From Woeseiaceae bacterium (GTDB lineage: Bacteria; Pseudomonadota; Gammaproteobacteria; Steroidobacterales; Woeseiaceae): DNA of 64,000 nucleotides. Positions 1 through 64,000 of the stretch are shown here, one piece after another. The DNA lies in contig OZ246981.1 of the NCBI GenBank assembly GCA_965232455.1, positions 3,963,911 to 4,027,910 on the forward strand. Reading direction: 5' to 3'. The notes under the pieces were generated by a model, which was not told where the DNA came from, made no database searches, and was given only the letters and a program-made list of their open reading frames with translations. Position 1 is the stretch's first letter. The number at the start of each line of letters is the position of its first letter. The position numbers and the translations under genes were made by a program.

Positions 1-171
1 CAGACGATGCATTCAATCGCCATCGATTTGGATACCGAAAACGTATTCTGACCAGCGTTCAATAACCGGCATCTGCACCGAAAATAACGCCCGGTGCAGC
101 CGCGCGGCTCGGAGTGGTTTTCGATGGGCGTGCTAGAGTAACACTCAAAGACCACGTTCCAGAGGCGCATC

Positions 172-1509
172 ATGGCCAAGCCCCTATGCTTTGTCTTAAT
201 GCCGTTCGGCCAAAAACCGGACGAAACCGGACGGCTGATAGACTTCGACGCCGTTTATGACGACCTTATCAAACCGGCGGTCATTGCCGCCGACCTCGAA
301 CCGATCCGTGCAGACGAAGAGAAGGTTGGCGGGATCATCCACAAGCCGATGTTCGAGCGGCTCGTCATGTGTGAATACGCAATCGCCGATTTGACCACCG
401 CCAATGCGAACGTCTTCTATGAGCTCGGCGTACGTCACGCAGCTCGTCCCTGGACCACGATCGTGGTGTTTGCGGACGGAACCCGCCTGCCGTTCGACGT
501 CGCCCCGCTGCGAGGCATGCCGTACCAGCTCGACAATTCAGGCCGTGCATATCGTGCAGACGATGATTCAGCGGCTCTGACCCGAGTACTGCGGGAAGCC
601 CGCGGTCGGACGAAAGATAGCCCCGTTTTTCAGTTTATCGAGGGCATGCAGGAACAGCAGCTCGATCATGAGAAGACGGACCTGTTCCGGGAACGGATCG
701 ACTACTCGCTGCAGCGCAAGAACCAACTGGCGGAAGCGAGGACGCAAGGCGTCGATGCGATAAAGGAAATAGAGCAAGCGCTGGGGGACCTGGAGGATGT
801 CGAAGCGGGCGTTGTCATCGACCTGCTCCTGTCCTATCGCGCCGTCAAAGCCTGGGAAGAGATGGTGGCGCTGGTGGCGAAGATGCCGCCACCGCTGGCG
901 CGCCTGGTGATCGTCCAGGAACAACTCGGCTTTGCGCTGAATCGGCGAGGCGACCGCCAGCAGGCCGAACGCGTACTGTTGTCGGTGATAAAGGACCATG
1001 GCCCGAGCAGCGAGTCCTTCGGCTTGCTGGGTCGTGTGTACAAAGATCAATGGGATGCGGCGCGGCAAAACAACGATACGATCCTGGCGAAGGGATTGCT
1101 CGACAAGGCGATCGACGCTTACCGGCAGGGCTTTGAAGCGGATTGGCGCGACGCCTATCCGGGCATCAATGCGGTAACCCTGATGGAAGTTCGAGACCCG
1201 CCCGACCCTGCCCGCGAGTCGTTGTTGCCGGTCGTCCGCTATTCGGTGGAGCGTCGGATCGAGTCGGGGCAACCCGATTATTGGGATCATGCCACGCAGC
1301 TGGAACTCGCCGTTCTCGCCAAGGACGAGCAGGCAGCGCTAACGCACCTCGCCAGCTCGGTCGGCGCCATCAGAGAAGTGTGGGAGCCGGAAACGACGGC
1401 GAGGAACCTCAGGCTGATTCGTGAAGCGAGAGAGGAGCGCAATGAAGTCCCGCCCTCCTGGTCCCGCGGCATCGAAGAAGAACTCGAAAAACGGGCACAG
1501 CAGCGCTAG
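172..1509 (+). CDS. Hypothetical protein with an N-terminal Rossmann-like (TIR/deoxyribosyltransferase-like, DUF4071-type) domain and a C-terminal alpha-helical TPR-like region
   Basis: ATG at 172 preceded by AGAGGCG. The N-terminus MAKPLCFVLMPFGQK...YELGVRHA has alternating beta/alpha character. The C-terminal half is helical and repeat-like. Confidence 0.45.
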   Translation: MAKPLCFVLMPFGQKPDETGRLIDFDAVYDDLIKPAVIAADLEPIRADEEKVGGIIHKPMFERLVMCEYAIADLTTANANVFYELGVRHAARPWTTIVVFADGTRLPFDVAPLRGMPYQLDNSGRAYRADDDSAALTRVLREARGRTKDSPVFQFIEGMQEQQLDHEKTDLFRERIDYSLQRKNQLAEARTQGVDAIKEIEQALGDLEDVEAGVVIDLLLSYRAVKAWEEMVALVAKMPPPLARLVIVQEQLGFALNRRGDRQQAERVLLSVIKDHGPSSESFGLLGRVYKDQWDAARQNNDTILAKGLLDKAIDAYRQGFEADWRDAYPGINAVTLMEVRDPPDPARESLLPVVRYSVERRIESGQPDYWDHATQLELAVLAKDEQAALTHLASSVGAIREVWEPETTARNLRLIREAREERNEVPPSWSRGIEEELEKRAQQR

Positions 1510-1712
1510 CTGGACGTCATGACATACTTCAACTGAATGCAGAACTCGGGTTCAACCCGGCGAACGGGCGCCGCAAGGGTAACGTTTGCAGACTATGCTA
1601 TTTGTAGGTCACAGAAAGTCTTGAAGATGACCGCTGCATAAAAAGAAAGCCGGAGCACGAAAAAAACGGGCAGTAAAAATAAAGGCAGCGCTCCGCGAAA
1701 GGAGAACCCAAA

Positions 1713-3764
1713 ATGCACCAAGAGAGGACAATTCGCACGGTCACGATCGAATTTCTGCGGGCCGGGCCACCTCACAATCAGCTGCTGTCGCCGCTGACGC
1801 CGTATCTCGCGGTGTGCGGCGAGGCGGGCGCGACCGTCGTGCACGTGCCGTGGGAGCACGCCCACTTCCTTCGACGCATCGAGGAGATGCGCTACGAGAA
1901 GGGAACCGACGAGGATACGCCGCGCCGCCTCGCTATCCTCGAAGAGACGGGCGCGGAGGTGGCGCGTCTACTGGGACAGATCCCCGCACTCTCGGGCGTC
2001 CTCGGCAGTGACGCCGTTGACGGGGAAGTGCTGCACCTTCGACTCGTCATCTCCGCGTCCGAACTCAGCCTCATCCCCTTCGAGTTGTCGAAGATTCCGT
2101 TTGGCCTGGAGCTACCCGCCGAGAACTGGTTGCTGCTTCAGGCGAACATGCCCGTTTGCATGACGCGCCACGTCCGCAGCGTGCCTTACGGCGGCGTCGC
2201 TTGGGACCGGCGACCGCGGATTCTGTTCGTTGCATCGGATCCGGAGGAACTCCCTTACGAAGAACACCGGAACGCTCTGCTGGAGGCCGTCAGACCGTGG
2301 CTGCATCCCGGACAAGAGAAGAGACCGACGGTTCGCAAGGTCGATGGGGAACGTCGCGCGTATTATTACGGGGATATTCTCACGGTGATGCCCGACGCCA
2401 AGATTCAGGACGTCCAGACGCTCTGCGAGCGGCACACCTACACGCACGTGCATGTGCTCGCCCACGGTGGTGTCGACGAGATGGCGGAAAAGCTCGCCTA
2501 TGGAATCGGGCTCTACGGCGAGATCATTACGGGCGGCCGCTTTGCCTCGGCCATCACCACGAGCACCGACCGGCGTATCGAGCGGCCGGCCGTCGTGACC
2601 CTCGCCTCCTGTGACAGCGCGAACGTCGGTTCGGTGATATCCGCCGGCGCCAGCTTTGCACATGCGCTGCACGAGGCGGGCGTGCCGATGGTCGTTGCTT
2701 CACAGTTCCCGCTGAGCTTCGAGGGCTCCACGACGGCGGTTCGGCGTATGTACGGTGAGCGCGACGGATTTTTGTGGGGCTGCAACCCCCTGTTCATGCT
2801 CCACGAGATCCGCCGTTCACTACAGATCATCAACGAGGCGCACTCCCACGATTGGGCCAGTGTGGTCGTCTTCGAGGCGCTCCCGCCTGACCTTCCCGGA
2901 CAACTTGCGACGTACGGCCACAATCAGGCCGCCCGCGGCCTCAAAGCGGCCGAAAAGCTGCTTCAAAAGGCTGACGAGAATATACCCGATAGCGCGTACG
3001 AACTCGTACACGATCAGCTAACCGCTGCCCGCGGCGCGTGCACTCGAGCGCGCGGAACGCTTGGCGCGAGCGGGCCCTATGCGATCGAAGCACTCGCCCT
3101 GAAAGGGGCCAACTACAAGAAACTCGCGGAGGTCGAGTTCCGGCTCGGAGCGAAACCCAGACTGGGGGCCGAGAAACGAGGGCTTCATTTGCGCCGCTGT
3201 CACGATGCATTGGACAGCGCGTACGAGCAGTATCGCAATGCCGTCTCGAGATTCATGAATCCCGAGACCGGCAGCCAGATGAAAGCGCAACTGCACTATG
3301 TATGCGTGCAGATGCTCGCCCTTGGCACGATACTGGGCAAGGAAGAAATAACCGACGGCTATTGGGAAGTCGCGCGAATCTCGGCGCGCGCCCACACGCG
3401 TTTGCCCAGCGACGAAGAGCGCGCCTGGGCGCTCGGCACGCTGCTCGAACTCAACCTCCTCGGCGTCGCCGATCCCACTCTGGGTCCGCACGCCGCCTCG
3501 GCGGACTACAGGCTGAAAGCTATCGGGCATGCGAACGCGCTCGTAGACCTGTTTCCCAAGCGTGGCGAGTTTCCCGTCTACTCCACCTATCGGCAGCTGC
3601 GTCGCTACGTACGCTGGTGGAGCGCCGCTTCGTTCCTGGCCCAACTGGAACACGAGGGCATCGAACGACGATGGGACGTCAAAGACTCCTGGAAAAACAC
3701 GGTCGAGGTCGCCCGGGAACTCCAGTCAATTCTCGAACCGCGAATCTGGAAATCTCAGAGATAG
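1713..3764 (+). CDS. CHAT-domain (caspase-like) protease with an alpha-helical C-terminal region
   Basis: RBS AAAGGAGAA. The His/Cys dyad motifs HVHVLAHGG and VVTLASCDSANVG are typical of CHAT/caspase-fold peptidases. Confidence 0.7.
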   Translation: MHQERTIRTVTIEFLRAGPPHNQLLSPLTPYLAVCGEAGATVVHVPWEHAHFLRRIEEMRYEKGTDEDTPRRLAILEETGAEVARLLGQIPALSGVLGSDAVDGEVLHLRLVISASELSLIPFELSKIPFGLELPAENWLLLQANMPVCMTRHVRSVPYGGVAWDRRPRILFVASDPEELPYEEHRNALLEAVRPWLHPGQEKRPTVRKVDGERRAYYYGDILTVMPDAKIQDVQTLCERHTYTHVHVLAHGGVDEMAEKLAYGIGLYGEIITGGRFASAITTSTDRRIERPAVVTLASCDSANVGSVISAGASFAHALHEAGVPMVVASQFPLSFEGSTTAVRRMYGERDGFLWGCNPLFMLHEIRRSLQIINEAHSHDWASVVVFEALPPDLPGQLATYGHNQAARGLKAAEKLLQKADENIPDSAYELVHDQLTAARGACTRARGTLGASGPYAIEALALKGANYKKLAEVEFRLGAKPRLGAEKRGLHLRRCHDALDSAYEQYRNAVSRFMNPETGSQMKAQLHYVCVQMLALGTILGKEEITDGYWEVARISARAHTRLPSDEERAWALGTLLELNLLGVADPTLGPHAASADYRLKAIGHANALVDLFPKRGEFPVYSTYRQLRRYVRWWSAASFLAQLEHEGIERRWDVKDSWKNTVEVARELQSILEPRIWKSQR

Positions 3765-3775
3765 GGGGAGGGACA

Positions 3776-4915
3776 ATGGCGAAGAAGAAGAAAAGCACGC
3801 CTGGGGCGACGAAACGCAAAACGACGACGCGCAAAAAGACGGCCGCCGGCAAAACCGTGTTCAGCATCGACATGCTTCCCGCCGACCACGGCGACTGCTT
3901 GATCGTCACCTACGGTAACGGCAAAAAACTATCGCGCATTCTCATCGACTGCGGGACTTCGGGCACCGCCGATCGCCTGCAGGCCAAGCTGCGCACGCTC
4001 AAGCCGAGTATCAAGGACTTCGACCTCTTCGTGCTGACACACGTAGACGCCGACCACATCGGCGGCACTATCGACTTCTTCAACGAGGGCGCAGGGGGAC
4101 TATCGTTCGAGGACGTGTGGTTCAACGGCTGGAAGCACCTGCCAAGGAGACGCCTGAGCGCGAAGCAGGGCGAGATCTTTACGACACTGATCGAGGACAA
4201 CAAGCTGCCCTGGAACAAATGGATGAACGGCAAGGCCATTCTGCTGAAGGGCGGGGACCTGCCTGTCACGACATTAAAAGGCGGCATGAAGATAACGCTG
4301 CTCTCCCCGACCCTCAAGAAGCTCGAGTCCCTGTCGCCCGTCTGGCAGAAAGAACTCGACAAACACGGTTTCGGCGGCGACAAGGCGCGCAAAAGATATT
4401 ATCGCCAGTTCCTGGGCGGCACGACGCCAACGATGAGTAACGTCGAGAAGCTGGCAAACTCGAAATTCGGCGCGGACGGCAGCAAACCCAACGGCAGCAG
4501 CATTGCGTTTCTTGCCGAATATGGCGGCAGGCGCGTGCTGTTTGCTGGAGACGCTCACGCCTCGGTCTTAAAATCCTCCATCTCAAAATTGTTGGACGAG
4601 TCCGCCGAGGCACGCCTGAAGCTGGACGCGTTCAAGCTGCCACACCACGGCAGCCGCGCGAACGTCAGTGCCGACCTCGTCAAATTGCTGGACTGCGAGC
4701 ATTATCTGATATCGACCAGCGGCGCGTATTTCAAGCATCCCGACGGAGAGGCAATGGCGCGCGTCGTCATACACGGCGGAGAACAACCTACACTGCACTT
4801 CAACTACCGCACGAAGTACAACGAGTTCTGGGGCACGGCCGCCGCTCAAAAGAAATTCGGCTACCGCACGAAGTTTCCGCCGAAAGGTAAGGAAGGTATT
4901 ACGGTCGATTTGTAG
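3776..4915 (+). CDS. Metallo-beta-lactamase fold hydrolase
   Basis: RBS GGGAGGG lies 6 nt upstream of ATG 3776. The HxHxDH motif (LTHVDADHIGG) is present, plus later His/Asp ligands (KLPHHGS). The six-frame ORF is longer, but the true start is MAKKKK. Confidence 0.7.
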   Translation: MAKKKKSTPGATKRKTTTRKKTAAGKTVFSIDMLPADHGDCLIVTYGNGKKLSRILIDCGTSGTADRLQAKLRTLKPSIKDFDLFVLTHVDADHIGGTIDFFNEGAGGLSFEDVWFNGWKHLPRRRLSAKQGEIFTTLIEDNKLPWNKWMNGKAILLKGGDLPVTTLKGGMKITLLSPTLKKLESLSPVWQKELDKHGFGGDKARKRYYRQFLGGTTPTMSNVEKLANSKFGADGSKPNGSSIAFLAEYGGRRVLFAGDAHASVLKSSISKLLDESAEARLKLDAFKLPHHGSRANVSADLVKLLDCEHYLISTSGAYFKHPDGEAMARVVIHGGEQPTLHFNYRTKYNEFWGTAAAQKKFGYRTKFPPKGKEGITVDL

Positions 4916-5322
4916 GGACTGACGCGTGTTCTTCTGCGCCGCAACCTGCAACTGGTGAAACGTGATGAGTGGAATCGTCGCCTTGCGACACTGCTATACT
5001 AAGAGTAAACAACCAGACGATAGGTAGGCTGAATTCTGCAAATCGCGGAAGAAAACCGGGCAAGGAGGATTTGGAATCACCATCGGACCTACCTCCATCG
5101 CAGCGCTTCCGCTCGTAACATCGACAACACAATAAGAAATCGCTTTCTTGTAAGAATGATTCCCATGACGTGTTTGTACTCACGGGTGTAGATCGAGCTA
5201 CGCGGGTCAGGAAACATCAATTAGAAGGTAATACAAAGAACACTCGCGGCTCATCGCTTGCGCGTATCACTTCCAGCCTCTGATAGCTGACGTGCGGGAA
5301 GAACCGGGAACGGAGTTACGTC

Positions 5323-7092
5323 ATGAATGAAGTATCGCTAGCAACGCGCAGCTATGAAATCCCCCGCAACAGCGCGTGGTCTGGTAAAAGACCGCGCCGC
5401 GCGTCGATCGTGATGGTTTCAACGGCCGCCGCCGTGCTTTGCGGCTGCTCGTTGTTCGATCCCTATGTCAGCGCGACCGGCCCCGAGGTCGACCATCCGA
5501 TCACTACAGGCGTCAGACTGCCTGCCTGCGAAGCAATGGAGATCAGCGCCAACAGGAGTAACACACTGGCCTGTGCTTTGGGCTGGCAGAACGCGTATCG
5601 CGGCGCATTGAAATCTCAGGCGAAACTGAACTCGTACTCGGGTACGACATTGATCCTTGCCGCCGCCACCGCTTTGGGCATGAGCGGTACCGGTGAAACC
5701 GGCGACGGTATTGTCTGGATCGGCGCCGGGAGTGCGGGAATTTACGGAGCGACGTCATGGCTCACCAGCAAGCCCAGGGAAGCTGCGTACATAGCCGGCA
5801 TGAAGGCAATGAGTTGTGCGGTCACCGTGACGCGACCGCTGATGCTCAGCCAGGCAACAAGCGACTCACTGGACGCAAAGCTGACGGCCCTTCGCGATGC
5901 GCTCGCGGCGGCGCGAACCGCCCTTCGGCAGGCAACGGCGGCGACCCGGAGTTTCGAGGCGGCAAACCCGACCGGCAGCGGGGCTGCCACGATACTGTCC
6001 CGTAGCAACGATATCCTCGCCGCGGCCGACACCGAGATCTCGGGCGCGGCCTTGAATTACGAATCCGGCCTGGAGCTGCAGGTCGCGACCGCCGAAGCGC
6101 CGGGGGCGCTTGCCGCGGCGATTCGCCGCATCAGCGCCGAGGTTGACGAACTGATATCGAAAACGACCGCCGACATACAAGCGCTTCCGGGACTGATCGA
6201 CGGTCTCGCCGGTCTGTCGGGCAGCTTCACTCCGCAAGTGCAGGTAGAAGCCGATCGCGCCGACGATGTAACGGGCGTGGAAGTCCAGGCTGAGAACCTC
6301 CTGGCCGACGAACTGCGTAACAGCATTGAAACCCTGCAAACGGCGCTCGATGCCCTAGGAGCCGCGGCCACGGACGTAAGAGTACTGACGGGCGCCGCCA
6401 GACCGAAGCTGACGCAGGCGGACCTCGACGGCTGCAACATCGACGAATCGGCGATTGAAACGGATATCCGGTTGGTTCCAGACACGATCAGTAACATCGC
6501 CCCCAATACCGCGTTCACTCGAACGATAATGATAAGCGGCGGGAAGGCGCCGTACATGGCGGAAATTCTCGAAGCGCCGGTTGCCAATCTGGCCATCAGC
6601 CAACCTCAGCCGTTCGGGCCACGTGTACAAATTCGGGGTGAGAGCGGCATCCCGGCCGGGACCTATACGGTTTTTATTGCCGATGCGTCGGGTCACCAGC
6701 AGTCGTTAACGCTTACGATTCCGCCTGCCGGCGGCGGCGACGGCGGTTCCGGCGCGGAGAACCAAGGTCAGCCCGAAGACGACTTTGCAGCCAGCGCGTG
6801 TCCCGATGCGGTCAGACAGTCCGATGGATTCAACGAACTGACCGCCTTCGAGGCCGAACTCGACACCAATACACCGCGCGTCGAATGCCTGCAGCAAGCG
6901 TTGGGTATGAGCGGCGACGACGTAGACGGCGACATTGGGCCACGGACCCGCAGCGCACTTTGCCAGCGGGAAATCGTATTGGGTCGTGACGCAACGGGCA
7001 AGTTTGAAGAAGCGTTTGTCGAAGAGCTGATCGCTCAGTGGCTCAATACGCCGGAGGGTACCGGGGCGGTATGCGACGCCGAGCCGACATGA
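5323..7092 (+). CDS. Lipoprotein with Ala-rich coiled region and C-terminal peptidoglycan-binding domain
   Basis: Lipobox VLCGCS follows a basic N-terminus. The C-terminus LQQALGMSGDDVDGDIGPRTRSAL resembles PG_binding_1. Confidence 0.5.
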   Translation: MNEVSLATRSYEIPRNSAWSGKRPRRASIVMVSTAAAVLCGCSLFDPYVSATGPEVDHPITTGVRLPACEAMEISANRSNTLACALGWQNAYRGALKSQAKLNSYSGTTLILAAATALGMSGTGETGDGIVWIGAGSAGIYGATSWLTSKPREAAYIAGMKAMSCAVTVTRPLMLSQATSDSLDAKLTALRDALAAARTALRQATAATRSFEAANPTGSGAATILSRSNDILAAADTEISGAALNYESGLELQVATAEAPGALAAAIRRISAEVDELISKTTADIQALPGLIDGLAGLSGSFTPQVQVEADRADDVTGVEVQAENLLADELRNSIETLQTALDALGAAATDVRVLTGAARPKLTQADLDGCNIDESAIETDIRLVPDTISNIAPNTAFTRTIMISGGKAPYMAEILEAPVANLAISQPQPFGPRVQIRGESGIPAGTYTVFIADASGHQQSLTLTIPPAGGGDGGSGAENQGQPEDDFAASACPDAVRQSDGFNELTAFEAELDTNTPRVECLQQALGMSGDDVDGDIGPRTRSALCQREIVLGRDATGKFEEAFVEELIAQWLNTPEGTGAVCDAEPT

Positions 7093-7141
7093 AGGATACG
7101 GCCGGGTTTTCGCCGGTACCGGCCCCATGATTCGGGGAGGA

Positions 7142-8218
7142 ATGGCAGTACGCCGCACGGACGGCGAGCCTGGAACCTGTGGCGTCATCGTTCAAAGTCG
7201 GCACGATCCTGGAAAAGTATTCGTGCTCAGCAACGCTCATGTCCTCGCGTTTGCCGGCAATCTTGCCGCAAGAATTGGCGACGATATTCTTGAAGGCACA
7301 TCGGGCAACACTGTTATCGCCGAACTCGAGGCGTGGTCCGGTTTGTTGAGTGGCGAATCACTTACCGATGCGGCAATCGCCCAGGTCAATCAACCTGACG
7401 ATGCCGAGTTCTCGATTGTCGATCTCGGCCGGCCCCGGTACGACCCCGCCGTTCGCCCATTTGTCGGGATGCCGGTGCGCATGCGCGGCGCACCCGGCGA
7501 ATTGATCACCGCGACGGTACATCGCACACAGGCGTCACAAGACCATTCCCTGTTCATTCCAATGCGCGGCGAGATGCAGGTTCGTTTTTCGGACCAGCTG
7601 GTAATCAAGTACGACACTCCGCGTCCCGCACTGCTGTCCGGATACAGCGGTTCGGCGGTCGTTGACGAGAATAACCACCTGCTGGGCCTGTTCTGGATGG
7701 GCAGCCGAAACTTCGGTCTTGTTTGCAAGATCGAACATGTCTTCGAGGAGTTCCAGGTAAACCTTGCCGGCAACGTTGCGGCTGTCCCCGCATCAGCGGC
7801 CAGTTTGGCGGCGCCCGGCGACGATACGGTTGACATACTGGCAAAAACCGTATGGGGAGAGGCTCGGGGCGAACCCCCCGAAGGCAGAGAGGCCGTTGCT
7901 TCGGTTATTGTCAATCGGGCGGCGCGCCGTCCCGCGGCGTGGTGGGGATCCACGATAAAAGAGGTCTGTCTGAAGCCGTGGCAATTCTCGTGCTGGAACG
8001 AAAACGATCCGAACAGGGCATTACTCGACAGCGCGCACGAAACGGAAGAATTCGGGGAGATCGAGAGAATTGCGCAGTTGGCCGTAGAGGGCAACCTGAC
8101 AGACCTTACCGACGGAGCCACTCATTACCATACTCGAAACATCAATCCGCACTGGTCTGCAAACAAGCAACCGTGTGCGGAAATCGGCGATCACAAATTC
8201 TATAACGACATCGAGTAG
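7142..8218 (+). CDS. Trypsin-like serine protease fused to SleB/CwlJ-type cell wall hydrolase domain
   Basis: GGGGAGGA RBS before ATG 7142. The N-terminal half has NAHVL (His) and GYSGSAV (Ser) chymotrypsin-fold motifs. The C-terminal half has the WGEARGE...VIVNR...CWNENDP...THYHT Hydrolase_2 signature. Confidence 0.6.
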   Translation: MAVRRTDGEPGTCGVIVQSRHDPGKVFVLSNAHVLAFAGNLAARIGDDILEGTSGNTVIAELEAWSGLLSGESLTDAAIAQVNQPDDAEFSIVDLGRPRYDPAVRPFVGMPVRMRGAPGELITATVHRTQASQDHSLFIPMRGEMQVRFSDQLVIKYDTPRPALLSGYSGSAVVDENNHLLGLFWMGSRNFGLVCKIEHVFEEFQVNLAGNVAAVPASAASLAAPGDDTVDILAKTVWGEARGEPPEGREAVASVIVNRAARRPAAWWGSTIKEVCLKPWQFSCWNENDPNRALLDSAHETEEFGEIERIAQLAVEGNLTDLTDGATHYHTRNINPHWSANKQPCAEIGDHKFYNDIE

Positions 8219-8242
8219 CTCTTCAGACTCGGGAGGCCGTTA

Positions 8243-9190
8243 ATGACCAGCATCAACGCGTACGACTTTGAGCAAGCCAGCGCAAAAGCGTTCAGGGGTG
8301 GTTCAAAAGCCGAGCAAGACTGCCAGAAGATGATCTCACGCCTGAACCTGAAGGACGAAATGAACGGGCCGATCGGTACGCTCGGGCCCCTTTTCAAGGA
8401 ATATGTGACCGAGATTCAGCGAAACATCGTCTGGTATCAAAGCAAACTGTGGCGGGAGCGCCTCAAGAGAGCGTGGTACATCATCTTCAGCTTCGCGTTG
8501 CTCATCACCGTGCCCATCTTTGTCGTGTTCATTCCCGAGTTGGTGCAGAGGTTTGTCGCCACGGGGAACGACCCGACAGTCCAAAACGTGACAGCCCAGA
8601 ACGTGACAGCGCAGTTAACTGCCGTACTTACATCGCTGCTGGCGCTTCACCGCACCGTGTCAACATGGCTCGACAAGCGTAAAGTCGCCGGTCGCTGGGC
8701 GCAGACCAGCGCCCAGCTGAAAGAATTGGTCTGGTCGTTTCACCGTGAATGGGATCCGCGTGACATTACGCCGGCCGTGAAAGGCGAACTGGAAAAGAGA
8801 CTGCGGGACGACATCGCCAAGGCCAGAAAACTGACAAGCGACGAACAGGTGTTTTTCTTCGAGAACATGTCATACCCGAACATCGATATTGCGTCCGTAC
8901 TGAAGTCGAGTCGCGCGGCAGCCGAGCAAATCGTTACCGACAACGCTTCGGCAGAAATCAAAAGAATGGACGAACAGGCCAAACGGAGGATGGCTGTCTC
9001 GAGGGCTCAGGCGCTGGTCAATGAATACCGCGCACTGATTGAGGAGCGACAGGCGGAGTTTCGCGACGCTCTCGCCGATAACGACAAGGCGAAGATAACG
9101 AGGCTGAACAGCGAACTGGGCGACCTCTACAAGAAGTTGAACGCTGCAGAGCTCGACAGGGCGACCGCGTTGGCCGACGCCGCACAATAG
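8243..9190 (+). CDS. Membrane protein with two hydrophobic helices and a C-terminal coiled coil (possible SLATT-like 2TM effector)
   Basis: RBS GGGAGG. TM1 is AWYIIFSFALLITVPIFVVFIP and a second amphipathic helix is LTAVLTSLLALH. The C-terminal 150 aa are heptad-rich. Confidence 0.35.
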   Translation: MTSINAYDFEQASAKAFRGGSKAEQDCQKMISRLNLKDEMNGPIGTLGPLFKEYVTEIQRNIVWYQSKLWRERLKRAWYIIFSFALLITVPIFVVFIPELVQRFVATGNDPTVQNVTAQNVTAQLTAVLTSLLALHRTVSTWLDKRKVAGRWAQTSAQLKELVWSFHREWDPRDITPAVKGELEKRLRDDIAKARKLTSDEQVFFFENMSYPNIDIASVLKSSRAAAEQIVTDNASAEIKRMDEQAKRRMAVSRAQALVNEYRALIEERQAEFRDALADNDKAKITRLNSELGDLYKKLNAAELDRATALADAAQ

Positions 9191-9238
9191 CACGGTATGA
9201 ATTCGGGCTGAGCGGCGCATCCACCGAAGAACGGTCCT

Positions 9239-11065
9239 ATGAAAACCGCAGAACGCTGGGATAAGAACACGCTGGGCGAATTGATGAACTTCATGGCGCC
9301 CGCCCTCTGGCGCGGGAAGAGCGTTCCGCGAGTCCTCGCACAGCGTCGACGGGCCCCGGGGTGGCCACCGGACGTGTTTGCGATGTGCGCCGCAGCGTTG
9401 CATGCGACGGGGGCGCATCGAAGACTGTTCTCGGACAAAGGGGTTGGCGACCATCCCGTGGCCGATACACACAGCTGGCCGCGTCGGGCCAGAGAAATTG
9501 GCGCGTCCTGGAAGGACGCCATAAACAGCCTCAACCGTGACCAGTTGGACAAGGGGAACGGGAACCGGTCTCTTGCCTCGCAGCTCAACGCCAACCCGGC
9601 GCTGCTGAAAAACCGTTCCGGCGAGCTGGACGAGTGGTGGCGGCGATTGATCCATTTCGGCCAGACTCCGCTCGCCGACCTCTTCGACCATGAAGAGATT
9701 CCGGCGTTGTTGATGCAGATCCTCGTGGTGGCGGATGAGGCGTCGGCGGGCATAGGAATTACGCGCTTCAAGCGTAACAGGACTTTTCTGATGTTTGTCG
9801 ACAGCGCAATGGCCGGCAACCGGAATCGCAGTTGTTGCGCCGACGTCTCATTGCAAAGAGCGAGCGTGCTTCCGAAACAACATACGCCGACCAAAGGTCT
9901 GACGCTGCGATCGTTGACTCACCATCTCTCTTATGTTCCTTCGAGCGGCGTGTCGGTAGAGTGGCTGGGGCAACTGGAAAACCGGTCGGATAGTGATGAA
10001 CCGCAGACTGAGGTCAATTTGTTATTGGCCCCCTGGCCGGTGAAATTCTCACCATCCAACTTCCATAGCCTCGATTCGGGATTCGCAGGCGACTATGAAC
10101 TTTTCGGTTATTGGCCGGAGTCGGATGCAGATGACGAGAAAAACGGACGTGAATGTCAGGCGCTCACGCACTATCTCGACGAGGCGTACAGACAAGCACT
10201 TTTTCACGTAGACAAACTTCACATGCTGGTCATGCCGGAAATGTCGGTTACCCAGCGCCAATACGCTACCGTGGTCGAACCCTGGGCAATTACCAAGGGG
10301 GTTGCCGTTGTGGCTGGTGTGTGCGACCGCAAGCAGGGAAAGGACCGGATGTTGCACTACAACCGCTGCATACTGCAGACAGGCGGGCTTTCCAAGCTCA
10401 GGGACCGGTGGGGTGACCTGAGTGTTGGAGAGGCCATCCCGAAAGGAAACCCGCTCGCGGAATTTCGAGTCGAGCAATCCAAGCACCATCGGTGGTTGTT
10501 GGATCGGTCGCAGATAGTCCAGTACGGACTGAGCGGCCGCATTCCGGCGTTCATTGGCAGGAAATACTGGGAAGATATCTGCATTGACGAGAATCACATG
10601 AAAATCGTGACCGTTCTCGGCTGGCTAACCTGCGGAGCGTTGATTTGTGAAGACCTGGCCAGACAGGACAACGTGTCCGAAACCATCCGATCAATCGGAC
10701 CCAATCTCATGATCGCCATTCTGATGGACGGCCCACAGATCAGGCAGCGTTGGCCGGCCAAGTATGCGTCTGTCCTTGCGGAAGACCCGGGCTCCTCGGT
10801 GCTCACGCTGACCAGTCTTGCCATGACGCACATGAGTCGACCCGCTCCGGGCCACGTTGACCGGTCCGGAGTGGTTGCGCTCTGGCACGACGCCCAGCAT
10901 GGCGAGGTGGAAATTGAAATGACCGGGAAACAAAACGCCGCCGTCTTGAGTCTAATCCGGCACGGGGCGGAGGAACTTACAGCCGATGGTAGAAGTGACG
11001 ACGGGGTCGCATACCAACCGGTGTTCGCAGGCTACAATGGTCTCGAGGTTTCGCCAAATCAATGA
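9239..11065 (+). CDS. Large protein with C-terminal carbon-nitrogen hydrolase (nitrilase superfamily) domain
   Basis: Putative E-K-C triad context: LVMPEMS (Glu), HYNRC (Lys region) and GALICEDL (Cys). The N-terminal 300 aa show no recognisable similarity. Confidence 0.45.
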   Translation: MKTAERWDKNTLGELMNFMAPALWRGKSVPRVLAQRRRAPGWPPDVFAMCAAALHATGAHRRLFSDKGVGDHPVADTHSWPRRAREIGASWKDAINSLNRDQLDKGNGNRSLASQLNANPALLKNRSGELDEWWRRLIHFGQTPLADLFDHEEIPALLMQILVVADEASAGIGITRFKRNRTFLMFVDSAMAGNRNRSCCADVSLQRASVLPKQHTPTKGLTLRSLTHHLSYVPSSGVSVEWLGQLENRSDSDEPQTEVNLLLAPWPVKFSPSNFHSLDSGFAGDYELFGYWPESDADDEKNGRECQALTHYLDEAYRQALFHVDKLHMLVMPEMSVTQRQYATVVEPWAITKGVAVVAGVCDRKQGKDRMLHYNRCILQTGGLSKLRDRWGDLSVGEAIPKGNPLAEFRVEQSKHHRWLLDRSQIVQYGLSGRIPAFIGRKYWEDICIDENHMKIVTVLGWLTCGALICEDLARQDNVSETIRSIGPNLMIAILMDGPQIRQRWPAKYASVLAEDPGSSVLTLTSLAMTHMSRPAPGHVDRSGVVALWHDAQHGEVEIEMTGKQNAAVLSLIRHGAEELTADGRSDDGVAYQPVFAGYNGLEVSPNQ

Positions 11066-11179
11066 CATACAGGAATTTACCGTACCACCGAGTCTTGATT
11101 TCCGGCCGGCCCGACCGCACACTGGATGGTGTGGGAATCAACCCGTTACGTAACATAGCAACACGCTAGAGGACGTCCG

Positions 11180-11392
11180 ATGATTACATCAGATTTTGCA
11201 ACTCTGGTGAGCCTGGCCAGCGAGGCGAATCAGGCCAAGCCTTCGCGACGGCTGTTGGATGAACTGGCCAACAGCGTATCGGAAGAAGCCAAGGAAGTGG
11301 CGGAAGCGATTTCCCAGGGGTCCAAGGTTTCATTGAACGAAGACCAGAAGAAGTACTTCGACGCAATCGTCGAACTCGCCGCCGAAACGTAA
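11180..11392 (+). CDS. Small hypothetical protein
   Basis: 70-aa ORF with GAGGA before the ATG. No recognisable similarity. Confidence 0.25.
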   Translation: MITSDFATLVSLASEANQAKPSRRLLDELANSVSEEAKEVAEAISQGSKVSLNEDQKKYFDAIVELAAET

Positions 11393-11436
11393 CAAATCGT
11401 TCTGCGCTGTTGGATCTGTTACAGGCCTCCTCGGCG

Positions 11437-13779
11437 CTATTTTTCGCTACCGGTTGAATCTTTCGCAAGCGCCTGCGCCTCCTCCATCAATGCCGCCGAA
11501 CGCTCGGCATCGCCGGTCGCCCGCGCGTATCTTGCCTGCAGCTCGAGAATCTTCGCGCTGGGTTCCTGCTCGATGACGTACCCGAGCAGCGGTTCGACGG
11601 CCGCGGTGTTTCCCTGATCGAGATACAGATTTGCGAGTTTTACCGCGATCTCCGTTTTCTCGGAGGAGAAACCCGTCGTCTCGACGTGCTCCAGCGCCTG
11701 TTCATAAAACTGAACGGCCTGGGGTACGTTCTCCTTCAACACGGCAACGTCCCCCGCGTACTGCATCGCTTCGATCGCGGGCTCGGGAAAATCCTCGGCC
11801 AGCGCGTCCGCAAGCACGGCGTGAATGCGTGACTCGGCGTCGTCGAGCTTGTTCTCGTCCTTGTCGAGCAGCGCCAGGCGCAGTTCGACCTGTGCGGCCC
11901 TGGAGCGATCTTCGATGGAAATGAAGACGTCACGTGATTCGGCAAACGCTTCGCGGGCGGCGGACATGTTGCCGAGCCCACGTTCCGCGGCCGCGAGCTG
12001 GGCGAGACCGGTGGCGATGAACAGTGCGTCGTTGGCCTCGCGCGCGATCTCGACCGCTTCGCTGGAGGCGGCTCTCGCATCCTCGAAGCGGTCCTCCCGC
12101 TCGTAGAGAACGGACAGCATGCCGAGGATCCGCCCCTGTCCGACGCGATCACCGATGTCGCGCCGGATGGCAAGCGACTGTAAATGCAGGTCTTCCGCTT
12201 CGACAAACCGCCCCTGCAGACGGCGCAGGAAGCCGTAATTGTTCAGCATCATGGCTTCGTTGCGCTTGTCGCCGATGCCGCGGAAACTGACCAACGCATC
12301 GTCGAGGTGCTCCTCGGCTTCGTCGAGTTTCCCGTCGTTCATCGCAATGTTTGCGAGCGTCGAATAGATCTGACCGGGCAGGAGCTCCCATTCGATTTGT
12401 CGAAAGGCGAGCGTCGCGCGCGCCAGCAGGTCGCGCGCCAGGGCGAAGTCGCGACGGTCCTTCGCGAGGATGGCCATCGAAACGGACAGGCGTCCGATTT
12501 CCAGCTTGTCGTCCACGCGTTCCGCGATCTCGATGCCCTGCCGATAGGTCGCGTCCGCCAGCTCGAGCCGCCCGGTGCGGTGATAGACCGTGCCGAGCTT
12601 GGCCAGGACTTCGGCATGCAGGCTGTCGCTGTTTTGCACGTCGTCACCGTCGAGAATGCGTTTGAACGCGGCCTCGGCCTCCTCCCATTCGCCTAAACGA
12701 TACGCGCAGTCGGCACGCCCGATGCGGGCGCGCGTCACGCCCTGGTTGCGCGCCAGCACGACGTCGAACAGGGGTTTTGCCTCGGCGCAGCGGCCCTCGA
12801 GTGCAATGCTCATCGCGCGCGCGTACGCCTCGTTGATGAACGGGTCGTCGTCGATTGCGTCGATGCCTTCGGCCAGCGCCTGGCGCCGGCCGCTCAACAG
12901 CGTCGTCACGCCGCGAACCATGCCTTGAACGAGCGCGGTGCTTTGCTCCGACACCATCGTGGAGCGGTTGCGCCGCCCGTCGTTTCCCACCAGCGTGTAA
13001 TTCAGCCGCAGCCCGCCGACCGTCTGCTCCAGTTCCGAGACCAGCACGTGACTTGCTCCGTGCGAGCGGCGGAGCCGATCGATGTGCGCCTCGGCGTCGG
13101 CCGCGTCGAGGCTGCCGCTCCAGCCCATGTTCTCGACGAAGCTGACGACGTCGGCGGCGCGGACGACGTTCAGTTGGGCGGCGTCGACGAACAGGTCGTT
13201 GGCCAAACCCATCAAGCCGAACTTCGCCCAGCCGAGGTCGGCGTCATCGGTGTTGTTGACGACAGGTAACACCGCGATGCGGACGTTGCCGTCGTCCACC
13301 GGTTGGCGCCAGAGCGCCGCGATGCCGACGGCAAGCAGAACGGCCGCGGCCAGTAACAGCCGGCGCAGCCGGGAAGGCATTCTGCTCCCGGAAGCCTCCG
13401 CGGTCGATCGCGCGGCCGGTTCGGCGGCCTGCCCGGTGTCCCTCACGTCCTCCTCGAGCGGCGCGATGAACTGGTAGCCGTGCCCGTGCACGGTGCGGAT
13501 CACCGCCTGCTCGTCGGCGTCGTCGCCGACGGCCCGCCGGGCTTTCATGATGGCCCGGGTCAGCGACGTCTCGGACACGACCACGGTTTTCCAGACCGCG
13601 TCCTGGAGAGCGTCCTTGTCCACCGCCCGGTGACGCTCCTCGATCAGGAACGCCAGCAGATCGAAGACCCTGGGCTCCAGCTGAACCTGCTTGCCGCCCC
13701 GGGTGAGCCGGCGAGTGTCGAGATCGAACTCGCAGTCGCGAAATCGATAATACTTTTTTGCATCGGGCGCCACGGTCAT
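11437..13779 (-). CDS. Winged-helix (OmpR/CadC trans_reg_C) membrane-anchored transcriptional regulator with TPR repeats
   Basis: The N-terminus YRFRDCEFDLDTRRLTRGGKQVQLEPRVFDLLAFL is a trans_reg_C DNA-binding domain. A single TM segment and many TPR-like repeats follow. Confidence 0.65.
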   Translation of the reverse strand: MTVAPDAKKYYRFRDCEFDLDTRRLTRGGKQVQLEPRVFDLLAFLIEERHRAVDKDALQDAVWKTVVVSETSLTRAIMKARRAVGDDADEQAVIRTVHGHGYQFIAPLEEDVRDTGQAAEPAARSTAEASGSRMPSRLRRLLLAAAVLLAVGIAALWRQPVDDGNVRIAVLPVVNNTDDADLGWAKFGLMGLANDLFVDAAQLNVVRAADVVSFVENMGWSGSLDAADAEAHIDRLRRSHGASHVLVSELEQTVGGLRLNYTLVGNDGRRNRSTMVSEQSTALVQGMVRGVTTLLSGRRQALAEGIDAIDDDPFINEAYARAMSIALEGRCAEAKPLFDVVLARNQGVTRARIGRADCAYRLGEWEEAEAAFKRILDGDDVQNSDSLHAEVLAKLGTVYHRTGRLELADATYRQGIEIAERVDDKLEIGRLSVSMAILAKDRRDFALARDLLARATLAFRQIEWELLPGQIYSTLANIAMNDGKLDEAEEHLDDALVSFRGIGDKRNEAMMLNNYGFLRRLQGRFVEAEDLHLQSLAIRRDIGDRVGQGRILGMLSVLYEREDRFEDARAASSEAVEIAREANDALFIATGLAQLAAAERGLGNMSAAREAFAESRDVFISIEDRSRAAQVELRLALLDKDENKLDDAESRIHAVLADALAEDFPEPAIEAMQYAGDVAVLKENVPQAVQFYEQALEHVETTGFSSEKTEIAVKLANLYLDQGNTAAVEPLLGYVIEQEPSAKILELQARYARATGDAERSAALMEEAQALAKDSTGSEK

Positions 13780-13906
13780 TACATCGTCACCGTATCGTCA
13801 GACGTCCGTCACGACTCGCCGCGCGTTCTCCGCGACACTGCGCCCATGCTCAATGAGCGTAGTGATTTCAACGACTTGTAATGAGATTCGCAACGGAGGA
13901 ACCATC

Positions 13907-14668
13907 ATGAAACGTTTATTCGTCCTGGTGTACGGCATTGCGTCCTATGCCGTGTTTTTCGCCACCTTCTTATACGCGATCGGCTTCATCGGTAACCTGA
14001 TCGTACCAAAATCGATCGATTCAGTGCCCGAGGCCCCGATCGGCACGGCCCTGTTCGTGAACCTGCTGCTGCTCGGCGTGTTCGCCGTCCAGCACAGCCT
14101 GATGGCGCGGCCGTTCTTCAAGCGCTGGTGGACCCGGATCGTGCCGCCCGCCGCCGAGCGTAGCACCTACGTGCTGTTCTCGAGCCTGGCACTGATCCTG
14201 TTGTTTGCGCTCTGGGAGCCGATGGGCGGCGTAATCTGGTCGATCGAGAGCACGCCTGGCCGCTGGGCCGCGCACGGTGCGTATGCATTCGGCTGGCTGC
14301 TGGTGCTGTTCAGCACCGTCGCGATCAACCACTTCGATCTGTTCGGCCTGCGCCAGAGCTGGGCTTATTTCCGCAATCGCGAGATGGAGCCGCTCGAGTT
14401 CGTACAGCCCTGGATTTACCGTGTCGTTCGTCATCCGCTGTACGTCGGCTGGTTCTTCGTGATGTGGTCGACGCCGACGATGACCGTCGCGCATCTGGTG
14501 TTCGCCCTGGCGACGAGCATCTACATACTGATCGCGATCCAGTTCGAGGAGCACGATCTCAAGAACGCGCATCCTGAATACGCGGAGTACAAGCGGCGGG
14601 TGCCGATGCTCATCCCATCGCTGACCCGGTTCGTCAAACCCAAGCAGGTGCAGGAGGCGGCCCAATGA
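13907..14668 (+). CDS. Isoprenylcysteine carboxyl methyltransferase family membrane methyltransferase (MddA-like)
   Basis: GGAGG RBS before ATG 13907. Multi-TM protein with RHPLY and EE..L motifs typical of ICMT/PEMT-type methyltransferases. Confidence 0.55.
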   Translation: MKRLFVLVYGIASYAVFFATFLYAIGFIGNLIVPKSIDSVPEAPIGTALFVNLLLLGVFAVQHSLMARPFFKRWWTRIVPPAAERSTYVLFSSLALILLFALWEPMGGVIWSIESTPGRWAAHGAYAFGWLLVLFSTVAINHFDLFGLRQSWAYFRNREMEPLEFVQPWIYRVVRHPLYVGWFFVMWSTPTMTVAHLVFALATSIYILIAIQFEEHDLKNAHPEYAEYKRRVPMLIPSLTRFVKPKQVQEAAQ

Positions 14669-14871
14669 GCGCCGCGAGCGCGGGCGTCCCGGTGAGTCGC
14701 CGCCGCTGGCTCGGACGCCTGGGAATGGCCGGCTTTGCCTTCTTTTTCGTCAAGGGATTGCTCTGGTTGATCGCACCGTTCGTTTTTTACTGGCTCACGT
14801 AAGGAATCTGCGCGAGGCGCCCCGGCGCCGAGCGTAACACCGACACCATCAACCTGCTTAGGGAAACCATC

Positions 14872-15606
14872 ATGAAAAGTGTAATGAAAAACATCGTAAG
14901 AAATGCATTCGTCGGCTCGGTCCTGTTTACGATCACCGCCGTCGCGTTCGCCGACGACGACAGGCGCGCGTACGGACGCAGCTTCGGCGCAAGCGCCGTG
15001 ACTGTCTGGTGGGTGATCTTCAACGCGCCGGAAAACTGTTACGGCAGCCCGGACCCGGACGCGAACTGCACCAGTCTCGACGTGTTCGGCGCGGCGTTCC
15101 TGGAATCGATACAGAACGGTTCGCCGGACCCGTCGCTGATCGCTCCGAACATGGCGACCAAGCCGGCGGTGCTTTACGCGACCGGCGACGTCACCGATTA
15201 CCGTGGCCGCGTTCGCCTGGCCGCGTCGATCTACAGAGTTGCGGAAGGTACGCAGCAGTCGCTGCCACCCGGCGTCGACCCGATGGGCTTCGGCCGCGGC
15301 TACGAGAACGAAGGCGCCGAGGTGCACCTCGTGGTTCGCGATCACGGTCGGGTGAAACGTCGCGACCTGCTGCCGCAGATCACCAACTTCCTCGACCCGT
15401 ACTGCTCGGACCCGAACCTGCTGTACTTCGCCGGCAAGAATCTCTGCGCCGATACGCATTTCGCCGTATTCGGCGCCGAGGAGGCGGGTGAGGACGCCGT
15501 ATACGCCTTCGCCGACATGCGGCCGGTCCGCCGCGCCAGGGCGACGCTGTTGCGTGACGGTGACGTTATTCGCGCAGTGATCGAAACGCGGATCAGGAAG
15601 CGGTGA
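14872..15606 (+). CDS. Secreted hypothetical protein
   Basis: N-terminal signal peptide ending AFADDD. A terminator hairpin follows. Confidence 0.4.
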   Translation: MKSVMKNIVRNAFVGSVLFTITAVAFADDDRRAYGRSFGASAVTVWWVIFNAPENCYGSPDPDANCTSLDVFGAAFLESIQNGSPDPSLIAPNMATKPAVLYATGDVTDYRGRVRLAASIYRVAEGTQQSLPPGVDPMGFGRGYENEGAEVHLVVRDHGRVKRRDLLPQITNFLDPYCSDPNLLYFAGKNLCADTHFAVFGAEEAGEDAVYAFADMRPVRRARATLLRDGDVIRAVIETRIRKR

Positions 15607-15637
15607 ATCACGGTTTGACGTGCACTGTAGTAACGAG

Positions 15638-15669
15638 GCCCTTGTCGCAGAGTCGGCAAGGGTCTTTTT
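15638..15669 (+). terminator. Rho-independent terminator between convergent genes
   Basis: Stem GCCCTTG/CAAGGGT with a 12-nt loop, followed by CTTTTTC. Confidence 0.5.
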
Positions 15670-15711
15670 CGATTGGACGTCGATGAGCGATGTTTACGGT
15701 AAAGAGCCGCT

Positions 15712-17301
15712 TCACGCCTGCCCCGCAATCTTCCGTTCCTCTTCCTCGCGCAGCTCGATGCGCCGTATCTTGCCGGTCAGCGTTTTGGGCAGCGCTTCGA
15801 CGAATTCGATCCGCCGCGGATAGGCATAGGCGGAGAGGCGCCCCCGGACGTGTTCCTGGATTTCCCGCGCCAGATCGTCGCTGCCGTGCGCGCCCGCCGC
15901 GAGGACGATGAACGCTTTGACGACGTTGCCGCGACGCTCGTCCGGCGACGCGACCGCTGCGGCTTCGGCGACCGCCGGGTGCTCCAGGCAGGCGGACTCG
16001 ACCTCGAACGGTCCGATGCGATAGCCCGCCGAGATGATGACGTCGTCGGCCCGGCCCGCGTACCAGAAATACCCGTCTTCGTCCTGTGACGCCGCGTCTT
16101 TGGTGTGAAACCACTCGCCCCCGAACGTGGCGCGCGCCGCCTCCTCGTTGTTCCAGTAACCGAGCGGATAATGCGGATTGCTGCGTGCCTTTAGGCAGAT
16201 CTCGCCGCGCTCGCCCTGCGCCACGGGTTGCTCGTTTTCATCCAGTATCTGCACATCCCAGCCGGGCATCGGCTTGCCCATCGAGCCTTCGCGCACGTCC
16301 ATCCACGGGAAGTTCGCGCACAGCGGGTAACTCTCCGACAGCCCATAGTAGTCGAGCACGGTCACCCCGTACTGTTCACGAAACCAGCGAATGGCCTCCG
16401 GGTTCAGCGGCTCGCCCGCGGAACAGACGATGCGGAACTTCTGCGGATAACGCGTACCGGCGTCCTCGATTCGCATCATCGAACGCATCGCCGTCGGTGT
16501 CGTGAACACGTTGCTGACTTCGTGGCGCGACATGAACGCCAGCTGGTCGTCGGGGTTGAAGCCGCCCTTGCGTTCATACACAGCCTGAACCGCGCCCAGC
16601 CGCCAGGGCCCGAGCAGCGGCGAGATGCCGGCCGCCCACGCCCACTCGCCCATGCCGTGGAACCGCTCGCCGGGCTGTACGTCGTGACAGTAGAGGAATT
16701 CCTCGTGTGCAAGGAGGTAACGCTGCGCGTGCAGGATGCCCTTCGCGAGCCCCGTGGTGCCCGACGTGTAATAGATCTGCGCCGGGTCGTCCGCGAGCGT
16801 GTCGCGCGGCGTGAACTCGGCCGACGCGCCGTCGAGCAGCTCACGCGTCAGGACGACAATCGCCTTCACGGGCAGATCCATCGCGCGGACGCGCTCCGCG
16901 TGCTCTGCGTTGGTGACGATGACCTTTGCTCCGCTGTTCTCGATCCGGTAGCGGATGCCGTCGTCGCCGTACAGCACCGACATCGACAGCAGGATTGCGC
17001 CCGTGGCGTAACACGCGAGGAACGCCGATGCCGTTTCCGGCCGCGGAGTCAGCAGCATCGCGACACGGTCGCCCGCCTCGACGCCGTTCTCCGCTAGCAC
17101 GTTGGCCATGCGCCGGGCGTCGTCCTGAAGCTCGCCCCAGCTTACGTCCCGCCGTTCACCCGAATGACTCTCGAACACCATTGCGAGTCGATCCGCTGGG
17201 TGCTTGAACCCGACGTCCTGCGCGATGTTGTATCGTTCCGGAACCTGCCAGCGGTGGGACGCACACACCTCGTCATACGAACGCGTTTTTGATTCGCTCA
17301 T
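15712..17301 (-). CDS. Acyl-CoA synthetase (AMP-binding enzyme family)
   Basis: YTSGTTGLAKG AMP-binding motif and overall acyl/acetyl-CoA synthetase architecture. The start was chosen at MSESKTR (GGGGG RBS) rather than the longer ORF. Confidence 0.8.
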   Translation of the reverse strand: MSESKTRSYDEVCASHRWQVPERYNIAQDVGFKHPADRLAMVFESHSGERRDVSWGELQDDARRMANVLAENGVEAGDRVAMLLTPRPETASAFLACYATGAILLSMSVLYGDDGIRYRIENSGAKVIVTNAEHAERVRAMDLPVKAIVVLTRELLDGASAEFTPRDTLADDPAQIYYTSGTTGLAKGILHAQRYLLAHEEFLYCHDVQPGERFHGMGEWAWAAGISPLLGPWRLGAVQAVYERKGGFNPDDQLAFMSRHEVSNVFTTPTAMRSMMRIEDAGTRYPQKFRIVCSAGEPLNPEAIRWFREQYGVTVLDYYGLSESYPLCANFPWMDVREGSMGKPMPGWDVQILDENEQPVAQGERGEICLKARSNPHYPLGYWNNEEAARATFGGEWFHTKDAASQDEDGYFWYAGRADDVIISAGYRIGPFEVESACLEHPAVAEAAAVASPDERRGNVVKAFIVLAAGAHGSDDLAREIQEHVRGRLSAYAYPRRIEFVEALPKTLTGKIRRIELREEEERKIAGQA

Positions 17302-17521
17302 CGGTACCCCCGGTGAGATGCCCTTGATCGCGGAAACGTTCGGCGCTCGCCGGCGGATGCGGCGTTCGCCGTAATGACGGCCCGCGGATCCATTTAGCCC
17401 ATTGTGCGACGGCAATTACAAGAGGTTCCGTCGCGGCGCTCGCGGCCGATGCGCAGTGCGAGTCGGATAAAACGCGTTTTGGGTAGAATGTCAGCCCGAA
17501 CGACGACGAGCGAGGCGCAAT

Positions 17522-18829
17522 ATGAGCCGTAGAGTCATCGTCCTGGGCGCTTGGGCAGGCCTCATTGCCTCGGCCGGTGCGCCCGGTCAGGAAACGATTC
17601 ACGCAAGCCCGGAGCGCATGCAGGCGAGGATCGAGTCGCTGTCGCGATTTGGCGCGACGCCCGAAGGCGGAGTCAGTCGTGTTGCCTACAGCGACGCGGA
17701 CGTCGAGGGCCGGGCGTGGCTCACGGAGCGGATGCATGACCTCGGTCTCGAGGTCCGCGTCGATACCGCCGGCAACGTCATTGGCCGCAGAGCCGGCCGC
17801 GACGACGGGCTGCCGCCCATCCTGTTCGGATCGCACATAGACTCGGTTCCCGGCGGCGGCAACTACGACGGCAACGTCGGCGTCGTCGCCGCGCTCGAGG
17901 TCATCGAAATCCTGAACGAGCACGACGTCGAGACCCGCCACCCGCTCGAGGTCGTCAGCTTCACCGATGAGGAAGGCGGCCTCGTCGGCAGCCGGGCGAT
18001 GATCGGCAAGCTGACGGAGGAAGCGATGCAGGTCGTATCGCACAGCGGCATGACCGTGCGCGACGGCATCCGGCGCGTCGGTGGCGACCCCGATCGTCTC
18101 GACCTCACGGCCAGAAAGCCGGGCGAACTCGCCGCCTTCATCGAACTGCACATCGAGCAGGGCGCGATCCTCTATGAAGACAGCATCGACATCGGTGTCG
18201 TCGAAGGAATCGTCGGGATACGCTGGTGGGACGTCACGGTGGAGGGCATGGCCAATCATGCGGGCACGACGCCCATGAACCGGCGCAACGACGCGATGGT
18301 CGCCGCGGCGGAGCTGACGCTGGCGATCAACCGCGTGGCCACCGAGCTCGAAGGCCGGCAGGTCGCGACCGTCGGTCGCATCCAGGCGTCGCCCGGCGCG
18401 CCGAACGTGATCCCGGGCAGAGTCACGATGAGTCTCGAAATCCGCGACCTCGACGCCGGGAAGATGCAACGGGTATTCGACCTGATCGAGGCCGAGGCCG
18501 ACGGCATCGCGGCGGCGAGAGGCGCCGCGATCCGATTCGAGGAGCTGGACGTAGCGTCCCCGCCGGCGCCGACGGACCCGCGAATTCGCGACGTCATCGC
18601 GCAGGCCGCGGACGAACTCGGGCTTTCGTACCGCCGCATGCCGTCCGGTGCGGGTCACGACGCCCAGGATCTCGCGCTCATCGCGCCAACCGGCATGATC
18701 TTCGTGCCCAGCGTCGACGGCATCAGTCATTCGCCACGCGAATTCACGTCGGCCCAGGATATGGCGAACGGGGCGAGCGTGTTACTTCGCACCGTGCTCG
18801 CAATCGACGGCGGTGCCCCTCTTCGATAG
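17522..18829 (+). CDS. M20-family Zn-dependent amidohydrolase (allantoate amidohydrolase/N-carbamoyl-L-amino acid hydrolase type), secreted
   Basis: Signal peptide. HIDSV...GNYDG..DEEGG metal-ligand pattern of AmaB/AllC-like hydrolases. Confidence 0.7.
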   Translation: MSRRVIVLGAWAGLIASAGAPGQETIHASPERMQARIESLSRFGATPEGGVSRVAYSDADVEGRAWLTERMHDLGLEVRVDTAGNVIGRRAGRDDGLPPILFGSHIDSVPGGGNYDGNVGVVAALEVIEILNEHDVETRHPLEVVSFTDEEGGLVGSRAMIGKLTEEAMQVVSHSGMTVRDGIRRVGGDPDRLDLTARKPGELAAFIELHIEQGAILYEDSIDIGVVEGIVGIRWWDVTVEGMANHAGTTPMNRRNDAMVAAAELTLAINRVATELEGRQVATVGRIQASPGAPNVIPGRVTMSLEIRDLDAGKMQRVFDLIEAEADGIAAARGAAIRFEELDVASPPAPTDPRIRDVIAQAADELGLSYRRMPSGAGHDAQDLALIAPTGMIFVPSVDGISHSPREFTSAQDMANGASVLLRTVLAIDGGAPLR

Positions 18830-18949
18830 ATTCGTCTACACTACCTCCGGCTGCGTCGCGGTGCTTTTTCGTTTTGTGTCTTCTGACGAACGCATTCGGT
18901 ACGCCGCGATTCCGGGGGCGTATCGGATCGTTTGCAGACGAGGCGTGAC

Positions 18950-20260
18950 ATGAGCCGTACGATCATCATCATGGGAGCGGCGGGACGCGACTTCCACGTG
19001 TTCAACTGCTGTTATCGCGACAACCCCGAATTCCGCGCGGTCGCATTCACGGCAACTCAGATCCCGCACATAGAGAACCGCGCTTATCCCGCCTCGCTGG
19101 CCGGCTCACTTTACCCGGACGGCATCCCGATCCGGCCGGAGGACGAACTCGACGACCTCATCGTCGAACACGCGATCGACGAGGTGGTTTTTGCCTACTC
19201 CGACGTCAGCAACGCCTACGTCGACGAGCGCCGGCGGCAGGTGGAAGCGCACGGCGTCACGTTCTCGACCTTCGACGTCGACGCGACGATGTTGCCGTCG
19301 TCGAGGCCGGTCATCGCGATCAATGCCATCCGCACCGGCTGCGGCAAAAGCCAGACGTCGAGGCGAGTCACACACATCCTAAAAGACCTGGGCAAGAAGA
19401 CCGTGGCCATCCGCCACCCGATGCCCTACGGCGATCTTGCCAAACAGGCGGTGCAACGCTTCGCAACGATGGACGACCTCGACCGGCACGAGTGCACGAT
19501 CGAGGAACGGGAAGAGTATGAGCCGCACATCCGGAACGGCGTCATCGTGTACGCCGGGATCGACTACGCGGCGATACTGGCCGAGGCGGAAAAGGAGGCG
19601 GACGTCATCGTCTGGGACGGCGGTAACAACGACACGCCGTTTTACAGGCCGGACCTGTGGATCGCCGTCACCGACCCGCACCGGGTCGGCCACGAATTCG
19701 ACTACTTCCCAGGGACCGTGAACTTCGAGCGCGCCGACCTGATACTTGTCAACAAAGTGGACTCGGCCGATGCGGCGAACGTCGAGGCCATTGTCGAGAA
19801 CGCGAAGAACGCGAACCCCGGTTCGATCATTGTCCGCGCCAACTCGCCGCTCGACGTTCCGGACCCGGGCGAGATCGCCGGCAAGCGCGTGCTTGCGGTG
19901 GAGGACGGACCGACGACGACACACGGCGGCATGCCGTTCGGTGCCGGTGTGCTGGCGGCGAGGCAGAACGGCGCCGCGGAAATCGTCGACCCGCGTCCCT
20001 GGGCGGTGGGCGAGATCGCCGAGACGTTCGAGCATTACCCCGAGACAGGGCCGTTGCTGCCGGCCATGGGTTACGGCGAGGCGCAGGTGCGCGACCTCGA
20101 AGCGACGATCAACGCCGTCGATTGCGATCTCGTGCTGGTCGCCACGCCGATCGATCTGACGCGGATTCTGAAGATCAACAAGCGGTTTCAGCGAATCGGG
20201 TATCGCCTCGCCGAGGAAGGTGATGCGCTCGTGGAGGCGGTGCGCAAGGCCGCGGGCTGA
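18950..20260 (+). CDS. P-loop protein of the cyclic 2,3-diphosphoglycerate synthetase-like family
   Basis: GAGG RBS before ATG 18950. Walker A-like IRTGCGKSQTS. The family assignment is tentative. Confidence 0.3.
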   Translation: MSRTIIIMGAAGRDFHVFNCCYRDNPEFRAVAFTATQIPHIENRAYPASLAGSLYPDGIPIRPEDELDDLIVEHAIDEVVFAYSDVSNAYVDERRRQVEAHGVTFSTFDVDATMLPSSRPVIAINAIRTGCGKSQTSRRVTHILKDLGKKTVAIRHPMPYGDLAKQAVQRFATMDDLDRHECTIEEREEYEPHIRNGVIVYAGIDYAAILAEAEKEADVIVWDGGNNDTPFYRPDLWIAVTDPHRVGHEFDYFPGTVNFERADLILVNKVDSADAANVEAIVENAKNANPGSIIVRANSPLDVPDPGEIAGKRVLAVEDGPTTTHGGMPFGAGVLAARQNGAAEIVDPRPWAVGEIAETFEHYPETGPLLPAMGYGEAQVRDLEATINAVDCDLVLVATPIDLTRILKINKRFQRIGYRLAEEGDALVEAVRKAAG

Positions 20261-20272
20261 GTCGGCGAAGCT

Positions 20273-20299
20273 CGTACCGGCCGTTCGCCGGTACGTTTT
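20273..20299 (+). terminator. Rho-independent terminator
   Basis: 9-bp stem CGTACCGGC/GCCGGTACG with a 5-nt loop, followed by TTTTG. Confidence 0.55.
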
Positions 20300-20303
20300 G
20301 CGA

Positions 20304-20909
20304 CTAAGCCTGCCAGCTGGATCGATGTCTCACGGCGTCCGCCCATTGGTTCACGTGCCTGCAGTCATCGGGGACGGGAAGATCGAGGGCGTCCGCGATC
20401 ATCAGGACCGTCATCCCTTGCACGTCGGCCATCGAGAACTCCTTTCCCGCGATGAACGGCCTTCCGTCGGACATCTCGCGATCCAGCCAACGCCATCTGC
20501 CGGGCATCGCCTCGCGCTGCGTCTCGGCAAAAGCAGGCACCTGATCGACGACGTCGGCAAAGAGTGACAGCGTATGGCGTACGAACAGGCCGTAGGTCAT
20601 AAAAAGCTGGGCATAGATCCGCTGGCTCCACATTTCGATATGGCCCTGCTCGGCGGCGTGCCGCCCCATCAGCGCCGGATCGGGATACGCGGCTTCGAGG
20701 TATCGGCAAATGGCGAGGCTTTCGGTGATGATCTGTCCGTCGTCGAGCTCCAACACCGGTAGTTCGCGCAGCGAATTGATGGCTCGAAACTCGGCTGAAC
20801 GTGTACCGGCGGGAATCTCGACTTCGATGCGGGGGATCTGAATGCCCTTTTCCGCGATGAAGATCCGCACGCGTTTCGTGTTGCCGGAGTGCGCGTTATA
20901 GAGTTTCAT
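20304..20909 (-). CDS. Glutathione S-transferase
   Basis: N-terminal thioredoxin-like GST fold (SAEFRAINSLRELPVLELDDG) and C-terminal helical GST domain. Confidence 0.8.
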   Translation of the reverse strand: MKLYNAHSGNTKRVRIFIAEKGIQIPRIEVEIPAGTRSAEFRAINSLRELPVLELDDGQIITESLAICRYLEAAYPDPALMGRHAAEQGHIEMWSQRIYAQLFMTYGLFVRHTLSLFADVVDQVPAFAETQREAMPGRWRWLDREMSDGRPFIAGKEFSMADVQGMTVLMIADALDLPVPDDCRHVNQWADAVRHRSSWQA

Positions 20910-21391
20910 TGGCTCGTCGATTCTTCCAGAAAGTCATCGAGCGCTTGGAGCCCGCCGCTCCAGCCGCCGGTGAGGGCGCGGCGCGCCTCTTCGGTTTGCA
21001 GGCGTTCATGAGTGACGCGGACCTCGACACCGTCGTCGCGGCGATTGAAGTCCACGGTGACACGTGTCGGCGCGCCGTTTTCGTCTCGCCACCCTTTGAC
21101 CTGTTCTTCGGAGGCCCAGGTAAACACCAGCCTGTGCGGCGGACTGATCTCGACAAAAACGCCGAAATGGTGGAAGACGACGTCGTTCGGACCGATCATC
21201 CGAAAACGCCACTCGCCTCCGACCCGCGGATCGTGCGTCAGCACCTCCATGCGAAAACCGGGAGGACCGAACCATTGTTCCAATGACGGGGGATTGATCC
21301 AGGCGTCGTAGGCCGCCTCCACGGACGTGGGATACACGCGGCTGACGCTGACCGTCGGGGGCGAATCGATGGCGTCGGCCTTCGACGTCAT
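20906..21391 (-). CDS. SRPBCC/AHSA1-domain protein (activator of Hsp90 ATPase homologue-like)
   Basis: Typical AHSA1 length and motifs. The start at MTSKAD overlaps the ArsR stop by 4 nt, the classic ArsR-AHSA1 pairing. Confidence 0.65.
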   Translation of the reverse strand: MTSKADAIDSPPTVSVSRVYPTSVEAAYDAWINPPSLEQWFGPPGFRMEVLTHDPRVGGEWRFRMIGPNDVVFHHFGVFVEISPPHRLVFTWASEEQVKGWRDENGAPTRVTVDFNRRDDGVEVRVTHERLQTEEARRALTGGWSGGLQALDDFLEESTSQ

Positions 21392-21738
21392 TCCTTGACC
21401 TCGAGAAAGTCGCCGAGGGAATCGAGCTTCTGCTCCCAAAACTTGCGGTAGTGCAGGACCCAGTCGAAGACTTCCGCCAGCGGCTCTGCATTCAGACGGC
21501 AGCGGATTTTCCGGCCTTCCTTGATGCGGCTCGCAAGGCCGGTGTTTTCGAGAACCTGTATGTGCCGGGAGACGGCGGCGAAGGACATGTCATGCGGCTC
21601 GGTCAATTCGGACACGTAGGCGTCGCCCAGCGCGAGCCGCGCAATAATCGCGCGCCTCGTGGGATCGGCCAGCGCTGCGAATACACCGTCCAGGTGCGAT
21701 CTCGATTGACGGGACAGGGTCTTTCTCCGGATATTCAA
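21388..21738 (-). CDS. ArsR/SmtB family transcriptional regulator
   Basis: LADPTRRAIIARLALGDAYVSEL...SRHIQVLENTGL HTH signature. Confidence 0.8.
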   Translation of the reverse strand: MNIRRKTLSRQSRSHLDGVFAALADPTRRAIIARLALGDAYVSELTEPHDMSFAAVSRHIQVLENTGLASRIKEGRKIRCRLNAEPLAEVFDWVLHYRKFWEQKLDSLGDFLEVKE

Positions 21739-21830
21739 CGAAATTGTAAAATAAACGAATCGCTGCAGTTATTCAACAACTTTGTTGAATATTATGCTGG
21801 ATAGCGACGCTTGCAGAGACCCTGCGAGCC

Positions 21831-22571
21831 TCAGATCAGCGAACCGCGTTTTTTCTCACGACGGATCGCGTGCCACGGAATGAGGACGCCGAGAACGCCA
21901 TAGAATATCCCGGGAACGGCCAGAAGGTTGGCGGGCAACACGGCGGCCAGGAGAATGGAAACCAGTGGAACCGCCACGTTCAACCACCAATGTTGTTCGG
22001 CCGTCTGCGTGTCGAATACTTCAAGAGCGTTCAACGACAGGCTGTCGCGCTGCGAGCGCGCATATCGATTGAGCATCACGATGATGCCCGAAAGCGCCGC
22101 GTATCCGATGCCGAAGATCGTATACATTGAGCGCAGATCCCCGCTCGAGCCAATCGTGAAATACGAGTCGAGAACCCCGCCTGTGAAGAAATCAATCGCA
22201 CCAGAATAGATCGCCCGGAGAGGGTATACGTAGATGAGCACCGCGAAGATCAGCAGGAGGCTGATCAGGACGGCTCTGGCGTCCTCCAGACCGAATCGCC
22301 TGCTCCAGATGTGGTGGGCGTACCAAAACAGCATGATGTTGGCGAAGCTCGCGGCGAATGCGGGAATCTGTTTCATTGCGCCGATCATTGCGTCGAAGTC
22401 CTGCGGTATGGAATCGCCACCTCCGACGACCAGGAGCGTCACGGCAAATGCGAAGGCGGCGTCCGTAAAGGTCTCCAGTCGCGTTGTTTCGGCGCCGCGC
22501 TGCCGGAATCCGTTGACAACCGGCATGGGCCGCGTCTCAACGCCGCTCACAAGAGGAGTTCCCGGAGTCAC
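21831..22571 (-). CDS. DUF1211/TMEM175-family membrane protein
   Basis: RLETFTDAAFAFAVTLLV motif and multi-TM organisation. Confidence 0.55.
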   Translation of the reverse strand: MTPGTPLVSGVETRPMPVVNGFRQRGAETTRLETFTDAAFAFAVTLLVVGGGDSIPQDFDAMIGAMKQIPAFAASFANIMLFWYAHHIWSRRFGLEDARAVLISLLLIFAVLIYVYPLRAIYSGAIDFFTGGVLDSYFTIGSSGDLRSMYTIFGIGYAALSGIIVMLNRYARSQRDSLSLNALEVFDTQTAEQHWWLNVAVPLVSILLAAVLPANLLAVPGIFYGVLGVLIPWHAIRREKKRGSLI

Positions 22572-22858
22572 TTACGAATGGAACGAACACAAGCCCCCTA
22601 CCGTTCGTACGCCGTATGTCCGCGGCCCTTGCCGCCACCCGCAGGACCGATCGCCGAATGATAGCACCGTGACGCGGACGGACGGCAAACAGGTCGGCGC
22701 AAACCTCTCGAACGACCTATGTTCTGTTAAATTTCGCTTGATAGCTGCCCGTTGCTGTCATAGTTTGGCTGTAGTGACAAAGGCAAACCCGTCGAAAGAC
22801 GGGGACGCAAAACCACCGGTCTAAGGACGTTCTTCGTCTACGACAGCGGAGTCGCCGG

Positions 22859-24073
22859 ATGAACCTAGCGGACACAGGGTTGCGCAAACAACCGTTTCGT
22901 ACCCATGGCAAGCCACTGGTGCTTGTGCCGTATGCCGCACAGAGAAACGCCGCCCGGTTTCTCGACGATACCTGCGTCAACAAACACGGCCTGGGACTAT
23001 TTCACGGCCCGCCCCTCTCGGGAAAAACGACGATCGTGCAGCAATTCGCAAGTTCGCTGCCGCGCGACCACGCAGTTGCCGTCGTCGATGGAGCGCGCAC
23101 GGATCCGGACAAGCTACTGAAGCAGATTCTGAGCCAGTTCGGTTACGACCAGGGCGTCAATACGGCCAGTGAACGTTTCAACATGATCCGGGTGGTCGCC
23201 TTGCAGCAGGCCGCAACCGGCCGGCCGCCGGTGCTCGTCATCGAGAACGTCCACAAGATGACGCCGATACTGCTGGAGATGCTTTGCGAGCTGGCCGAGA
23301 TGTCGGTCGATAGAACCAGCGCACTCAGGATCATTCTTGTGAGTGATCATCCGATGCTGCCCATTGTGGAAGCGCCGGCGATGCAATCGATCGAGAACCG
23401 CCTGACCGGCAAGTTCCTCTTGAAGCCGTTGACGCGGACCGAGACGGCTATTTACGCGCACAAGAAACTCAAGAGCGGCGGCTGTTACAACCCGAGGGCC
23501 GTGATGCCGCCGGCGGTGTGCAATCGCTTGCATTCGGCGTCGGGCGGCTGGCCCGGCGTTATCGACCGGCTGGCAATGATGGCGCTGGCGAAAGCCGAAC
23601 ACGTTCCCTTGCTGGTCGAACACATCCCGAAAAGGCTCCAGAAAGACAAGAAGCCACCCAACGTCGTCACCCCCCCACCGCAGCTCATCCTGACCTACAA
23701 GCACAAGATGCTGGGAAAGATCAGTCTCGACAGGCCGCGCTATTTGATCGGCCGAAACGCGCATTGCGAAATCGAGATCGTCCACGAATGGATCAGCCGG
23801 CAACACGCCATCATCGTCCGCAACAAGAAGTCCACCGTGATCGTGGACCTGAAGAGTCGCAACGGGACGTACGTTAATGACCAACGCGTCAAGAGCCACG
23901 TCCTCATCAACAACGACATCGTTTCCCTGGGCGATCATCGCCTCAAATTCGTCGACCCGTCGGCCACACACCGGACCAGCCTGCGCGGCGCCGGATGGGA
24001 CGCCACCACGCTGACCCAATCTATCCGGGATTCTCGCAAGGTGTTGATCAGGAAGTTGAGGAGGACGAGTTGA
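22859..24073 (+). CDS. AAA ATPase (ExeA/GspA-like) with C-terminal FHA domain
   Basis: Walker A GPPLSGKTT, then an ExeA-like AAA region. The C-terminal region has an FHA-like beta-sandwich pattern (RYLIGRN...NGTYVN). Confidence 0.55.
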   Translation: MNLADTGLRKQPFRTHGKPLVLVPYAAQRNAARFLDDTCVNKHGLGLFHGPPLSGKTTIVQQFASSLPRDHAVAVVDGARTDPDKLLKQILSQFGYDQGVNTASERFNMIRVVALQQAATGRPPVLVIENVHKMTPILLEMLCELAEMSVDRTSALRIILVSDHPMLPIVEAPAMQSIENRLTGKFLLKPLTRTETAIYAHKKLKSGGCYNPRAVMPPAVCNRLHSASGGWPGVIDRLAMMALAKAEHVPLLVEHIPKRLQKDKKPPNVVTPPPQLILTYKHKMLGKISLDRPRYLIGRNAHCEIEIVHEWISRQHAIIVRNKKSTVIVDLKSRNGTYVNDQRVKSHVLINNDIVSLGDHRLKFVDPSATHRTSLRGAGWDATTLTQSIRDSRKVLIRKLRRTS

Positions 24074-24357
24074 AGAGACGTACCGACCGGACCGTGAGGT
24101 TTGCGCTGAAAGACGGCACGCTCCGAATGCTCGATACGCTTGACAATCCGGATTCGAGGCGTATAGTGCGCGGCCCTATGATCAATTTCATCAACAACGT
24201 GGTGTTTGCAACCGGACCCGGTACCCGGCCGCACGGCATTCGTGCGTCTCGACTCCGAGCGGTTCCTGTGACTCCGAACGTCGGAGCCACGATGCGTTAG
24301 CCTTCCCGTCTTTGTTGCTGGAGGGCTCATGAGAATGACCCCTTCCAGCGCTGAAAG

Positions 24358-24393
24358 AGCCCTGGTTGGACGTCCAATCAGGGCTTTTTTATT
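24358..24393 (+). terminator. Rho-independent terminator
   Basis: Extended stem AGCCCTGGTTGGA...TCCAATCAGGGCT, followed by TTTTTTATT. Confidence 0.6.
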
Positions 24394-24429
24394 GCCCGGA
24401 AAATCAACAAGACACAAAGGAGGACAGCC

Positions 24430-25293
24430 ATGACTAAGCTTGAGAAAACGAAGCTGAACGGGTCGCCGACGCTGACTGGCATCTGGCTGACCTACCGACA
24501 GAAGATCCTGGCGACGATGAGCATGCTGACACTCGAGCGGCTCTGCGACGTTGCCGTGCCGTTCGTGTTGGGCATCGCGATCAACGACCTCATCGCAGGA
24601 AGCTATCGCGGCATCTGGCTGCTTGCCGCGCTCGAGCTGACCGTGTTGACGATCGGCACGTTGCGTCGGCTGTACGACACGCGCGTCTACGCACGCATGT
24701 ACACCGAAATCGCCGACCGGACGGCGAAGACGTCGACGTTGCCGGTAACCAAGCGGGCCGCAAGGCTGCAGCTCGGACGGGAACTCGTCGACTTTTTCGA
24801 GTGGGAGCTGCCGCAGCTCGTCGCGGCGATAATCGGGATCGTCGGAGCGTTCGCGATGTTGCTGTATCTGCTGCCGCTCGTCGGCGGGATCAGCGTGCTG
24901 ATTGCCGGATTGATCGGGCTGGTGTTCGTCGCGAGCAAACGCCGCATGTTCGGGCTCAACAAGCTCTTGAACAACGAGCTGGAACGGCAGGTCACGATGC
25001 TCGAGCGCGATACGGACATTTCGCGCCACCTGCATCTTGGCCGGCTCGCAAGATGGCGTATTCACCTGTCGGACATGGAGGCAGCCAACTTCGCGTTGGC
25101 AGAGCTGATGCTGGCCGCACTGATCATCGGTGCCGTCGTCATCACGACCGGGACGGGAATGTCGGTAGGCGGGGTATTCGCCGTGCTGACTTACCTGATC
25201 GACCTGGCGGAAGGACTCATTGTCCTGCCATGGACGTATATGCAGTCAATCCGTGCTCAGGAGATCGGTGGCCGTATGGCGGCTTCGCAATGA
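24430..25293 (+). CDS. ABC exporter transmembrane domain protein lacking a nucleotide-binding domain
   Basis: Six-TM ABC_membrane-like profile over 287 aa. No NBD in the ORF or downstream. Confidence 0.45.
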   Translation: MTKLEKTKLNGSPTLTGIWLTYRQKILATMSMLTLERLCDVAVPFVLGIAINDLIAGSYRGIWLLAALELTVLTIGTLRRLYDTRVYARMYTEIADRTAKTSTLPVTKRAARLQLGRELVDFFEWELPQLVAAIIGIVGAFAMLLYLLPLVGGISVLIAGLIGLVFVASKRRMFGLNKLLNNELERQVTMLERDTDISRHLHLGRLARWRIHLSDMEAANFALAELMLAALIIGAVVITTGTGMSVGGVFAVLTYLIDLAEGLIVLPWTYMQSIRAQEIGGRMAASQ

Positions 25294-25429
25294 GCGTGCG
25301 TGGCTCCCGGTCGGGAGCCACGCTCGACTCGAACTGGCGACCCGGGGAAACAACGAAGATCGAACCGCTACAGGTACTCCGGCTTTTTGTGTTATACAAG
25401 CCAAACTCCGATTCACTTTGTAATAGCCA

Positions 25430-25828
25430 TTGCGCGACGAACCACTCAACATCGCCGGCCGAATTCGTGCCGCTCGTATGCGCGCGCAGATGGAACCGGC
25501 CGCCCTGAGAGCGGCGTTGCGCGAATACGGGATCGACCTGTCCAAGACCGGTTTGCACCGACTCGAAACAACCGAACCCAAGAACCCGAACCTGAGGATC
25601 ATCGAGGCGATAGCGGAGATCACCAACGTGTCTCCAGGATGGATCCTCTTTGGAAAAGGCCCAAGCGTTCCCGATACGGAGGTCGGCTCCGCTATACGCA
25701 ATCGCGTGATTGACACCATTGAGCTGATGGCAGGTGCACTGGATTTAACCGTTCGTCAGGAATCGACGCTACATAATTGGCTGAAATCGGTTCGCACGAC
25801 GAAACCGAAACGCATCAAGAAGCCGTAG
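25430..25828 (+). CDS. XRE-family helix-turn-helix transcriptional regulator
   Basis: HTH region LNIAGRIRAARMRAQMEPAALRAALREYGIDLSKTGLHRLE. Sits immediately upstream of the tRNA array promoter. Confidence 0.6.
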   Translation: MRDEPLNIAGRIRAARMRAQMEPAALRAALREYGIDLSKTGLHRLETTEPKNPNLRIIEAIAEITNVSPGWILFGKGPSVPDTEVGSAIRNRVIDTIELMAGALDLTVRQESTLHNWLKSVRTTKPKRIKKP

Positions 25829-25876
25829 TCGTTCAGACGCTGTTCACTTTTTCGGAACTTCTGTTCACTTTAGTAG

Positions 25877-25904
25877 TTGACAGATCTTTTTCTACGCGTA
25901 TACT
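25877..25904 (+). promoter_or_regulatory. Sigma70-type promoter (TTGACA-16-TATACT) flanked by direct repeats CTGTTCACTTT
   Basis: Near-consensus -35 and -10 hexamers. Two copies of CTGTTCACTTT lie just upstream, a candidate operator for the adjacent XRE regulator. The promoter points into the tRNA array. Confidence 0.5.
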
Positions 25905-26159
25905 CCCGTCCACTATGAATTACTTCATTCAACAACCCGGTTTACCAACCGCCGCCAAACAGCGCTGGCAGTCTTATGCCAACGTCGATGGAGACGGCGG
26001 CGCTCGCCTGTCCGGTATGAACGTCATACCGGCGCATACGGCGTTTAACCGTTGTGATTCGCTCGCCACGATTAGTGGGGAACCGATGACTTAGCCTTCC
26101 TGAGAACATTTCCTGGAAGGCTCGAATATCGAACCTTCCAGGGAAACTCCAACAAGAGA

Positions 26160-26193
26160 CCCCGGTCGGTTCACACCCACCGGGGTTTTTTTA
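26160..26193 (+). terminator. Terminator/attenuator hairpin
   Basis: Stem CCCCGGT/ACCGGGG with a 12-nt loop and a T8 run. A second 9-bp hairpin lies at 26112-26142 (CCTGGAAGG...CCTTCCAGG). Confidence 0.5.
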
Positions 26194-26225
26194 TGCCCGG
26201 CGGAACGCTCTTTAACAATGTGGAT

Positions 26226-26302
26226 TGTGTAGACGTTGGGGCAGAGCCTTTGTCCTCCATGAGGATGGGGAAAGGCTGCGGCACTCAGACTTAGGCCCGT
26301 GC
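26226..26302 (+). ncRNA. Unclassified structured RNA-like element closed by a 10-bp terminal stem
   Basis: GTTGGGGCAG...CTGCCCCAAC encloses about 57 nt with internal hairpins. It is not foldable as a canonical tRNA. Confidence 0.25.
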
Positions 26303-26366
26303 GCGTATGCGCCTGCCCCAACGTGCTGACGTGGATCGACCGCGCGTTTGCCCGAGTCCGGTTCAC

Positions 26367-26525
26367 CGCCAGCAAAGATGTTTCAATGGAGCGGCTATTA
26401 CCGGCGAAATAGCCCGGCTGTAAACCGGGTGCCTCTTGGCTGTGCGGGTTCACCAAACGCGCCAGCGTTTAGGACGCGCGAAGCGCGCCCCGCAGGGGTG
26501 AGAATCGGCGCCAGACGATTCTAAT
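26367..26525 (+). tRNA. tRNA-Tyr(GTA) interrupted by a 76-nt structured module in the T-loop
   Basis: Acceptor GGAGCGG/CTGCTCC, discriminator A and CCA. Anticodon arm CCCGG-CTGTAAA-CCGGG and a long variable arm. After GGTTCA the T-loop is split by AAACGCGCCAGCG...GATTCTAATC. Confidence 0.5.
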
Positions 26526-26603
26526 CAACTCCTACCTGCTCCACCACCCAGATGAGTCGTCCAGGCGACGACGGCGGACTGTTAATCCGCGCTGAGCGAG
26601 GTT
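26526..26603 (+). tRNA. tRNA-Asn(GTT)
   Basis: Acceptor CCCAGAT/ATCTGGG, anticodon arm GCGGA-CTGTTAA-TCCGC, T-arm CGAGG-TTCGAGT-CCTCG, encoded CCA. Directly abuts the previous tRNA. Confidence 0.7.
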
Positions 26604-26604
26604 C

Positions 26605-26678
26605 GAGTCCTCGATCTGGGGCCAAGGCTCTGTGGTGAAATGGGATCACATGCCCCTGTCACGGGCAATTCCGGGGAT
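26605..26678 (+). tRNA. tRNA-Asp(GTC)
   Basis: Acceptor GGCTCTG/TAGAGCC, D GTGA..TCAC, anticodon arm TGCCC-CTGTCAC-GGGCA, T-loop ATCGAAA, CCA. Confidence 0.75.
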
Positions 26679-26684
26679 CGAAAC

Positions 26685-26755
26685 CCCGTAGAGCCGCCAA
26701 ACAACTGTCCGGGTACGGGGTACAGCCGGTCCTTACAAGACCAGCTTGCTGAGTT
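26685..26755 (+). tRNA. tRNA-Val(TAC)
   Basis: Acceptor TGTCCGG/ACGGACA, anticodon loop CTTACAA, T-arm CTGAG-TTCGAGT-CTCAG, CCA. Confidence 0.55.
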
Positions 26756-26762
26756 CGAGTCT

Positions 26763-26848
26763 CAGACGGACAACCAGGTCTATGCGGGTGTGGCGGAAGC
26801 AGGCAGACGCGCCGGGTTCAGATTCCGGTGTCTCATGACGTGTGGTTT
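26763..26848 (+). tRNA. tRNA-Leu(CAG), class II
   Basis: Acceptor GCGGGTG/CACCCGT with G1:U72. Anticodon arm CCGGG-TTCAGAT-TCCGG, variable-arm hairpin GTC-TCAT-GAC, 86 nt, CCA. Confidence 0.55.
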
Positions 26849-26852
26849 CGAG

Positions 26853-26928
26853 GCCCTCCACCCGTACCAGATTGGGGGGTGCTCAAGGGTAAGCTGGTTT
26901 CCCTTGCAAGGAGACTGTATGCGCGGAG
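26853..26928 (+). tRNA. tRNA-Ala(TGC)
   Basis: Acceptor GGGGGGT/ATCCTCC with the G3:U70 identity pair. Anticodon loop CTTGCAA, T-arm CGCGG-AGCGTTA-CCGCG, CCA. Confidence 0.7.
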
Positions 26929-26934
26929 CGTTAC

Positions 26935-27066
26935 CGCGATCCTCCACCAGATGCTGCGGCCGTCGTTTAAAGGCCAGGACAACGGTTGTTGATTCGCGGC
27001 TTCGCCGCTCACCTTTCACGCGTACTCGCTGACGCTCGTACGCCTGTTGGACGATTATGCCGGGTT
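26935..27066 (+). tRNA. tRNA-like gene with about 55-nt internal insertion (identity unresolved)
   Basis: Acceptor GCGGCCG/TGGCCGT with two G:U pairs, T-arm CCGGG-TTCAAGT-CCCGC, CCA. The 132-nt length implies an intervening segment. Confidence 0.35.
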
Positions 27067-27067
27067 C

Positions 27068-27144
27068 AAGTCCCGCTGGCCGTACCACGCTCCTATCGTC
27101 TAGTCGGACCAGGACACCACTCTTTCAAGGTGGAGACCGGGGAT
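27068..27144 (+). tRNA. tRNA-Glu(TTC)
   Basis: Close match to the canonical tRNA-Glu body (GTCTAG..GGAC, CTTTCAA). T-loop variant ATCGTAG, CCA. Confidence 0.8.
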
Positions 27145-27150
27145 CGTAGC

Positions 27151-27219
27151 CCCGTAGGAGTACCAGACAATGTTGAGGTAGCCGAGGAGGCATTTGGACT
27201 GTGACCCCGACTCAGCGGT
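27151..27219 (+). tRNA. tRNA-His-like (GTG), atypical
   Basis: Anticodon loop CTGTGAC. Ambiguous 3' end, no G-1, one acceptor mismatch. Confidence 0.35.
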
Positions 27220-27220
27220 T

Positions 27221-27290
27221 CGAGTCCGCGCCTCACCCCACGATGCGGAGCTGGGAGTACACGCAGGCTGCAACCCTCCGTTCGACGGTT
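27221..27290 (+). tRNA. tRNA-Cys(GCA)
   Basis: Perfect acceptor GATGCGG/CCGCATC, anticodon loop CTGCAAC, T-arm GACGG-TTCGAGT-CCGTC, CCA, 70 nt. Confidence 0.55.
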
Positions 27291-27292
27291 CG

Positions 27293-27356
27293 AGTCCGTC
27301 CCGCATCTCCAACTCTCTGTAGCGTAATTTGGTGACCCGCCCGCAGGGTGAGCGCA
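27293..27356 (+). other. Stand-alone copy of the structured module flanked by a 7-bp terminal stem
   Basis: TCTCTGT...CCCGCAGGGTGAGCGCAGCGAATC...GCAGAGA. Same core as the T-loop inserts. Confidence 0.3.
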
Positions 27357-27367
27357 GCGAATCACTC

Positions 27368-27443
27368 CTGCCGCAGAGACCGGATAACTGCGCTGTAGCT
27401 CAACGGTCAGAGCATCCGTCTGATACACGGGAGGCAGGTGGTT
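27368..27443 (+). tRNA. tRNA-Ile(GAT)
   Basis: D GCTC-AACGGTCA-GAGC, anticodon arm TCCGT-CTGATAC-ACGGG, T GGTGG-TTCGACT-CCACT, CCA. U1:G72. Confidence 0.75.
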
Positions 27444-27444
27444 C

Positions 27445-27515
27445 GACTCCACTCAGCGCGACCACGCTTCGACTGTTAGTGCAGTCCCGTCGTTGCCATC
27501 GACCGGTGCCGGGTG
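27445..27515 (+). tRNA. tRNA-Gly(GCC)
   Basis: Perfect acceptor GCTTCGA/TCGAAGC, anticodon loop TTGCCAT, T-arm CCGGG-TGCGATT-CCCGG, CCA. Confidence 0.6.
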
Positions 27516-27516
27516 C

Positions 27517-27588
27517 GATTCCCGGTCGAAGCTCCACGCCCGACAAGCATTAACGGTGATGCACCGGCTTTGTAACCCGGAGAACGGG
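27517..27588 (+). tRNA. tRNA, probable Thr(TGT); no encoded CCA
   Basis: Acceptor GCCCGAC/GTTGGGC, T-loop ATCGTTA. The anticodon stem is imperfect. Confidence 0.35.
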
Positions 27589-27597
27589 GATCGTTAC

Positions 27598-27673
27598 CTC
27601 GGTTGGGCACAATACGATCGCGCAGTAGCTCAACGGTCAGAGCGGCACCCTCATAAGGTGCGAGGTGCGGGTT
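27598..27673 (+). tRNA. tRNA-Met(CAT)
   Basis: Anticodon arm GCACC-CTCATAA-GGTGC, T GCGGG-TTCAACT-CCCGC, CCA. C1:U72 mismatch. Confidence 0.75.
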
Positions 27674-27676
27674 CAA

Positions 27677-27819
27677 CTCCCGCCTGCGCTACCAGATACG
27701 GTGACCAACCGGATCGGAGTCTTCCCTGCGAAGGAAGACCGTGCAGGTTGGAACGCAAGCTTCGCTCGCTCACCGCCGCTATGCGGCGGTGTCTGTCGCA
27801 GCGCGTTGTGCTGCTCGGC
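27677..27819 (+). tRNA. tRNA-Arg(GCG) with 72-nt T-loop insert
   Basis: Acceptor ACGGTGA/TCGCCGT, anticodon arm TCTTCC-CTGCGAA-GGAAGA, T-stem GCAGG/CCTGC. The insert contains hairpin CCGCCGC-TAT-GCGGCGG. Confidence 0.5.
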
Positions 27820-27820
27820 T

Positions 27821-27893
27821 GAGTCCTGCTCGCCGTGCCAAACCCTCTCCGGTGGACCCGGTGGCGGCGCTTCGAACGCTGCTTAAGGAAGTT
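27821..27893 (+). tRNA. tRNA-Arg(TCG)
   Basis: Perfect acceptor ACCCTCT/AGAGGGT, anticodon loop CTTCGAA, T GGAAG-TTCGATT-CTTTC, CCA. Confidence 0.6.
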
Positions 27894-28173
27894 CGATTCT
27901 TTCAGAGGGTGCCAGATTCAAGGTGCTTCCTATCGAAGCCGGGCCACCAGACCCGTCGCAGATGCTGGGAGACGTAAGTCCGGGGGTGAAATACCCCTGA
28001 TTACTGAAGGCTGCGCTGTTTGGACAGCAAGCAGTCTTGAACCGCGACCGGCATAGTCGGCCGACAGAAGTACGAGCGTCAGCGAGCACGCCCGAAGGGT
28101 GAGCGGCGCTGCCGCGAATCAAAACTGGGCCGGTGGCAACGCCGATGTAGCTGAGAAGGATTAGCGCCGAGTT
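27894..28173 (+). other. Unresolved tRNA-like/structured block containing another module copy (28060-28125)
   Basis: Multiple hairpins (CCGGGGGTGAAATACCCCTG, TCGGCCGA). Module core CCCGAAGGGTGAGCGGCGCTGCCGCGAATC. No canonical cloverleaf recovered by eye. Confidence 0.3.
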
Positions 28174-28250
28174 GTAGCCGAGGCATCCTGACAATCCTCC
28201 GTAGCTCAAGCGGGCAGAGCACCGGGCTTTTAACCTGTGAGATGTCGGAT
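28174..28250 (+). tRNA. tRNA-Lys(TTT)
   Basis: Acceptor TCCTCCG/CGGGGGA, anticodon loop CTTTTAA, T-arm GTCGG-ATCGTGG-CCGAC, CCA. Confidence 0.7.
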
Positions 28251-28255
28251 CGTGG

Positions 28256-28345
28256 CCGACCGGGGGAACCAGACACGGAAGGTAAACCGGACAGGCGTGC
28301 CGGAGGCGGTTGCTACCCTACCTGATCGCTCACGCGGTTGTGATT
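28256..28345 (+). tRNA. Class II tRNA, probable Ser(GCT)
   Basis: Acceptor GGAAGGT/GCCTTCC, 90 nt, T-loop TTCGAGT, CCA. The anticodon stem is imperfect. Confidence 0.4.
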
Positions 28346-28351
28346 CGAGTT

Positions 28352-28422
28352 CACTGCCTTCCTCCAAACGCCACCTCGTGTGCTGGGCATAGACGAGATT
28401 CCAAACCTTGTCGTGTTGGGTT
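28352..28422 (+). tRNA. tRNA, probable Trp(CCA)
   Basis: Acceptor ACCTCGT/ACGGGGT, loop TTCCAAA, T TTGGG-TTCGATT-CCTGA, CCA. Confidence 0.4.
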
Positions 28423-28428
28423 CGATTC

Positions 28429-28499
28429 CTGAACGGGGTGCCAACCAATCGCGGTGTGTACAGGGTACCGACCGGATTCTGAGTCCGTGAGCGAGAGTT
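28429..28499 (+). tRNA. tRNA-Gln(CTG)
   Basis: Acceptor CGCGGTG/CACCGCT with a C1:U72 mismatch. Anticodon loop TTCTGAG, T GAGAG-TTCGAAT-CTTTC, CCA. Confidence 0.5.
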
Positions 28500-28654
28500 C
28501 GAATCTTTCCACCGCTACCAACCGGATGCGTCGAGATCAGGGATCGGAAGAGGCTTTGACCCTTGGAGATACGGTTCGAGTCCGTACGGCGCTGCCATGC
28601 TCCACTAGCCCAACCGGCGGAAGTGTCGGACTTAAACACCGTCAGGTCTAGGTT
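28500..28654 (+). other. Two tRNA-like units, unresolved
   Basis: Complete T-arms TACGG-TTCGAGT-CCGTA and GTCTA-GGTTCGAT-TAGAC, each followed by ...CCA. No matching 5' acceptor strands were found. Confidence 0.3.
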
Positions 28655-29019
28655 CGATTAGACGATGGCGTACCAGCTCTCGGTTTTTATCAAATTCAAG
28701 GTCATCGACTTCGGTCGGGGCCTCGTTTAGCGGCCTGGCGCTGCTAACCGTCGGCGACGGCGGGAAAGGAATGCAGCACTGCATTTCGCCGAGCCATTGC
28801 GCTCGGTCAATCCAGGCAAGTCCGGCCTCCCGAGTTCTCGATACGTCGGGAATAGCGGCGAAGTGATGCGGATGACTCGCATCGTTAGTCGTGAGGGGCA
28901 ACGGATAGTGCAGGTGTGCGAGCTTCGCAAACAAGTGCGCTTGTGCAGAAATCCGGGGAGTCGGCGTGCAGCCGACGTCCTGGCTTTCCGTCTAGTAGCC
29001 GGCGGGTGAAAGACATTCG

Positions 29020-29046
29020 GCAAGTGGCCGCCTCGCGGCCACTTGC
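29020..29046 (+). promoter_or_regulatory. Perfect 12-bp hairpin (GCAAGTGGCCGC-CTC-GCGGCCACTTGC) just upstream of tRNA-Asp
   Basis: No T-tract. Candidate processing or structural element. Confidence 0.35.
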
Positions 29047-29054
29047 CACCCCCC

Positions 29055-29129
29055 GCTGCGGTAGCTCAATGGCAGAGCGTCGGATTGTCGATCCGGAAGA
29101 TGTCGGTTCAAACCCGATCCGCAGCGCCA
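29055..29129 (+). tRNA. tRNA-Asp(GTC), second copy
   Basis: Perfect acceptor GCTGCGG/CCGCAGC, D GCTC..GAGC, loop TTGTCGA, T GTCGG-TTCAAAC-CCGAT, CCA. Confidence 0.7.
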
Positions 29130-29202
29130 CACTTGCGAGTGTGTGCTACTCGCGAATTTATCGTCGCGAAGCGACCCTTCTCAACCTGTCTTCGGAGGCA
29201 TT

Positions 29203-29430
29203 ATGAATATCAAGGACATCGTGAAAGACAATACCGTTCGATTCGTCCGGTATCGCCAGGGGGTCGCTTACTACGGCGTCAGCGTACCCACCGAAGGCGA
29301 CTACATCTTTCCCGTTCCGCTCGAGGATATTGGGGACGCCACCCTCGAGCTCGAAGACAAAGCGATCCTGTTCATGCGCTACATCCGACGCGCAATCGGA
29401 GAAGGGTCGTTCGTTCCTCTGGCGTCGTAA
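29203..29430 (+). CDS. Small hypothetical protein (75 aa) embedded in the tRNA array
   Basis: GGAGG RBS 6 nt before the ATG. Clean ORF MNIKDIVKDNTVRFVRYRQGVAYYGVSVP... No recognisable similarity. Confidence 0.4.
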   Translation: MNIKDIVKDNTVRFVRYRQGVAYYGVSVPTEGDYIFPVPLEDIGDATLELEDKAILFMRYIRRAIGEGSFVPLAS

Positions 29431-29437
29431 CTTTTGT

Positions 29438-29513
29438 AGACCGGTAGCTCAGGAAGAAGAGCGCGCGACTGATATTCGCGAGGTCGGCTGTGCAACTCAG
29501 CCTCGGTCTACCA
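29438..29513 (+). tRNA. tRNA-Ile(GAT), second copy
   Basis: Acceptor AGACCGG/TCGGTCT, perfect anticodon arm CGCGA-CTGATAT-TCGCG, atypical T-loop TGCAACT, CCA followed by a T-run. Confidence 0.7.
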
Positions 29514-29519
29514 TTTTTT

Positions 29520-29731
29520 CTGGGAGTAGCTCAGGCTGGTCAGAGTACTCGGTTTGGACCCCAATTTGCCCACGTTGCCGAAAGAACGAAACGGATCGGT
29601 GCAAATTGATCTTTAGTGGAATATGCGGCAGTGCGCTTCCACTCGACCCACTAAAGATCAATCCGCATCCACCCTCTACTTTCTTTGGAAGCACTAGGGC
29701 GGATTGGGTTCGAATCCAGCCTTCCAGACCA
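29520..29731 (+). tRNA. tRNA-like gene interrupted by about 140 nt, including a 15-bp inverted repeat and the CTAAAGATCAATCCGCA element
   Basis: Acceptor CTGGGAG/CTTCCAG plus CCA. Canonical 5' D-arm GCTC-AGGCTGGTCA-GAGT. Internal IR ATTGATCTTTAGTGG...CCACTAAAGATCAAT. 3' GGGTTCGAATCC. Confidence 0.35.
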
Positions 29732-29740
29732 AATTCGAAG

Positions 29741-29971
29741 GGAGACTCGCAAGGTCGGCGTGCTTATCCGGTTTGATCCGAGGAGCGCGCAGCGCGACGA
29801 CAGACGCACGCAGTGCGCCCGCAGGGTGAGCGGCGCAGCCGCGAATCCACCCGGTGATGTCCTCACGGGCGTGGGGGTTCAACCGAGGCGCGTAGCGCCG
29901 ACAGACGGATTCGCGAAGCGAATGCCGCCCGAAGGGCGAGCGCAGCGAGTCCATCCCCTCAGTCTCCTCCA
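29741..29971 (+). tRNA. tRNA-like gene with two module insertions
   Basis: Acceptor GGAGACT/AGTCTCC plus CCA, T-stem GGGGG/CCCTC. Module copies at about 29795-29860 and 29882-29950 (cores CCCGCAGGGTGAGCGGCGCAGCCGCGAATCC and CCCGAAGGGCGAGCGCAGCGAGTC). Confidence 0.35.
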
Positions 29972-29980
29972 AAAGACGAT

Positions 29981-30056
29981 GGTGAGCCTAGCTTAACGGC
30001 AAAGCCCCAGGCCGTGACCCTGGTTGATACCGGTTCAAGTCCGGTGGTTCACCCCA
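29981..30056 (+). tRNA. tRNA-His(GTG)
   Basis: Encoded G-1 opposite C73. Acceptor GTGAGCC/GGTTCAC, perfect anticodon arm CCAGG-CCGTGAC-CCTGG, T ACCGG-TTCAAGT-CCGGT, CCA. Confidence 0.75.
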
Positions 30057-30060
30057 AATT

Positions 30061-30184
30061 GGAGAAGTGGCCGAGTGGCTTAAGGCGCTCGTTAGCTAAA
30101 CTAGAGGGGCGCTGTGTTCCACCCAGGTTCGCACCGAGGAGCGTAGCGACGACAGGCCGAAGGCCCATCCTGGCTTCTCCTCCA
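30061..30184 (+). tRNA. Class II (Leu/Ser-type) tRNA with 34-nt insert in the T-loop
   Basis: Perfect acceptor GGAGAAG/CTTCTCC, class II D-arm GCCGAGTGGCTTAAGGC, T-stem CCAGG/CCTGG. T-loop TTCG-[CACCGAGGAGCGTAGCGACGACAGGCCGAAGGCC]-CAT, CCA. Confidence 0.45.
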
Positions 30185-30188
30185 ACAT

Positions 30189-30328
30189 CCGCCTGTAGCT
30201 CAGAAGGAGCAGAGCAGCTTGTTTGACTCGCTTCGTTCACCCTGCGGACGCACTGCGTGCTTCTGTTGGCGCTTTGCGCCTCGGTGCGAACCAGCAGGCC
30301 GGGGGTTCAAGTCCCTCCAGGCGCTCCA
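30189..30328 (+). tRNA. tRNA-like gene with about 65-nt insertion between anticodon region and T-arm
   Basis: D GCTC-AGAAGGAGC-AGAGC, T GGGGG-TTCAAGT-CCCTC, acceptor CCGCCTG/CAGGCGC with a 1:72 mismatch, CCA. Confidence 0.35.
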
Positions 30329-30332
30329 CTTT

Positions 30333-30406
30333 CCGCTCTTGGCATAGTGGCTGTGCACCTGGCTTTTACCCAGGTGACGGGAGTTCGATTCTCTCAGGGC
30401 GGACCA
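30333..30406 (+). tRNA. tRNA-Lys(TTT), second copy
   Basis: Acceptor CCGCTCT/AGGGCGG, perfect anticodon arm CCTGG-CTTTTAC-CCAGG, T GGGAG-TTCGATT-CTCTC, CCA. Confidence 0.7.
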
Positions 30407-30414
30407 CACAACAT

Positions 30415-30487
30415 GCGGGCATAGCTCAACTGGCAGAGCGCGACGGTGCCAATGTCGAGGTTGTGGACTCGGTCTCCACTGCCCGCT
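30415..30487 (+). tRNA. tRNA-Gly(GCC), second copy (no encoded CCA)
   Basis: Perfect acceptor GCGGGCA/TGCCCGC, D GCTC-AACTGGCA-GAGC, loop GTGCCAA, atypical T-loop CTCGGTC. Confidence 0.65.
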
Positions 30488-30629
30488 CCCAGTCCGCCCA
30501 CGGGGTTGCGTTACTCGGCAACGGCCATTGCGGACTGACATTTATTGCGCTAAAGATCAATCCGCATCAACCATTCTTCCACATTCATCATCGAGGGCGG
30601 ATTGGGTTCGATCCCGGCCCTCTCGACCA
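30488..30629 (+). other. tRNA-like unit carrying the second repeat family (CTAAAGATCAATCCGCA...GGGCGGATTGGGTTCGATCCC)
   Basis: 8-bp stem CAATCCGC/GCGGATTG encloses a variable loop. Ends ...GGCCCTCTCGACCA. Confidence 0.3.
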
Positions 30630-30632
30630 TAT

Positions 30633-30709
30633 TGTCCGATAGCTCAGCAGGGCAGAGCACCGCTCTTACAGAGCGGAGGTCGTCGGTTCGATTCCGACTC
30701 GGATTACCA
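30633..30709 (+). tRNA. tRNA-Val(TAC), second copy
   Basis: D GCTC-AGCAGGGC-AGAGC, perfect anticodon arm CCGCT-CTTACAG-AGCGG, T GTCGG-TTCGATT-CCGAC, CCA. 1:72 mismatch. Confidence 0.55.
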
Positions 30710-30710
30710 G

Positions 30711-30818
30711 GGTTGGGCCAGCGCGCGGCGTTCAGCGGTTCGGGTTCTGATCCCGTCTGGCGCACTCACGCTCCCATCGCACGGTGTGTACCGAGCGAAC
30801 CGTTAGCACTCAACCACC
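30711..30818 (+). other. tRNA-like unit, unresolved
   Basis: Acceptor candidate GGTTGGG/CTCAACC. Internal hairpins. Ends CCACCCA. Confidence 0.25.
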
Positions 30819-30820
30819 CA

Positions 30821-30892
30821 GGGAAATTAGCTCAGTGGGTAGAGCATCAGACCTCTAATCTGAAGTCGCAAGTTCGAATCTTGCATTTCCGC
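30821..30892 (+). tRNA. tRNA-Arg(TCT)
   Basis: D GCTC-AGTGGGT-AGAGC, perfect anticodon arm TCAGA-CCTCTAA-TCTGA, T GCAAG-TTCGAAT-CTTGC. No CCA. Confidence 0.6.
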
Positions 30893-30950
30893 AAATGCCC
30901 TGAAACGGCATCTTGGCAAGGCTTAGGCCCGCGGTTCGAGTCCGCTCCCG
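30893..30950 (+). pseudogene. Truncated tRNA (3' portion only) marking the distal end of the main array
   Basis: GGCCCGCGG-TTCGAGT-CCGC followed by an acceptor-like strand. No matching 5' half. Confidence 0.3.
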
Positions 30951-31429
30951 GGTGAGGATATCGCCCTCCCCGTGTCCGCTGTTAGCAAAGACGTTCGACC
31001 GCCCGAAAGGACGCCAGAGCTGTCCGAGCAGCACGACTGTCGCCGATCAGTGATCCGCCGCGTCGGTCCAGCGGGTCGTCCACGTCGTTTCCGCCTGACA
31101 CTTGTGAATGCTTTGGCGATCACGGGAAAAGGTCGACACCGCGTGCACGATTCGCCCGATCGGCCGGCGCCACCGGTCCGCAGCACTCCTGTGACAGCGG
31201 CCACACATATTCATCCGTCCTGGTCGCAAATGGCGAGGACTCTTTTAACCATAGGTAATAGACGATAAAGGAGGTGATCCAAGTGGCTGGTCTCAGTCGA
31301 CTGGCAGAAGTAGAGCGACGCATTCATGCGCGCAGGACCAGTCATCAGGCGACCGGACCAGCGCGAACACCGCGTCCAAAAAAACGCCCGTCTTTTGACG
31401 GAAACATCAACGAAGAAGGAGAACGCACT

Positions 31430-32572
31430 ATGTGGTTCATGCAAAAATTCATCGTGCGCAAGCACGAACGCGGTCTCCTGTTTAAGGACGGAGACTTCAT
31501 CAAGTTCCTGGAAGCAGGAACTTATCGCTACTTTGGCCTGCGCAGCCGCTACGCGGTAGAGCGTTTCGACCTGTCGGTCGCCGCGTTCGAGCACCGCCTG
31601 GCCGACTACCTGGTCGAGGCTGAACGCGCCGAGGTCGATCGTCTGTTTCACGTCGTTGAGACCCATGCCGACGAAGTCGCGCTGGTCTACCTCAACGAAC
31701 GTGCCGCAGCGATTCTCGGCCCGGCGGAGCGCAAGCTCTACTGGAAAGGCGTGGTTAAAGTTCGCATCGAACGCTTCGACCTCAATGAGGGCATCGCGCT
31801 GGATGCACGCCTGACCAAGCGCCTCGTCAACGGCCGCGATGCACAAGTGCTTGCGGTTGCGGGCAAGGCCGTCTACGCCCGCGTCGTTCCGGACGGTCAT
31901 GTTGGCCTGCTGTACGTTGACGGTGAACTCGCCGAAACCCTGGCGGCCGGCCTGCACGCCTACTGGAACGTTGCCCACGCCGTTGGCGTGGAGCTTGTGG
32001 ACCTGCGCGTCAAGGCACTGGAGGTTCAGGGCCAGGAAATCCTGACCAAGGACAAAGTGGCGCTGCGTATCAACGTGACCGCTACCTACCAGTACGTCGA
32101 CGCGGCGAAAGCCGTTCGCGCGGTCAAGGACCCGCTGGATCAGCTGTACAAAGAGATCCAGTTCGGTCTGCGCGCGGCGGTCGGTACCCGCAAGCTGGAC
32201 GCGCTGCTCGAGGATAAAACCGCAATCGACCGCGACATCGCGGATCACCTCGGCAAGCGTTTCGCTGAGATCGGCCTCAGCGTGATCAGCGTAGGCGTGA
32301 AAGACATCATCCTGCCCGGCGACATGAAGGACCTGCTGGGCAAGGTGGTGGAAGCCGAAAAAGCGGCACAAGCGAACGTCATTCGCCGCCGCGAAGAGAC
32401 CAACGCAACCCGATCACTTCTGAACACCGCAAAAGTGATGGAAAGCAACACCGTTGCGCTGCGTCTCAAGGAACTCGAGACCCTGGAGAAGGTTACTGAA
32501 AACGTCGGTAACCTGTCTGTCGTTGGTGGTCTCGACGGACTGCTGAATGGACTGGTGAACATCAAACAGTGA
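31430..32572 (+). CDS. SPFH/band-7 (slipin-like) domain protein
   Basis: GAAGGAGAA RBS before ATG 31430. Band-7 core and C-terminal coiled-coil typical of slipin/HflKC-like proteins. The longer six-frame ORF is trimmed. Confidence 0.65.
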   Translation: MWFMQKFIVRKHERGLLFKDGDFIKFLEAGTYRYFGLRSRYAVERFDLSVAAFEHRLADYLVEAERAEVDRLFHVVETHADEVALVYLNERAAAILGPAERKLYWKGVVKVRIERFDLNEGIALDARLTKRLVNGRDAQVLAVAGKAVYARVVPDGHVGLLYVDGELAETLAAGLHAYWNVAHAVGVELVDLRVKALEVQGQEILTKDKVALRINVTATYQYVDAAKAVRAVKDPLDQLYKEIQFGLRAAVGTRKLDALLEDKTAIDRDIADHLGKRFAEIGLSVISVGVKDIILPGDMKDLLGKVVEAEKAAQANVIRRREETNATRSLLNTAKVMESNTVALRLKELETLEKVTENVGNLSVVGGLDGLLNGLVNIKQ

Positions 32573-32581
32573 TTCGGCACC

Positions 32582-32619
32582 GGGAGGGTGTGCAACGCAC
32601 CCTCCCAACTTTTTCTACA
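32582..32619 (+). terminator. Rho-independent terminator
   Basis: 9-bp stem GGGAGGGTG/CACCCTCCC with a 7-nt loop, followed by AACTTTTT. Confidence 0.6.
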
Positions 32620-32628
32620 CGGCTGTAG

Positions 32629-32768
32629 CTCAGTGGACAGAGCGCGACTATGCGAAGGTCGAGGTCACAGGTTCACAAAACGCGCCAGCGATTTGGACGC
32701 ACATAGTGCGCCCCGAAGGGGCGAGAGTCGCCCATAGGCGATTCGAGTCAATCTTGTCAGCCGTACCA
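32629..32768 (+). tRNA. tRNA-Arg(GCG) with 66-nt module in the T-loop
   Basis: Perfect acceptor ACGGCTG/CAGCCGT, D GCTC-AGTGGACA-GAGC, anticodon arm CGACT-ATGCGAA-GGTCG. T-stem ACAGG/CTTGT with the loop split as TTCA-[66 nt]-AAT, CCA. Confidence 0.5.
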
Positions 32769-32776
32769 AACATTGA

Positions 32777-32903
32777 TCGGCGCTCGTCCAACGGCAGGAT
32801 GCGAGACTTTGAATCTCGAGATCGCGGTTCGCACCGAGGCGCGTAGCGCCGACAGACGCACGAAGTGCGCCCGCAGAGCAAGCGAAGCGAGTCAATCCAC
32901 GGC
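32777..32903 (+). tRNA. tRNA-Gln(TTG) with 56-nt module in the T-loop
   Basis: Acceptor TCGGCGC/GCGCCGG, perfect anticodon arm CGAGA-CTTTGAA-TCTCG. T-loop TTCG-[CACCGAGGCGCGTAGCGCC...GCGAGTC]-AAT, CCA. Confidence 0.5.
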
Positions 32904-33085
32904 GCCGGGCCAAATTCGTCCGCGTTGTTAATCGAGGATCCGATGGACAGCACGGATTTGTCTTTAGTGGTTTACGTGTAAGTGCGTCGGCGCCACTACC
33001 ACGAAAGTCGAAACAACCCCTGGGTCAGTCGTCTGACGGTAAGACGGCGGATTCGAGCGCCAAGGAACGAACTGCTAAAGAAACA

Positions 33086-33478
33086 TCATGGCTTAAATGT
33101 GACTACCAAAACGATCACCGTCACAAGCACCAATCCTAGTGGCAAGAGAAAATGCCCAATTGCCTCTGGATCGGTTGCTCCTGATGTGGAGCGGCGCAGC
33201 TTTCCTGCCAACACGCCGTGTAATCCAGACAGAATCAACACCAGAGGGATCTTTATCGCTAGCCAGGACTGTGCGAACCAGCCCCCCTGAACCGCGAGCA
33301 GGATGCCGAATACCCAGGCAGCCACCATAGCAGGCGACGTTATGATCCGATCATAAGTCTTCAGCTGTTTCAAGAACGATAGGACGGGGTGTCTCAAGGA
33401 TAGGGCCACAGCCACCATGCCACCGATCCACACAAACAACGACACCAAGTGTGCGGCTTTAGTGAGTGCATAAATCAT
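33086..33478 (-). CDS. Small multi-TM membrane protein (CopD/HemJ-like)
   Basis: Four predicted TM helices. Start overlaps the upstream stop by 4 nt. Confidence 0.35.
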   Translation of the reverse strand: MIYALTKAAHLVSLFVWIGGMVAVALSLRHPVLSFLKQLKTYDRIITSPAMVAAWVFGILLAVQGGWFAQSWLAIKIPLVLILSGLHGVLAGKLRRSTSGATDPEAIGHFLLPLGLVLVTVIVLVVTFKP

Positions 33479-33771
33479 TGTTGCGTGGATGCCTCCGTAC
33501 TTCGACCGCGTAGCCATCGTTCATTGACGAAACCGCCCATTGGAATCAGGGCACCGACGAACAATCGGAAGGCCCCTATTCCGTTGATTAGTCCCTCTGC
33601 CCAAGATCGCACAACAAACCAGAGGAACACCATGAACATCAGTCCATGCACTGGTCCCACAACGGAGACCACCCATGGATCTCCGACGATGTACTTGATC
33701 GGCATCGCGACGCAGAAAAGCGCTAACAGCGTCACAGCCTCAGCTAACGCTGCGCGCCGAAGACCCGTCAT
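33475..33771 (-). CDS. Small membrane protein (DUF3817-like)
   Basis: Two to three hydrophobic helices. No recognisable similarity. Confidence 0.35.
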   Translation of the reverse strand: MTGLRRAALAEAVTLLALFCVAMPIKYIVGDPWVVSVVGPVHGLMFMVFLWFVVRSWAEGLINGIGAFRLFVGALIPMGGFVNERWLRGRSTEASTQQ

Positions 33772-34000
33772 AGCGTGGTGCTAACTCCAAGCTTCGTTGT
33801 CAACTAAAAAACCTCGCGACATCGAATTCCCCGGGGTACAACCAATACCAACTCGCCACGTAGAGCGCTGAGAAAACTACGATTGAAATCGCGATCAGGA
33901 GACGGCGTTCTATAGCATTCATACTGGAAATAATGCTGGACATCGGATATGGCGTAAATGACAATGTTCCGACAATATCGGCCATAATCTCCTGGAGACA

Positions 34001-34999
34001 ATGAAGAAAGCAGCAGCTAATGCGAGGCGAGGCGTCCATCGGCGTGTCGTGTTTGTCGCATTTCCTCACGTTGTTCTGCTGGATCTGATTGGCCCGTGGG
34101 AAGTGTTCTCCCTAGCGAACAAACTCGCCGATAGAGATTCGCCACCGTACGATTTGGAACTGGTGAGCGGCGCTAATTCTGCGAAGATTCCCTCCGGCGG
34201 TGGGATTTCATTGGAAAGTCACCGACCGGCGAAGAACTGCCGGGGAGCTATCGATACGCTGATCGTTCCGGCGACTGATTGGGCGCGGGCCTCAGAGGCG
34301 CAACAATTCTCGTCCGTCTTACAGCGGCTGGCACAGCGGTCTCATCGTATCGTTTCAATCTGCGGCGGTGCTTTTCTCCTGGCAGAGGCTGGACTCCTTG
34401 ATGGCAAGAAAGCAACGACGCATTGGCGTGGAACTGAAGATTTGGCCACACGCTTTCCAAAGGTCGACGTTCAAGCCGACTCAATTTTTGTGAAGGACGG
34501 AAATACCTATACGTCTGCTGGTGTTACCGCAGGTATAGACCTTGCCCTAGCGCTTGTCGAAGAGGATCTTGGACAGGCAGTAGCACTGGATTGCGCCCGT
34601 AACCTGGTCGTTTTCATGCGTCGCCCGGGCGGACAGTCACAATTCAGCGCCACTTTGGAATCGCAACATGCTGAACGGGACGTCATCAACGAGTTGGTAG
34701 CGTGGGCCGCCGATAACCTCGGCAATGACCTTTCCGTTCAGGTACTGGCTGAGCGCGCTCACATGAGCCTACGCAACTTCTCTCGTGTTTTTCGAGCTGA
34801 GGTTGGTCAAACGCCTGCCGCATTCGTCGAAAAGCTGCGAGTGGACGCGACGCGGCAACGCCTCGAAGAGACGGACGAATCAATCGATGAGATCTCCAAG
34901 CACTGCGGCTTTCGCAGCGCAGACTCGATGAGGCGTTCATTTCAACGCGTCGTGAAAGTAGCTCCCAGTGACTACCGTCAACGGTTCCGCAGGCTTTGA
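34001..34999 (+). CDS. GlxA-family transcriptional regulator (DJ-1/PfpI domain plus AraC-type HTH)
   Basis: DJ-1-like N-terminus (SICGGAFLLAEAGLLDG) and C-terminal AraC HTH. Confidence 0.8.
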   Translation: MKKAAANARRGVHRRVVFVAFPHVVLLDLIGPWEVFSLANKLADRDSPPYDLELVSGANSAKIPSGGGISLESHRPAKNCRGAIDTLIVPATDWARASEAQQFSSVLQRLAQRSHRIVSICGGAFLLAEAGLLDGKKATTHWRGTEDLATRFPKVDVQADSIFVKDGNTYTSAGVTAGIDLALALVEEDLGQAVALDCARNLVVFMRRPGGQSQFSATLESQHAERDVINELVAWAADNLGNDLSVQVLAERAHMSLRNFSRVFRAEVGQTPAAFVEKLRVDATRQRLEETDESIDEISKHCGFRSADSMRRSFQRVVKVAPSDYRQRFRRL

Positions 35000-35111
35000 C
35001 ACCTTCATGCCCCTACTCCACGCCATACCGTCGGAGTTGTCGTCCCAGTGGGTTAATCCGAACCAAGGCTAGAAATCGCGACAATCATAAGATTGCCGAA
35101 ACGGCAAACTT

Positions 35112-35186
35112 ATTCCTGAATCGGCAGACAAAAGCACCGAGCTTCTAACTCGGGGATTGCAGGTTCAACTCCTGCCGGGGGTACCA
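35112..35186 (+). tRNA. tRNA-Arg(TCT)-like, weak acceptor
   Basis: Perfect anticodon arm CCGAG-CTTCTAA-CTCGG and T-arm GCAGG-TTCAACT-CCTGC plus CCA. The 5' acceptor ATTCCTG pairs only through three G:U wobbles. Confidence 0.35.
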
Positions 35187-35194
35187 AATACCAT

Positions 35195-35273
35195 GGCCGT
35201 CTGACGGGAATTAGGCATACCTACCTGTCTTAGAAACAGGTGTTTCTCGGTTCGACTCCGAGGGCGGCTACCA
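35195..35273 (+). tRNA. tRNA with anticodon TAG (Leu-reading) but a short variable arm
   Basis: Acceptor GGCCGTC/GGCGGCT, 6-bp anticodon stem ACCTGT-CTTAGAA-ACAGGT, T CTCGG-TTCGACT-CCGAG, CCA. Confidence 0.5.
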
Positions 35274-35278
35274 ACAAC

Positions 35279-35390
35279 GCGGATCGTGGTAGTGGCTGCG
35301 GTGCAGCGACCAGCAGCGCACTAAAGATCAATCCGCACCGGCCTTGTCCGCATTGTTCGGCAAAATTGGGCGGATTGGGGGCTGCGCACC
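35279..35390 (+). other. Third copy of the CTAAAGATCAATCCGCA...GGGCGGATTGGGG repeat element ending in GCTGCGCACCA
   Basis: 8-bp stem CAATCCGC/GCGGATTG with a different loop. tRNA-like 3' tail. Confidence 0.3.
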
Positions 35391-35635
35391 AAATCAGGGC
35401 ACGTTGGCAAATGGATGCCGCCACCTAAAACGTAGGCCGCAGGTGGTCCGGATAACACCGGTCGTTGTCTAAGAGGTCGGGAGGGTATGGTTGAGGATGC
35501 AGGCGACTGCTCTGCGTAAGGGTTACTCGCTGGCGCGCGTTTTCCAACAACCGATCTGCCGGTAGTAATGCCCCGGTTACAACGGTATGCGGGTTCGATA
35601 CCCGTCGTGTCCACCACAAAACTGCACGATCCACA

Positions 35636-36220
35636 TTGTCACCGCGAGAAATGACGATGAGAATTCTAAAACTGGATGTAGGCGGACGACCGATCGCGTG
35701 GATTACACGCGAGGACGGCGCTTTGCTGTACTGCCGCGAGCAGGTTGCGTGGGAGGCCGGCGTTGAAGAGATCGTTCTTCGTGGTGGCTACTCACAGCGC
35801 ACTGGTCTTCGGTCAGTCCTGCGCGTGAATTCGATCGTCGCTACGACTTCGGTAGACAAAGGTGCAGATGACTGGGCCGGTACTCCGGCCCTGACCAACC
35901 CGCGCCTGTTCCGTCGAGACGACTACATGTGTCTCTACTGCGGCGAGGTGCTGCCACCACGACTACTCACTCGTGACCACGTGGTTCCCGTATTTTCGGG
36001 TGGCCGCGACGATTGGGGGAACGTTGTGACGGCGTGCCGTCCCTGCAATCACAGGAAAGACAACCATGCGCTGGAAACAATCGGAATGCGACTGCTCGCC
36101 GTGCCCTACGCACCGAATCGTGCGGAAGGCCTGATTCTGGAAAACCGCCGCATTCTGGCGGACCAGATGGAGTTTCTGCGATCGCGCGTCGGCTCAGGCA
36201 GCCGGCTGCGTGTACCATGA
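35636..36220 (+). CDS. HNH endonuclease
   Basis: C-terminal HNH motif YCGEVL...DHVVPVFSGGRDDWGNVVTACRPCNHRK. Confidence 0.65.
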   Translation: MSPREMTMRILKLDVGGRPIAWITREDGALLYCREQVAWEAGVEEIVLRGGYSQRTGLRSVLRVNSIVATTSVDKGADDWAGTPALTNPRLFRRDDYMCLYCGEVLPPRLLTRDHVVPVFSGGRDDWGNVVTACRPCNHRKDNHALETIGMRLLAVPYAPNRAEGLILENRRILADQMEFLRSRVGSGSRLRVP

Positions 36221-36238
36221 CTTTGGAAGGACAAGACA

Positions 36239-37648
36239 ATGTCATATTTGCACGAAGTACAAAAAGTCTCGGACGCACATTACGTGCTGCCAAAGATCGG
36301 CGACATGCGTACCGAGGTTCACGCGTACCTGTCCGAGACGCTGTTTGCGCAGACCGATGAGGCGCTCTGGCGTCAGGCGGCTCAGGCCGCGGCTTACCCG
36401 GGCATGATTGGCCTGTACCTGATGCCGGATACCCACCTGGGCTACGGGATCCCCGTGGGCGGCGTTGCCGTGACGGAAGACGTCATTATCCAGGCCGGCA
36501 GCGGCTACGACATCTCATGCGGCGTCGTATACCTGCGGGTGCCTGGCCTGACGGCCGCCGACATCGCCGACTGGGACAAGCGCAAGTGCTGGATCGATGA
36601 CGTCGAACTCCGCATCGCAACCGGAATCGGTAGCGACCGGCCGAAGCACATGCCGCGCCTGTCGGAGTCGAAGATCGAAGACATCTTTCGCTATGGCGCG
36701 AAGGCGGTCGGCGTGCGCGCGGACGTCTGCGAGCGGCAGTACATCGACGTGGACGACTCGGTGCTGGATACCGAGCGTGTACAGCGTGCCCGCGACAAGG
36801 CCTGCCCGCAGATCGGTTCGGTCGGCGGCGGCAACCATTTCGTCGAGATGCAGGTTGACGTCAACGACGGTTCGGTGTGGGTGATGATTCACTGTGGAAG
36901 CCGTGGTTACGGCTGGCAAACTGCGAACCATTACTTCTACGCCGGCGCGGAACTGCGCGGCCTGGCAAAGAACCGTCGGGAAGAATCGTGGCTGCGCGCC
37001 GACGAGCCTCTGGGGCGGGAGTACTGGGCGCATCACAATTCCGCGGCGAACTATGCGGTCGCAAACCGCCACATAATCGTGCGCGGCGTGCAGAAAGCGC
37101 TGGAAAACGTCTTTAAGGCAACGGGTGAGGTTTTCTACGAAATCTCGCACAACCTGGTGCAGGAAGAGACGCTGGTGCTGCCGGACGGCACGACCAAGAA
37201 AGGATTCGTACACCGCAAGGGCGCGACGCGTGCATTCCCGGCAGGGCATCCCGACCTGGTTGGAACCAAGTGGGAGGGGACGGGACACCCGTGCCTGGTT
37301 CCCGGTTCGATGCTGGACGGCGCCGCCATCCTGTATCCGTTGGAAGGGGCATACCAGTCGGGTTGCTCGGTGAACCACGGTTCGGGCCGTGTCATGGCGC
37401 GCGGTAGGGCGAAGCGTGAATTGGCAGAGATTCACGACGACATCGACGCCGAGATGCGCGACATCACCCGTACGTTGGGCGGTGTGGAGGTTCGAGGAAT
37501 CGTAGGCAACACGGAGCGGACTCCGCTCGACGAGTGTGGTCACGTCTACAAGGACCTCGATGAAGTGCTCTGCGTGCTGGAAGCGGAAGGAATCGCGAAA
37601 ATCGCTCACCGGATGTATCCGGTGGCGAACATCAAGGGCACCGACTGA
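36239..37648 (+). CDS. rtcB: RNA-splicing ligase RtcB (3'-phosphate/5'-hydroxyl RNA ligase)
   Basis: PDTHLGYGIPVGGV, GGGNHFVEMQ and the C-terminal HNH/GSGR-type His-rich motifs characteristic of RtcB. 469 aa. Confidence 0.85.
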   Translation: MSYLHEVQKVSDAHYVLPKIGDMRTEVHAYLSETLFAQTDEALWRQAAQAAAYPGMIGLYLMPDTHLGYGIPVGGVAVTEDVIIQAGSGYDISCGVVYLRVPGLTAADIADWDKRKCWIDDVELRIATGIGSDRPKHMPRLSESKIEDIFRYGAKAVGVRADVCERQYIDVDDSVLDTERVQRARDKACPQIGSVGGGNHFVEMQVDVNDGSVWVMIHCGSRGYGWQTANHYFYAGAELRGLAKNRREESWLRADEPLGREYWAHHNSAANYAVANRHIIVRGVQKALENVFKATGEVFYEISHNLVQEETLVLPDGTTKKGFVHRKGATRAFPAGHPDLVGTKWEGTGHPCLVPGSMLDGAAILYPLEGAYQSGCSVNHGSGRVMARGRAKRELAEIHDDIDAEMRDITRTLGGVEVRGIVGNTERTPLDECGHVYKDLDEVLCVLEAEGIAKIAHRMYPVANIKGTD

Positions 37649-37674
37649 GGTGCCCTCTCTTTTGAGAAACGATC

Positions 37675-38598
37675 ATGAAACGGTCGGAAGCCCTGGAGAT
37701 AATAGAATGCTTGCCAAAAGGTAAGACTCCATTCTATTACTTCAAGGACCGGTACGCGTTCCTGCTGCTCAACACCGTGGTCGATCGCGCAAAGACCAAG
37801 AGCGAGCTTGCGCGTTCACGATTCGCCAAGTTGTTAACCAAACCCATCGTCAAAGACACAATCGCCCAGTACGGTCGCGGAACCGTAACACCCGACGTCC
37901 TTTGTGCCTATTGGCCGCTTGATGCCGAGTGCTACTTTCTCACTCTCGATATCTGGGGATCAAACAACCGGTGGAACGACCAGACAACTCGCCGCGGGCA
38001 CAATTTAGTGCTTCAGCTAAATTTCTCGAATAAACACGATGCAGAATATCGGCGGCTTATCGAACCGAGCGGAAAACATCCATTCGAGTACCGGGGGCAC
38101 CCCATATCCAGAGGCAGGCGTCGCACACTGGCCTGGGCGAGATTGGACATCGATTTGGCCAGCGGCGAAGCGTTGGTAGAGGAGGTTCAGACAGATTGGG
38201 TTCGATACGCGCTCCGTGCCCGGCGGATAGCAGCTCGTCGTGGACAGGTTAGGTACGGAGATGGAGCTACGATATCGAAAGATCGAATCACTCAATACGT
38301 CGACAGCGTATTGATGCCGCACGTGCGGCTGTGGGATGAGGCGATTCTTGCGGCAACGATCTGGTTTCTACGTGAGGAGTTGGGCATCAACACGATCTAT
38401 TATCACACGCACGAGTCGGGGGCGTTGTTGAAAAAGATTTCGTATACGCTGCCGCCGCGCTCACTCTATACGAAACTCCCACGTAAATTCTGTTTTTCTC
38501 AATCGGGTGAGCGTCCCGATTTCTTGCCGAAGAAGGCGAAGACCGCGGATTCGAGGAAACTGCTGGAAAAGGCTAAATTCCATGTAATGACCTGGTAG
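37675..38598 (+). CDS. Hypothetical protein (307 aa) co-oriented with HNH-RtcB
   Basis: No recognisable motif. Basic patches and conserved His/Glu (YYHTHESG). Confidence 0.4.
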   Translation: MKRSEALEIIECLPKGKTPFYYFKDRYAFLLLNTVVDRAKTKSELARSRFAKLLTKPIVKDTIAQYGRGTVTPDVLCAYWPLDAECYFLTLDIWGSNNRWNDQTTRRGHNLVLQLNFSNKHDAEYRRLIEPSGKHPFEYRGHPISRGRRRTLAWARLDIDLASGEALVEEVQTDWVRYALRARRIAARRGQVRYGDGATISKDRITQYVDSVLMPHVRLWDEAILAATIWFLREELGINTIYYHTHESGALLKKISYTLPPRSLYTKLPRKFCFSQSGERPDFLPKKAKTADSRKLLEKAKFHVMTW

Positions 38599-38783
38599 TG
38601 CTGATTGCTTGATGGCCGGCGAGAAGCAACTGTTTCTGATCATTCGCAAACGACATTCAGGATCTTGCCAGATTGAGAAAAGGAGAGGCGACACGCGGTT
38701 TTTAGTTTAGTTGCGGAATCTCCTTGAGAACTCTGGCTTGGCTTCGTTATTCTTTCCCCCAGCTCATTTCTACGCCGAATTCG

Positions 38784-40016
38784 CTACCAGACCTCTCGAA
38801 TCAGCCTCAGGAAATTCTTGCCGAGTATCTTCTCGATCCTGGCGCTCGAATGGCCACGCCTAGCGAGCATCTCGGCCAGCTTTTGAAATTGCGTGGGCCC
38901 CATTAAATCCGGGATAAGCGGAACAACCTGGTCCGTTTCGCCTGCGGCGCCAATACCGGCCTGACGCCGCTGCCTTACTTCTTCGGCGATTGCGGCGCGA
39001 TACATTGACATATCGTCAATTGCGGTAGCGTCTCCATCAGTGCCAATGCCGACGTGCTCTTCACCACAGACGTTGACGGCATGTTCAATATGCCGAATTA
39101 CGTCGGCTGCTCGAGCTTGTCCGTCGTGCCGCAGAAACGGCATGAAGTAGATTCCAACGACACCGCCTTTTTCCGCTACCAGGCGCATTTCCTCGTCGGT
39201 CTTGTTCCTTGGTATGTCGACCAACGCACGGCAACCGGTATGGGAGATCGTAATCGGAACATTGGCGGATTTGACCGCATCAAGACAGGTGTTCTCACCG
39301 CTGTGACTAAGATCTATCAGAACTCTATTGTCGCTGAGCGCTTCGATGAGCTCAAAGCCGAACGGAGTCAACCCCTTGTTTTCCGCGACCGAGCTCCCGT
39401 CGCCAATTTGATTTCGACCGTTATACGTCAACTGAATGATTCTCACCCCGAGATTGGAAAAGGTGCTGACGCGTTCCAGTCTATTGCCGACGCTTCTTGC
39501 ATTTTGAAAGCCGAAAACAATACCTATCTTGTCTTCTTCTTTTGCTCTTAGGATGTCGTTGACGGTCCAGACCTTGAGAAGGTCTTCAGGATGCCGCCGA
39601 ATCAGGGCGTTCCATCTCGCAATATCGTCAATCGTGTATTCGTAAGGCTCTTCCGGACCGGCTACGTAACCAAGGGTCACATTGATTGCGGTTACGTCAG
39701 AATCACGAGTATCGCGAATGGCGCGGCTATCGATGTTACGGACACGGGCCAGAGTTGCGTTTGCAATATTCTCAACTCCCTGCCCCGATTGCCGGGCCCA
39801 GAGATTCTGATTGGATATTCCTCCCAGGGCATTGAAGACGATCAAATCCTCAATACGCATCTCTCCATCAGCCGCGTTCAAGGGAATCGGCACCATGGCA
39901 AATGGCGATGCAACGAGTCCTGCCGAACTCATCTGCACGAAACTACGTCGCGATAATTTTTGTTTCATGTCGCTCACCATTTGCAGCTCTGACGGGTTGT
40001 GGCTTTTCTTGTGCAA
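38784..40016 (-). CDS. Membrane dipeptidase (peptidase M19, renal dipeptidase family)
   Basis: Tat-like signal SRRSFVQMSSAGL. M19 core motifs. Confidence 0.7.
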   Translation of the reverse strand: MHKKSHNPSELQMVSDMKQKLSRRSFVQMSSAGLVASPFAMVPIPLNAADGEMRIEDLIVFNALGGISNQNLWARQSGQGVENIANATLARVRNIDSRAIRDTRDSDVTAINVTLGYVAGPEEPYEYTIDDIARWNALIRRHPEDLLKVWTVNDILRAKEEDKIGIVFGFQNARSVGNRLERVSTFSNLGVRIIQLTYNGRNQIGDGSSVAENKGLTPFGFELIEALSDNRVLIDLSHSGENTCLDAVKSANVPITISHTGCRALVDIPRNKTDEEMRLVAEKGGVVGIYFMPFLRHDGQARAADVIRHIEHAVNVCGEEHVGIGTDGDATAIDDMSMYRAAIAEEVRQRRQAGIGAAGETDQVVPLIPDLMGPTQFQKLAEMLARRGHSSARIEKILGKNFLRLIREVW

Positions 40017-40082
40017 ACTGCCTGACGTTCCAAAGACGCAGTGTAAATCGGGGCGGCATACCCGCCCCCGACTCCACCTGCA

Positions 40083-42356
40083 TTAGAAATTACGGCGAAA
40101 CGAGACGCCCGATGTCCTCGGGCGCACCGCAAAAACGGAACGATCGGTAAAATCGCTGAATGCCCGGTTGGATTGACCCGTTTCGTCGAAAACGTTGTCC
40201 ACGTAAATCAGCGCGCCCCATTTCTCGCCATCGACGGCGAGACTGATATTGGCTAACGTGTAGTCATCGATTTCCAGAAAGAAGGGGTCGTCCGGCCGCA
40301 ACTCGGTATTGCGGGAATCGACGTGCGACACATCCAATCGAAGTGATCCGTCGAGGTTTCTCGGCAGCCGGAAAAACGTTTCCGCGGCAACGCCGAACGT
40401 CAGGTCAGGAACACGCGGAATGTCGTCCCCATCGAGACCGGGTGCCCGAAAGTCACCGGATTCGTCAACCTGGTCTTCAGTCAGCTCGGCGTTCAGGTAG
40501 GTGAACCCGCCGCTCAGCAGCAAATTTTCCAGCGGCTGCGACGTGACCTCAATCTCGATTCCATTGACCTCGGCCGAGCCGGCGTTGCCGATGAACGCGA
40601 ACGCGCCGTCGGGTGTTGTACCGCCGACCTGGATGTTGTCCCAATCCATGCGGAACAACGCCGCGTTTAGCGTCATGCTGCCGTCGAGCAACGTCGTTTT
40701 TGCACCCAACTCGAAGTTGGTGACGGAATCGGAGTCGAACTGCGGCGGAACCTCGACGAACACCGACTGATTTGCGCCGCCGAGTCGAAATCCTTCGACA
40801 ACCTGGAAGTACGTCATCACATCGTCGGTGAGATCATAAGATGCATTGAATTTGAAAATCGTGTCTTCCTCGCTTGCGTCTCCATCGGGAGCTGGCCCCG
40901 CCGGCGCATTCACCAGGCTGAAGCCCACTATGGTTTCACCGCGGTTCTTTTTGTCATAGTCGAACCAGCGTGCGCCGCCGGTGACACGGAATCGATCGGT
41001 GATGTTGTAGGTCACCTCACCGAAGAACGATAACTGGTCAACGTCCTCGAATGCCTGGCGGAAGAAAATAAACTCGAACGGTACGCGCGCCAAACCCTCG
41101 GGTGTTGCCGCCAGCACCTGGCTCTTTAGATCAGATGAACGGTCCTCGATGAACAGTCCTACCGTCCAGTCGAACATTCTCTGACCGCTCGACGACAGGC
41201 GAACTTCACCTGTCCAGCTTTCGATGTTCTGCGGCTGCTTCACGGTCGCCGGCAGGAAGCCGTTGATAAACTCCGTGTGCGCCGCCGCTTCGGCGGGCGT
41301 ACAAACGTATGTCGCCGGATCCTGTCCATTTTGAATCGCGCAGATCGCATTGTTATCGAAACCGGCGATAAACGGCGTTGTGTCGAAATTGAACTCGACA
41401 AAACGTTCATAGTAGGACGTAGAGGCAACGAGGTCTGCAAACCCAAGGTCCCAATTGAGCGTGGCATTGAAAATGTCCGCATCGTCGACCAGGATCTCTT
41501 GCGTGACACGATCGGTCTGGAGTTCTCCGACAGTCGGGAAAAACTCCGGCCGGCCACCGGTATCGGTGCGCTGCACCATTGCCGTAAGATCCAGTGTGAC
41601 GCCGTCGGACGGCAGCCAGCGTAAAGCGGCTCTGCCTCCCCAGGTTTCCTCATCGTTGATATTCGAGCTTCCCAGCGCCGTGTTGTCGACGTAACCGGAT
41701 TCGTCGCGATAGTAGCCGACGAATCTTGCAGCTAACGTATCCTCGACCAGCGGCACGTTCACCATGCCGTTGAATCCGAGGTTTCCGCTACCGTTATTGG
41801 TACTCGATACATCGGCTTCGACGAACCCGTCGAGCCCCGAAGCATCCGGTTTGTTGGTAATGACTCTGAGTGTGCCGCCCACCGACCCTGCGCCATACAA
41901 TGTGCCCTGCGGACCGCGCAGTACTTCGACACGGTTGATATCGACAAGTTTGAAATCCGGCTGACGCGAGCCGCTATCGGCTTCCGCACCCGGAGCGCCG
42001 GTCACGAATGTCTCGTCGTAATAAAGGCCGACCTGAGACTCGCCGACGCCATTGATGCCGCGAATCACCAACCGCCGTTCTCCGGGCCCTTGGTCGACCA
42101 ACGTCAGTCCCGGGACTGAATTGGCATAGTCGATAAAATCATCAGCGCCGCGCCGCTCCAGCAGGTCACCGCTCAGTGCAGTAATCGATATTGGCGTGTC
42201 CTGCACCGTCGTTTCTCGCTTGGTCGCCGTGACGACAATTTCGTCGAGCGCTCGACCGCTGTTTTCGTCTTGCTGTGCGTAGGTTTGCGGTGCGGCGAGA
42301 GCCACGGCGATGAGAGCTTGCATCCGAACGTGTTGCCAGGTTTTGTTATTCGACAT
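40083..42356 (-). CDS. TonB-dependent outer membrane receptor
   Basis: Signal peptide, TonB box DEIVVTATKR, plug and barrel, C-terminal ...SFRRNF. Confidence 0.8.
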   Translation of the reverse strand: MSNNKTWQHVRMQALIAVALAAPQTYAQQDENSGRALDEIVVTATKRETTVQDTPISITALSGDLLERRGADDFIDYANSVPGLTLVDQGPGERRLVIRGINGVGESQVGLYYDETFVTGAPGAEADSGSRQPDFKLVDINRVEVLRGPQGTLYGAGSVGGTLRVITNKPDASGLDGFVEADVSSTNNGSGNLGFNGMVNVPLVEDTLAARFVGYYRDESGYVDNTALGSSNINDEETWGGRAALRWLPSDGVTLDLTAMVQRTDTGGRPEFFPTVGELQTDRVTQEILVDDADIFNATLNWDLGFADLVASTSYYERFVEFNFDTTPFIAGFDNNAICAIQNGQDPATYVCTPAEAAAHTEFINGFLPATVKQPQNIESWTGEVRLSSSGQRMFDWTVGLFIEDRSSDLKSQVLAATPEGLARVPFEFIFFRQAFEDVDQLSFFGEVTYNITDRFRVTGGARWFDYDKKNRGETIVGFSLVNAPAGPAPDGDASEEDTIFKFNASYDLTDDVMTYFQVVEGFRLGGANQSVFVEVPPQFDSDSVTNFELGAKTTLLDGSMTLNAALFRMDWDNIQVGGTTPDGAFAFIGNAGSAEVNGIEIEVTSQPLENLLLSGGFTYLNAELTEDQVDESGDFRAPGLDGDDIPRVPDLTFGVAAETFFRLPRNLDGSLRLDVSHVDSRNTELRPDDPFFLEIDDYTLANISLAVDGEKWGALIYVDNVFDETGQSNRAFSDFTDRSVFAVRPRTSGVSFRRNF

Positions 42357-42699
42357 TGTTATTCTCCCCCGTTGGATTCACGATCCTGATCGGCATTCGG
42401 CGCAGCTTATTAAAAGAACGCGCTCTTCACTGAATGCCTGATACGCTGCAATGTACTTGTTCTATAACTGGTTATTTCCTCATAGCTGATTTTTGAGTCC
42501 AATGCCGCAGTATCCGGCATTGATACAAGGTTAGACGAATCTTTTTGGAATGGGGAAATTTGGGCATAACAGAATCCGCTCTCGCGGGCTCATCGGGGCC
42601 GGAATAATGGCAGCAGCCAGAAGAGCCCGGCGTGAGATCGACAAGCCCGTCTTCATCAGTGTGTAAGGTCGACGCCGGCGAAGTCGCGAAAGCGCCCTG

Positions 42700-45600
42700 C
42701 TATTTCACAGCACCCAGATGGCGGTCGAGCCAGCTCTCGATCTCCTCGATCAGCTCGCGCCGGTCGGATGGTATGTGCCCACCGGCTAGACGGGCGTGAC
42801 GCTTGTCGTTCGGCGACGTTCCGAGCAGCTCGAACAACGTTCTCTGCGCCGTAGCGAACGGCATGATGAAGTCGTCGACGCCGTTGATCATCAGGGTCGG
42901 AACCATCGAGCGCGGTGCGAACGCAATGAGCGAAGTATCCGGTGGAAAAAAATCGACGCTACCTCCGCCGAGGAGGACACTGGCGGCGAACCGGTCTTCG
43001 ATCGCGGTGAAGATCGGGCCGTATACGGCCCCCGCGCTGAAACCATAGTAGGCGATTCGGCTGGAGTCGATGTCGTCGCGCTGCTCGAGGTAATCCAGCG
43101 TCCGTGCCAGGTCCTTCGACCATACCGCAAGCATGTCGCGCATCTGGTTGGGTCCAGCCGGAATTTCGGTCTGCATGGATCGCTGGTACGTACCCTTGTA
43201 GACGGGATACACCAGCGCTCTTCCTCCGCCCGGTATGAAGTCGAACAGGTAGGGCGAAGCCAGCACGCCATCGGCGTCGAAAAGGAACGCATCGTTCCCG
43301 GGATACCAGACCACGGCCTGGTAAGGAGGCTCGGCAGCCGGCGGCAGGAACAGGTGCGCCATGACCCGCTCACCGCCGTAGGCCGCGTCGAAGGACACGA
43401 ACTCGTAGCGCCACTTGCTTTCCTGCCGACGCTCTTCGACCCGTGCGTCGAGCGGCCCCTTGTCGTACTCGAAAATCCTGCTGTAAGCCTCGTACAGCTC
43501 ATCGCTGACCGTCGCCAGCGCGTACTGCTGCTCGTCGAATTCCAGCACCTGGGTCAGCTCAGCGTCGAGCGGCGCCGGGTAGCGCGCGCAGCGCAGTCCG
43601 TTCGTCGCGGCCCGCACCCACGGATCGTTGCTGTCCGTATCGACGTTGAACGAGTGGGTAGGATCCGACCAGGCGCCTCCGAGAACGTACCGTCCAGTCG
43701 GACTGGCGTTGAAAACCCACTCGCGCACATTACCGGCCAGGTCATACGTGCCGAAGTCGCTCAAGGCCCGGCGATTGCCGACCGGCGCCGGTGCCTCCCC
43801 GAAATTGCTGACACCAACGATGTCGGAAAGCTGTTCCTGCCGGTTGGCGGCGGACCAGTGAAACAGCGTTGGCAGCTCCTTCTCTCGATACCGGCAATAG
43901 GCGTCGGCCTCGAACCAGCTCACACCGCGCACGGGCATATCCGCGCCGTCTTGATCGTAGCCGCCGTCCTGCCAACCGGCAGGGCCCGGTTTACCGTCGC
44001 GGTCGACGAAACGGGCCATGGCGTCGGCGAACGGCAGTTCGCGCCCGCCGTCGACAAACGCCTGCTGCCAGTAGCGCGGCGTTTCGTAGCCACCATCGGC
44101 GATGAATTCCGCGTACTCCCGGTTGGATACCTCGTACTGGTCCAGCCAGTAATCGTCGAGTACGACCGGCGGAAAAAGCACTCGCTGATAACTGCCACCC
44201 GGGATCCTGGTCATGCCCGGCGGTTGTTCGTCCTCCGGCACCAATGAAAGACCTTTGCCGAACACCGTGAACGACGCGACGCCGAACGGCGCGCCAACGA
44301 ATGTGGCGTAACCCTCTTTCTCGATGCGCCATTCCATCATCGCGTACGGAATACGCTGCCCGATGAGGGGCGTTTCACCGACGTCGATCCACGCCTCTTC
44401 GCTCGCGTACGGTCGAAATCGCACGCGCGCACCGTCCGGCTCGGTGTTAATGACGATGGGCAGCGTAATGCGGTCGAGCCGTTGCCGGATCGGCGGATCG
44501 TCGGGCAGCCGTTCGGCAATCGGATACAGCAGGCTGTAGGCCCTTGCCAGCTCACCGGCTTCCGTCAGTGCGTCAACCTCGTGCAGCGTGTCTCGCTCGA
44601 TCCAGCGAATGGCGTCGTCGTAGAACGCCTGGTAAGCAAGGACTGTAGCGACAACGACGATGCCGAGCAGCGTTGCGATTGCCGCTCGCTTGTCGAGTCG
44701 GACCCCGCCCTTGCCGGCATGCCGCGCCTCGATCTCTCGCAGGGCGGCGGCCAGTTCCGCCGTTGTGCCGAATCGTTTGTCGGGGTCTTTCTCGAGACAG
44801 CGCATGACCAGAATCTCGAGCTCGGCAGGCACCTCCGGCCTGAGTTGCCGTATGGGTTCGGGCATGTCCGAGAGCAGGCTCTCAACGACGGCCGCGGTCG
44901 TCTCGCCGCGAAACGGCCGCTGCCGGGTTAACATCTCGTACAAGGTTGCGCCCAGGGAGAACTGGTCGGCAATCGCATCGACGGGCTCTCCCCGAGCCTG
45001 TTCCGGCGACATGTACGGCGCCGTACCCATCACGGTGCCGAACCGGGTCATGCGACTCAACGCGAATGTGTCGGGATCCTCCGGCGACCCGGCCGCCTCG
45101 CCGGCGTTGTCCAGCGCCGGCATCACCGGGCCCTGCGACCGTTTCGCAAGACCGAAGTCGAGCAGCTTGGCGCCCGACTCGCCGAGCATGACGTTGCCCG
45201 GCTTGATGTCACGATGGACGATCCCGGATTCGTGAGCGCGGTTTAAGCCCTCGGCGAGTTGTCGCGCATAAGTCACGGCAAGCGGCACCGGCAGAGATCC
45301 TTTTGCAAGCGCGGCCGCGAGCGTTTCACCGTCGATGTACTCCATGACGAGGTAACCAACGCCTTGCTCGGTACCGATATCGTGGAGTGTGCATATGTGC
45401 GGGTGATTGAGCCTCGAGATCACCCGGGCTTCGCGCTCGAAGCGCTGGCGCCGGGCGTCGTCATCGGCGAACCGACCCGGCAGAACCTTGATGGCGACGA
45501 CGCGCTCCAGCCTGGAGTCGCGCGCGCGGTAAACCTGGCCCATGCCGCCGGTGCCGATGAGTGACTCGATTTCGTAGGGGCCCAGTCGTGAACCCGGCTC

Positions 45601-45831
45601 GAGAAACGTTTGGCTCGCATCGTCGGGCGAGTCACCCGTTGCCGCGACGAGAAGCGGCTGTTCCAGGAAACCGTCGTCGGCTGCGTAGAAAAGCAACGAC
45701 TCGACTTCATCGCGAAGCTCGCGGTCATCGGCGCAGGTTTTCTCGATGAACGCCGCCCGATCGTCTTCCGGCAGTTCCAGCGCCTCGCTGACGATCGCCT
45801 TGATGCGTTGCCAGTTTTCGTCGCTGTTCAC
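42700..45831 (-). CDS. Ser/Thr protein kinase fused to formylglycine-generating-enzyme (SUMF1) domain and C-terminal alpha/beta hydrolase
   Basis: Kinase VAIKVL...HRDIKPGNVML...DFG. One TM. FGE-type region (WEWV, GGAWSD). C-terminal GFSAGAVYG nucleophile elbow. Confidence 0.7.
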   Translation of the reverse strand: MNSDENWQRIKAIVSEALELPEDDRAAFIEKTCADDRELRDEVESLLFYAADDGFLEQPLLVAATGDSPDDASQTFLEPGSRLGPYEIESLIGTGGMGQVYRARDSRLERVVAIKVLPGRFADDDARRQRFEREARVISRLNHPHICTLHDIGTEQGVGYLVMEYIDGETLAAALAKGSLPVPLAVTYARQLAEGLNRAHESGIVHRDIKPGNVMLGESGAKLLDFGLAKRSQGPVMPALDNAGEAAGSPEDPDTFALSRMTRFGTVMGTAPYMSPEQARGEPVDAIADQFSLGATLYEMLTRQRPFRGETTAAVVESLLSDMPEPIRQLRPEVPAELEILVMRCLEKDPDKRFGTTAELAAALREIEARHAGKGGVRLDKRAAIATLLGIVVVATVLAYQAFYDDAIRWIERDTLHEVDALTEAGELARAYSLLYPIAERLPDDPPIRQRLDRITLPIVINTEPDGARVRFRPYASEEAWIDVGETPLIGQRIPYAMMEWRIEKEGYATFVGAPFGVASFTVFGKGLSLVPEDEQPPGMTRIPGGSYQRVLFPPVVLDDYWLDQYEVSNREYAEFIADGGYETPRYWQQAFVDGGRELPFADAMARFVDRDGKPGPAGWQDGGYDQDGADMPVRGVSWFEADAYCRYREKELPTLFHWSAANRQEQLSDIVGVSNFGEAPAPVGNRRALSDFGTYDLAGNVREWVFNASPTGRYVLGGAWSDPTHSFNVDTDSNDPWVRAATNGLRCARYPAPLDAELTQVLEFDEQQYALATVSDELYEAYSRIFEYDKGPLDARVEERRQESKWRYEFVSFDAAYGGERVMAHLFLPPAAEPPYQAVVWYPGNDAFLFDADGVLASPYLFDFIPGGGRALVYPVYKGTYQRSMQTEIPAGPNQMRDMLAVWSKDLARTLDYLEQRDDIDSSRIAYYGFSAGAVYGPIFTAIEDRFAASVLLGGGSVDFFPPDTSLIAFAPRSMVPTLMINGVDDFIMPFATAQRTLFELLGTSPNDKRHARLAGGHIPSDRRELIEEIESWLDRHLGAVK

Positions 45832-46026
45832 TTGACGGTTCAGACCTCCGTGAGACGCGGCGCCGACCCGCGGATCACCGCCGGCGCCGCCTCGGCAATG
45901 TACTAATTACAACCAAACCCGGCAGACTTGCAACACCGGGACTACGGAGGCCATGAGCGGATGCGGCCTCCCGAGGGTCACGGCGACATTTGCTGCCGCC
46001 TGGCGCATCCGTCATGGCAATTCTCC

Positions 46027-46536
46027 TCAGTCTGCCCTTCGGCTGTAGTAGCCGACTCGGCGCACCTGGTAGGTCCACAGATTGGCCAGGTCCTGCGACA
46101 TACCGAGGATCTCGCTACGGCCGACGACTGCGATGGAGTCGGTGCGAGTCGAGCCCAATCCGGTGACGAACGTCAGCGTGCCCGTGCAGTCCGGGTTGAT
46201 GACCACCGAGCCTTCGTAGGGAACCCCGGGCGCGAAGAACGTATCTTCGACCGTGACGTCGAAGGTCCCGCTTATCGAACCGTCCCGCTTGATGAACATG
46301 GTGCCGAGTGCCGTGATGTCCTTATCCGGCGGAAGATCCGGCAGCATCTGCCGGCCGATGGACGTTGCGAACAACCACCTGCCGGTGACGTTTCGCAACG
46401 AGCAACCGTATCGACCGCCGATGAACCGCTCGGGCCCTGCGTAGGACTCGCCGTTCGTAGCGGATTCGGCGCCGGCGGCGGTGCCGCACAGCGATGCCAT
46501 AGCGCACGCTACCAGTATGTTTTTGAGTGATTTCAT
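46027..46536 (-). CDS. Secreted hypothetical protein
   Basis: GAGGAG RBS before MKSLKNILVACAMASLCGTAAG, a signal peptide. Confidence 0.45.
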   Translation of the reverse strand: MKSLKNILVACAMASLCGTAAGAESATNGESYAGPERFIGGRYGCSLRNVTGRWLFATSIGRQMLPDLPPDKDITALGTMFIKRDGSISGTFDVTVEDTFFAPGVPYEGSVVINPDCTGTLTFVTGLGSTRTDSIAVVGRSEILGMSQDLANLWTYQVRRVGYYSRRAD

Positions 46537-46639
46537 CGTTTTCTCCTCGTTTCGCTGTTTGCCTGGCCCGGCGATTACCGCGCCTTCATTGGTTAAGGCG
46601 CAGACAGCGAAAAAAGGGATCACGGGAATTCCGGAATCG

Positions 46640-47209
46640 TCAGTCCCGACCCGACAACGCGCGACGGAGCCACACCCGGGCGACTGCCCAGTCGCGCTTT
46701 ACCGTGGGAACGGATACACCAAGTACGGCGGCGATCTCGTCGTTCTTCAACCCGCCGAAATAGCGCATTTGCACGACCTGGCACTGGCGCTCGTCGAGCG
46801 CCGCCAGTTTGTTCAGCGCCTCGTCGAGTGCAATCAGATCGACCTCCTCGACACGGCCGTCCGATTGCCGTGATTCGATGAGCGTCACGGCGCTGGCATC
46901 GCCGCCTCGTTTTGCGGCTTTCCGTTTGCGGGCGTGATCGACCAGTACACGATGCATGATCCTGGACGCCATCGCGAAGAAATGCGCACGATTCTTCCAG
47001 GAGATGTTTTCGTAGCTACCGAGCCGGAGGTAGACCTCGTGGACCAGGGCGGTGGGCGCGAGGGTGTGGCCGGCTCGCTCGCCGGCAAGGTGATAACTGG
47101 CGACGCGGCGCAGCTCATCGTAAACGGCCGGCATGAGCTCAACCAGCGCATCGTGATCGCCGGCCTCCCATCGGGCCAGCAATTGTGTCAAAGGGCCGGC
47201 ATCAGCCAT
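46640..47209 (-). CDS. ECF-type RNA polymerase sigma factor
   Basis: Region 2 VHEVYLRL and a region 4 HTH. Sits adjacent to the Ser/Thr kinase gene. Confidence 0.8.
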   Translation of the reverse strand: MADAGPLTQLLARWEAGDHDALVELMPAVYDELRRVASYHLAGERAGHTLAPTALVHEVYLRLGSYENISWKNRAHFFAMASRIMHRVLVDHARKRKAAKRGGDASAVTLIESRQSDGRVEEVDLIALDEALNKLAALDERQCQVVQMRYFGGLKNDEIAAVLGVSVPTVKRDWAVARVWLRRALSGRD

Positions 47210-47496
47210 CGCAAGCGCTCCGATTACCGGCTTTACATCGATCGCCGGGGCACAGTTTCGTCAAAGGGTCTCAATCACGCGCGGTAGAAACCCCGAAAGG
47301 GAATTATCGCAAAAACTCGAGCCAACGTGTCGCAGGCGTCCCGAGCCCCTGGACTGGTTAGTTGCGGGAACCTGCACGAGCTGAACGAGTCCTATCGCGA
47401 GCGCGCCATTGAAAATACGCTTGATCTTTGCTGATTTACCAATGCGCCTACATCATAAGCGACACGAAACGCGAACAACCAACCGTCGAGACATGC

Positions 47497-48948
47497 ATGC
47501 CGCACCGCACATTCCTTCTTCGATTCTCTGCCTCGGCGCTGCTGCTGTCGATGAACACCGTCAACGCCGGCTCCGAATACGTCGAGCCCTCGTTCAGGGT
47601 CCAGACGGCTGTCTTGTCTTTGCAGTTTCCCGAACAGAATGCTTCAAGCCTGGCGTTTGCAGGACGCAACAAGGATGGGAAGCCGATGCTGGGGCTGATT
47701 CGTATCGAGCAAGGCGATCTCCGTTATCGAGAGATCGATTTGCCGGATGGCGCCGTTGCGATCGACGTCGGGCCGGTATCCGCGGAGGCCAGCGCGCTGT
47801 ACGTACTGGCTGCCGGTGCGGTCTACTCGGTCACCACCTACCAAAGCGAACTCGCATTGATCGCCGAGACGACAAGCCTCTACCGCGGTCGCTCGCTCGC
47901 TGAGCTGACCAGCGACCTCGACTTCGCTCGTGACATTGACGGCGATGAAGTTACCGAGTTGCTCGTTCCGGACTTCGATGCTTTGCACGTCGTGGGTGCG
48001 ACGGCTCGCCGCAGCATCGCATTACCCAGTTATCGCCGCGGTTACGATCAAACCGTCACGTATCGCGCGCCGGCGGTAGCGACGGCGCCTGACGTGGCCG
48101 GCGGCAGGTTGTACGCCGTGCGCGGCGACGAGCTGTTGCAGTTCGGGCCAGGATCGAAGACGGCGAGCGCCAGCAAACTCGCCCTGGGCCTTAGCAACGA
48201 GCTGGAGCAGGAGACCTTCTACAACAGTTATGAGGACATCGATCAGACTGACGTAGTTCTGCGCGAAGTGGAACGGTTCACGGACGTCAATGGCGACGGC
48301 GTGCCGGACATTGTAACGCTGGAGACCGTCAGCACCGGCGTGTTCAACAAGACCACGACTTATCGCGTGCATCATGGCAGACTCGAAGCCGATCAACTCG
48401 CCTTCGACAGCGAAGCGGACACCGTACTCTCCAGCCGCGGCTTTCAGCTCAGTGCGCGGATCGCGCCGCTCGATGACACGCGCAAGATGATGGTGACCGC
48501 GAGCGTCCAGCTTGGTGTCGGAACGATTATTGGCGCGCTGTTTTCGCGTGCCGTCACGATGCGGATCAACGTCCATCCACCCGCGAGCGACGGGACCATC
48601 GCGTCGGCACCGAGCACAACCATAAAGGGCCGCGTCAGATTCGATTTCGGCACCGGACAGGTCGAGTTTCCGACCATAGCGTTCGGCGACATCGATGGAG
48701 ACGGTATCAACGACCTGATTCTGAAGGAACGTAAGCGCGTCTTGTATTGGCGGCGCGGAACCGGCGACGGTAGTTTCGAGACCCGCTCCAAAAAACTGGA
48801 AGTTACAGGCCCCGCCGACGGCACGAACGTGGCGCTTGCCGACCTCACCGGCGATGGCCGAGAGGAGCTGGTGGTGCTCTACGGCAGAGCGGACGGGGAG
48901 GCATTGACGGGCCGTGTTGCGGTGATTCGCGACTTTCCGCAGAGCTGA
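47497..48948 (+). CDS. Secreted FG-GAP/VCBS-like repeat protein
   Basis: Signal peptide. Repeats DVNGDGVPDIV, DIDGDGINDLI and DLTGDGREELV. Confidence 0.5.
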   Translation: MPHRTFLLRFSASALLLSMNTVNAGSEYVEPSFRVQTAVLSLQFPEQNASSLAFAGRNKDGKPMLGLIRIEQGDLRYREIDLPDGAVAIDVGPVSAEASALYVLAAGAVYSVTTYQSELALIAETTSLYRGRSLAELTSDLDFARDIDGDEVTELLVPDFDALHVVGATARRSIALPSYRRGYDQTVTYRAPAVATAPDVAGGRLYAVRGDELLQFGPGSKTASASKLALGLSNELEQETFYNSYEDIDQTDVVLREVERFTDVNGDGVPDIVTLETVSTGVFNKTTTYRVHHGRLEADQLAFDSEADTVLSSRGFQLSARIAPLDDTRKMMVTASVQLGVGTIIGALFSRAVTMRINVHPPASDGTIASAPSTTIKGRVRFDFGTGQVEFPTIAFGDIDGDGINDLILKERKRVLYWRRGTGDGSFETRSKKLEVTGPADGTNVALADLTGDGREELVVLYGRADGEALTGRVAVIRDFPQS

Positions 48949-49056
48949 TCCGCGAGCGTCGAGTTCCCCGCACCCCGTGCGCCGTTTACGTCAAGGCATA
49001 GACTTCATTGCCGTTATCGGCCAGCTGCGACTCCAGCCACTCGGCAAGGAGATTAG

Positions 49057-50331
49057 TTACGCGGATTTGGCAAGCGCCTGATCCAGATCAGCGATGATAT
49101 CGTCGATGTGTTCGATGCCGATACACAATCGAATCATGTCCGGGGTGACGCCGGCCGCCGTTAGTTCGTCATCCGAGAGTTGGCGATGTGTCGTAGACGC
49201 CGGGTGTGCTGCGAGTGACTTCACGTCACCAATATTCACCAACCGCACGAACATCTCGAGCGAGTCATAGAACTTCACACCCGCATCGAACCCACCCTTG
49301 ATACCGAACGTGAGCAGTGCCGAGGGTTTGCCATTAGTGTACTTCTGGGCAAGCTCGAAATAGGGAGAGTCGGGAAGGCCGGCGAAGTGTACCCATTCGA
49401 CGCGGGGATGTTCAGAAAGGTATTTCGCAACCGCCAGAGCGTTCTCGCAGTGCCGTTCCATCCGCAACGGCAGCGTCGCAAGACCTTGCAGAATTATGAA
49501 GGCGTTCATCGCACTCATTGCCGAGCCCGTGTTCCGCAATGGGACGGTGCGGGCGCGGCCAATGTATGCGGCGGGCCCGAGTGCCTCTGTATAAACAACG
49601 CCGTGATAGGAGCTTTCGGGCTCCGTCAACATGTGAAACTTCTCCGCGTGATCCGCCCACGGGAAGTTGCCGCTGTCGACGATAACGCCGCCCAGGGAGT
49701 TGCCGTGGCCGGCCATGTACTTCGTCAGCGAGTTAACGACGATGTCGGCGCCCCAGCGAATCGGTTTGATCAACGCCGGGGTCGCAACGGTGTTGTCGAC
49801 AATCAGCGGGACGCCTCGGTCATGCGCCAAGTTGGCCATCGCCTCGATATCGACAATGTTGCCAGCGGGATTGCCAATAGACTCGCAGAAGACGGCTGTC
49901 GTCTTGTCGTCGATCAAACTTCGCATCGCATCGACCGAATCATTCTCGGCGAAACGTACGTCCACACCGAGTTTTGGGAGCATGTGCTTGAACAAGGTGT
50001 ACGTACCGCCGTACAGCAGCGGCACGGTGACGATGTTGTTGCCCTTCTCGGCGATATTCAGAATTGCATAATTGATGGCTGCGCTGCCCGCACTGACACA
50101 CAAACCTGCGATACCGCCCTCGAGTTCCGCGCTCCGCTTTTCCAGTATATCGACGGTGGGATTCATGATCCGCGAATAGATGTTTCCTTCCACTTCGAGG
50201 TTAAACAGTGCGGCGCCGTGGGCTGCATCATCGAATTCGTAGGCGACGGTCTGATAAATCGGTACGGCGACGGCCTTGGTGGTGGGGTCTGCTTTGAATC
50301 CGGCGTGAATAGAGAGTGTCTCGTCTTTCAT
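49057..50331 (-). CDS. metY: O-acetylhomoserine aminocarboxypropyltransferase (O-acetylhomoserine sulfhydrylase)
   Basis: Cys/Met-metabolism PLP enzyme signature, MetY-like throughout. Confidence 0.85.
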   Translation of the reverse strand: MKDETLSIHAGFKADPTTKAVAVPIYQTVAYEFDDAAHGAALFNLEVEGNIYSRIMNPTVDILEKRSAELEGGIAGLCVSAGSAAINYAILNIAEKGNNIVTVPLLYGGTYTLFKHMLPKLGVDVRFAENDSVDAMRSLIDDKTTAVFCESIGNPAGNIVDIEAMANLAHDRGVPLIVDNTVATPALIKPIRWGADIVVNSLTKYMAGHGNSLGGVIVDSGNFPWADHAEKFHMLTEPESSYHGVVYTEALGPAAYIGRARTVPLRNTGSAMSAMNAFIILQGLATLPLRMERHCENALAVAKYLSEHPRVEWVHFAGLPDSPYFELAQKYTNGKPSALLTFGIKGGFDAGVKFYDSLEMFVRLVNIGDVKSLAAHPASTTHRQLSDDELTAAGVTPDMIRLCIGIEHIDDIIADLDQALAKSA

Positions 50332-50340
50332 TGTGAATCC

Positions 50341-51387
50341 TTAGTTTCGACTGAGTGGATTTTCGGGATCTATTCCCGCCATGAACTGTTTTGTGCGATC
50401 GAGATTGGTGAGCTGATAAACCAGGCCAAGCCAGTTGTTGACAATCGATTTAGCCGTATCTCCCCAGGTGTTCATGAGCTCGACGTCAACTTCGTTGTCG
50501 AGGATGTCGATGAGCGCATCAGTATTTGAGTAGGACGATTCTATGCGATTCCACACCTTACTCGGAAAGTAGTTTTCGGGAAATGGCGGCAATGCATCCC
50601 GTGCACCGGACTGATAGCGGCGTATTTCGCGCTTGTATTCTTTGAGCAAACTATTGTAGTCGTACTCGGGATGGCCTTGAAAATAGACGATTCGGATCTG
50701 ATCCGAACTCACCGCCATGTGTACGCCGCCTTCATCGCTTTCGGCCAGAACTCTCAGGCCGGCGTCCTCCAGTTGTTGTCGTGAGATATCGTTGAATCGC
50801 GAATGAGGAACATCGAATTTCGTATTCACGTCGCGCATTAGCGGGTGGTCCGCGTCACACACACGATGGCTGTAGACACCCCACCGTTTCGCCGGTAATG
50901 GCTGCCGATCAATGTCATGAAAGCGTTTCAGCAGGGCGTGGGTTGCCAGACAGGAGCAGAGAATCGACGCAACATTCCCTTGCGCCCAGCTCACCACATC
51001 GAGCAACGGCGTCCAGAACTTTTCCTGATTGAGATGCGGATTGGCGACGTTCGCACCCGTGATAATCAGTGCGTCCAGGCCTTGTATTCGCAGTTCGTCA
51101 AAATCGCTGTAGTAACGCTCGATGTACTCACAGGTTTCATCGCTGCGCTCCAGCGCAGGTAGCGAGAACGGATAAACGTAAAACTGCGCGATACGATTAC
51201 AGCTTCCGACCAAACGGATGAACTGCCGCTCAGTCGCCTGCAACGCCGCATCCGGCATCATGTTGAGAAAACCGATATGCAGTTCACGGATGTCTTGCTT
51301 TTCGGCACGCTCCGGAGACAGAACGTCGTGGCCTTGCCGGCGTAGCTCGGCGAAGGTCGGCAGGTCCGTGTGCGCGATGAGTGTCAC
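50341..51387 (-). CDS. metA: Homoserine O-acyltransferase (MetA family)
   Basis: MetA-type transferase motifs (GFLNMMP...). Tandem with metY. Confidence 0.8.
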   Translation of the reverse strand: MTLIAHTDLPTFAELRRQGHDVLSPERAEKQDIRELHIGFLNMMPDAALQATERQFIRLVGSCNRIAQFYVYPFSLPALERSDETCEYIERYYSDFDELRIQGLDALIITGANVANPHLNQEKFWTPLLDVVSWAQGNVASILCSCLATHALLKRFHDIDRQPLPAKRWGVYSHRVCDADHPLMRDVNTKFDVPHSRFNDISRQQLEDAGLRVLAESDEGGVHMAVSSDQIRIVYFQGHPEYDYNSLLKEYKREIRRYQSGARDALPPFPENYFPSKVWNRIESSYSNTDALIDILDNEVDVELMNTWGDTAKSIVNNWLGLVYQLTNLDRTKQFMAGIDPENPLSRN

Positions 51388-51716
51388 GGTCAGTCAGCGA
51401 TTGGTTGCAACTGCAAGGGTTGTTTGTAAGCGTTTCTGTGGAACACCACTTGGCACACCAGTGTCACTCGGGTATCGGTAGTTTGTCTGAAAGAATCGCC
51501 GAAAGCACTACCAGGCCACTGTTTCGAGCGGATGACTACACACTACCCGGCAGCCGAACTCGCAAAGCTCACTGAGGCAGCGTACAAATTATGCGAAGGG
51601 GACGGTCACAAGCCTGAACTTCTGGTGCTGCGACAAGTAAATGTCAGTTAGGCCTGACGGGGAACTCACGCATCCCGATCCTGTTTCTCGGCTTCAGGGG
51701 ACAGCCTGGCCAAGAA

Positions 51717-53945
51717 TCAGTCAGCCAGGTATTCAGCCAGCCAAGCGTGCACTTCTTGCCAGTAGTAACGCGCCTCAGACCCCTTCATGATCCAGTGGTC
51801 CGCGTCGTGAAACACGAGCAGCCGTCCGGGAACCTGTCTGCGCTGCACGTAACTCCATGCCGCGATCGTCTGGTTGATGGGTACCCGAAAATCCTTCTCG
51901 CCGATTGTCAGTAGTATCGGTGTCGAGTAGTTGCGGGCAAACGACGACGGGCTCTGCTCGTCCCAAATCGGGCTGTCGCCCCAGGGCGGGCCGCCGGCAT
52001 TGATTTCACGATGATGTATGACGTCACTCGTCGACCACTGGCCTTCCATGTCGACCAGTCCCGCATGACCCACGAGGGCGCGAAAACGCGTGGTCGTGCC
52101 CTGCAGCCAGTTGATCAGGTGGCCACCATAGCTCGCGCCGCTGGCGGCCTGGCGATCGGCGTCGATGAACGGATAGCGCCTGATAGCCTCGTCCAACGCC
52201 GCCACGATCTCATCGCCGGGAGTCTTCAGCGGATCGCCCTGTATCGCCCGCGAGAACTCGACACCGTAGCCGACGGAGCCGGTGTAATCGGTCATGACCA
52301 CGACGTAGCCCGCAGACGCCAGCAGGTGCGGGCTCCAGCGAACGTGGTCGGCATCCAGCGACGACGCGTGCGGGCCGCCGTGGATCAGCGTGACGACGGG
52401 ATACTTCTTATTCTCGTCGAACTTCGGTGGCAGCGCGACGTAGCTGTGGATGCGCCGCCCCAGCGTACTCTCGAACCAGAATTCCCTGAACGGTTGCCGG
52501 TCGAGGACCGCGGCCCGGTCGACGTTAAATGCCGTCAGGCGCTCGTGCTCGCCGTTGCGGGTATGAACACGAACGATTTCGGCCGGCCGCGTCGCGTCTT
52601 CCCAACGAGCGACGACTGCCCGCCCCGCCGCCTGCGGGCCGGCATAGACGCCGCCACTGTTGCCGTTCAGCGCCTCGACACCGCCCCGGCCGCTGGCAGC
52701 CACGCCGAAGAGCCGCACCCTGCCCTCGTCTGGCGCCGTGAAATACACACGATCGCCGCCGCGGCTCACGGTCATGTCCGATACGGAACGATCGAACCCG
52801 GCGGTGAGGAGCTTCGGCTCAGCCGGAAAGTCCTTGGCCTCGCCGCTTTTCGGCCAGTCGAATTGCGCGATCTCGGTGAGATTGTAGGCGTAGCCCGTAA
52901 CCGGTTCGAACAGGCAGTACAGCGAGTTCCCGTCCGCGGAGAACGTCGCCGCGCGGCAACTCCACTCGTCGCCGACTGTCAGCGCTTCCGGCTCACCGCC
53001 GCTGTCCGCGATACGGAACAGGTGGTAGAGCGTCTCGGCGTGCGCGCTGTCGTCCAGGTTCACCGTCGCCGATATCACCAGCGCACGGCCGTCGGGCGCC
53101 CACTCCGGGTGCAGGCTTTCGCCCGCGAGCGACGGGACGCCGGCGAAGCCGGGCAAGGCCACGAAATCCGTGCCTGCCATCAGGTCCCTCGCCTCAGCGC
53201 CCGGCACGGCCTGCTGCACAAATACGTGCGTCTGCAGATCGTCGCGCCAGCGATTCCACTGCCGGATCGGAAAGATCTCGTATGTCGAAACCTCGTAGTC
53301 GCGGTCTTCCCGCGCCTTTTTTTCTTCTGCATTCTCTTCGTCCGACATGGCACCCGGATAGACGCGGCTCTCGAATGCCACGCGTTTGCCATCCGGACTC
53401 CATTTCGGCCCGGATGCGCCGGTGGCGAGCGACGTGATCTGCTGAGCCTCACCCGGCATTGTCATGTCCAGCACGTATATCTGGCTGACGTCTTCTTCGC
53501 CGCGCTTACTGCTGAAGGCGATCCGTGTGCTGTCGGGACTCCATGCAACACCGTCTTCCGAGTCGCTCGATGCCGTCAACCGCCTAGGCTCCCGGTCCCC
53601 GTCCACAGCCACCAGCCACAAATCGCTGACGGTTTCCTCTTCGTCGTAGTCAGGCTCCGTCACCTGAACAATCACCCACTCGCCATCGGGACTCGGCACC
53701 GGCGTTCCGAGGCGGCGCATGGTCCAGACGTCTTCGTGGGTGACGGGGCGTACATCGGCGCCATCGTGGCTGTCTGCAACGACATTGGTTGGGAAATAGA
53801 CAAGCAACAACAAGCCGATGATTCGCGACACAACGATTCTCCTCGTATCCGGTGGGGCAAGCGCCACATAATACTCTGGGTCATGCCGTTCCGCTCTCAG
53901 CATTTTGTGCATACATGATGCATAGCTGACATACGCAAATCTCAC
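51717..53945 (-). CDS. S9 prolyl-oligopeptidase family peptidase with N-terminal beta-propeller
   Basis: C-terminal GASYGG nucleophile elbow and His/Asp. TolB-like propeller repeats. N-terminal anchor. Confidence 0.75.
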   Translation of the reverse strand: MRFAYVSYASCMHKMLRAERHDPEYYVALAPPDTRRIVVSRIIGLLLLVYFPTNVVADSHDGADVRPVTHEDVWTMRRLGTPVPSPDGEWVIVQVTEPDYDEEETVSDLWLVAVDGDREPRRLTASSDSEDGVAWSPDSTRIAFSSKRGEEDVSQIYVLDMTMPGEAQQITSLATGASGPKWSPDGKRVAFESRVYPGAMSDEENAEEKKAREDRDYEVSTYEIFPIRQWNRWRDDLQTHVFVQQAVPGAEARDLMAGTDFVALPGFAGVPSLAGESLHPEWAPDGRALVISATVNLDDSAHAETLYHLFRIADSGGEPEALTVGDEWSCRAATFSADGNSLYCLFEPVTGYAYNLTEIAQFDWPKSGEAKDFPAEPKLLTAGFDRSVSDMTVSRGGDRVYFTAPDEGRVRLFGVAASGRGGVEALNGNSGGVYAGPQAAGRAVVARWEDATRPAEIVRVHTRNGEHERLTAFNVDRAAVLDRQPFREFWFESTLGRRIHSYVALPPKFDENKKYPVVTLIHGGPHASSLDADHVRWSPHLLASAGYVVVMTDYTGSVGYGVEFSRAIQGDPLKTPGDEIVAALDEAIRRYPFIDADRQAASGASYGGHLINWLQGTTTRFRALVGHAGLVDMEGQWSTSDVIHHREINAGGPPWGDSPIWDEQSPSSFARNYSTPILLTIGEKDFRVPINQTIAAWSYVQRRQVPGRLLVFHDADHWIMKGSEARYYWQEVHAWLAEYLAD

Positions 53946-54107
53946 GCACGCCGTGATTTAGAAGCGGACGTCCCACATCCGCACACGCCCGTCCCACGAG
54001 CGGACGTCTCCGGCCGGTAGTGATTCGGCTGAAAAACACTGAAGCTCCACATATCAAGCGCTTACGGTCTGCACGCAAGCTGGCACGATTAATGCAGATT
54101 TGCCGGC

Positions 54108-55361
54108 ATGGATATCAAAAGAACGGGAGTTCAGGCGCGCAAGCGCCGTCGCCGGATTTGGATCGGGTCGGCGATAGCCGCGGTGGCCGCGCTGATTGCC
54201 TTCGTCATGCTTGGCATCGAACCGCCAACGCCCACAGTACAGCAGTCGCAAATCTGGATCGACCGCGTGCAGGAGGGCGAGATGCTCCGCCAGGTGCGTG
54301 GCACAGGCGTACTGGTGCCGAGGGAAGTGCGATGGATAGCCGCACAGAGCCCCGGCCGTATCGAGCGTATCCTGGTCAAGCCCGGAGCGCGTGTCACCGC
54401 CGACCAGGTATTGATGGTCATGACCAACCCGGACCTGCACCAGGCCATGGAAGAAAGCGAGTGGGCCCTGAGCGCGGGGCGGGCCGAATTCGCGTCGGCA
54501 CGCGTGGAGATGGAAAACGAGATCCTGGACCGACAGGCAAACCTGGCCAGTGTCGAAGCCCGGTACGAGAGCGCCCGGCTGCAAAGTGAAGCCGAAACCA
54601 GACTCTCGAAAGACGGCATCGTCCCCGAAATTCAGGCGCAGCAATCCACGCTGGATGCGGAGCAGCTGAAGACTCGCCTGGACATTGAGCGCCAACGATT
54701 CGAGAAGTACCGCCTGGTCGTCGAGGCTCGACTGGAAGCCGAAGAGGCACGGGTTCAGCAGCTGGAAAACACGCTTTCCCGGCGACGTGAGCAGGTTACC
54801 AACCTGGAAGTGCGCGCCGGCACGGACGGCGTGCTGCAGGAGTTGGTCGTGGAAGAAGGCCAGCAAATCGTCATCGGCACGAGCATCGGGCGCGTGGCCC
54901 GTCCCGGTGACCTGATGGCGGAATTGCGGATACCGGAGATCAACGCACGATTCGTGCAGCTCGACCAGCTTGTCGCGATCGATACGCGCAATGGAAAGGT
55001 CGGCGGCCGGGTAGCCCGCATTGATCCGGCGGTAAGAAACGGGACCGTACAGGTTGATGTCGATCTGGCGGGCGAATTGCCAACGGGCGCGAGACCCGAT
55101 CTCACGGTGGACGGGATCATCGAGATAGAGCGCCTGGACGACGTCGTCTTTGTCAGCCGCCCGGCGTACGCCCAGGCCGACAGCGTAACGCAGCTGTTTC
55201 GCGTCGACGACTCCGGCGTCGCCACGCGCGTACAGGTTCGACTCGGCCGTACCTCCGTCAACCAGGTGGAAGTCCTGGGCGGCCTGTCGCCCGGTGACCA
55301 GGTCATCGTCTCCGACATCAGCGCATGGGATCGTCACGATCGATTGAAGATCGACTACTAG
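54108..55361 (+). CDS. HlyD/MacA-type periplasmic adaptor (membrane fusion protein)
   Basis: N-terminal TM, coiled coils, beta-barrel lipoyl-like segments. Confidence 0.75.
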   Translation: MDIKRTGVQARKRRRRIWIGSAIAAVAALIAFVMLGIEPPTPTVQQSQIWIDRVQEGEMLRQVRGTGVLVPREVRWIAAQSPGRIERILVKPGARVTADQVLMVMTNPDLHQAMEESEWALSAGRAEFASARVEMENEILDRQANLASVEARYESARLQSEAETRLSKDGIVPEIQAQQSTLDAEQLKTRLDIERQRFEKYRLVVEARLEAEEARVQQLENTLSRRREQVTNLEVRAGTDGVLQELVVEEGQQIVIGTSIGRVARPGDLMAELRIPEINARFVQLDQLVAIDTRNGKVGGRVARIDPAVRNGTVQVDVDLAGELPTGARPDLTVDGIIEIERLDDVVFVSRPAYAQADSVTQLFRVDDSGVATRVQVRLGRTSVNQVEVLGGLSPGDQVIVSDISAWDRHDRLKIDY

Positions 55362-55413
55362 GGCCCGTGAGTTTGAAAGATGCTACTTCGTCACAGAAAC
55401 AGGAAACCAGAAT

Positions 55414-56187
55414 ATGAGTGCCAGTCATCTGATCGAGATCAATAACCTGAGCAAGGTCTTCTATACCGACGAGATCGAGACCCATGCCTTGTCGGACATC
55501 GAGCTTCACATCCGTACCGGGGAGTACGTTGCGATCAACGGTCCATCGGGTTGCGGCAAGTCAACCCTGCTGTCGATTCTCGGCCTGCTGGACACACCCA
55601 GCAACGGATCGTATCGGCTGAACGGCGTACCCGTCGAAGACATCGACATAGTTGAACGGGCCCGAATCCGCAATCAGGAAATCGGCTTCATATTCCAGGC
55701 ATTCAATCTTATTGGCGAACTGACCGTTGCGGAAAACGTCGCCATGCCGCTGGTTTACCGCGACGGTGTGTCGAAGGGCGAGCGGTTCAAGCTTGCGGAG
55801 GCTGCGCTCGAGCGCGTAGGCATGGCGCACCGCGTAAATCATTACCCGGCCCAGCTATCGGGTGGCCAACAGCAACGGGTAGCCGTAGCCAGGGCCCTCG
55901 TCGGACACCCGAAGATCCTGCTGGCCGATGAGCCCACGGGTAACCTGGACTCCCGCAACGGTGAAGGGGTCATGGCCCTGCTGGAAGAACTCCATGCCCA
56001 CGGCGCGACTATCTGCATGGTGACGCACGATCCCCGTTACGCCGAGTTCGCCCAGCGCAGCGTGCATCTTTTTGACGGTCGCATCGTCGACGAGGAAACG
56101 ATGAGCCAGATGCGCGAGGAAGAGGAGCTACGATTTCGCAAGCTGATCGAAAACGCACGCCAGTCGGCTCGTGCGGCGACAGCCTGA
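55414..56187 (+). CDS. ABC transporter ATP-binding protein (MacB/LolD type)
   Basis: Walker [10 protein letters not shown], signature LSGGQQQR, Walker B, H-loop. Confidence 0.85.
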
Positions 56188-56199
56188 AGGAGATGCAGC

Positions 56200-58686
56200 A
56201 TGAGTAACCGTGACGACCTCGATTTTGCATGGAAATCGCTGCGCAAGAGCCCCGGGTTCGCTGCCGTCGCGATCGTGACGCTGGCGCTCGGGCTCGGGCT
56301 CAACGCCGCCGTCTTCAGCATCGTCAACGCAGTGCTGCTCAAACCGCTGGAGCTACCGAATCCGGATGAGCTGGTGTTCGTCAACGGAGAGATGAAGGTG
56401 CGCGAGGTAGACTATTTCCCGTATTCGCCTCCGGACTGGCGTGATCTGAACGACACGGCGGACCTGCTCGTCGGTATCGCGGCCTACAACACCTTTAACA
56501 ACACGCTCAGAAGCCTGGAGGGTGATGCCGAACAGGTTATCGCTGCCGGCATCACCAACAACTTCTTCGAGGTGGCGGGGGTGCGGCCGTATATCGGTCG
56601 AGCATTCGATGCCGGGGACGCCGCCTACTCACTGCAGGACGTACCCGAAGGAACGCCGTTTCCTGCAAACACATTCGCACCGGCCAGGGTCGCGCTGGTC
56701 AGTCACGAACTCTGGCAACGGCGATTCGGCGGAAGCGAGGAAATCCTGGGGCAGGTGATGGACCTGGGTGGCAATCGGGTCGAGATCGTCGGCGTCATGC
56801 CGGACGGGTTCCGTTTCGATATGCCGCCCGAGGCCGGTACGAATCCGGAACCCGACGTGTTCCTACCCGTGCGGATAGACTACGAGAATGCGCTGCGCGA
56901 CAACGTATTCATGAACCTCGTTGGCCGGCTCAAGCCGAACGTCACTACGGAACAGGCGCAGGCCCAGCTCGATGCGTTCGTCGCCCGCATTAACGACCGC
57001 TACGAGATCAGGGCGTCAGTCGGCTGGAATACCTATTACCGCGACTTGCACAGTGCGATCAGCACACCGGTTCGTGCGTCGGTACTCGTACTGATGGCAG
57101 CCGTCGTATTCGTGCTGTTGATCGCCTGCGCCAACGTGGCGAATCTGCTGCTGGTGCGAGCATCCAGCCGTTCACGCGAAACGGCCATTCGTGCGGCGCT
57201 GGGCGGCACCCGACGTCGATTGCTTCGCCAGATGTTTATGGAAGCCGGCCTCATAGCGATCGGCGGCGCTGTACTTGGACTCGTCCTGGCCGAGGGTGGC
57301 ATCCGTTTCCTGCATGCGCTCGGCCCGGAGGGCCTGCCGATGGCGAGCCAGATCCGGCTGGACCTGAACGTCGTACTGTTCACGTTGTTGATCACCGTGG
57401 GCTCGACCGTGCTGGCCGGCATCGTGCCCGCGCTCAGGGCATCCCGGTCCAGCCTGGTCGACGAGCTGCGACAGCGCGCCGGCAGTTCCCGCTCCAGCGG
57501 CGGCAAGCTGTTTCGCGATGGCATGGTCATCCTGGAAGTCACGCTGTCTTTCGTGCTGCTGGTCGGCGCCGGCCTGATGGTGCGTAGCTTCATTTCACTG
57601 CAATCGACGGACCCGGGCTTCAATCCGGAAAACGTGCTGACGTTCAACCTGAACCTGCCCAACGACAAATATCCGCTGCCGGCTGACCAGCTCCGTTTCT
57701 GGGACCAGCTTTACGAGCAGATCTCCCTGACACCCGGCGTCGAAAGTGTCGGAACGATCGGCCCGCTCCCGCTTACGGGCGTAGGCCTCAACGGCCGCTA
57801 TGCAACCGAGGAGAACAGCGGCAACCTGGAATCGTACCGGCAGGCGGATTACCGTGCCATCAAGGGCGACTACTTTCAGACCATGCAGACGGAGTTACTG
57901 GCCGGCCGCGTGTTCAATCGCGACGACGAGCTGAACGCGCCGGCCTACGTCATCATCGACGACATTTTGGCCAGCAAGAATTTCGCCGGCGAGGACCCGG
58001 TGGGCCAGAAGCTTATGGTGCGATTCGGGCCGGATCCCACCCTTGTAGAGATCATCGGCGTGGTGCGTCACCAGGATTCGGCTCAGCTCCAGGAGGAAGG
58101 GAACGATACCCTCTTCATGACGAACGAGCTGATGGCGGCTTTCGGGCCATTCGGATCGTTCGTCGTACGCACCCAGGCGGATCCGGCGAGCTTCGCCGGA
58201 CCCGTCAGGGAACTCGTGCGCAACCTGGATGCCGACGTCGTTCTGCAGGACGTGCAGCCCATGACCGAGGTCGTGGATGAGGCCCAGGCACCGACGTGGT
58301 TTGCGCTGAGCCTGATCAGCATCTTTGGCGCTATTGCCCTGATACTCGCGAGCGTCGGTCTGTACTCGGTTCTGTCTTACATCGTTCGCCTGCGGCAGGG
58401 CGAGCTGGGCGTCCGAATGACCTTCGGCGCCACGCCCGCGCGCATCTTTTCGCTCGTCGTGGGCCGGGGACTCTTCCTGGCAGTGATCGGCGGTGCCTTG
58501 GGCGTCGTGATCGCGCTCTCGGTTACGCGCCTCATGCAGGACCTGCTGATCGGCGTCTCGCCGACTGATCCGGTTGCGTTCGTATCCACCGCCGTATTGT
58601 TCCTGGGGATTGCGTTCCTTGCGTCCTTCATCCCGGCGCGACGCGCAACCCGCGTCGATCCCGTGATCTCGCTACGCTGGGAATAG
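56200..58686 (+). CDS. ABC transporter permease with duplicated FtsX domains
   Basis: 828 aa. MacB_PCD-like periplasmic domains and two FtsX 4-TM modules. Confidence 0.8.
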   Translation: MSNRDDLDFAWKSLRKSPGFAAVAIVTLALGLGLNAAVFSIVNAVLLKPLELPNPDELVFVNGEMKVREVDYFPYSPPDWRDLNDTADLLVGIAAYNTFNNTLRSLEGDAEQVIAAGITNNFFEVAGVRPYIGRAFDAGDAAYSLQDVPEGTPFPANTFAPARVALVSHELWQRRFGGSEEILGQVMDLGGNRVEIVGVMPDGFRFDMPPEAGTNPEPDVFLPVRIDYENALRDNVFMNLVGRLKPNVTTEQAQAQLDAFVARINDRYEIRASVGWNTYYRDLHSAISTPVRASVLVLMAAVVFVLLIACANVANLLLVRASSRSRETAIRAALGGTRRRLLRQMFMEAGLIAIGGAVLGLVLAEGGIRFLHALGPEGLPMASQIRLDLNVVLFTLLITVGSTVLAGIVPALRASRSSLVDELRQRAGSSRSSGGKLFRDGMVILEVTLSFVLLVGAGLMVRSFISLQSTDPGFNPENVLTFNLNLPNDKYPLPADQLRFWDQLYEQISLTPGVESVGTIGPLPLTGVGLNGRYATEENSGNLESYRQADYRAIKGDYFQTMQTELLAGRVFNRDDELNAPAYVIIDDILASKNFAGEDPVGQKLMVRFGPDPTLVEIIGVVRHQDSAQLQEEGNDTLFMTNELMAAFGPFGSFVVRTQADPASFAGPVRELVRNLDADVVLQDVQPMTEVVDEAQAPTWFALSLISIFGAIALILASVGLYSVLSYIVRLRQGELGVRMTFGATPARIFSLVVGRGLFLAVIGGALGVVIALSVTRLMQDLLIGVSPTDPVAFVSTAVLFLGIAFLASFIPARRATRVDPVISLRWE

Positions 58687-58765
58687 CCGACCCGCCGGCG
58701 ACCGCGCATGCGCCCTGCCCGGTCGCCGCTTGACCCGTTGTGTCAATTGGCGTAAGAGCGACGGT

Positions 58766-60166
58766 ATGTCAGCAGCGACAACAGCCCCGTCCGGGCGCAA
58801 GTCCGATCTCACCAGGGTGCTGGTTGCCGACGATCAGCGTGACGTAACACGGGCGCTCGAACTGCTGTTGGGTGGTGAGGGATTCGACGTCGACTGTGCC
58901 GAATCCCCGGAGGCGGTGCTCGCCGCCGTTCGCGATGAGAGTTACGACGTCGCCCTGATTGACCTGAATTACACGCGAGACACGACATCCGGCGCCGAAG
59001 GGCTGCAGCTGCTCGACGAACTGCGGAATCTCGATCCGGATTTGCGGGTAGTCGTCATGACCGCATGGAGCACGGTGGAACTGGCCGTGAACGCCATGCA
59101 GCACGGCGCAGCCGACTTCGTCGAGAAGCCCTGGAAGAACAATCGGCTGCTCAACATATTGCGCAGCCAGGCCACGCTGGTCGGAGCGTTGCGGGATCAA
59201 CGGCGCATCCGCGCTGCCGGCCGGCGGCAGACCGAAGACGCTGCCGACGAGCTCATTGCCGAGGCGCCTGCCATGCTGTCGGTACTGGAGACGGTCTCGC
59301 GCGTGGCACCGTCCGACGCGAGTGTGCTGATTACCGGGGACAACGGCACCGGCAAGACCCTGATTGGCAGGCAGATACATCTCATGTCCGAGCGTGCGCA
59401 GGGGCCTTTCGTGCTGATCAACATGGGGGGACTGGCGGGCGGTGTGTTCGAGAGCGAAATGTTCGGTCATTTGAAAGGCGCGTTTACGGACGCCAGGGAA
59501 GAGCGTATCGGACGAATCGAGATGGCGCACGGCGGCACGCTCTTCCTCGACGAGATCGGCAACCTGCCAATGGAGCAGCAGACCAAGCTGCTTCACGTTA
59601 TCGAGACAGGCCAGTTCGAGCCCGTCGGCGCGTCGCGCAGCCGAACCAGCGACGTGAGGCTGATCACCGCGACCAATTCCGATCTCAAACAGGCAGTCGC
59701 CGATGGCGCGTTTCGCAAGGACCTGTACTTTCGCCTCAACACCGTGGAAATCGAGCTGCCGCCGCTTGCCGAACGGTCCGAAGATATCGAGCCGCTGGCG
59801 CGGCATTTTCTCGCACGCCACCGCGAGCGCTACGGGCGTTCCGATCTGCAACTCTCCTCGGCCGCGATGGACGTGCTCGGTCGCTATCCCTGGCCGGGAA
59901 ACGTCCGGGAGCTGGACCACGTCGTGGAACGCGCCGTGCTGCTGGCCACGGAAACTGCAATCGAGCCTGCCGACCTGCGCCTCGAAGATGGCGGTGGAGC
60001 GTTCGGCGCAGGCCTATCGGTGATGACGCTCGACGAAGCCGAAAAAACATTGATACAGACCGCCATTTCCCGTTGCGACGGTAGTGTGACCCGTGCCGCC
60101 AAAATACTTGGGGTTAGCCGCAGCGCCCTATACCGGCGGATGGAGAAACACGGACTTGGCACCTGA
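58766..60166 (+). CDS. Sigma-54-dependent response regulator (NtrC family)
   Basis: REC domain (VLVADD...D), AAA+ sigma-54 activator (GESGTGK-like, GAFTDA), C-terminal HTH_8. The start was moved to ATG 58766 from a TTG. Confidence 0.85.
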   Translation: MSAATTAPSGRKSDLTRVLVADDQRDVTRALELLLGGEGFDVDCAESPEAVLAAVRDESYDVALIDLNYTRDTTSGAEGLQLLDELRNLDPDLRVVVMTAWSTVELAVNAMQHGAADFVEKPWKNNRLLNILRSQATLVGALRDQRRIRAAGRRQTEDAADELIAEAPAMLSVLETVSRVAPSDASVLITGDNGTGKTLIGRQIHLMSERAQGPFVLINMGGLAGGVFESEMFGHLKGAFTDAREERIGRIEMAHGGTLFLDEIGNLPMEQQTKLLHVIETGQFEPVGASRSRTSDVRLITATNSDLKQAVADGAFRKDLYFRLNTVEIELPPLAERSEDIEPLARHFLARHRERYGRSDLQLSSAAMDVLGRYPWPGNVRELDHVVERAVLLATETAIEPADLRLEDGGGAFGAGLSVMTLDEAEKTLIQTAISRCDGSVTRAAKILGVSRSALYRRMEKHGLGT

Positions 60167-61511
60167 TAGACAATCCGTCGGCACTCGGCACAGACAGCGA
60201 CACCCTCATTACGAGCATCGACTGGTACTGATCGCAGCACTGAGCGCCGTGCCATTCGCCGTGCTTTGCGTTTTATTTCTTGCCGGCGTCCGACCGCCAC
60301 CGCTCATCGGAGTTGCCTGGCTGCTGGCGGCACTGGGATTGTGGTGGCTGGGACTTCGCGCGCTCAGGAAGCGTGCCGCCTATTCATTGCGGACCGTGGC
60401 GACGTTGCTCGAGTCGCTACGCGAAGGCGACTTTCTCCATCGGGGTCGCATGGACATGCCGGGCGATGCATTGGGGGAACTGGTCAGAGAAGTCAATCAA
60501 CTTCGAGACACCCTGCATCGACAACGAGTCAAGGTGCAGGAGACGACCGCCCTGCTTGCGAAGGTGATCGACACGGTGGACATCGCCGTGTTCACGTTCG
60601 GCCCTGATCGGCGTTTGCGACTGGTAAACGCGGCCGGCCGCGCCCTTGCCGGTATACAGACCCGGTCCAGCGACGAACTACAGGGGCTGGATGCCACCAC
60701 GCTGAAGCTCGACGACCTGCTGGATGCTCCCCACCAACAAGTGATCGAGCGCGAGTTTGATGGAACCCCCGGTCGCTGGGAGGTTCGCCATCGCATATTT
60801 CGGGAAGGCGGAGAGGTGCATCATCTACTCGTGATTGCCGATCTCAGCCGCGCACTGCGTGAGCAGGAACGCCAGGCATGGCAACGACTCATCCGGGTGC
60901 TCGGCCATGAGATCAATAACTCACTGGCGCCGATTCAATCGATCAGCGAGACGCTGGCCGGCCGTGTCGACGGTCGCCTGACCGACTCGGGTCTTGAGGA
61001 AGACGTGAAAGACGGCCTGGGCCTTATATCCGACCGATCAGCGGCACTGGAACGGTTCGTCAAAGGTTACACCCTGCTGGCAAAGTTGCCGGAGCCGAGC
61101 CTGGAGACTGTAGACCTTGGCACCCTGATACGACGAGCGGCAAGGTTTGAGGATACGGAGAGGGTGACTTGCGACGGACCGGAAGCAATGGTTCAAGCGG
61201 ATCCCGCACAACTCGAGCAACTCCTGCTCAATCTGATTAAAAACGGACTCGAGGCGAGCCCGCCGGACGGGAAGGTGCATATCGCCTGGACCGTCGACCA
61301 GCATGGCGCCACGATCGATATCGAAGACGAAGGCGCGGGCGTACCGGAATCGGAAAACCTGTTCGTTCCGTTCTTCACCACGAAGCCCGATGGTAACGGT
61401 ATCGGACTGGTCCTTGCCCGCCAGATCGCCGAGGCTCATGGTGGGCAGGTCGAGCTCTGCAACCGTGAGGCGACCGGTTGTCGGGCCCGGCTGCGGTTAC
61501 CGAGCATTTGA
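60093..61511 (+). CDS. Sensor histidine kinase (NtrB-like); start uncertain
   Basis: TM helices, H-box HEINNSLAPI, HATPase GNGIGLVLARQI. The annotated start overlaps the upstream gene by about 70 nt, so the true start is probably internal. Confidence 0.65.
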   Translation: MPPKYLGLAAAPYTGGWRNTDLAPDRQSVGTRHRQRHPHYEHRLVLIAALSAVPFAVLCVLFLAGVRPPPLIGVAWLLAALGLWWLGLRALRKRAAYSLRTVATLLESLREGDFLHRGRMDMPGDALGELVREVNQLRDTLHRQRVKVQETTALLAKVIDTVDIAVFTFGPDRRLRLVNAAGRALAGIQTRSSDELQGLDATTLKLDDLLDAPHQQVIEREFDGTPGRWEVRHRIFREGGEVHHLLVIADLSRALREQERQAWQRLIRVLGHEINNSLAPIQSISETLAGRVDGRLTDSGLEEDVKDGLGLISDRSAALERFVKGYTLLAKLPEPSLETVDLGTLIRRAARFEDTERVTCDGPEAMVQADPAQLEQLLLNLIKNGLEASPPDGKVHIAWTVDQHGATIDIEDEGAGVPESENLFVPFFTTKPDGNGIGLVLARQIAEAHGGQVELCNREATGCRARLRLPSI

Positions 61512-61801
61512 AGAGGCAGGTGCCGCAGGCTCGACAACCGGCTCGCTCGCGCGGTTATGCCGTTTTATCGGTTTCCCGAAGACCACCATCGTCGGACCGG
61601 TGTGACTCAAACTCATGACACCGGAGGGTCGGAGTTTGCGAGACGCATTCGAGGCGTTGATGGATTACGAGTAAGCTTGCTGCGACAGCCACGGTGCTGG
61701 AGAATGACGGTGCTTGAGATTGATCGGCGATTGCTTTTCGAGCATGCCGGCCAATGCGTGTTGATTTGAAACACGGCAGCACTCTCCGGGCCGGATGCGT
61801 C

Positions 61802-62824
61802 ATGGATATCACGGACATGTTTGCAGCAATTCGCACTACCGCGTCGATCCTCGCTCTTTGCTTGCTGACCGCGTGCACGGAAAATTTGTCGGCCAACCGG
61901 CCCTATATCCTGACGACAGCCACGACCGGTGGGACCTACTACCCGGTCGGCGTTGCGCTGGCAACGATCACGAAGTCCGAGCTACACCGAACGGAGGGCA
62001 TCAGCCTTTCCGCGATCAGCTCGGCCGGCTCGATGGAGAACATCAAATTGATGCGCGACAACCAGGCGCAGTTCGCGCTGTTGCAGGGTATCTTCGCGGC
62101 ATGGGCATGGAACGGCGACGGACCGATCAAAAAGCCGCAACCGTGGCTTCGCAGTATCGGCGCCATGTGGCAGAACGCCGAGCACTTCGTGTTGCTGAAA
62201 GAGCTGGCCACGGACGGGTCAATCATGGACCTCGATTCGCTGAACGGCCACCGGTTTGTGCTCGGCGCCAGGAATTCGGGCGCGGAGAGGTCGGGCGACC
62301 ACATCCTCAATAGCCTCGGCATCAACTACAAAGACAAGTTCAACCTCGCCTACATGGGCTATGGCGCGACGGCCAACGCGATTCAGGACGGCACCATCGT
62401 GGGTATGAATATCCCGGCCGGTGTTCCGGTGACAGGCATCACGCGGGCATTCGCGATGGTCGGCGACGAGCTGGTCTTGCTGAGCTTTTCCGATGAGCAA
62501 TTGGCACGAGTCAATGCCCGATATGCGCTGTGGAACCGCTATGTTATTCCGGCAGGCACCTATCCGAATCAACCGCGGGATATCGAATCGATAGCACATC
62601 CAAACGTGCTGGCGGTTCATGCGGACGTTCCCGATGAGGCCGTTTACCAGATCACGCGTGCGATATTCGAGAATCTCGCTTCCCTACGGGAGATCCACAA
62701 AGCCACCCGTGAGGTCACGCTGGAACGCGCACTGATCGGCCTCGGCGCACCGCTGCACCCCGGCGCGTTGCGCTACTACCGGGAAGCCGGGATGGAGATT
62801 CCGCCGGAGCTGGCCCCGCCATGA
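61802..62824 (+). CDS. TAXI-family TRAP transporter solute-binding protein
   Basis: Lipoprotein signal LALCLLTAC and the TAXI core TTATTGGTYYPVGVALA. Confidence 0.75.
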   Translation: MDITDMFAAIRTTASILALCLLTACTENLSANRPYILTTATTGGTYYPVGVALATITKSELHRTEGISLSAISSAGSMENIKLMRDNQAQFALLQGIFAAWAWNGDGPIKKPQPWLRSIGAMWQNAEHFVLLKELATDGSIMDLDSLNGHRFVLGARNSGAERSGDHILNSLGINYKDKFNLAYMGYGATANAIQDGTIVGMNIPAGVPVTGITRAFAMVGDELVLLSFSDEQLARVNARYALWNRYVIPAGTYPNQPRDIESIAHPNVLAVHADVPDEAVYQITRAIFENLASLREIHKATREVTLERALIGLGAPLHPGALRYYREAGMEIPPELAPP

Positions 62825-64000
62825 AGGTTGCGGTAGTGAAGTGGCTTGCCGTACTGTTCGCGCTCTTCCACGTCTACAACAACTGGTTCACAGCCGTCTC
62901 CGAGTTGTGGTTCGCCGCCATTCACTTTGGCGGTTTTGGCGCGCTGTGCGCACTCACCTTTCATAAGCCGGCGCAGGACACTCGGCAAAGCGTATTGCGG
63001 GAATTGCCGGACATCTTTTTGGCAATCCTTTCGGTCGCGATTGCGGTGTATCTCATCCTGTTCGAGAACGCGCTCTATGAACGCGAGGCGGAGTTCGTTC
63101 CGGCCGACTACGTTTTCGCCGGCGCTGCCGTCCTGCTCGCGATCGAGTTTACCCGCCGTACCAGCGGATGGTTCATGCCGGCCCTGATCGTAGTCAGCCT
63201 GTCTTACATCCTGTTCCTGGGGCGCTACGTTCCCGGCGTGTTCGCGTTTCCCGGACTGAGCCTCGAAACGGTCCTGTACCGCAGCTACTGGAGCGCCGAT
63301 GGCATGTTCGGCATGGTGGCGAACATTTCATCGACGTTCGTGTTCATGTTCATCCTGTTTGGTTCGTTCCTGCTCAAGTCCGGGGCAGGGGATTTCATCG
63401 TCAAAATCGCGCGCAGCATCGCCGGCCGCTACCAGGGCGGCGCGGGACACGTCGCCGTGATCGGTTCGGGCTTGATGGGATCGGTGTCCGGTTCGGCCGT
63501 CGCGACGACGGTCTCCACCGGCGTAATCACCATCCCAATGATGATCAGATCCGGGTTTTCGCCGAGGTTCGCGGCCGGTGTCGAAGCGGCTGCCTCCACC
63601 GGCGGACAGATCATGCCGCCCATCATGGGTGCCGGCGCATTCGTCATGGCGAGCTACACGCAGATCCCCTATCTGCAGATCGTCTCGGTATCGTTGCTGC
63701 CGGCGTTGCTCTATTTCTTGACGGTCGCGTTCTTCGTTCGCATTGAAGCCCGGCGCTTGCAAATCCCGATAGACAAGGATGACGAGACGTCCTCGACGGT
63801 CGATGCACTGAAAAGCGGCTGGCACTTCATCGTTCCACTCGCTGTTCTGATTGTCTCGCTCATCGTTGGATACACGCCTGTGCGCTCCGCCACGTTCGCG
63901 ATCATCGCAGTGATCGTGGTTTCGTGGATGACGAGCACACCGATGACGCTGGAGCGCTGCATCGATGCCGTCCTCGATGCGCTGCGCATCATGGTGCCGA
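62821..64000 (+). CDS. TRAP transporter fused permease (TAXI type), 3' end beyond window
   Basis: ATG 62821 overlaps the upstream stop. Continuous hydrophobic ORF to the window end. Absent from the ORF track because no stop falls in the window. Confidence 0.6.
   Translation, partial: MKVAVVKWLAVLFALFHVYNNWFTAVSELWFAAIHFGGFGALCALTFHKPAQDTRQSVLRELPDIFLAILSVAIAVYLILFENALYEREAEFVPADYVFAGAAVLLAIEFTRRTSGWFMPALIVVSLSYILFLGRYVPGVFAFPGLSLETVLYRSYWSADGMFGMVANISSTFVFMFILFGSFLLKSGAGDFIVKIARSIAGRYQGGAGHVAVIGSGLMGSVSGSAVATTVSTGVITIPMMIRSGFSPRFAAGVEAAASTGGQIMPPIMGAGAFVMASYTQIPYLQIVSVSLLPALLYFLTVAFFVRIEARRLQIPIDKDDETSSTVDALKSGWHFIVPLAVLIVSLIVGYTPVRSATFAIIAVIVVSWMTSTPMTLERCIDAVLDALRIMVP

Follow-up and report, generated by a model that had tools for sequence, protein, structure and literature searches.

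A probable extragenic palindromic repeat family inserted over tRNA genes in a tRNA array of a Woeseiaceae bacterium

The extragenic BIMEs of Escherichia coli are mosaic clusters of palindromic units, which alternate with further short motifs and are tandemly reiterated. MITEs with terminal inverted repeats include the Correia elements of Neisseria and the enterobacterial ERIC sequences. Downstream of E. coli tyrT, 178-bp repeats are found, each of which holds a copy of the tRNA-Tyr 3' end. REPINs, which are inverted doublets of REP sequences, are mobilised by RAYT transposases in Pseudomonas and Enterobacteria (PMC3116915, PMC3337134). Long tRNA arrays have HNH and rtcB genes as general neighbours, including arrays without inserts like those described below (PMC8421152). 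Published work on such arrays also reports pseudogenes in them, but not an invasion by palindromic repeats.

Here, we describe a repeat, module M, from an array in which more than 30 tRNA genes are densely packed. The array is followed by genes for an HNH protein and RtcB and lies in a 64-kb stretch of Woeseiaceae DNA (the window, meaning the whole stretch that was analysed). We consider it likely that M belongs to a large non-coding extragenic palindromic repeat family, REP/REPIN- or MITE-like, of Woeseiaceae-type marine-sediment Gammaproteobacteria. In the window, it was inserted over tRNA genes. Similar to REP/REPIN sequences, M is non-coding, extragenic, abundant and lineage-restricted (PMC3116915, PMC3337134), it is palindromic with a hairpin conserved through compensatory change, and it occurs as singlets, as inverted doublets with a short spacer and in clusters, with no target-site duplication. 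Whereas REPs are compact palindromes of 20-35 nt, M is ~64 nt long with an 8-10-bp stem and an unconstrained centre of ~30 nt; it also lacks the GTAG head, which is absent from both strands of the consensus gCACTAAAGATCAATCCGCACC ... GGGCGGATTGGG, and no RAYT flanked by M copies was found in ~700 kb of loci. Arrays of the form (hairpin X - spacer - M)n, with periods of 113-290 nt (L050, L126, L131, L148, L162, L174 and L192), are reminiscent of BIMEs, but sequences and unit sizes differ and a tRNA 3' fragment can serve as the partner motif. M dimers of ~120-150 bp resemble MITEs in their inverted-repeat termini, in being non-coding and in recurring in unrelated flanks; in contrast to MITEs, M is mostly found as half-elements, and its insertions lack a target-site duplication and are accompanied by loss of target DNA. 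We know of no autonomous parent of M.

Module M and the tRNA genes of the window

Module M consists of CACTAAAGATCAATCCGCACC, ~27 variable nt and GGGCGGATTGGG. The window contains three forward and three reversed copies, every one of them within the tRNA array (Table 1), and a scan with a profile HMM of M (nhmmer) detected no further copies in the 64 kb. With E-values of 3e-13 to 6e-13 for the forward copies, the occurrence of M in the window is far beyond chance. A previous sequence-only reading had described these repeats, and all of its sequences are present. Its three copies and its perfect 15-bp inverted repeat were recovered, the third copy starting 6 nt upstream of the proposed position 35327, and its half-site exists but does not lie at 32955 (Table 1). 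The M(rev) and M(fwd) modules of copy 1 form an inverted dimer of ~150 bp with the GGG ends facing out, whose inner arms form the 15-bp inverted repeat and whose fold has a z-score of -5.4 compared with mononucleotide shuffles. All three forward copies have the stem CAATCCGC/GCGGATTG, identical in sequence, and the stem of M(rev) in copy 1, CAATTTGC/GCAAATTG, is a doubly compensated variant of it. M'(rev) of copy 2 begins on the CC of the CCA position of an intact tRNA-Gly(GCC), and the reversed module at 32910..33004 begins on the CCA of the tRNA-Gln(UUG) unit and has a 52-nt inverted match (71%) to 35284-35335. The GGTGGTAGTGGC extension of copy 3 is also found upstream of M in L166 and L192.

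Table 1. Coordinates of M copies, tRNA remnants and neighbouring features in the window
Feature	Position	Strand	Remarks
tRNA-Pro(UGG) 5' remnant	29520..29561	+	first 42 nt, through anticodon loop; matches intact L241/L243 gene, 2-5 point differences
Copy 1, M(rev)	29557..29620	-	arm CCCAATTTGCCC (29560-29571), variable centre, arm GCAAATTGATCTTTAGTGG (29601-29619); nhmmer E 1.5e-6
Copy 1, M(fwd)	29648..29708	+	CCACTAAAGATCAATCCGC, 30-nt centre, GGGCGGATTGGG; nhmmer E 6e-13
Perfect 15-bp inverted repeat	29605-29619 / 29648-29662		ATTGATCTTTAGTGG / CCACTAAAGATCAAT
tRNA-Pro(UGG) 3' remnant	29707..29731	+	T-loop, T-stem 3' strand, acceptor 3' strand, ACCA
tRNA-Gly(GCC)	30415-30489		intact
Copy 2, variant M'(rev)	30486..30549	-	CCCAGTCCGCCC, centre, GCGGACTGACATTTATTGCG; nhmmer E 2e-3 (30486-30538)
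Copy 2, M(fwd)	30548..30606	+	exact motifs; nhmmer E 4e-13
tRNA-Met(CAU) orphan 3' remnant	30605..30629	+	T-loop to CCA, only GGTTCGATCCCGGCCCTCTCGACCA kept
Reversed module with 5' extension	32910..33004	-	CCAAATTCGTCC ... ACGGATTTGTCTTTAGTGG ... GGCGCCACTACCACGA; module 32910-32971; nhmmer E 0.17 (weak) for 32913-32970
Half-site GTCTTTAGTGG	32960-32970		
tRNA-Trp 5' remnant	starts 33022		
tRNA-Leu(UAA) first 7 nt	35279..35285	+	GCGGATC; alignment to L241, L243
Copy 3, forward module with 5' extension	35286..35379	+	GTGGTAGTGGCTGCGG ... CACTAAAGATCAATCCGC ... GGGCGGATTGGG; module 35317-35379; nhmmer E 3e-13 for 35317-35381
tRNA-Leu(CAA) last 14 nt	35378..35391	+	GGGGCTGCGCACCA; identical to L241/L243 gene 3' end
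CTAAAGATCAATCCGCA	29651-29667, 30550-30566, 35321-35337		
GGGCGGATTGGG	29697-29708, 30595-30606, 35368-35379		
HNH protein	35636-36220		
RtcB	36239-37648		PF01139, E 6e-88

Three orthologous arrays (L241, L243 and L244), in which the embedded SPFH protein is 92-96% identical to that of the window, are syntenic with the window array and possess intact tRNA-Pro(UGG), tRNA-Met(CAU), tRNA-Leu(UAA) and tRNA-Leu(CAA) genes without M; no M copy was found in the 21 kb each of L241 and L243. Compared with these clean orthologues, the window array is visibly decaying, and its M blocks replace 11, ~52 and ~136 nt. Past nt 42 of tRNA-Pro(UGG), the orthologues read on as GAGAGGCCGCT, where the window reads the element, and from GGTTCGAATCC on, the 3' remnant is identical to L243 and differs by 1 nt from L241; the block 29562-29706 stands in for 11 nt of the gene. 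In L241 and L243, an intact tRNA-Met(CAU) sits between tRNA-Gly and tRNA-Val(UAC). At this position, the 115-nt dimer of copy 2 replaces ~52 nt, made up of the A that ends the tRNA-Gly CCA, the spacer and a 5' portion of the Met gene. In these two arrays, intact Leu(UAA) and Leu(CAA) genes also lie behind tRNA-Leu(UAG); in the window, the 92-nt element of copy 3 takes the place of ~136 nt of them. The fourth event lies between tRNA-Gln and tRNA-Trp, which are separated by 8 nt in L243. None of the four filled-versus-empty comparisons revealed a target-site duplication; instead, 11, ~52, ~136 and 8 nt were lost, and in all window events the target DNA is replaced and 2-4 nt are shared at the joints (CC... 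/ ...GG).

The alignments show that the window copies are insertions that overwrote parts of formerly intact tRNA-Pro(UGG), -Met(CAU), -Leu(UAA) and -Leu(CAA) genes. As the clean orthologous arrays carry ordinary intact genes at these positions, the T-loops and 3' tails beside the copies are remnants of the destroyed genes. Whereas the sequence-only reading had regarded the repeat as a component inside tRNA-like units, these units are thus wrecked ordinary tRNA genes; the T-loop and 3' tail said to follow each copy are present after copies 1 and 2, but only the last 14 nt of a tRNA gene, without a T-loop, follow copy 3. The affected genes yield no tRNA by any excision. An ARAGORN deletion scan found no single deletion at copy 1 that gives a sound tRNA, only a Pro(UGG) with a mismatched anticodon stem, and deletions at copy 2 restored no tRNA, although the same scan restored tRNAs from the other insert families of the array.

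Several further readings of the window were tried and rejected. In copy 1 as well as copy 2, the 3' part of the centre can base-pair with the 3' strand of the acceptor (TTGGAAG/CTTCCAG and GAGGGC/GCCCTC), as in a tRNA-like minihelix, but this pairing does not recur in L130, L146 and L174, involves in part the conserved GGGC and was treated as chance. A circularly permuted tRNA with AATCCGC-A-CC ... GCGGATT as acceptor strands would have no T-arm and D-arm equivalents. A composite transposon, formed by the modules 32913 (reversed) and 35381 (forward) around the 2.3-kb AraC/UPF0093 segment, is contradicted by the interior, where native genes of the array (Trp remnant, Arg(UCU) remnant and Leu(UAG)) still follow one another in syntenic order; the 2-kb DNA is a separate insertion.

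Structure and distribution of the family

The gapped M motif was found at no fewer than 120 metagenome loci and on none of the viral contigs, and the profile gave 166 matches at E<1e-3 from 122 sources. A 14-mer was too short for the scan of the genome collection, nearly all of the at least 120 loci being chance matches; among the loci listed, only L013, L022, L034, L050, L072 and L097 are genuine, and four of these six (L013, L050, L072 and L097) come from three Woeseiaceae MAGs. None of 143 copies lies deep within likely coding sequence. About 80-90% of the copies have no adjoining tRNA, which speaks against the conserved position relative to tRNA bodies considered in the sequence-only reading. 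Neither a protein family that recurs beside the copies nor a gene bracketed by inverted copies was found in ~700 kb of loci, and no transposase, RAYT or parent element with M ends was detected in the window or the loci. There is no Rfam match at the gathering threshold, the sole overlap being a miRNA hit of 23.8 bits against a gathering score of 80, which we judged spurious. M is often located beside genuine GTAG-type REPs (GGAGCGAGCTCCTAC).

The conserved 21-nt left arm CACTAAAGATCAATCCGCACC and the right arm GGGCGGATTGGG pair over 8-10 bp. The copy collection was seeded with a pattern that fixes most arm positions and inflates the apparent conservation; at positions outside those set by the pattern, the arms are 70-100% conserved. 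The 8-bp stem is ~99% paired across copies, with 22 compensatory double changes in five of its eight pairs (shuffle means <=0.7) versus 9 broken cells, and G:T and A:C cells number 6 and 5, respectively. The stem is therefore kept by compensatory changes, without strand bias, and this evidence comes only from copies outside the window. The three identical stems of the window, from which the earlier reading had concluded that the structure is kept while the loop varies, prove nothing alone. The centre is near-random in sequence and none of its positions covary as base pairs among the collected copies, which led us to reject a structured centre, yet the arms are 31-33 nt apart in 132 of 142 copies. 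Such a fixed spacing is unusual for a decaying MITE and, together with the sequence-free centre, may point to a protein that senses how far apart the two arms lie.

Copies occur as singlets, in tandem arrays (28 tandem pairs) and as inverted dimers, singlets and tandems being commoner than inverted doublets; among the inverted pairs, the GGG ends point outward in 10 and inward in two. The variant arm pair of the copy 2 dimer adjoins M(fwd) in more than 12 unrelated metagenomic loci, and L188 matches the whole dimer (76% over 121 nt), while the flanks of these dimers share no sequence. The dimer termini are CCCAGTCCGCCC / GGGCGGATTGGG (11 of 12 positions matching) in copy 2 and CCCAATTTGCCC / GGGCGGATTGGG in copy 1. 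As proposed from the sequence alone, M constitutes a second repeat family, separate from the T-loop inserts of the array, and is most likely mobile DNA with a conserved hairpin.

Joints with tRNA genes and the origin of the copies

The window and at least 10 further loci have M joined to tRNA genes by its GGG end, either at GG/TTCGA in the T-loop or at the CCA end. The sequence-only reading had weighed its repeat against a generic REP/MITE-like element unrelated to tRNA genes. The abundance of M in metagenomes and Woeseiaceae genomes largely agrees with such an element, but 16-19 of ~142-169 copies are joined to a T-loop fragment at one fixed point, and several reversed copies directly adjoin a tRNA CCA end. 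An upstream tRNA runs in the same direction as M in 32 cases and antisense to it in six; an antisense tRNA also abuts the GGG end in six cases, five of them at the exact CCA junction. Both the fixed T-loop joint and the orientation bias exceed what random insertion and survival would lead one to expect. Outside tRNA contexts, the flanks contain no conserved target, and IS91-like GTTC or IS200/IS605-like fixed-tetranucleotide targeting was rejected on this ground.

We propose that M spreads as DNA, in trans and without a gene of its own, the mobility being suggested by the distribution of the copies and by the filled and empty sites. Given the replaced target DNA, the 2-4 nt shared at the joints and the missing duplication, entry would proceed by template switching, microhomology-mediated repair or hairpin-directed single-strand transposition rather than by classical cut-and-paste. 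The survival of copies in tRNA arrays and downstream of housekeeping tRNA genes would be explained by a presumed redundancy of those tRNA copies. The recurrent GG/TTCGA joint may reflect that the T-loop is the longest sequence common to all tRNA genes; alternatively, the T-loop may be a preferred break or hairpin site. One might also speculate that an activity recognising specific landmarks of tRNA-gene DNA, namely the 5' edge of the T-loop (G53/T54) and the CCA end, moves M and perhaps the GC-hairpin T-loop inserts as well. A candidate would be a T-loop-directed nuclease or recombinase such as the array-associated HNH protein. We regard this extension as doubtful; if true, M would be a mobile hairpin element that targets tRNA genes, erodes the redundant ones and produces tRNA 3'-end duplications.

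Such duplications are found in L130 and L236 (tRNA-Asn), L146 (Met), L174 and L218 (Thr) and L166 (His), where a complete tRNA is followed by a spacer, M and a near-exact repeat of the tRNA 3' end from the T-loop onwards (21-26 matched positions). In L050, L174 and L236, the unit of tRNA 3' end and M is reiterated in tandem behind the tRNA gene, similar to the tyrT repeats, which, however, are not known to involve an interspersed palindromic module and form a single locus instead of a genome-wide family. A disrupted second tandem tRNA copy was rejected as the general origin of the housekeeping loci, a 5' remnant being detectable only in L097 (z = 6.7) and not for Asn, Met and Thr(UGU). The direct repeats and tandem units would also arise if M served small integrating elements as an attachment-site hairpin or arm, its GGG end being joined to the T-loop or CCA of tRNA genes by a site-specific recombinase. 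Such a recombinase could be integrase-like or could use folded single strands as its substrate, in the way that integron integrases use attC. The joint is invariably ...GCGGATTG-GG-TTCGA, reversed copies meet the CCA exactly in L184, and an inverted repeat of two boxes around a variable centre of constant length recalls attC. Nevertheless, we consider this explanation unlikely: the integron R'/R'' cores (GTTRRRY/RYYYAAC) are absent, no integrase or other gene recurs next to the copies, and most copies are far from any tRNA. In addition, the tRNA-M spacers are unrelated between different tRNA targets, and there is therefore no common element body, and the window events lose target DNA and kill the tRNA, whereas tRNA-targeting integrases restore the gene.

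It is equally improbable that M is a functional RNA hairpin of tRNA operons or other transcripts, selected for a role in processing, stability or termination rather than spreading as selfish DNA. The compensatory changes that keep the hairpin, the co-orientation with upstream tRNAs, the reversed copies that begin exactly at a CCA (six cases), the location of copies at the 3' ends of genes (40 convergent and 23 co-directional genes on the GGG side) and the T-runs that precede or follow many copies are all consistent with such a role. However, both orientations of M occur within one transcription unit, the balance of G:T and A:C cells favours neither strand, and the terminator scan detected no intrinsic terminator, the loop of ~30 nt failing it. 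Furthermore, Rfam holds no match, close relatives keep the same array without any copy and the window copies destroy genes instead of flanking them. Finally, that M is a tRNA intervening sequence, excised from the transcript before the halves are rejoined by the HNH endonuclease and the RtcB ligase, is hardly tenable and can be regarded as refuted for M by the orthologue alignments: although both genes lie directly downstream of the array and in silico excision of other inserts in it is precise, the missing parts (11 nt of the Pro gene, all of the ~48 nt at the 5' end of Met and the greater part of two Leu genes) leave no excision that works, and HNH and rtcB also adjoin arrays free of such inserts (PMC8421152; L243, L244).

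Taken together, we favour an extragenic palindromic repeat family as the source of the M copies, whose landing in the tRNA array is an ordinary kind of event apart from the recurrent joining to the same tRNA spot. If the T-loop/CCA joining reflects targeting, it would represent a new insertion specificity. Several of the "tRNA-like units" are not exotic tRNAs, split genes or introns but genes that a selfish repeat has overwritten, which is why tRNA finders call only part of the array. M represents an undescribed and very abundant repeat family of Woeseiaceae-type sediment bacteria, which can help in annotation, in strain typing and in spotting assembly breakpoints. The window also provides a natural example of a long tRNA array that decays by repeat invasion, while sister lineages keep the array intact.

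Module copies in the window and across the family

The sequence-only reading had described three copies of a repeat inside tRNA-like units, each with an 8-bp stem followed by a T-loop and 3' tail, and all sequences it listed are present in the window (see table). The copies belong to a palindromic module of about 64 nt, composed of a left arm, a variable centre and a right arm ending in GGG. A search of the 64-kb window with a family profile recovered the three forward copies (E ~1e-13), reversed partners or relatives next to two of them and one weakly matching reversed module, but no further copy. As the profile matches these reversed partners, copies 1 and 2 are head-to-head inverted dimers, with their GGG ends facing out. 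Copy 3, like the 32.9-kb copy, consists of a single module, and both share a 5' extension (GGTGGTAGTGGC...).

Positions of features in the window
Feature	Position	Strand	Remarks
tRNA array	~26.4-30.9, 32.6-32.9, 35.1-35.6 kb	+	
Copies 1, 2, 3	29557-29708, 30486-30606, 35317-35379		copy 3 without extension
CTAAAGATCAATCCGCA	29651, 30550, 35321		
GGGCGGATTGGG	29697, 30595, 35368		
GTCTTTAGTGG	32960		
Perfect 15-bp inverted repeat	29605-29619 / 29648-29662		
Reversed partners/relatives	29557-29620, 30486-30538		E 1.5e-6, 2e-3
Reversed module	32913-32970		E 0.17
Centre/acceptor complementarity, copy 1	29685-29691 with 29721-29727		7 bp
Centre/acceptor complementarity, copy 2	30590-30598 with 30618-30626		6 bp
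Mini-hairpin inserts	26450-26524, 29775-29850, 29882-29955, 30129-30163, 32673-32747, 32829-32891		
Mini-hairpin inserts, reversed copies	~26988-27063, 28048-28122, 30223-30292		
c-di-GMP-I-GGC riboswitch aptamer	22773-22860	+	RF03167, 71.9 bits, gathering score 59
SPFH (slipin) gene	31430-32572		inside array
UPF0093 membrane protein	33086-33517	-	in ~2-kb segment
AraC/DJ-1-PfpI regulator	34001-34999		in ~2-kb segment
~220-nt tRNA-like unit	35397-35616	+	orthologous unit L242 ~11980-12060
HNH	35636-36220		beside array
RtcB	36239-37648		beside array

A gapped module pattern (AAAGATCAATCSGC, 18-48 nt, GCSGATTG) retrieved at least 120 loci in metagenome contigs and had no match in viral contigs. 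Six genome-scan loci contain a genuine copy, four of them (L013, L050, L072, L097) from three Woeseiaceae MAGs and the other two from an unclassified proteobacterial MAG and a MAG labelled Sediminibacterium. The consensus of 142 exact-pattern copies is gCACTAAAGATCAATCCGCACC ... G.GGGCGGATTGGG, with 70-90% conservation also at positions beyond the search pattern; all conservation figures for the family, those for the stem included, are upper bounds, as most arm positions are fixed by the seeding pattern. The arms are 31-33 nt apart in 132 of these copies, and the centre is near random and shows no pairing covariation. When diverged copies are added (179 distinct sequences), pairing in the 8-bp stem is ~99%, with 22 compensatory double changes over five pairs (shuffles gave 0.7 per pair or less) and just 9 broken cells; compensated stems include CAATCGGC/GCCGATTG, CAGTCCGC/GCGGACTG, CAATTTGC/GCAAATTG and AAATCTGC/GCAGATTT. 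G:T and A:C cells are similarly frequent (6 versus 5), indicating that neither strand is favoured as RNA.

A crude GC3-based gene call placed none of the 143 copies deep inside coding sequence. In ~700 kb of loci, no protein family was a recurrent neighbour of the copies, and inverted copies bracketed no gene. The module occurs as singlets, in 28 tandem neighbour pairs and in inverted pairs, whose GGG ends point outward in 10 cases versus inward in 2. The exact copy-2 dimer type was found in more than 12 unrelated flanks, and copies often lie amid classical GTAG-type REPs, such as GGAGCGAGCTCCTAC. In L072 (~847-905, minus-strand reading), one module is followed by five tandem 10-nt right-arm motifs (GGGCCGATTG / GGGCGGATTG), and shorter reiterations (GGGCGGATTGGGGCGGATTGGG) are present in L131, L148, L201 and L216, which suggests slippage at the element end.

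Comparison with orthologous tRNA arrays

The window array is dense, with 19 tRNAs called by ARAGORN and a similar Rfam set, and irregular units are interspersed among the called genes. Relatives of its SPFH protein (92-96% identical) on long contigs led to three orthologous arrays, L241, L243 and L244. These share the gene order of the window array, with a first block, Ile(GAU)-Pro(UGG)-...-Ser(UGA)-His-Ser(GCU)-Arg-Lys(UUU)-Gly-Met(CAU)-Val(UAC), then SPFH, followed by Arg(GCG)-Gln(UUG)-Trp-Cys-Ile-Arg(UCU)-Leu(UAG)-Leu(UAA)-Leu(CAA)-Leu(CAG) and HNH-RtcB. Their tRNA genes are compact and canonical, and no module copy is present in any of the three. The window array is of the published "L-array" type, in whose neighbourhoods an HNH endonuclease and rtcB are recurrent (PMC8421152). 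As both genes likewise adjoin the module-free arrays in L243 and L244, their presence is uninformative about the module. The gene neighbourhoods of the arrays of L241, L242 and L243 differ, and that of L243 includes a tyrosine integrase (1567-2517) located upstream at a distance of a few kb. This suggests that the array is carried on a mobile island.

Alignment to the relatives' arrays yielded four filled-versus-empty comparisons. At copy 1, a 145-nt dimer stands in place of 11 nt (GAGAGGCCGCT) of tRNA-Pro(UGG), which is intact in the relatives; the window retains its first 42 nt (29520-29561) and last 25 nt (29707-29731). The copy 2 dimer starts with the CC of the CCA position in tRNA-Gly and replaces ~52 nt that comprise the spacer and all of the 5' part of tRNA-Met(CAU), of which an orphan GGTTCGATCCCGGCCCTCTCGACCA is left. 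In place of ~136 nt, beginning at nt 8 of tRNA-Leu(UAA) and running to the T-stem of tRNA-Leu(CAA), the window has copy 3, which lies between a remaining GCGGATC and a remaining GGGGCTGCGCACCA. The reversed 32.9-kb copy directly follows the CCA of tRNA-Gln, where the relatives have an 8-nt spacer and then tRNA-Trp. Element end and target share 2-4 nt (CC.../...GG) at every joint, and target-site duplications were seen at none of the joints in these four comparisons.

When single deletions were scanned exhaustively with ARAGORN, units with other insert families gave back canonical genes for Tyr, Ser(GCU), Arg(GCG) and Gln(UUG); copy 1 gave only a mismatched Pro(UGG), and copy 2 nothing. Together with the orthologue alignments, this identifies the tRNA-like T-loops and 3' tails as remnants of genes destroyed by the element and excludes the reading of the module as an intron. 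The sequence-only reading holds in part: the repeat is a separate hairpin family and is probably mobile, but it is not a structured module internal to tRNAs. A composite transposon with the inverted 32.9-kb and 35.3-kb copies as its ends was rejected, as native array genes lie in order inside.

The variable centres of copies 1 and 2 are complementary, in their 3' part, to the acceptor 3' strand of the tRNA remnant beside them; this complementarity is absent from other loci and is probably due to chance. Other inserts are strings of GC-rich GCGNAGC-type mini-hairpins in T-loops and some anticodon loops, which are absent from the orthologous genes of L241, L243 and L244; the same strings follow the module in L180, L192, L204 and L239. 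In silico, it is these inserts whose deletion yields canonical genes; they may be spliced, with RtcB and HNH adjacent, or may simply inactivate the genes. A ~2-kb segment (~33060-35130) is a separate insertion of AraC/UPF0093 DNA and, compared with L243, replaces the stretch from the 3' part of tRNA-Trp through tRNA-Cys and tRNA-Ile(UAU) to the 5' part of tRNA-Arg(UCU). In the ~220-nt tRNA-like unit, the acceptor (GGGCACG/CGTGTCC), T-arm and CCA are preserved and the variable region is longer by ~130 nt; a tmRNA model matches the unit weakly (11 bits). The riboswitch aptamer, which first stood out through its conservation in L155 and L156, is located just upstream of an FHA/AAA ATPase gene (22859-24073).

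Kind of element and link to tRNA genes

The module behaves as a REP/REPIN- or MITE-like interspersed palindromic repeat (REP/REPIN definitions: PMC3116915, PMC3337134). The sequence-only reading had stated that it would be refuted by a generic REP/MITE-like repeat found genome-wide; that description largely applies, and what remains is a tRNA bias. Unlike REPs and REPINs, the module lacks a GTAG head; no RAYT was found beside copies in ~700 kb of loci. Unlike MITEs, it lacks target-site duplications, and unlike integron attC sites, attC cores. It matches no Rfam family, and its hairpins fail an intrinsic-terminator scan. Since some membership features of both REP/REPIN and MITE are missing, we file the module under a known kind of element but as a family of its own, new and belonging to no named family.

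The family is tRNA-biased, not tRNA-specific. A fixed joint (...GCGGATTG-GG-TTCGA...) followed by a T-loop-to-3' fragment is present in 19 of the 142 exact copies (16 of 169 in a profile-based count), and for 32 copies a tRNA in the same orientation is located at most 400 nt upstream. Behind a complete tRNA, a locus-specific spacer, the module and a near-exact repeat of the same tRNA's 3' end (21-26 matched positions) follow in this order in L130 and L236 (Asn), L146 (Met), L174 and L218 (Thr) and L166 (His); L050, L174 and L236 carry repeated units of this kind. In the related array L184, a reversed module lies exactly at the CCA after each of four different tRNAs, and in L242 the right arm adjoins the T-loop of the last tRNA-like unit, the orthologue of the ~220-nt unit at 35397-35616.

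We think the simplest account is that only insertions in redundant tRNA genes (array copies, tandem duplicates) would survive and that the joints may arise through short homology, with the T-loop (GGTTCGAATCC, common to all tRNA genes) and the CCA end as anchors. A real activity targeting the module to tRNA genes seems to us unlikely. The module could also be part of a common integrating element, but the spacers between tRNA and module are unrelated across tRNA targets and no integrase accompanies it, which argues against this. The GGG end nevertheless shows a preference for T-loop and CCA positions. The window provides a clean demonstration of tRNA array decay driven by a repeat.

Follow-up and report, generated by a model that had tools for sequence, protein, structure and literature searches.

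The genes of an HNH endonuclease, of the RNA ligase RtcB and of a 307-residue protein (U307), which follow one another in the chromosome of a Woeseiaceae bacterium, probably constitute the protein-coding tail of a conserved one-strand tRNA-array island that helps the cell to recover when its translation apparatus has been damaged. This reading is favored because the synteny recurs in related genomes, the HNH family is associated with tRNA arrays, U307 relatives are linked to RtcB genes, the RtcB motifs are intact and a parallel exists in Anabaena. Islands of this kind have already been described, an HNH gene and a linked rtcB being known companions of long tRNA arrays. The relevant features are located as follows in the window, which denotes the whole stretch of 64,000 nucleotides that was analyzed:

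26372..30960, + strand: first block of the long tRNA array, with 18 tRNAs found by ARAGORN and further interrupted or degenerate tRNA-like genes (ARAGORN, Rfam, sequence reading)
29203-29430: open reading frame of 75 residues inside the first array block, 82-93% identical in five related arrays
31274..32572, + strand: SPFH/Band-7 (slipin-like) gene inside the array (PF01145, 2e-27)
32619-32768, + strand: Arg-GCG-like tRNA gene with a module in its T-loop (ortholog comparison)
32777-32912, + strand: Gln-UUG-like tRNA gene with a module in its T-loop (ortholog comparison)
35112..35273, + strand: two tRNA-like genes just 5' of the triad (Rfam tRNA, 32.3 and 32.6 bits; gathering score 29)
35397..35617, + strand: conserved tRNA-like RNA of about 220 nt directly 5' of the HNH gene (nhmmer, RNAalifold)
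35636..36220, + strand: HNH endonuclease gene of the zinc-finger type (Pfam)
36239..37648, + strand: gene of a 3'-phosphate/5'-OH RNA ligase RtcB of the long, archaeal-like type (PF01139)
37635..37656, + strand: terminator-like hairpin overlapping the RtcB stop codon (consensus scan)
37675..38598, + strand: U307 gene, from an uncharacterized family of about 300 residues with a GNAT-like fold that recurs beside RtcB genes

The three open reading frames had been placed correctly in the initial annotation, including their strand, and its naming of the first two as HNH and RtcB genes is borne out by Pfam (PF14279 and PF01844; PF01139). Its unknown 307-residue protein likewise corresponds to a real gene, one that finds no family match in sequence libraries. 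All three genes are co-oriented, with gaps of 18 nt between HNH and RtcB and of 26 nt between RtcB and U307. The two further tRNA genes proposed upstream of the triad were recovered by Rfam at 35112-35183 and 35196-35269, the second being read by ARAGORN as Leu-TAG at 35195-35273. Neither Archease nor RtcR, both of which had been reported as missing, is encoded by the neighboring genes tested, and the flanking genes contain neither the adjacent RtcA cyclase nor the sigma-54 activator RtcR that characterize an RtcBA-RtcR operon. The island is flanked by an AraC/DJ-1 regulator gene and an M19 dipeptidase gene.

The array comprises 19 tRNAs detected by ARAGORN in addition to the interrupted ones within about 9 kb, all of them on the + strand and with encoded CCA ends, and it is adjoined by the HNH gene with rtcB nearby, as known for long tRNA arrays. 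In 19 related loci, the SPFH/Band-7 gene is situated between tRNA blocks. In the RNA directly 5' of the HNH gene, an acceptor stem is combined with D- and T-arms, a terminal CCA and a variable arm of very large size. Homologs of it were found by nhmmer in three related loci (L005, L013 and L015), and RNAalifold assigned 67 pairs, 8 of them with compensatory changes. Its sole Rfam match is tmRNA, with 11 bits and thus below threshold.

The one-strand order tRNAs-Band7-tRNAs-HNH-RtcB-U307 recurs in L005, L009, L012 and L013. Among relatives, HNH, RtcB and Band7 are conserved to about 90%, whereas U307 is only 54% identical where its neighbors reach this value. Permuted gene orders occur in L016, L004, L098 and L099, and in L036, L050, L060 and L067 the same island contains, instead of the long type, an RtcB from a different clade (27-29% identity). 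Other related islands are devoid of RtcB (L014, L018 and L020) or of HNH (L015, L027 and L038). Two findings had been named in the initial annotation as speaking against its interpretation, namely a triad distributed broadly without nearby arrays and an HNH protein acting as DNA homing endonuclease. Half of this was encountered: the HNH protein resembles a DNA nuclease, and RtcB-U307 pairs are frequent without any tRNA array, but the complete three-gene set was observed solely in array islands. The island order recurs in Woeseiaceae-like Gammaproteobacteria.

The HNH protein matches PF14279 (HNH_5, 3e-13) and PF01844 (7e-11), both above the cut-offs, and carries the catalytic His, two Asn and a CxxC...CxxC zinc finger (CLYCG...DHVVP...GNVVTACRPCNHRK). 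Since its homologs share the conserved N-terminus MRILKLD, the sequence suggests ATG 35654 or 35660 as true start instead of TTG 35636. The nearest solved structure is 4H9D (1.4e-13), followed by the HNH domains of Cas9/IscB, and structure prediction reached a pLDDT of only 41. These similarities suggest a DNA nuclease of the Cas9/IscB/McrA type. At identities of 65-90%, over 100 clusters were counted. Five plasmid homologs from three phyla (Methylibium, Variovorax, Burkholderia, Anabaena all8564 and M. avium) were examined, all five of which lie, in the same orientation, in or beside arrays of 24-37 tRNAs, with uninterrupted tRNA genes. This link between HNH genes and long tRNA arrays is already published for cyanobacteria and mycobacteria. 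As in homing endonucleases, the gene is polymorphic in its presence: the islands of L009, L012 and L013 carry it, those of L015, L027 and L038 do not, and synteny is otherwise kept. The fast divergence or decay of homing endonucleases was not found, as the protein is 89-90% identical between related genomes and therefore conserved as well as RtcB. A homing endonuclease that is purely selfish would not usually be conserved to this degree, which hints at some role for the host.

The ligase matches PF01139 over model positions 1-426 of 426 (6e-88, 296 bits, cut-off 27) and aligns end to end with RtcB of Pyrococcus horikoshii. The metal-binding and guanylylation motifs are kept, with GYDISCG, GGGNHF, HCGSRG, ISHN and NHGSGR matching their counterparts in the alignment; the residues concerned presumably correspond to D95, C98, H203, H234, H329 and H404 in the numbering of the P. 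horikoshii enzyme. The active site is intact. An identity as RtcB2 was also considered and rejected, as the scores remained below both cut-offs (TIGR03073, 88.7 bits vs. 271.8; PRK09588, 116.9 vs. 407) and no prfH gene adjoins the ligase gene or occurs in the operon.

The U307 protein found no match in Pfam, NCBIfam, PADLOC, PHROGs or PDB sequences, so that HMM searches of the 37675-38598 product left it without a named family. U307 is a real gene because 1333 homologs were detected at E<=1e-3, falling into 823 representative clusters at 50% identity, and because the AlphaFold model is confident (mean pLDDT 89). In this predicted model, the GNAT core fold is present, and the fold search returned GNATs only. 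The protein differs from the GNAT superfamily by an additional N-terminal domain of about 80 residues and an insertion of about 45 residues. Moreover, the GNAT motif A (Q/RxxGxG/A, the pyrophosphate-binding loop after beta4) is conserved in none of 37 family members and is missing from the window protein, Pfam and NCBIfam GNAT models gave no match, and the family-profile search of PDB sequences was empty at E<=10. A PD-(D/E)xK nuclease, to which the conserved D...EExQ motif had pointed, was discarded in view of the fold search. Residues E169, E170, Q172, D174 and H244 of U307 are invariant. Identical-sequence look-ups of P0001, P0092 and P0407 yielded no record. A search seeded with the Acaryochloris homolog P0092 revealed no cyanobacterial relatives beyond Acaryochloris thomasi, and a link to the Anabaena hypothetical genes alr0857, alr0739 and all4315 was dropped on this ground.

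Of 80 species-representative genomes, 34 have an RtcB gene less than or up to 1 kb from U307 on the same strand; among the 68 genomes whose flanks are complete, the number is 27. The 80 loci were the ones most closely related to the query among 464 found and are not a random sample. Three RtcB clades adjoin U307 relatives, including the PrfH-linked RtcB2 with scores above the curated cut-offs, and in 8 genomes a U307 relative is the third gene after RtcB2 and PrfH. Genes that recur in the neighborhood encode PrfH (8 loci), an RbfA-like protein (12 loci) and RsmB (10 loci). PrfH and RbfA-like proteins are factors of the small ribosomal subunit, and RsmB methylates 16S rRNA. Many family members stand alone, and U307 follows immediately 3' of RtcB in only 2 of the 54 closest RtcB relatives with sufficient flank; at this position, no conserved substitute was found in close RtcB relatives except a single canonical GNAT in L091. 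No description of the link between U307 and RtcB was found in the literature searched. This uncharacterized GNAT-fold family beside RNA-repair ligases would be a new accessory family, and if U307 proved to be an enzyme of the RtcB pathway, it would fill a gap in the bacterial machinery for repairing RNA or ribosomes.

The interruptions of the array bear on the first of two ideas in the initial annotation, namely a dedicated splicing system in which the T-loop modules are cut out of pre-tRNAs by the HNH protein or another nuclease, with RtcB ligating the exons. The Arg-GCG-like and Gln-UUG-like genes each contain a hairpin-rich module of about 60-75 nt in the T-loop after TTCR. Modules were assessed by nhmmer and direct ortholog comparison, as most hits of a strict pattern scan were false positives from adjacent tRNAs. 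That the interrupted tRNAs contain a known ribozyme or a group I intron was rejected, since no Rfam match was obtained at E<=0.01 over 24000-40000. It speaks for splicing that the exons of module-bearing genes are cloverleaf-compatible and end in encoded CCA, that the modules occupy one precise T-loop position, that a tRNA-Gly(TCC) module is kept at the same site in L016 and L020, and that the island also holds the gene of an archaeal-type RtcB. Nevertheless, relatives with the same triad (HNH and RtcB about 90% identical) possess either no module (L005, L009 and L012) or two (L013), and the L009 orthologs of the tRNA-Arg, tRNA-Gln and tRNA-Tyr genes are uninterrupted, with those of Arg and Gln being adjacent there. 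Two of eight modules are reversed. One of them lies in the anticodon loop of a tRNA-Arg(UCG)-like gene, whose palindromic sequence TTTCGAA offers the target TTCG^A on the opposite strand, which argues for targeting at the DNA level. The HNH homologs accompany module-free arrays as well, RtcB-U307 pairs are common without arrays, and the operon encodes no EndA/Sen-type splicing endonuclease, the HNH protein being the only nuclease there. HNH nucleases generate 3'-OH and 5'-phosphate ends, which RtcB is unable to join. A dedicated splicing system is hence very improbable. It is also highly doubtful that the module-bearing tRNAs are functional, with some RNase cutting out the modules to leave cyclic-phosphate and 5'-OH ends and RtcB, perhaps together with U307, joining the exons; if true, this would be the first protein-catalyzed tRNA splicing in a bacterium, with the T-loop as its site. 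As far as their sequences tell, the modules are site-specific insertions at the DNA level which invaded this array and not the substrate for which the triad evolved. They appear to be a small mobile element targeting TTCR^A, the most conserved sequence of tRNA genes, which would provide a simple account of the interrupted array.

The second idea, a phage-style tRNA repair kit against anticodon nucleases, stands in part. RNA repair tied to tRNA supply fits the genomic context and has a parallel in the Anabaena gene set; the phage-style component finds no support. Taken further, the island might be cargo of a phage, plasmid or integrative element, with tRNAs and RtcB defeating tRNA-cleaving immune or toxin systems of new hosts and the HNH protein driving the spread. 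Long arrays with the same HNH family do reside on conjugative or mobilizable megaplasmids, horizontal spread of arrays is reported, arrays are discussed as anti-defense, and in phage T4 the homing endonuclease SegB, whose gene lies among clustered tRNA genes, favors the inheritance and amplification of this cluster. Still, the island in this clade is chromosomal and occupies a conserved position beside the M19 dipeptidase gene, the flanks tested contain neither integrase nor transposase, the base composition is unremarkable, and no U307 relative was found in 2.9 million viral contigs. Since the conservation of HNH, RtcB and Band7 also suggests vertical descent under selection, mobile anti-defense cargo is unlikely. 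The three genes could furthermore be neighbors by descent only, each working independently. Each of them is dispensable, as seen from the islands lacking RtcB or HNH and from the close RtcB relatives that mostly lack a following U307, and the lower identity of U307 points in the same direction. A terminator-like hairpin lies between RtcB and U307, although the number of such sites is no higher than in shuffled sequence. These points are opposed by the tight gaps and the common strand, by the recurrence of the gene set in permuted orders and by the substitution of a different RtcB clade in the same island. In addition, U307 and RtcB are adjacent in 43% of the genomes, which span several phyla, and this is far more often than chance would predict for one RtcB gene among thousands of genes. 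The absence of any functional unit is thus rather improbable.

Within the preferred reading of an island for recovery from translation damage, the array would supply replacement tRNAs, as suggested by work on the Anabaena L-array. RtcB would reseal tRNA or rRNA cut by ribotoxins or stress nucleases, its target ends being 2',3'-cyclic-phosphate or 3'-phosphate and 5'-OH. In view of its linkage and its predicted acyltransferase-like (GNAT) fold, U307 is a putative accessory of the RtcB pathway and probably works on damaged RNA, the ribosome or its ligands and not on the array. The HNH protein probably does not act on RNA; by analogy with the free-standing homing endonucleases of phage tRNA clusters, it probably acts on array DNA in inheritance, recombination or amplification.

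Among known systems, the array of Anabaena PCC 7120 is the closest counterpart, featuring about 20 or more co-oriented supernumerary tRNAs and an adjacent HNH gene (Santamaria-Gomez et al., 2021, PMC8421152; PMC10272220). Its tRNA operon, the HNH gene, rtcB, a slipin (SPFH) gene and two GNAT genes are de-repressed together under translational stress, and rtcB is linked to arrays by neighborhood in other cyanobacteria (PMC8421152; PMC10272220). Unlike these co-regulated but scattered genes, array, SPFH, HNH, RtcB and U307 are contiguous in the gammaproteobacterial chromosome and conserved in marine Gammaproteobacteria, thereby mirroring the Anabaena set. The HNH protein aligns with all8564 over the catalytic core only (41.6% identity, residues 84-160), and U307 has no close cyanobacterial relative apart from that of Acaryochloris thomasi. 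In the arrays of mycobacteria and of their plasmids and phages, an HNH endonuclease gene is the most widespread protein gene, and ribosome-rescue genes occur there as well (Morgado and Vicente, 2018, PMC5966550). Accordingly, an M. avium plasmid bears a homolog of the HNH protein (about 31% identity over two thirds of the protein) inside a 27-tRNA array, but the plasmid region examined contains neither RtcB nor U307. The rescue-and-repair pair RtcB2-PrfH resembles the island in coupling an RtcB ligase to a translation-related partner; it is described as a two-gene operon with no third gene mentioned (Tian et al., 2022, PMC9304027), and the ligase of the window belongs to a type other than RtcB2. 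SegB of phage T4 is likewise a nuclease gene embedded in a tRNA cluster and connected to its inheritance and amplification (PMC2330249; PMC13096335). Nevertheless, SegB belongs to the GIY-YIG and not to the HNH family, and the predicted nuclease of the window shows far higher conservation than is usual for selfish endonucleases.

The three open reading frames lie where the initial annotation placed them, all on the forward strand and separated by gaps of 18 and 26 nt, and the two tRNA-like genes reported upstream of them were recovered with Rfam (35112-35183 and 35196-35269). ARAGORN called 19 tRNAs in the window, all on the forward strand, with 18 of them within 26547-30892. The features are as follows:

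26447-26528, 28037-28124, 29771-29849, 29876-29959, 32670-32751 and 32826-32904, forward strand: T-loop modules, the hairpin-rich inserts interrupting tRNA genes
26989-27064 and 30225-30286, reverse strand: T-loop modules
31274-32572, forward strand: SPFH/Band-7 gene inside the tRNA array
35636-36220, forward strand: HNH nuclease gene (HNH_5 3e-13, HNH 7e-11)
36239-37648, forward strand: RtcB gene, matching across the whole RtcB model (6e-88)
37675-38598, forward strand: gene of the 307-aa protein U307, without a match in Pfam, NCBIfam, PADLOC, PHROGs or PDB sequences

UPF0093, DUF3817 and AraC/DJ-1 regulator genes (33086-34999) separate the array from the triad in the window only, their place being occupied by tRNAs in relatives. 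A terminator-like hairpin (37635-37656; 8-bp stem followed by CTCTTTTG) overlaps the RtcB stop codon and may make the expression of U307 partly independent of RtcB. The array further contains a 75-aa ORF (29203-29430) with a ribosome-binding site, for which the Pfam search gave no match; its identity to the counterparts in the arrays of the related loci L005, L009, L014, L091 and L092 is 82-93%, and to that in L067 44%. The SPFH/Band-7 protein carries an N-terminal extension of about 200 aa, and in 19 related islands its gene is flanked on both sides by tRNA blocks.

The window RtcB aligns end to end with that of Pyrococcus horikoshii (1e-54), with the motifs for the metal ligands and the guanylylated histidine kept. 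Its classification as PrfH-linked RtcB2 was rejected, as the scores fell far under the curated cut-offs. The HNH protein features the canonical zinc-finger core (CLYCG...DH...N...CRPCNHRK), and among solved structures it is closest to the small HNH endonuclease 4H9D, with the HNH domains of Cas9 and IscB coming next; all of these are DNA nucleases.

The initial annotation had proposed that the triad might be dedicated to the excision and ligation of the T-loop modules. This idea is not supported, since the modules fit DNA insertion, orthologues in L009 are uninterrupted and the ends made by HNH are wrong for RtcB. All eight copies lie within the tRNA array and consist of chained GC-rich hairpins (about 60-85 nt) after TTCR, mostly in T-loops. 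The reversed copy at 30225-30286 sits in the palindromic anticodon loop TTTCGAA of a tRNA-Arg(UCG)-like gene, its target being the same TTCG^A on the opposite strand. The L009 orthologues of tRNA-Arg(GCG), tRNA-Gln(UUG) and tRNA-Tyr(GUA) carry no insert, and of four triad-sharing relatives, L013 has two modules, while none were detectable in L005, L009 and L012; L016 and L020 have one orthologous module in common. HNH nucleases leave 3'-OH and 5'-phosphate ends, which are the wrong substrate for RtcB. These observations match a DNA element that inserts site-specifically, and not a family of introns handled by the triad; the modules resemble a small, non-autonomous mobile element aimed at tRNA genes. 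A few copies also occur in L008, L013, L016 and L020. The sub-threshold match to Aggregatibacter sRNA 22 on one module (32667-32761; 33 bits, gathering score 39.8; Rfam) is probably a chance resemblance to the hairpins.

Other RNA-like elements accompany the array. A conserved element of about 220 nt (window 35397-35617; L005 7705-7936; L013 7707-7940; L015 13495-13745) combines a tRNA acceptor stem, D-arm, T-arm and CCA end with a variable arm of about 150 nt, shows eight compensatory pairs and lies directly 5' of the HNH gene in the window, L005 and L013; Rfam yielded nothing but a sub-threshold tmRNA match (11 bits). A second repeat, CTAAAGATCAATCCGCA...GGGCGGATTGGGTTCGA (window 29651-29673, 30550-30572 and 35321-35343; L016 ~3045-3110), forms a stem directly ahead of the T-arm within long tRNA-like genes and is therefore a kind of insertion or extension unlike the T-loop modules. 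Atypical short tRNA-Leu-like units (window 35195-35273; L009 ~7590-7930; L016 ~3360-3680; L020 ~8860-9340), with UAG, UAA, CAA or CAG anticodon loops, an unusual D region and no long variable arm, form runs directly 5' of the HNH gene in relatives.

Maps of array-bearing loci revealed the order tRNAs, Band-7, tRNAs, HNH, RtcB and U307 on a single strand in L005, L009, L012 and L013, and a permuted order in L016, L004, L098 and L099. RtcB is missing from the islands of L014, L018 and L020, HNH from those of L015, L027 and L038, and the long-type RtcB is swapped for a type of about 400 aa in L036, L050, L060 and L067. An M19 dipeptidase gene follows the island in the window as well as in L004 and L005; the base composition is ordinary, and no integrase was found in the tested flanks. 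Between the window and L009, HNH, RtcB and Band-7 are 89-91% identical, whereas U307 reaches just 54% and therefore behaves like a more exchangeable cassette. A metagenome scan anchored on the window RtcB gave 80 loci. Where RtcB identity is 85% or more, HNH usually lies directly upstream, along with tRNAs and Band-7, whereas nearly all RtcB genes at 64-84% stand alone; thus, of a widespread RtcB clade the island recruited just a single sub-branch.

With E<=1e-3 as the limit, the U307 family numbers 1333 members; it has 823 clusters when grouped at 50% identity, and it was not found among viral contigs. Members measure about 300-330 aa throughout, save a few that are extended at the N-terminus by a basic, K/R-rich tail of about 80 residues, and share about 50 invariant alignment positions. 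The AlphaFold model is confident (pLDDT 89, pTM 0.90). As the GNAT pyrophosphate-loop motif was not found in U307, the protein is named GNAT-fold and not a GNAT member. The L091 locus has a 24-tRNA array, then HNH and an RtcB (87% identical), and at the place of U307 it has a canonical GNAT of PF00583 (10057-10500), a single case consistent with the fold assignment; U307 itself is encoded elsewhere in that genome, in another, smaller array island (L015).

A one-genome-per-species scan gave 464 U307 loci. In the best 80 of these, a same-strand RtcB lies within 1 kb of U307 at 34 loci (27 of the 68 with full flanks) and belongs to one of three clades, namely the window's long type, the type of about 400 aa or RtcB2. 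RtcB2 loci usually have the order RtcB2, PrfH, U307, with both RtcB2 and PrfH over curated cut-offs; the paper on the PrfH-RtcB2 operon describes two genes and does not mention a third (PMC9304027). Recurrent neighbours in the same 80 loci are an RbfA-like protein (12 loci), RsmB (10 loci, in Alphaproteobacteria), Band-7 (19), HNH (13) and arrays with 10 or more tRNAs (11). In genomes without a tRNA array, the gene for the divergent RbfA-like protein (PF02033) precedes RtcB-U307 pairs (L066 3971-4420 and 11 other loci). Many family members stand alone, e.g., in Desulfatibacillum and Desulfopila.

The repair idea in the second proposal of the initial annotation is broadly right, and we consider the overall functional reading of the locus somewhat more likely than not. 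The association of HNH with tRNA arrays is already known: long arrays of cyanobacteria have a conserved HNH gene upstream that is induced together with them (PMC8421152), and in the arrays of mycobacteria no protein gene is more widespread than HNH (PMC5966550). A functional precedent is offered by the tRNA clusters of phages, which contain free-standing homing endonucleases (PMC2330249; PMC13096335), with the caveat that the conservation of the window HNH (65-90% identity over more than 100 clusters, equal to that of RtcB) exceeds expectation for a purely selfish gene. A plasmid tblastn with the window HNH returned 81 records, and in all five examined a homologue lies co-oriented within or adjoining a long tRNA array, i.e., in plasmids of Methylibium petroleiphilum (27 tRNAs), Variovorax (33), Burkholderia sp. 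M701 (37) and M. avium (27) and in Anabaena pCC7120delta (24), where it is the published all8564. RtcB, U307, Band-7 and the T-loop module were all missing from these five array regions. The genuinely new part is the U307 family together with its link to RtcB, PrfH and 30S factors. Apart from this, the locus is the gammaproteobacterial version of a known system, a long tRNA array with HNH and RtcB, and its gene classes are those of the Anabaena TrcR regulon for translational stress, which was defined by experiment and includes the tRNA operon, HNH, rtcB, the slipin gene alr0740 and GNATs (PMC8421152; PMC10272220).
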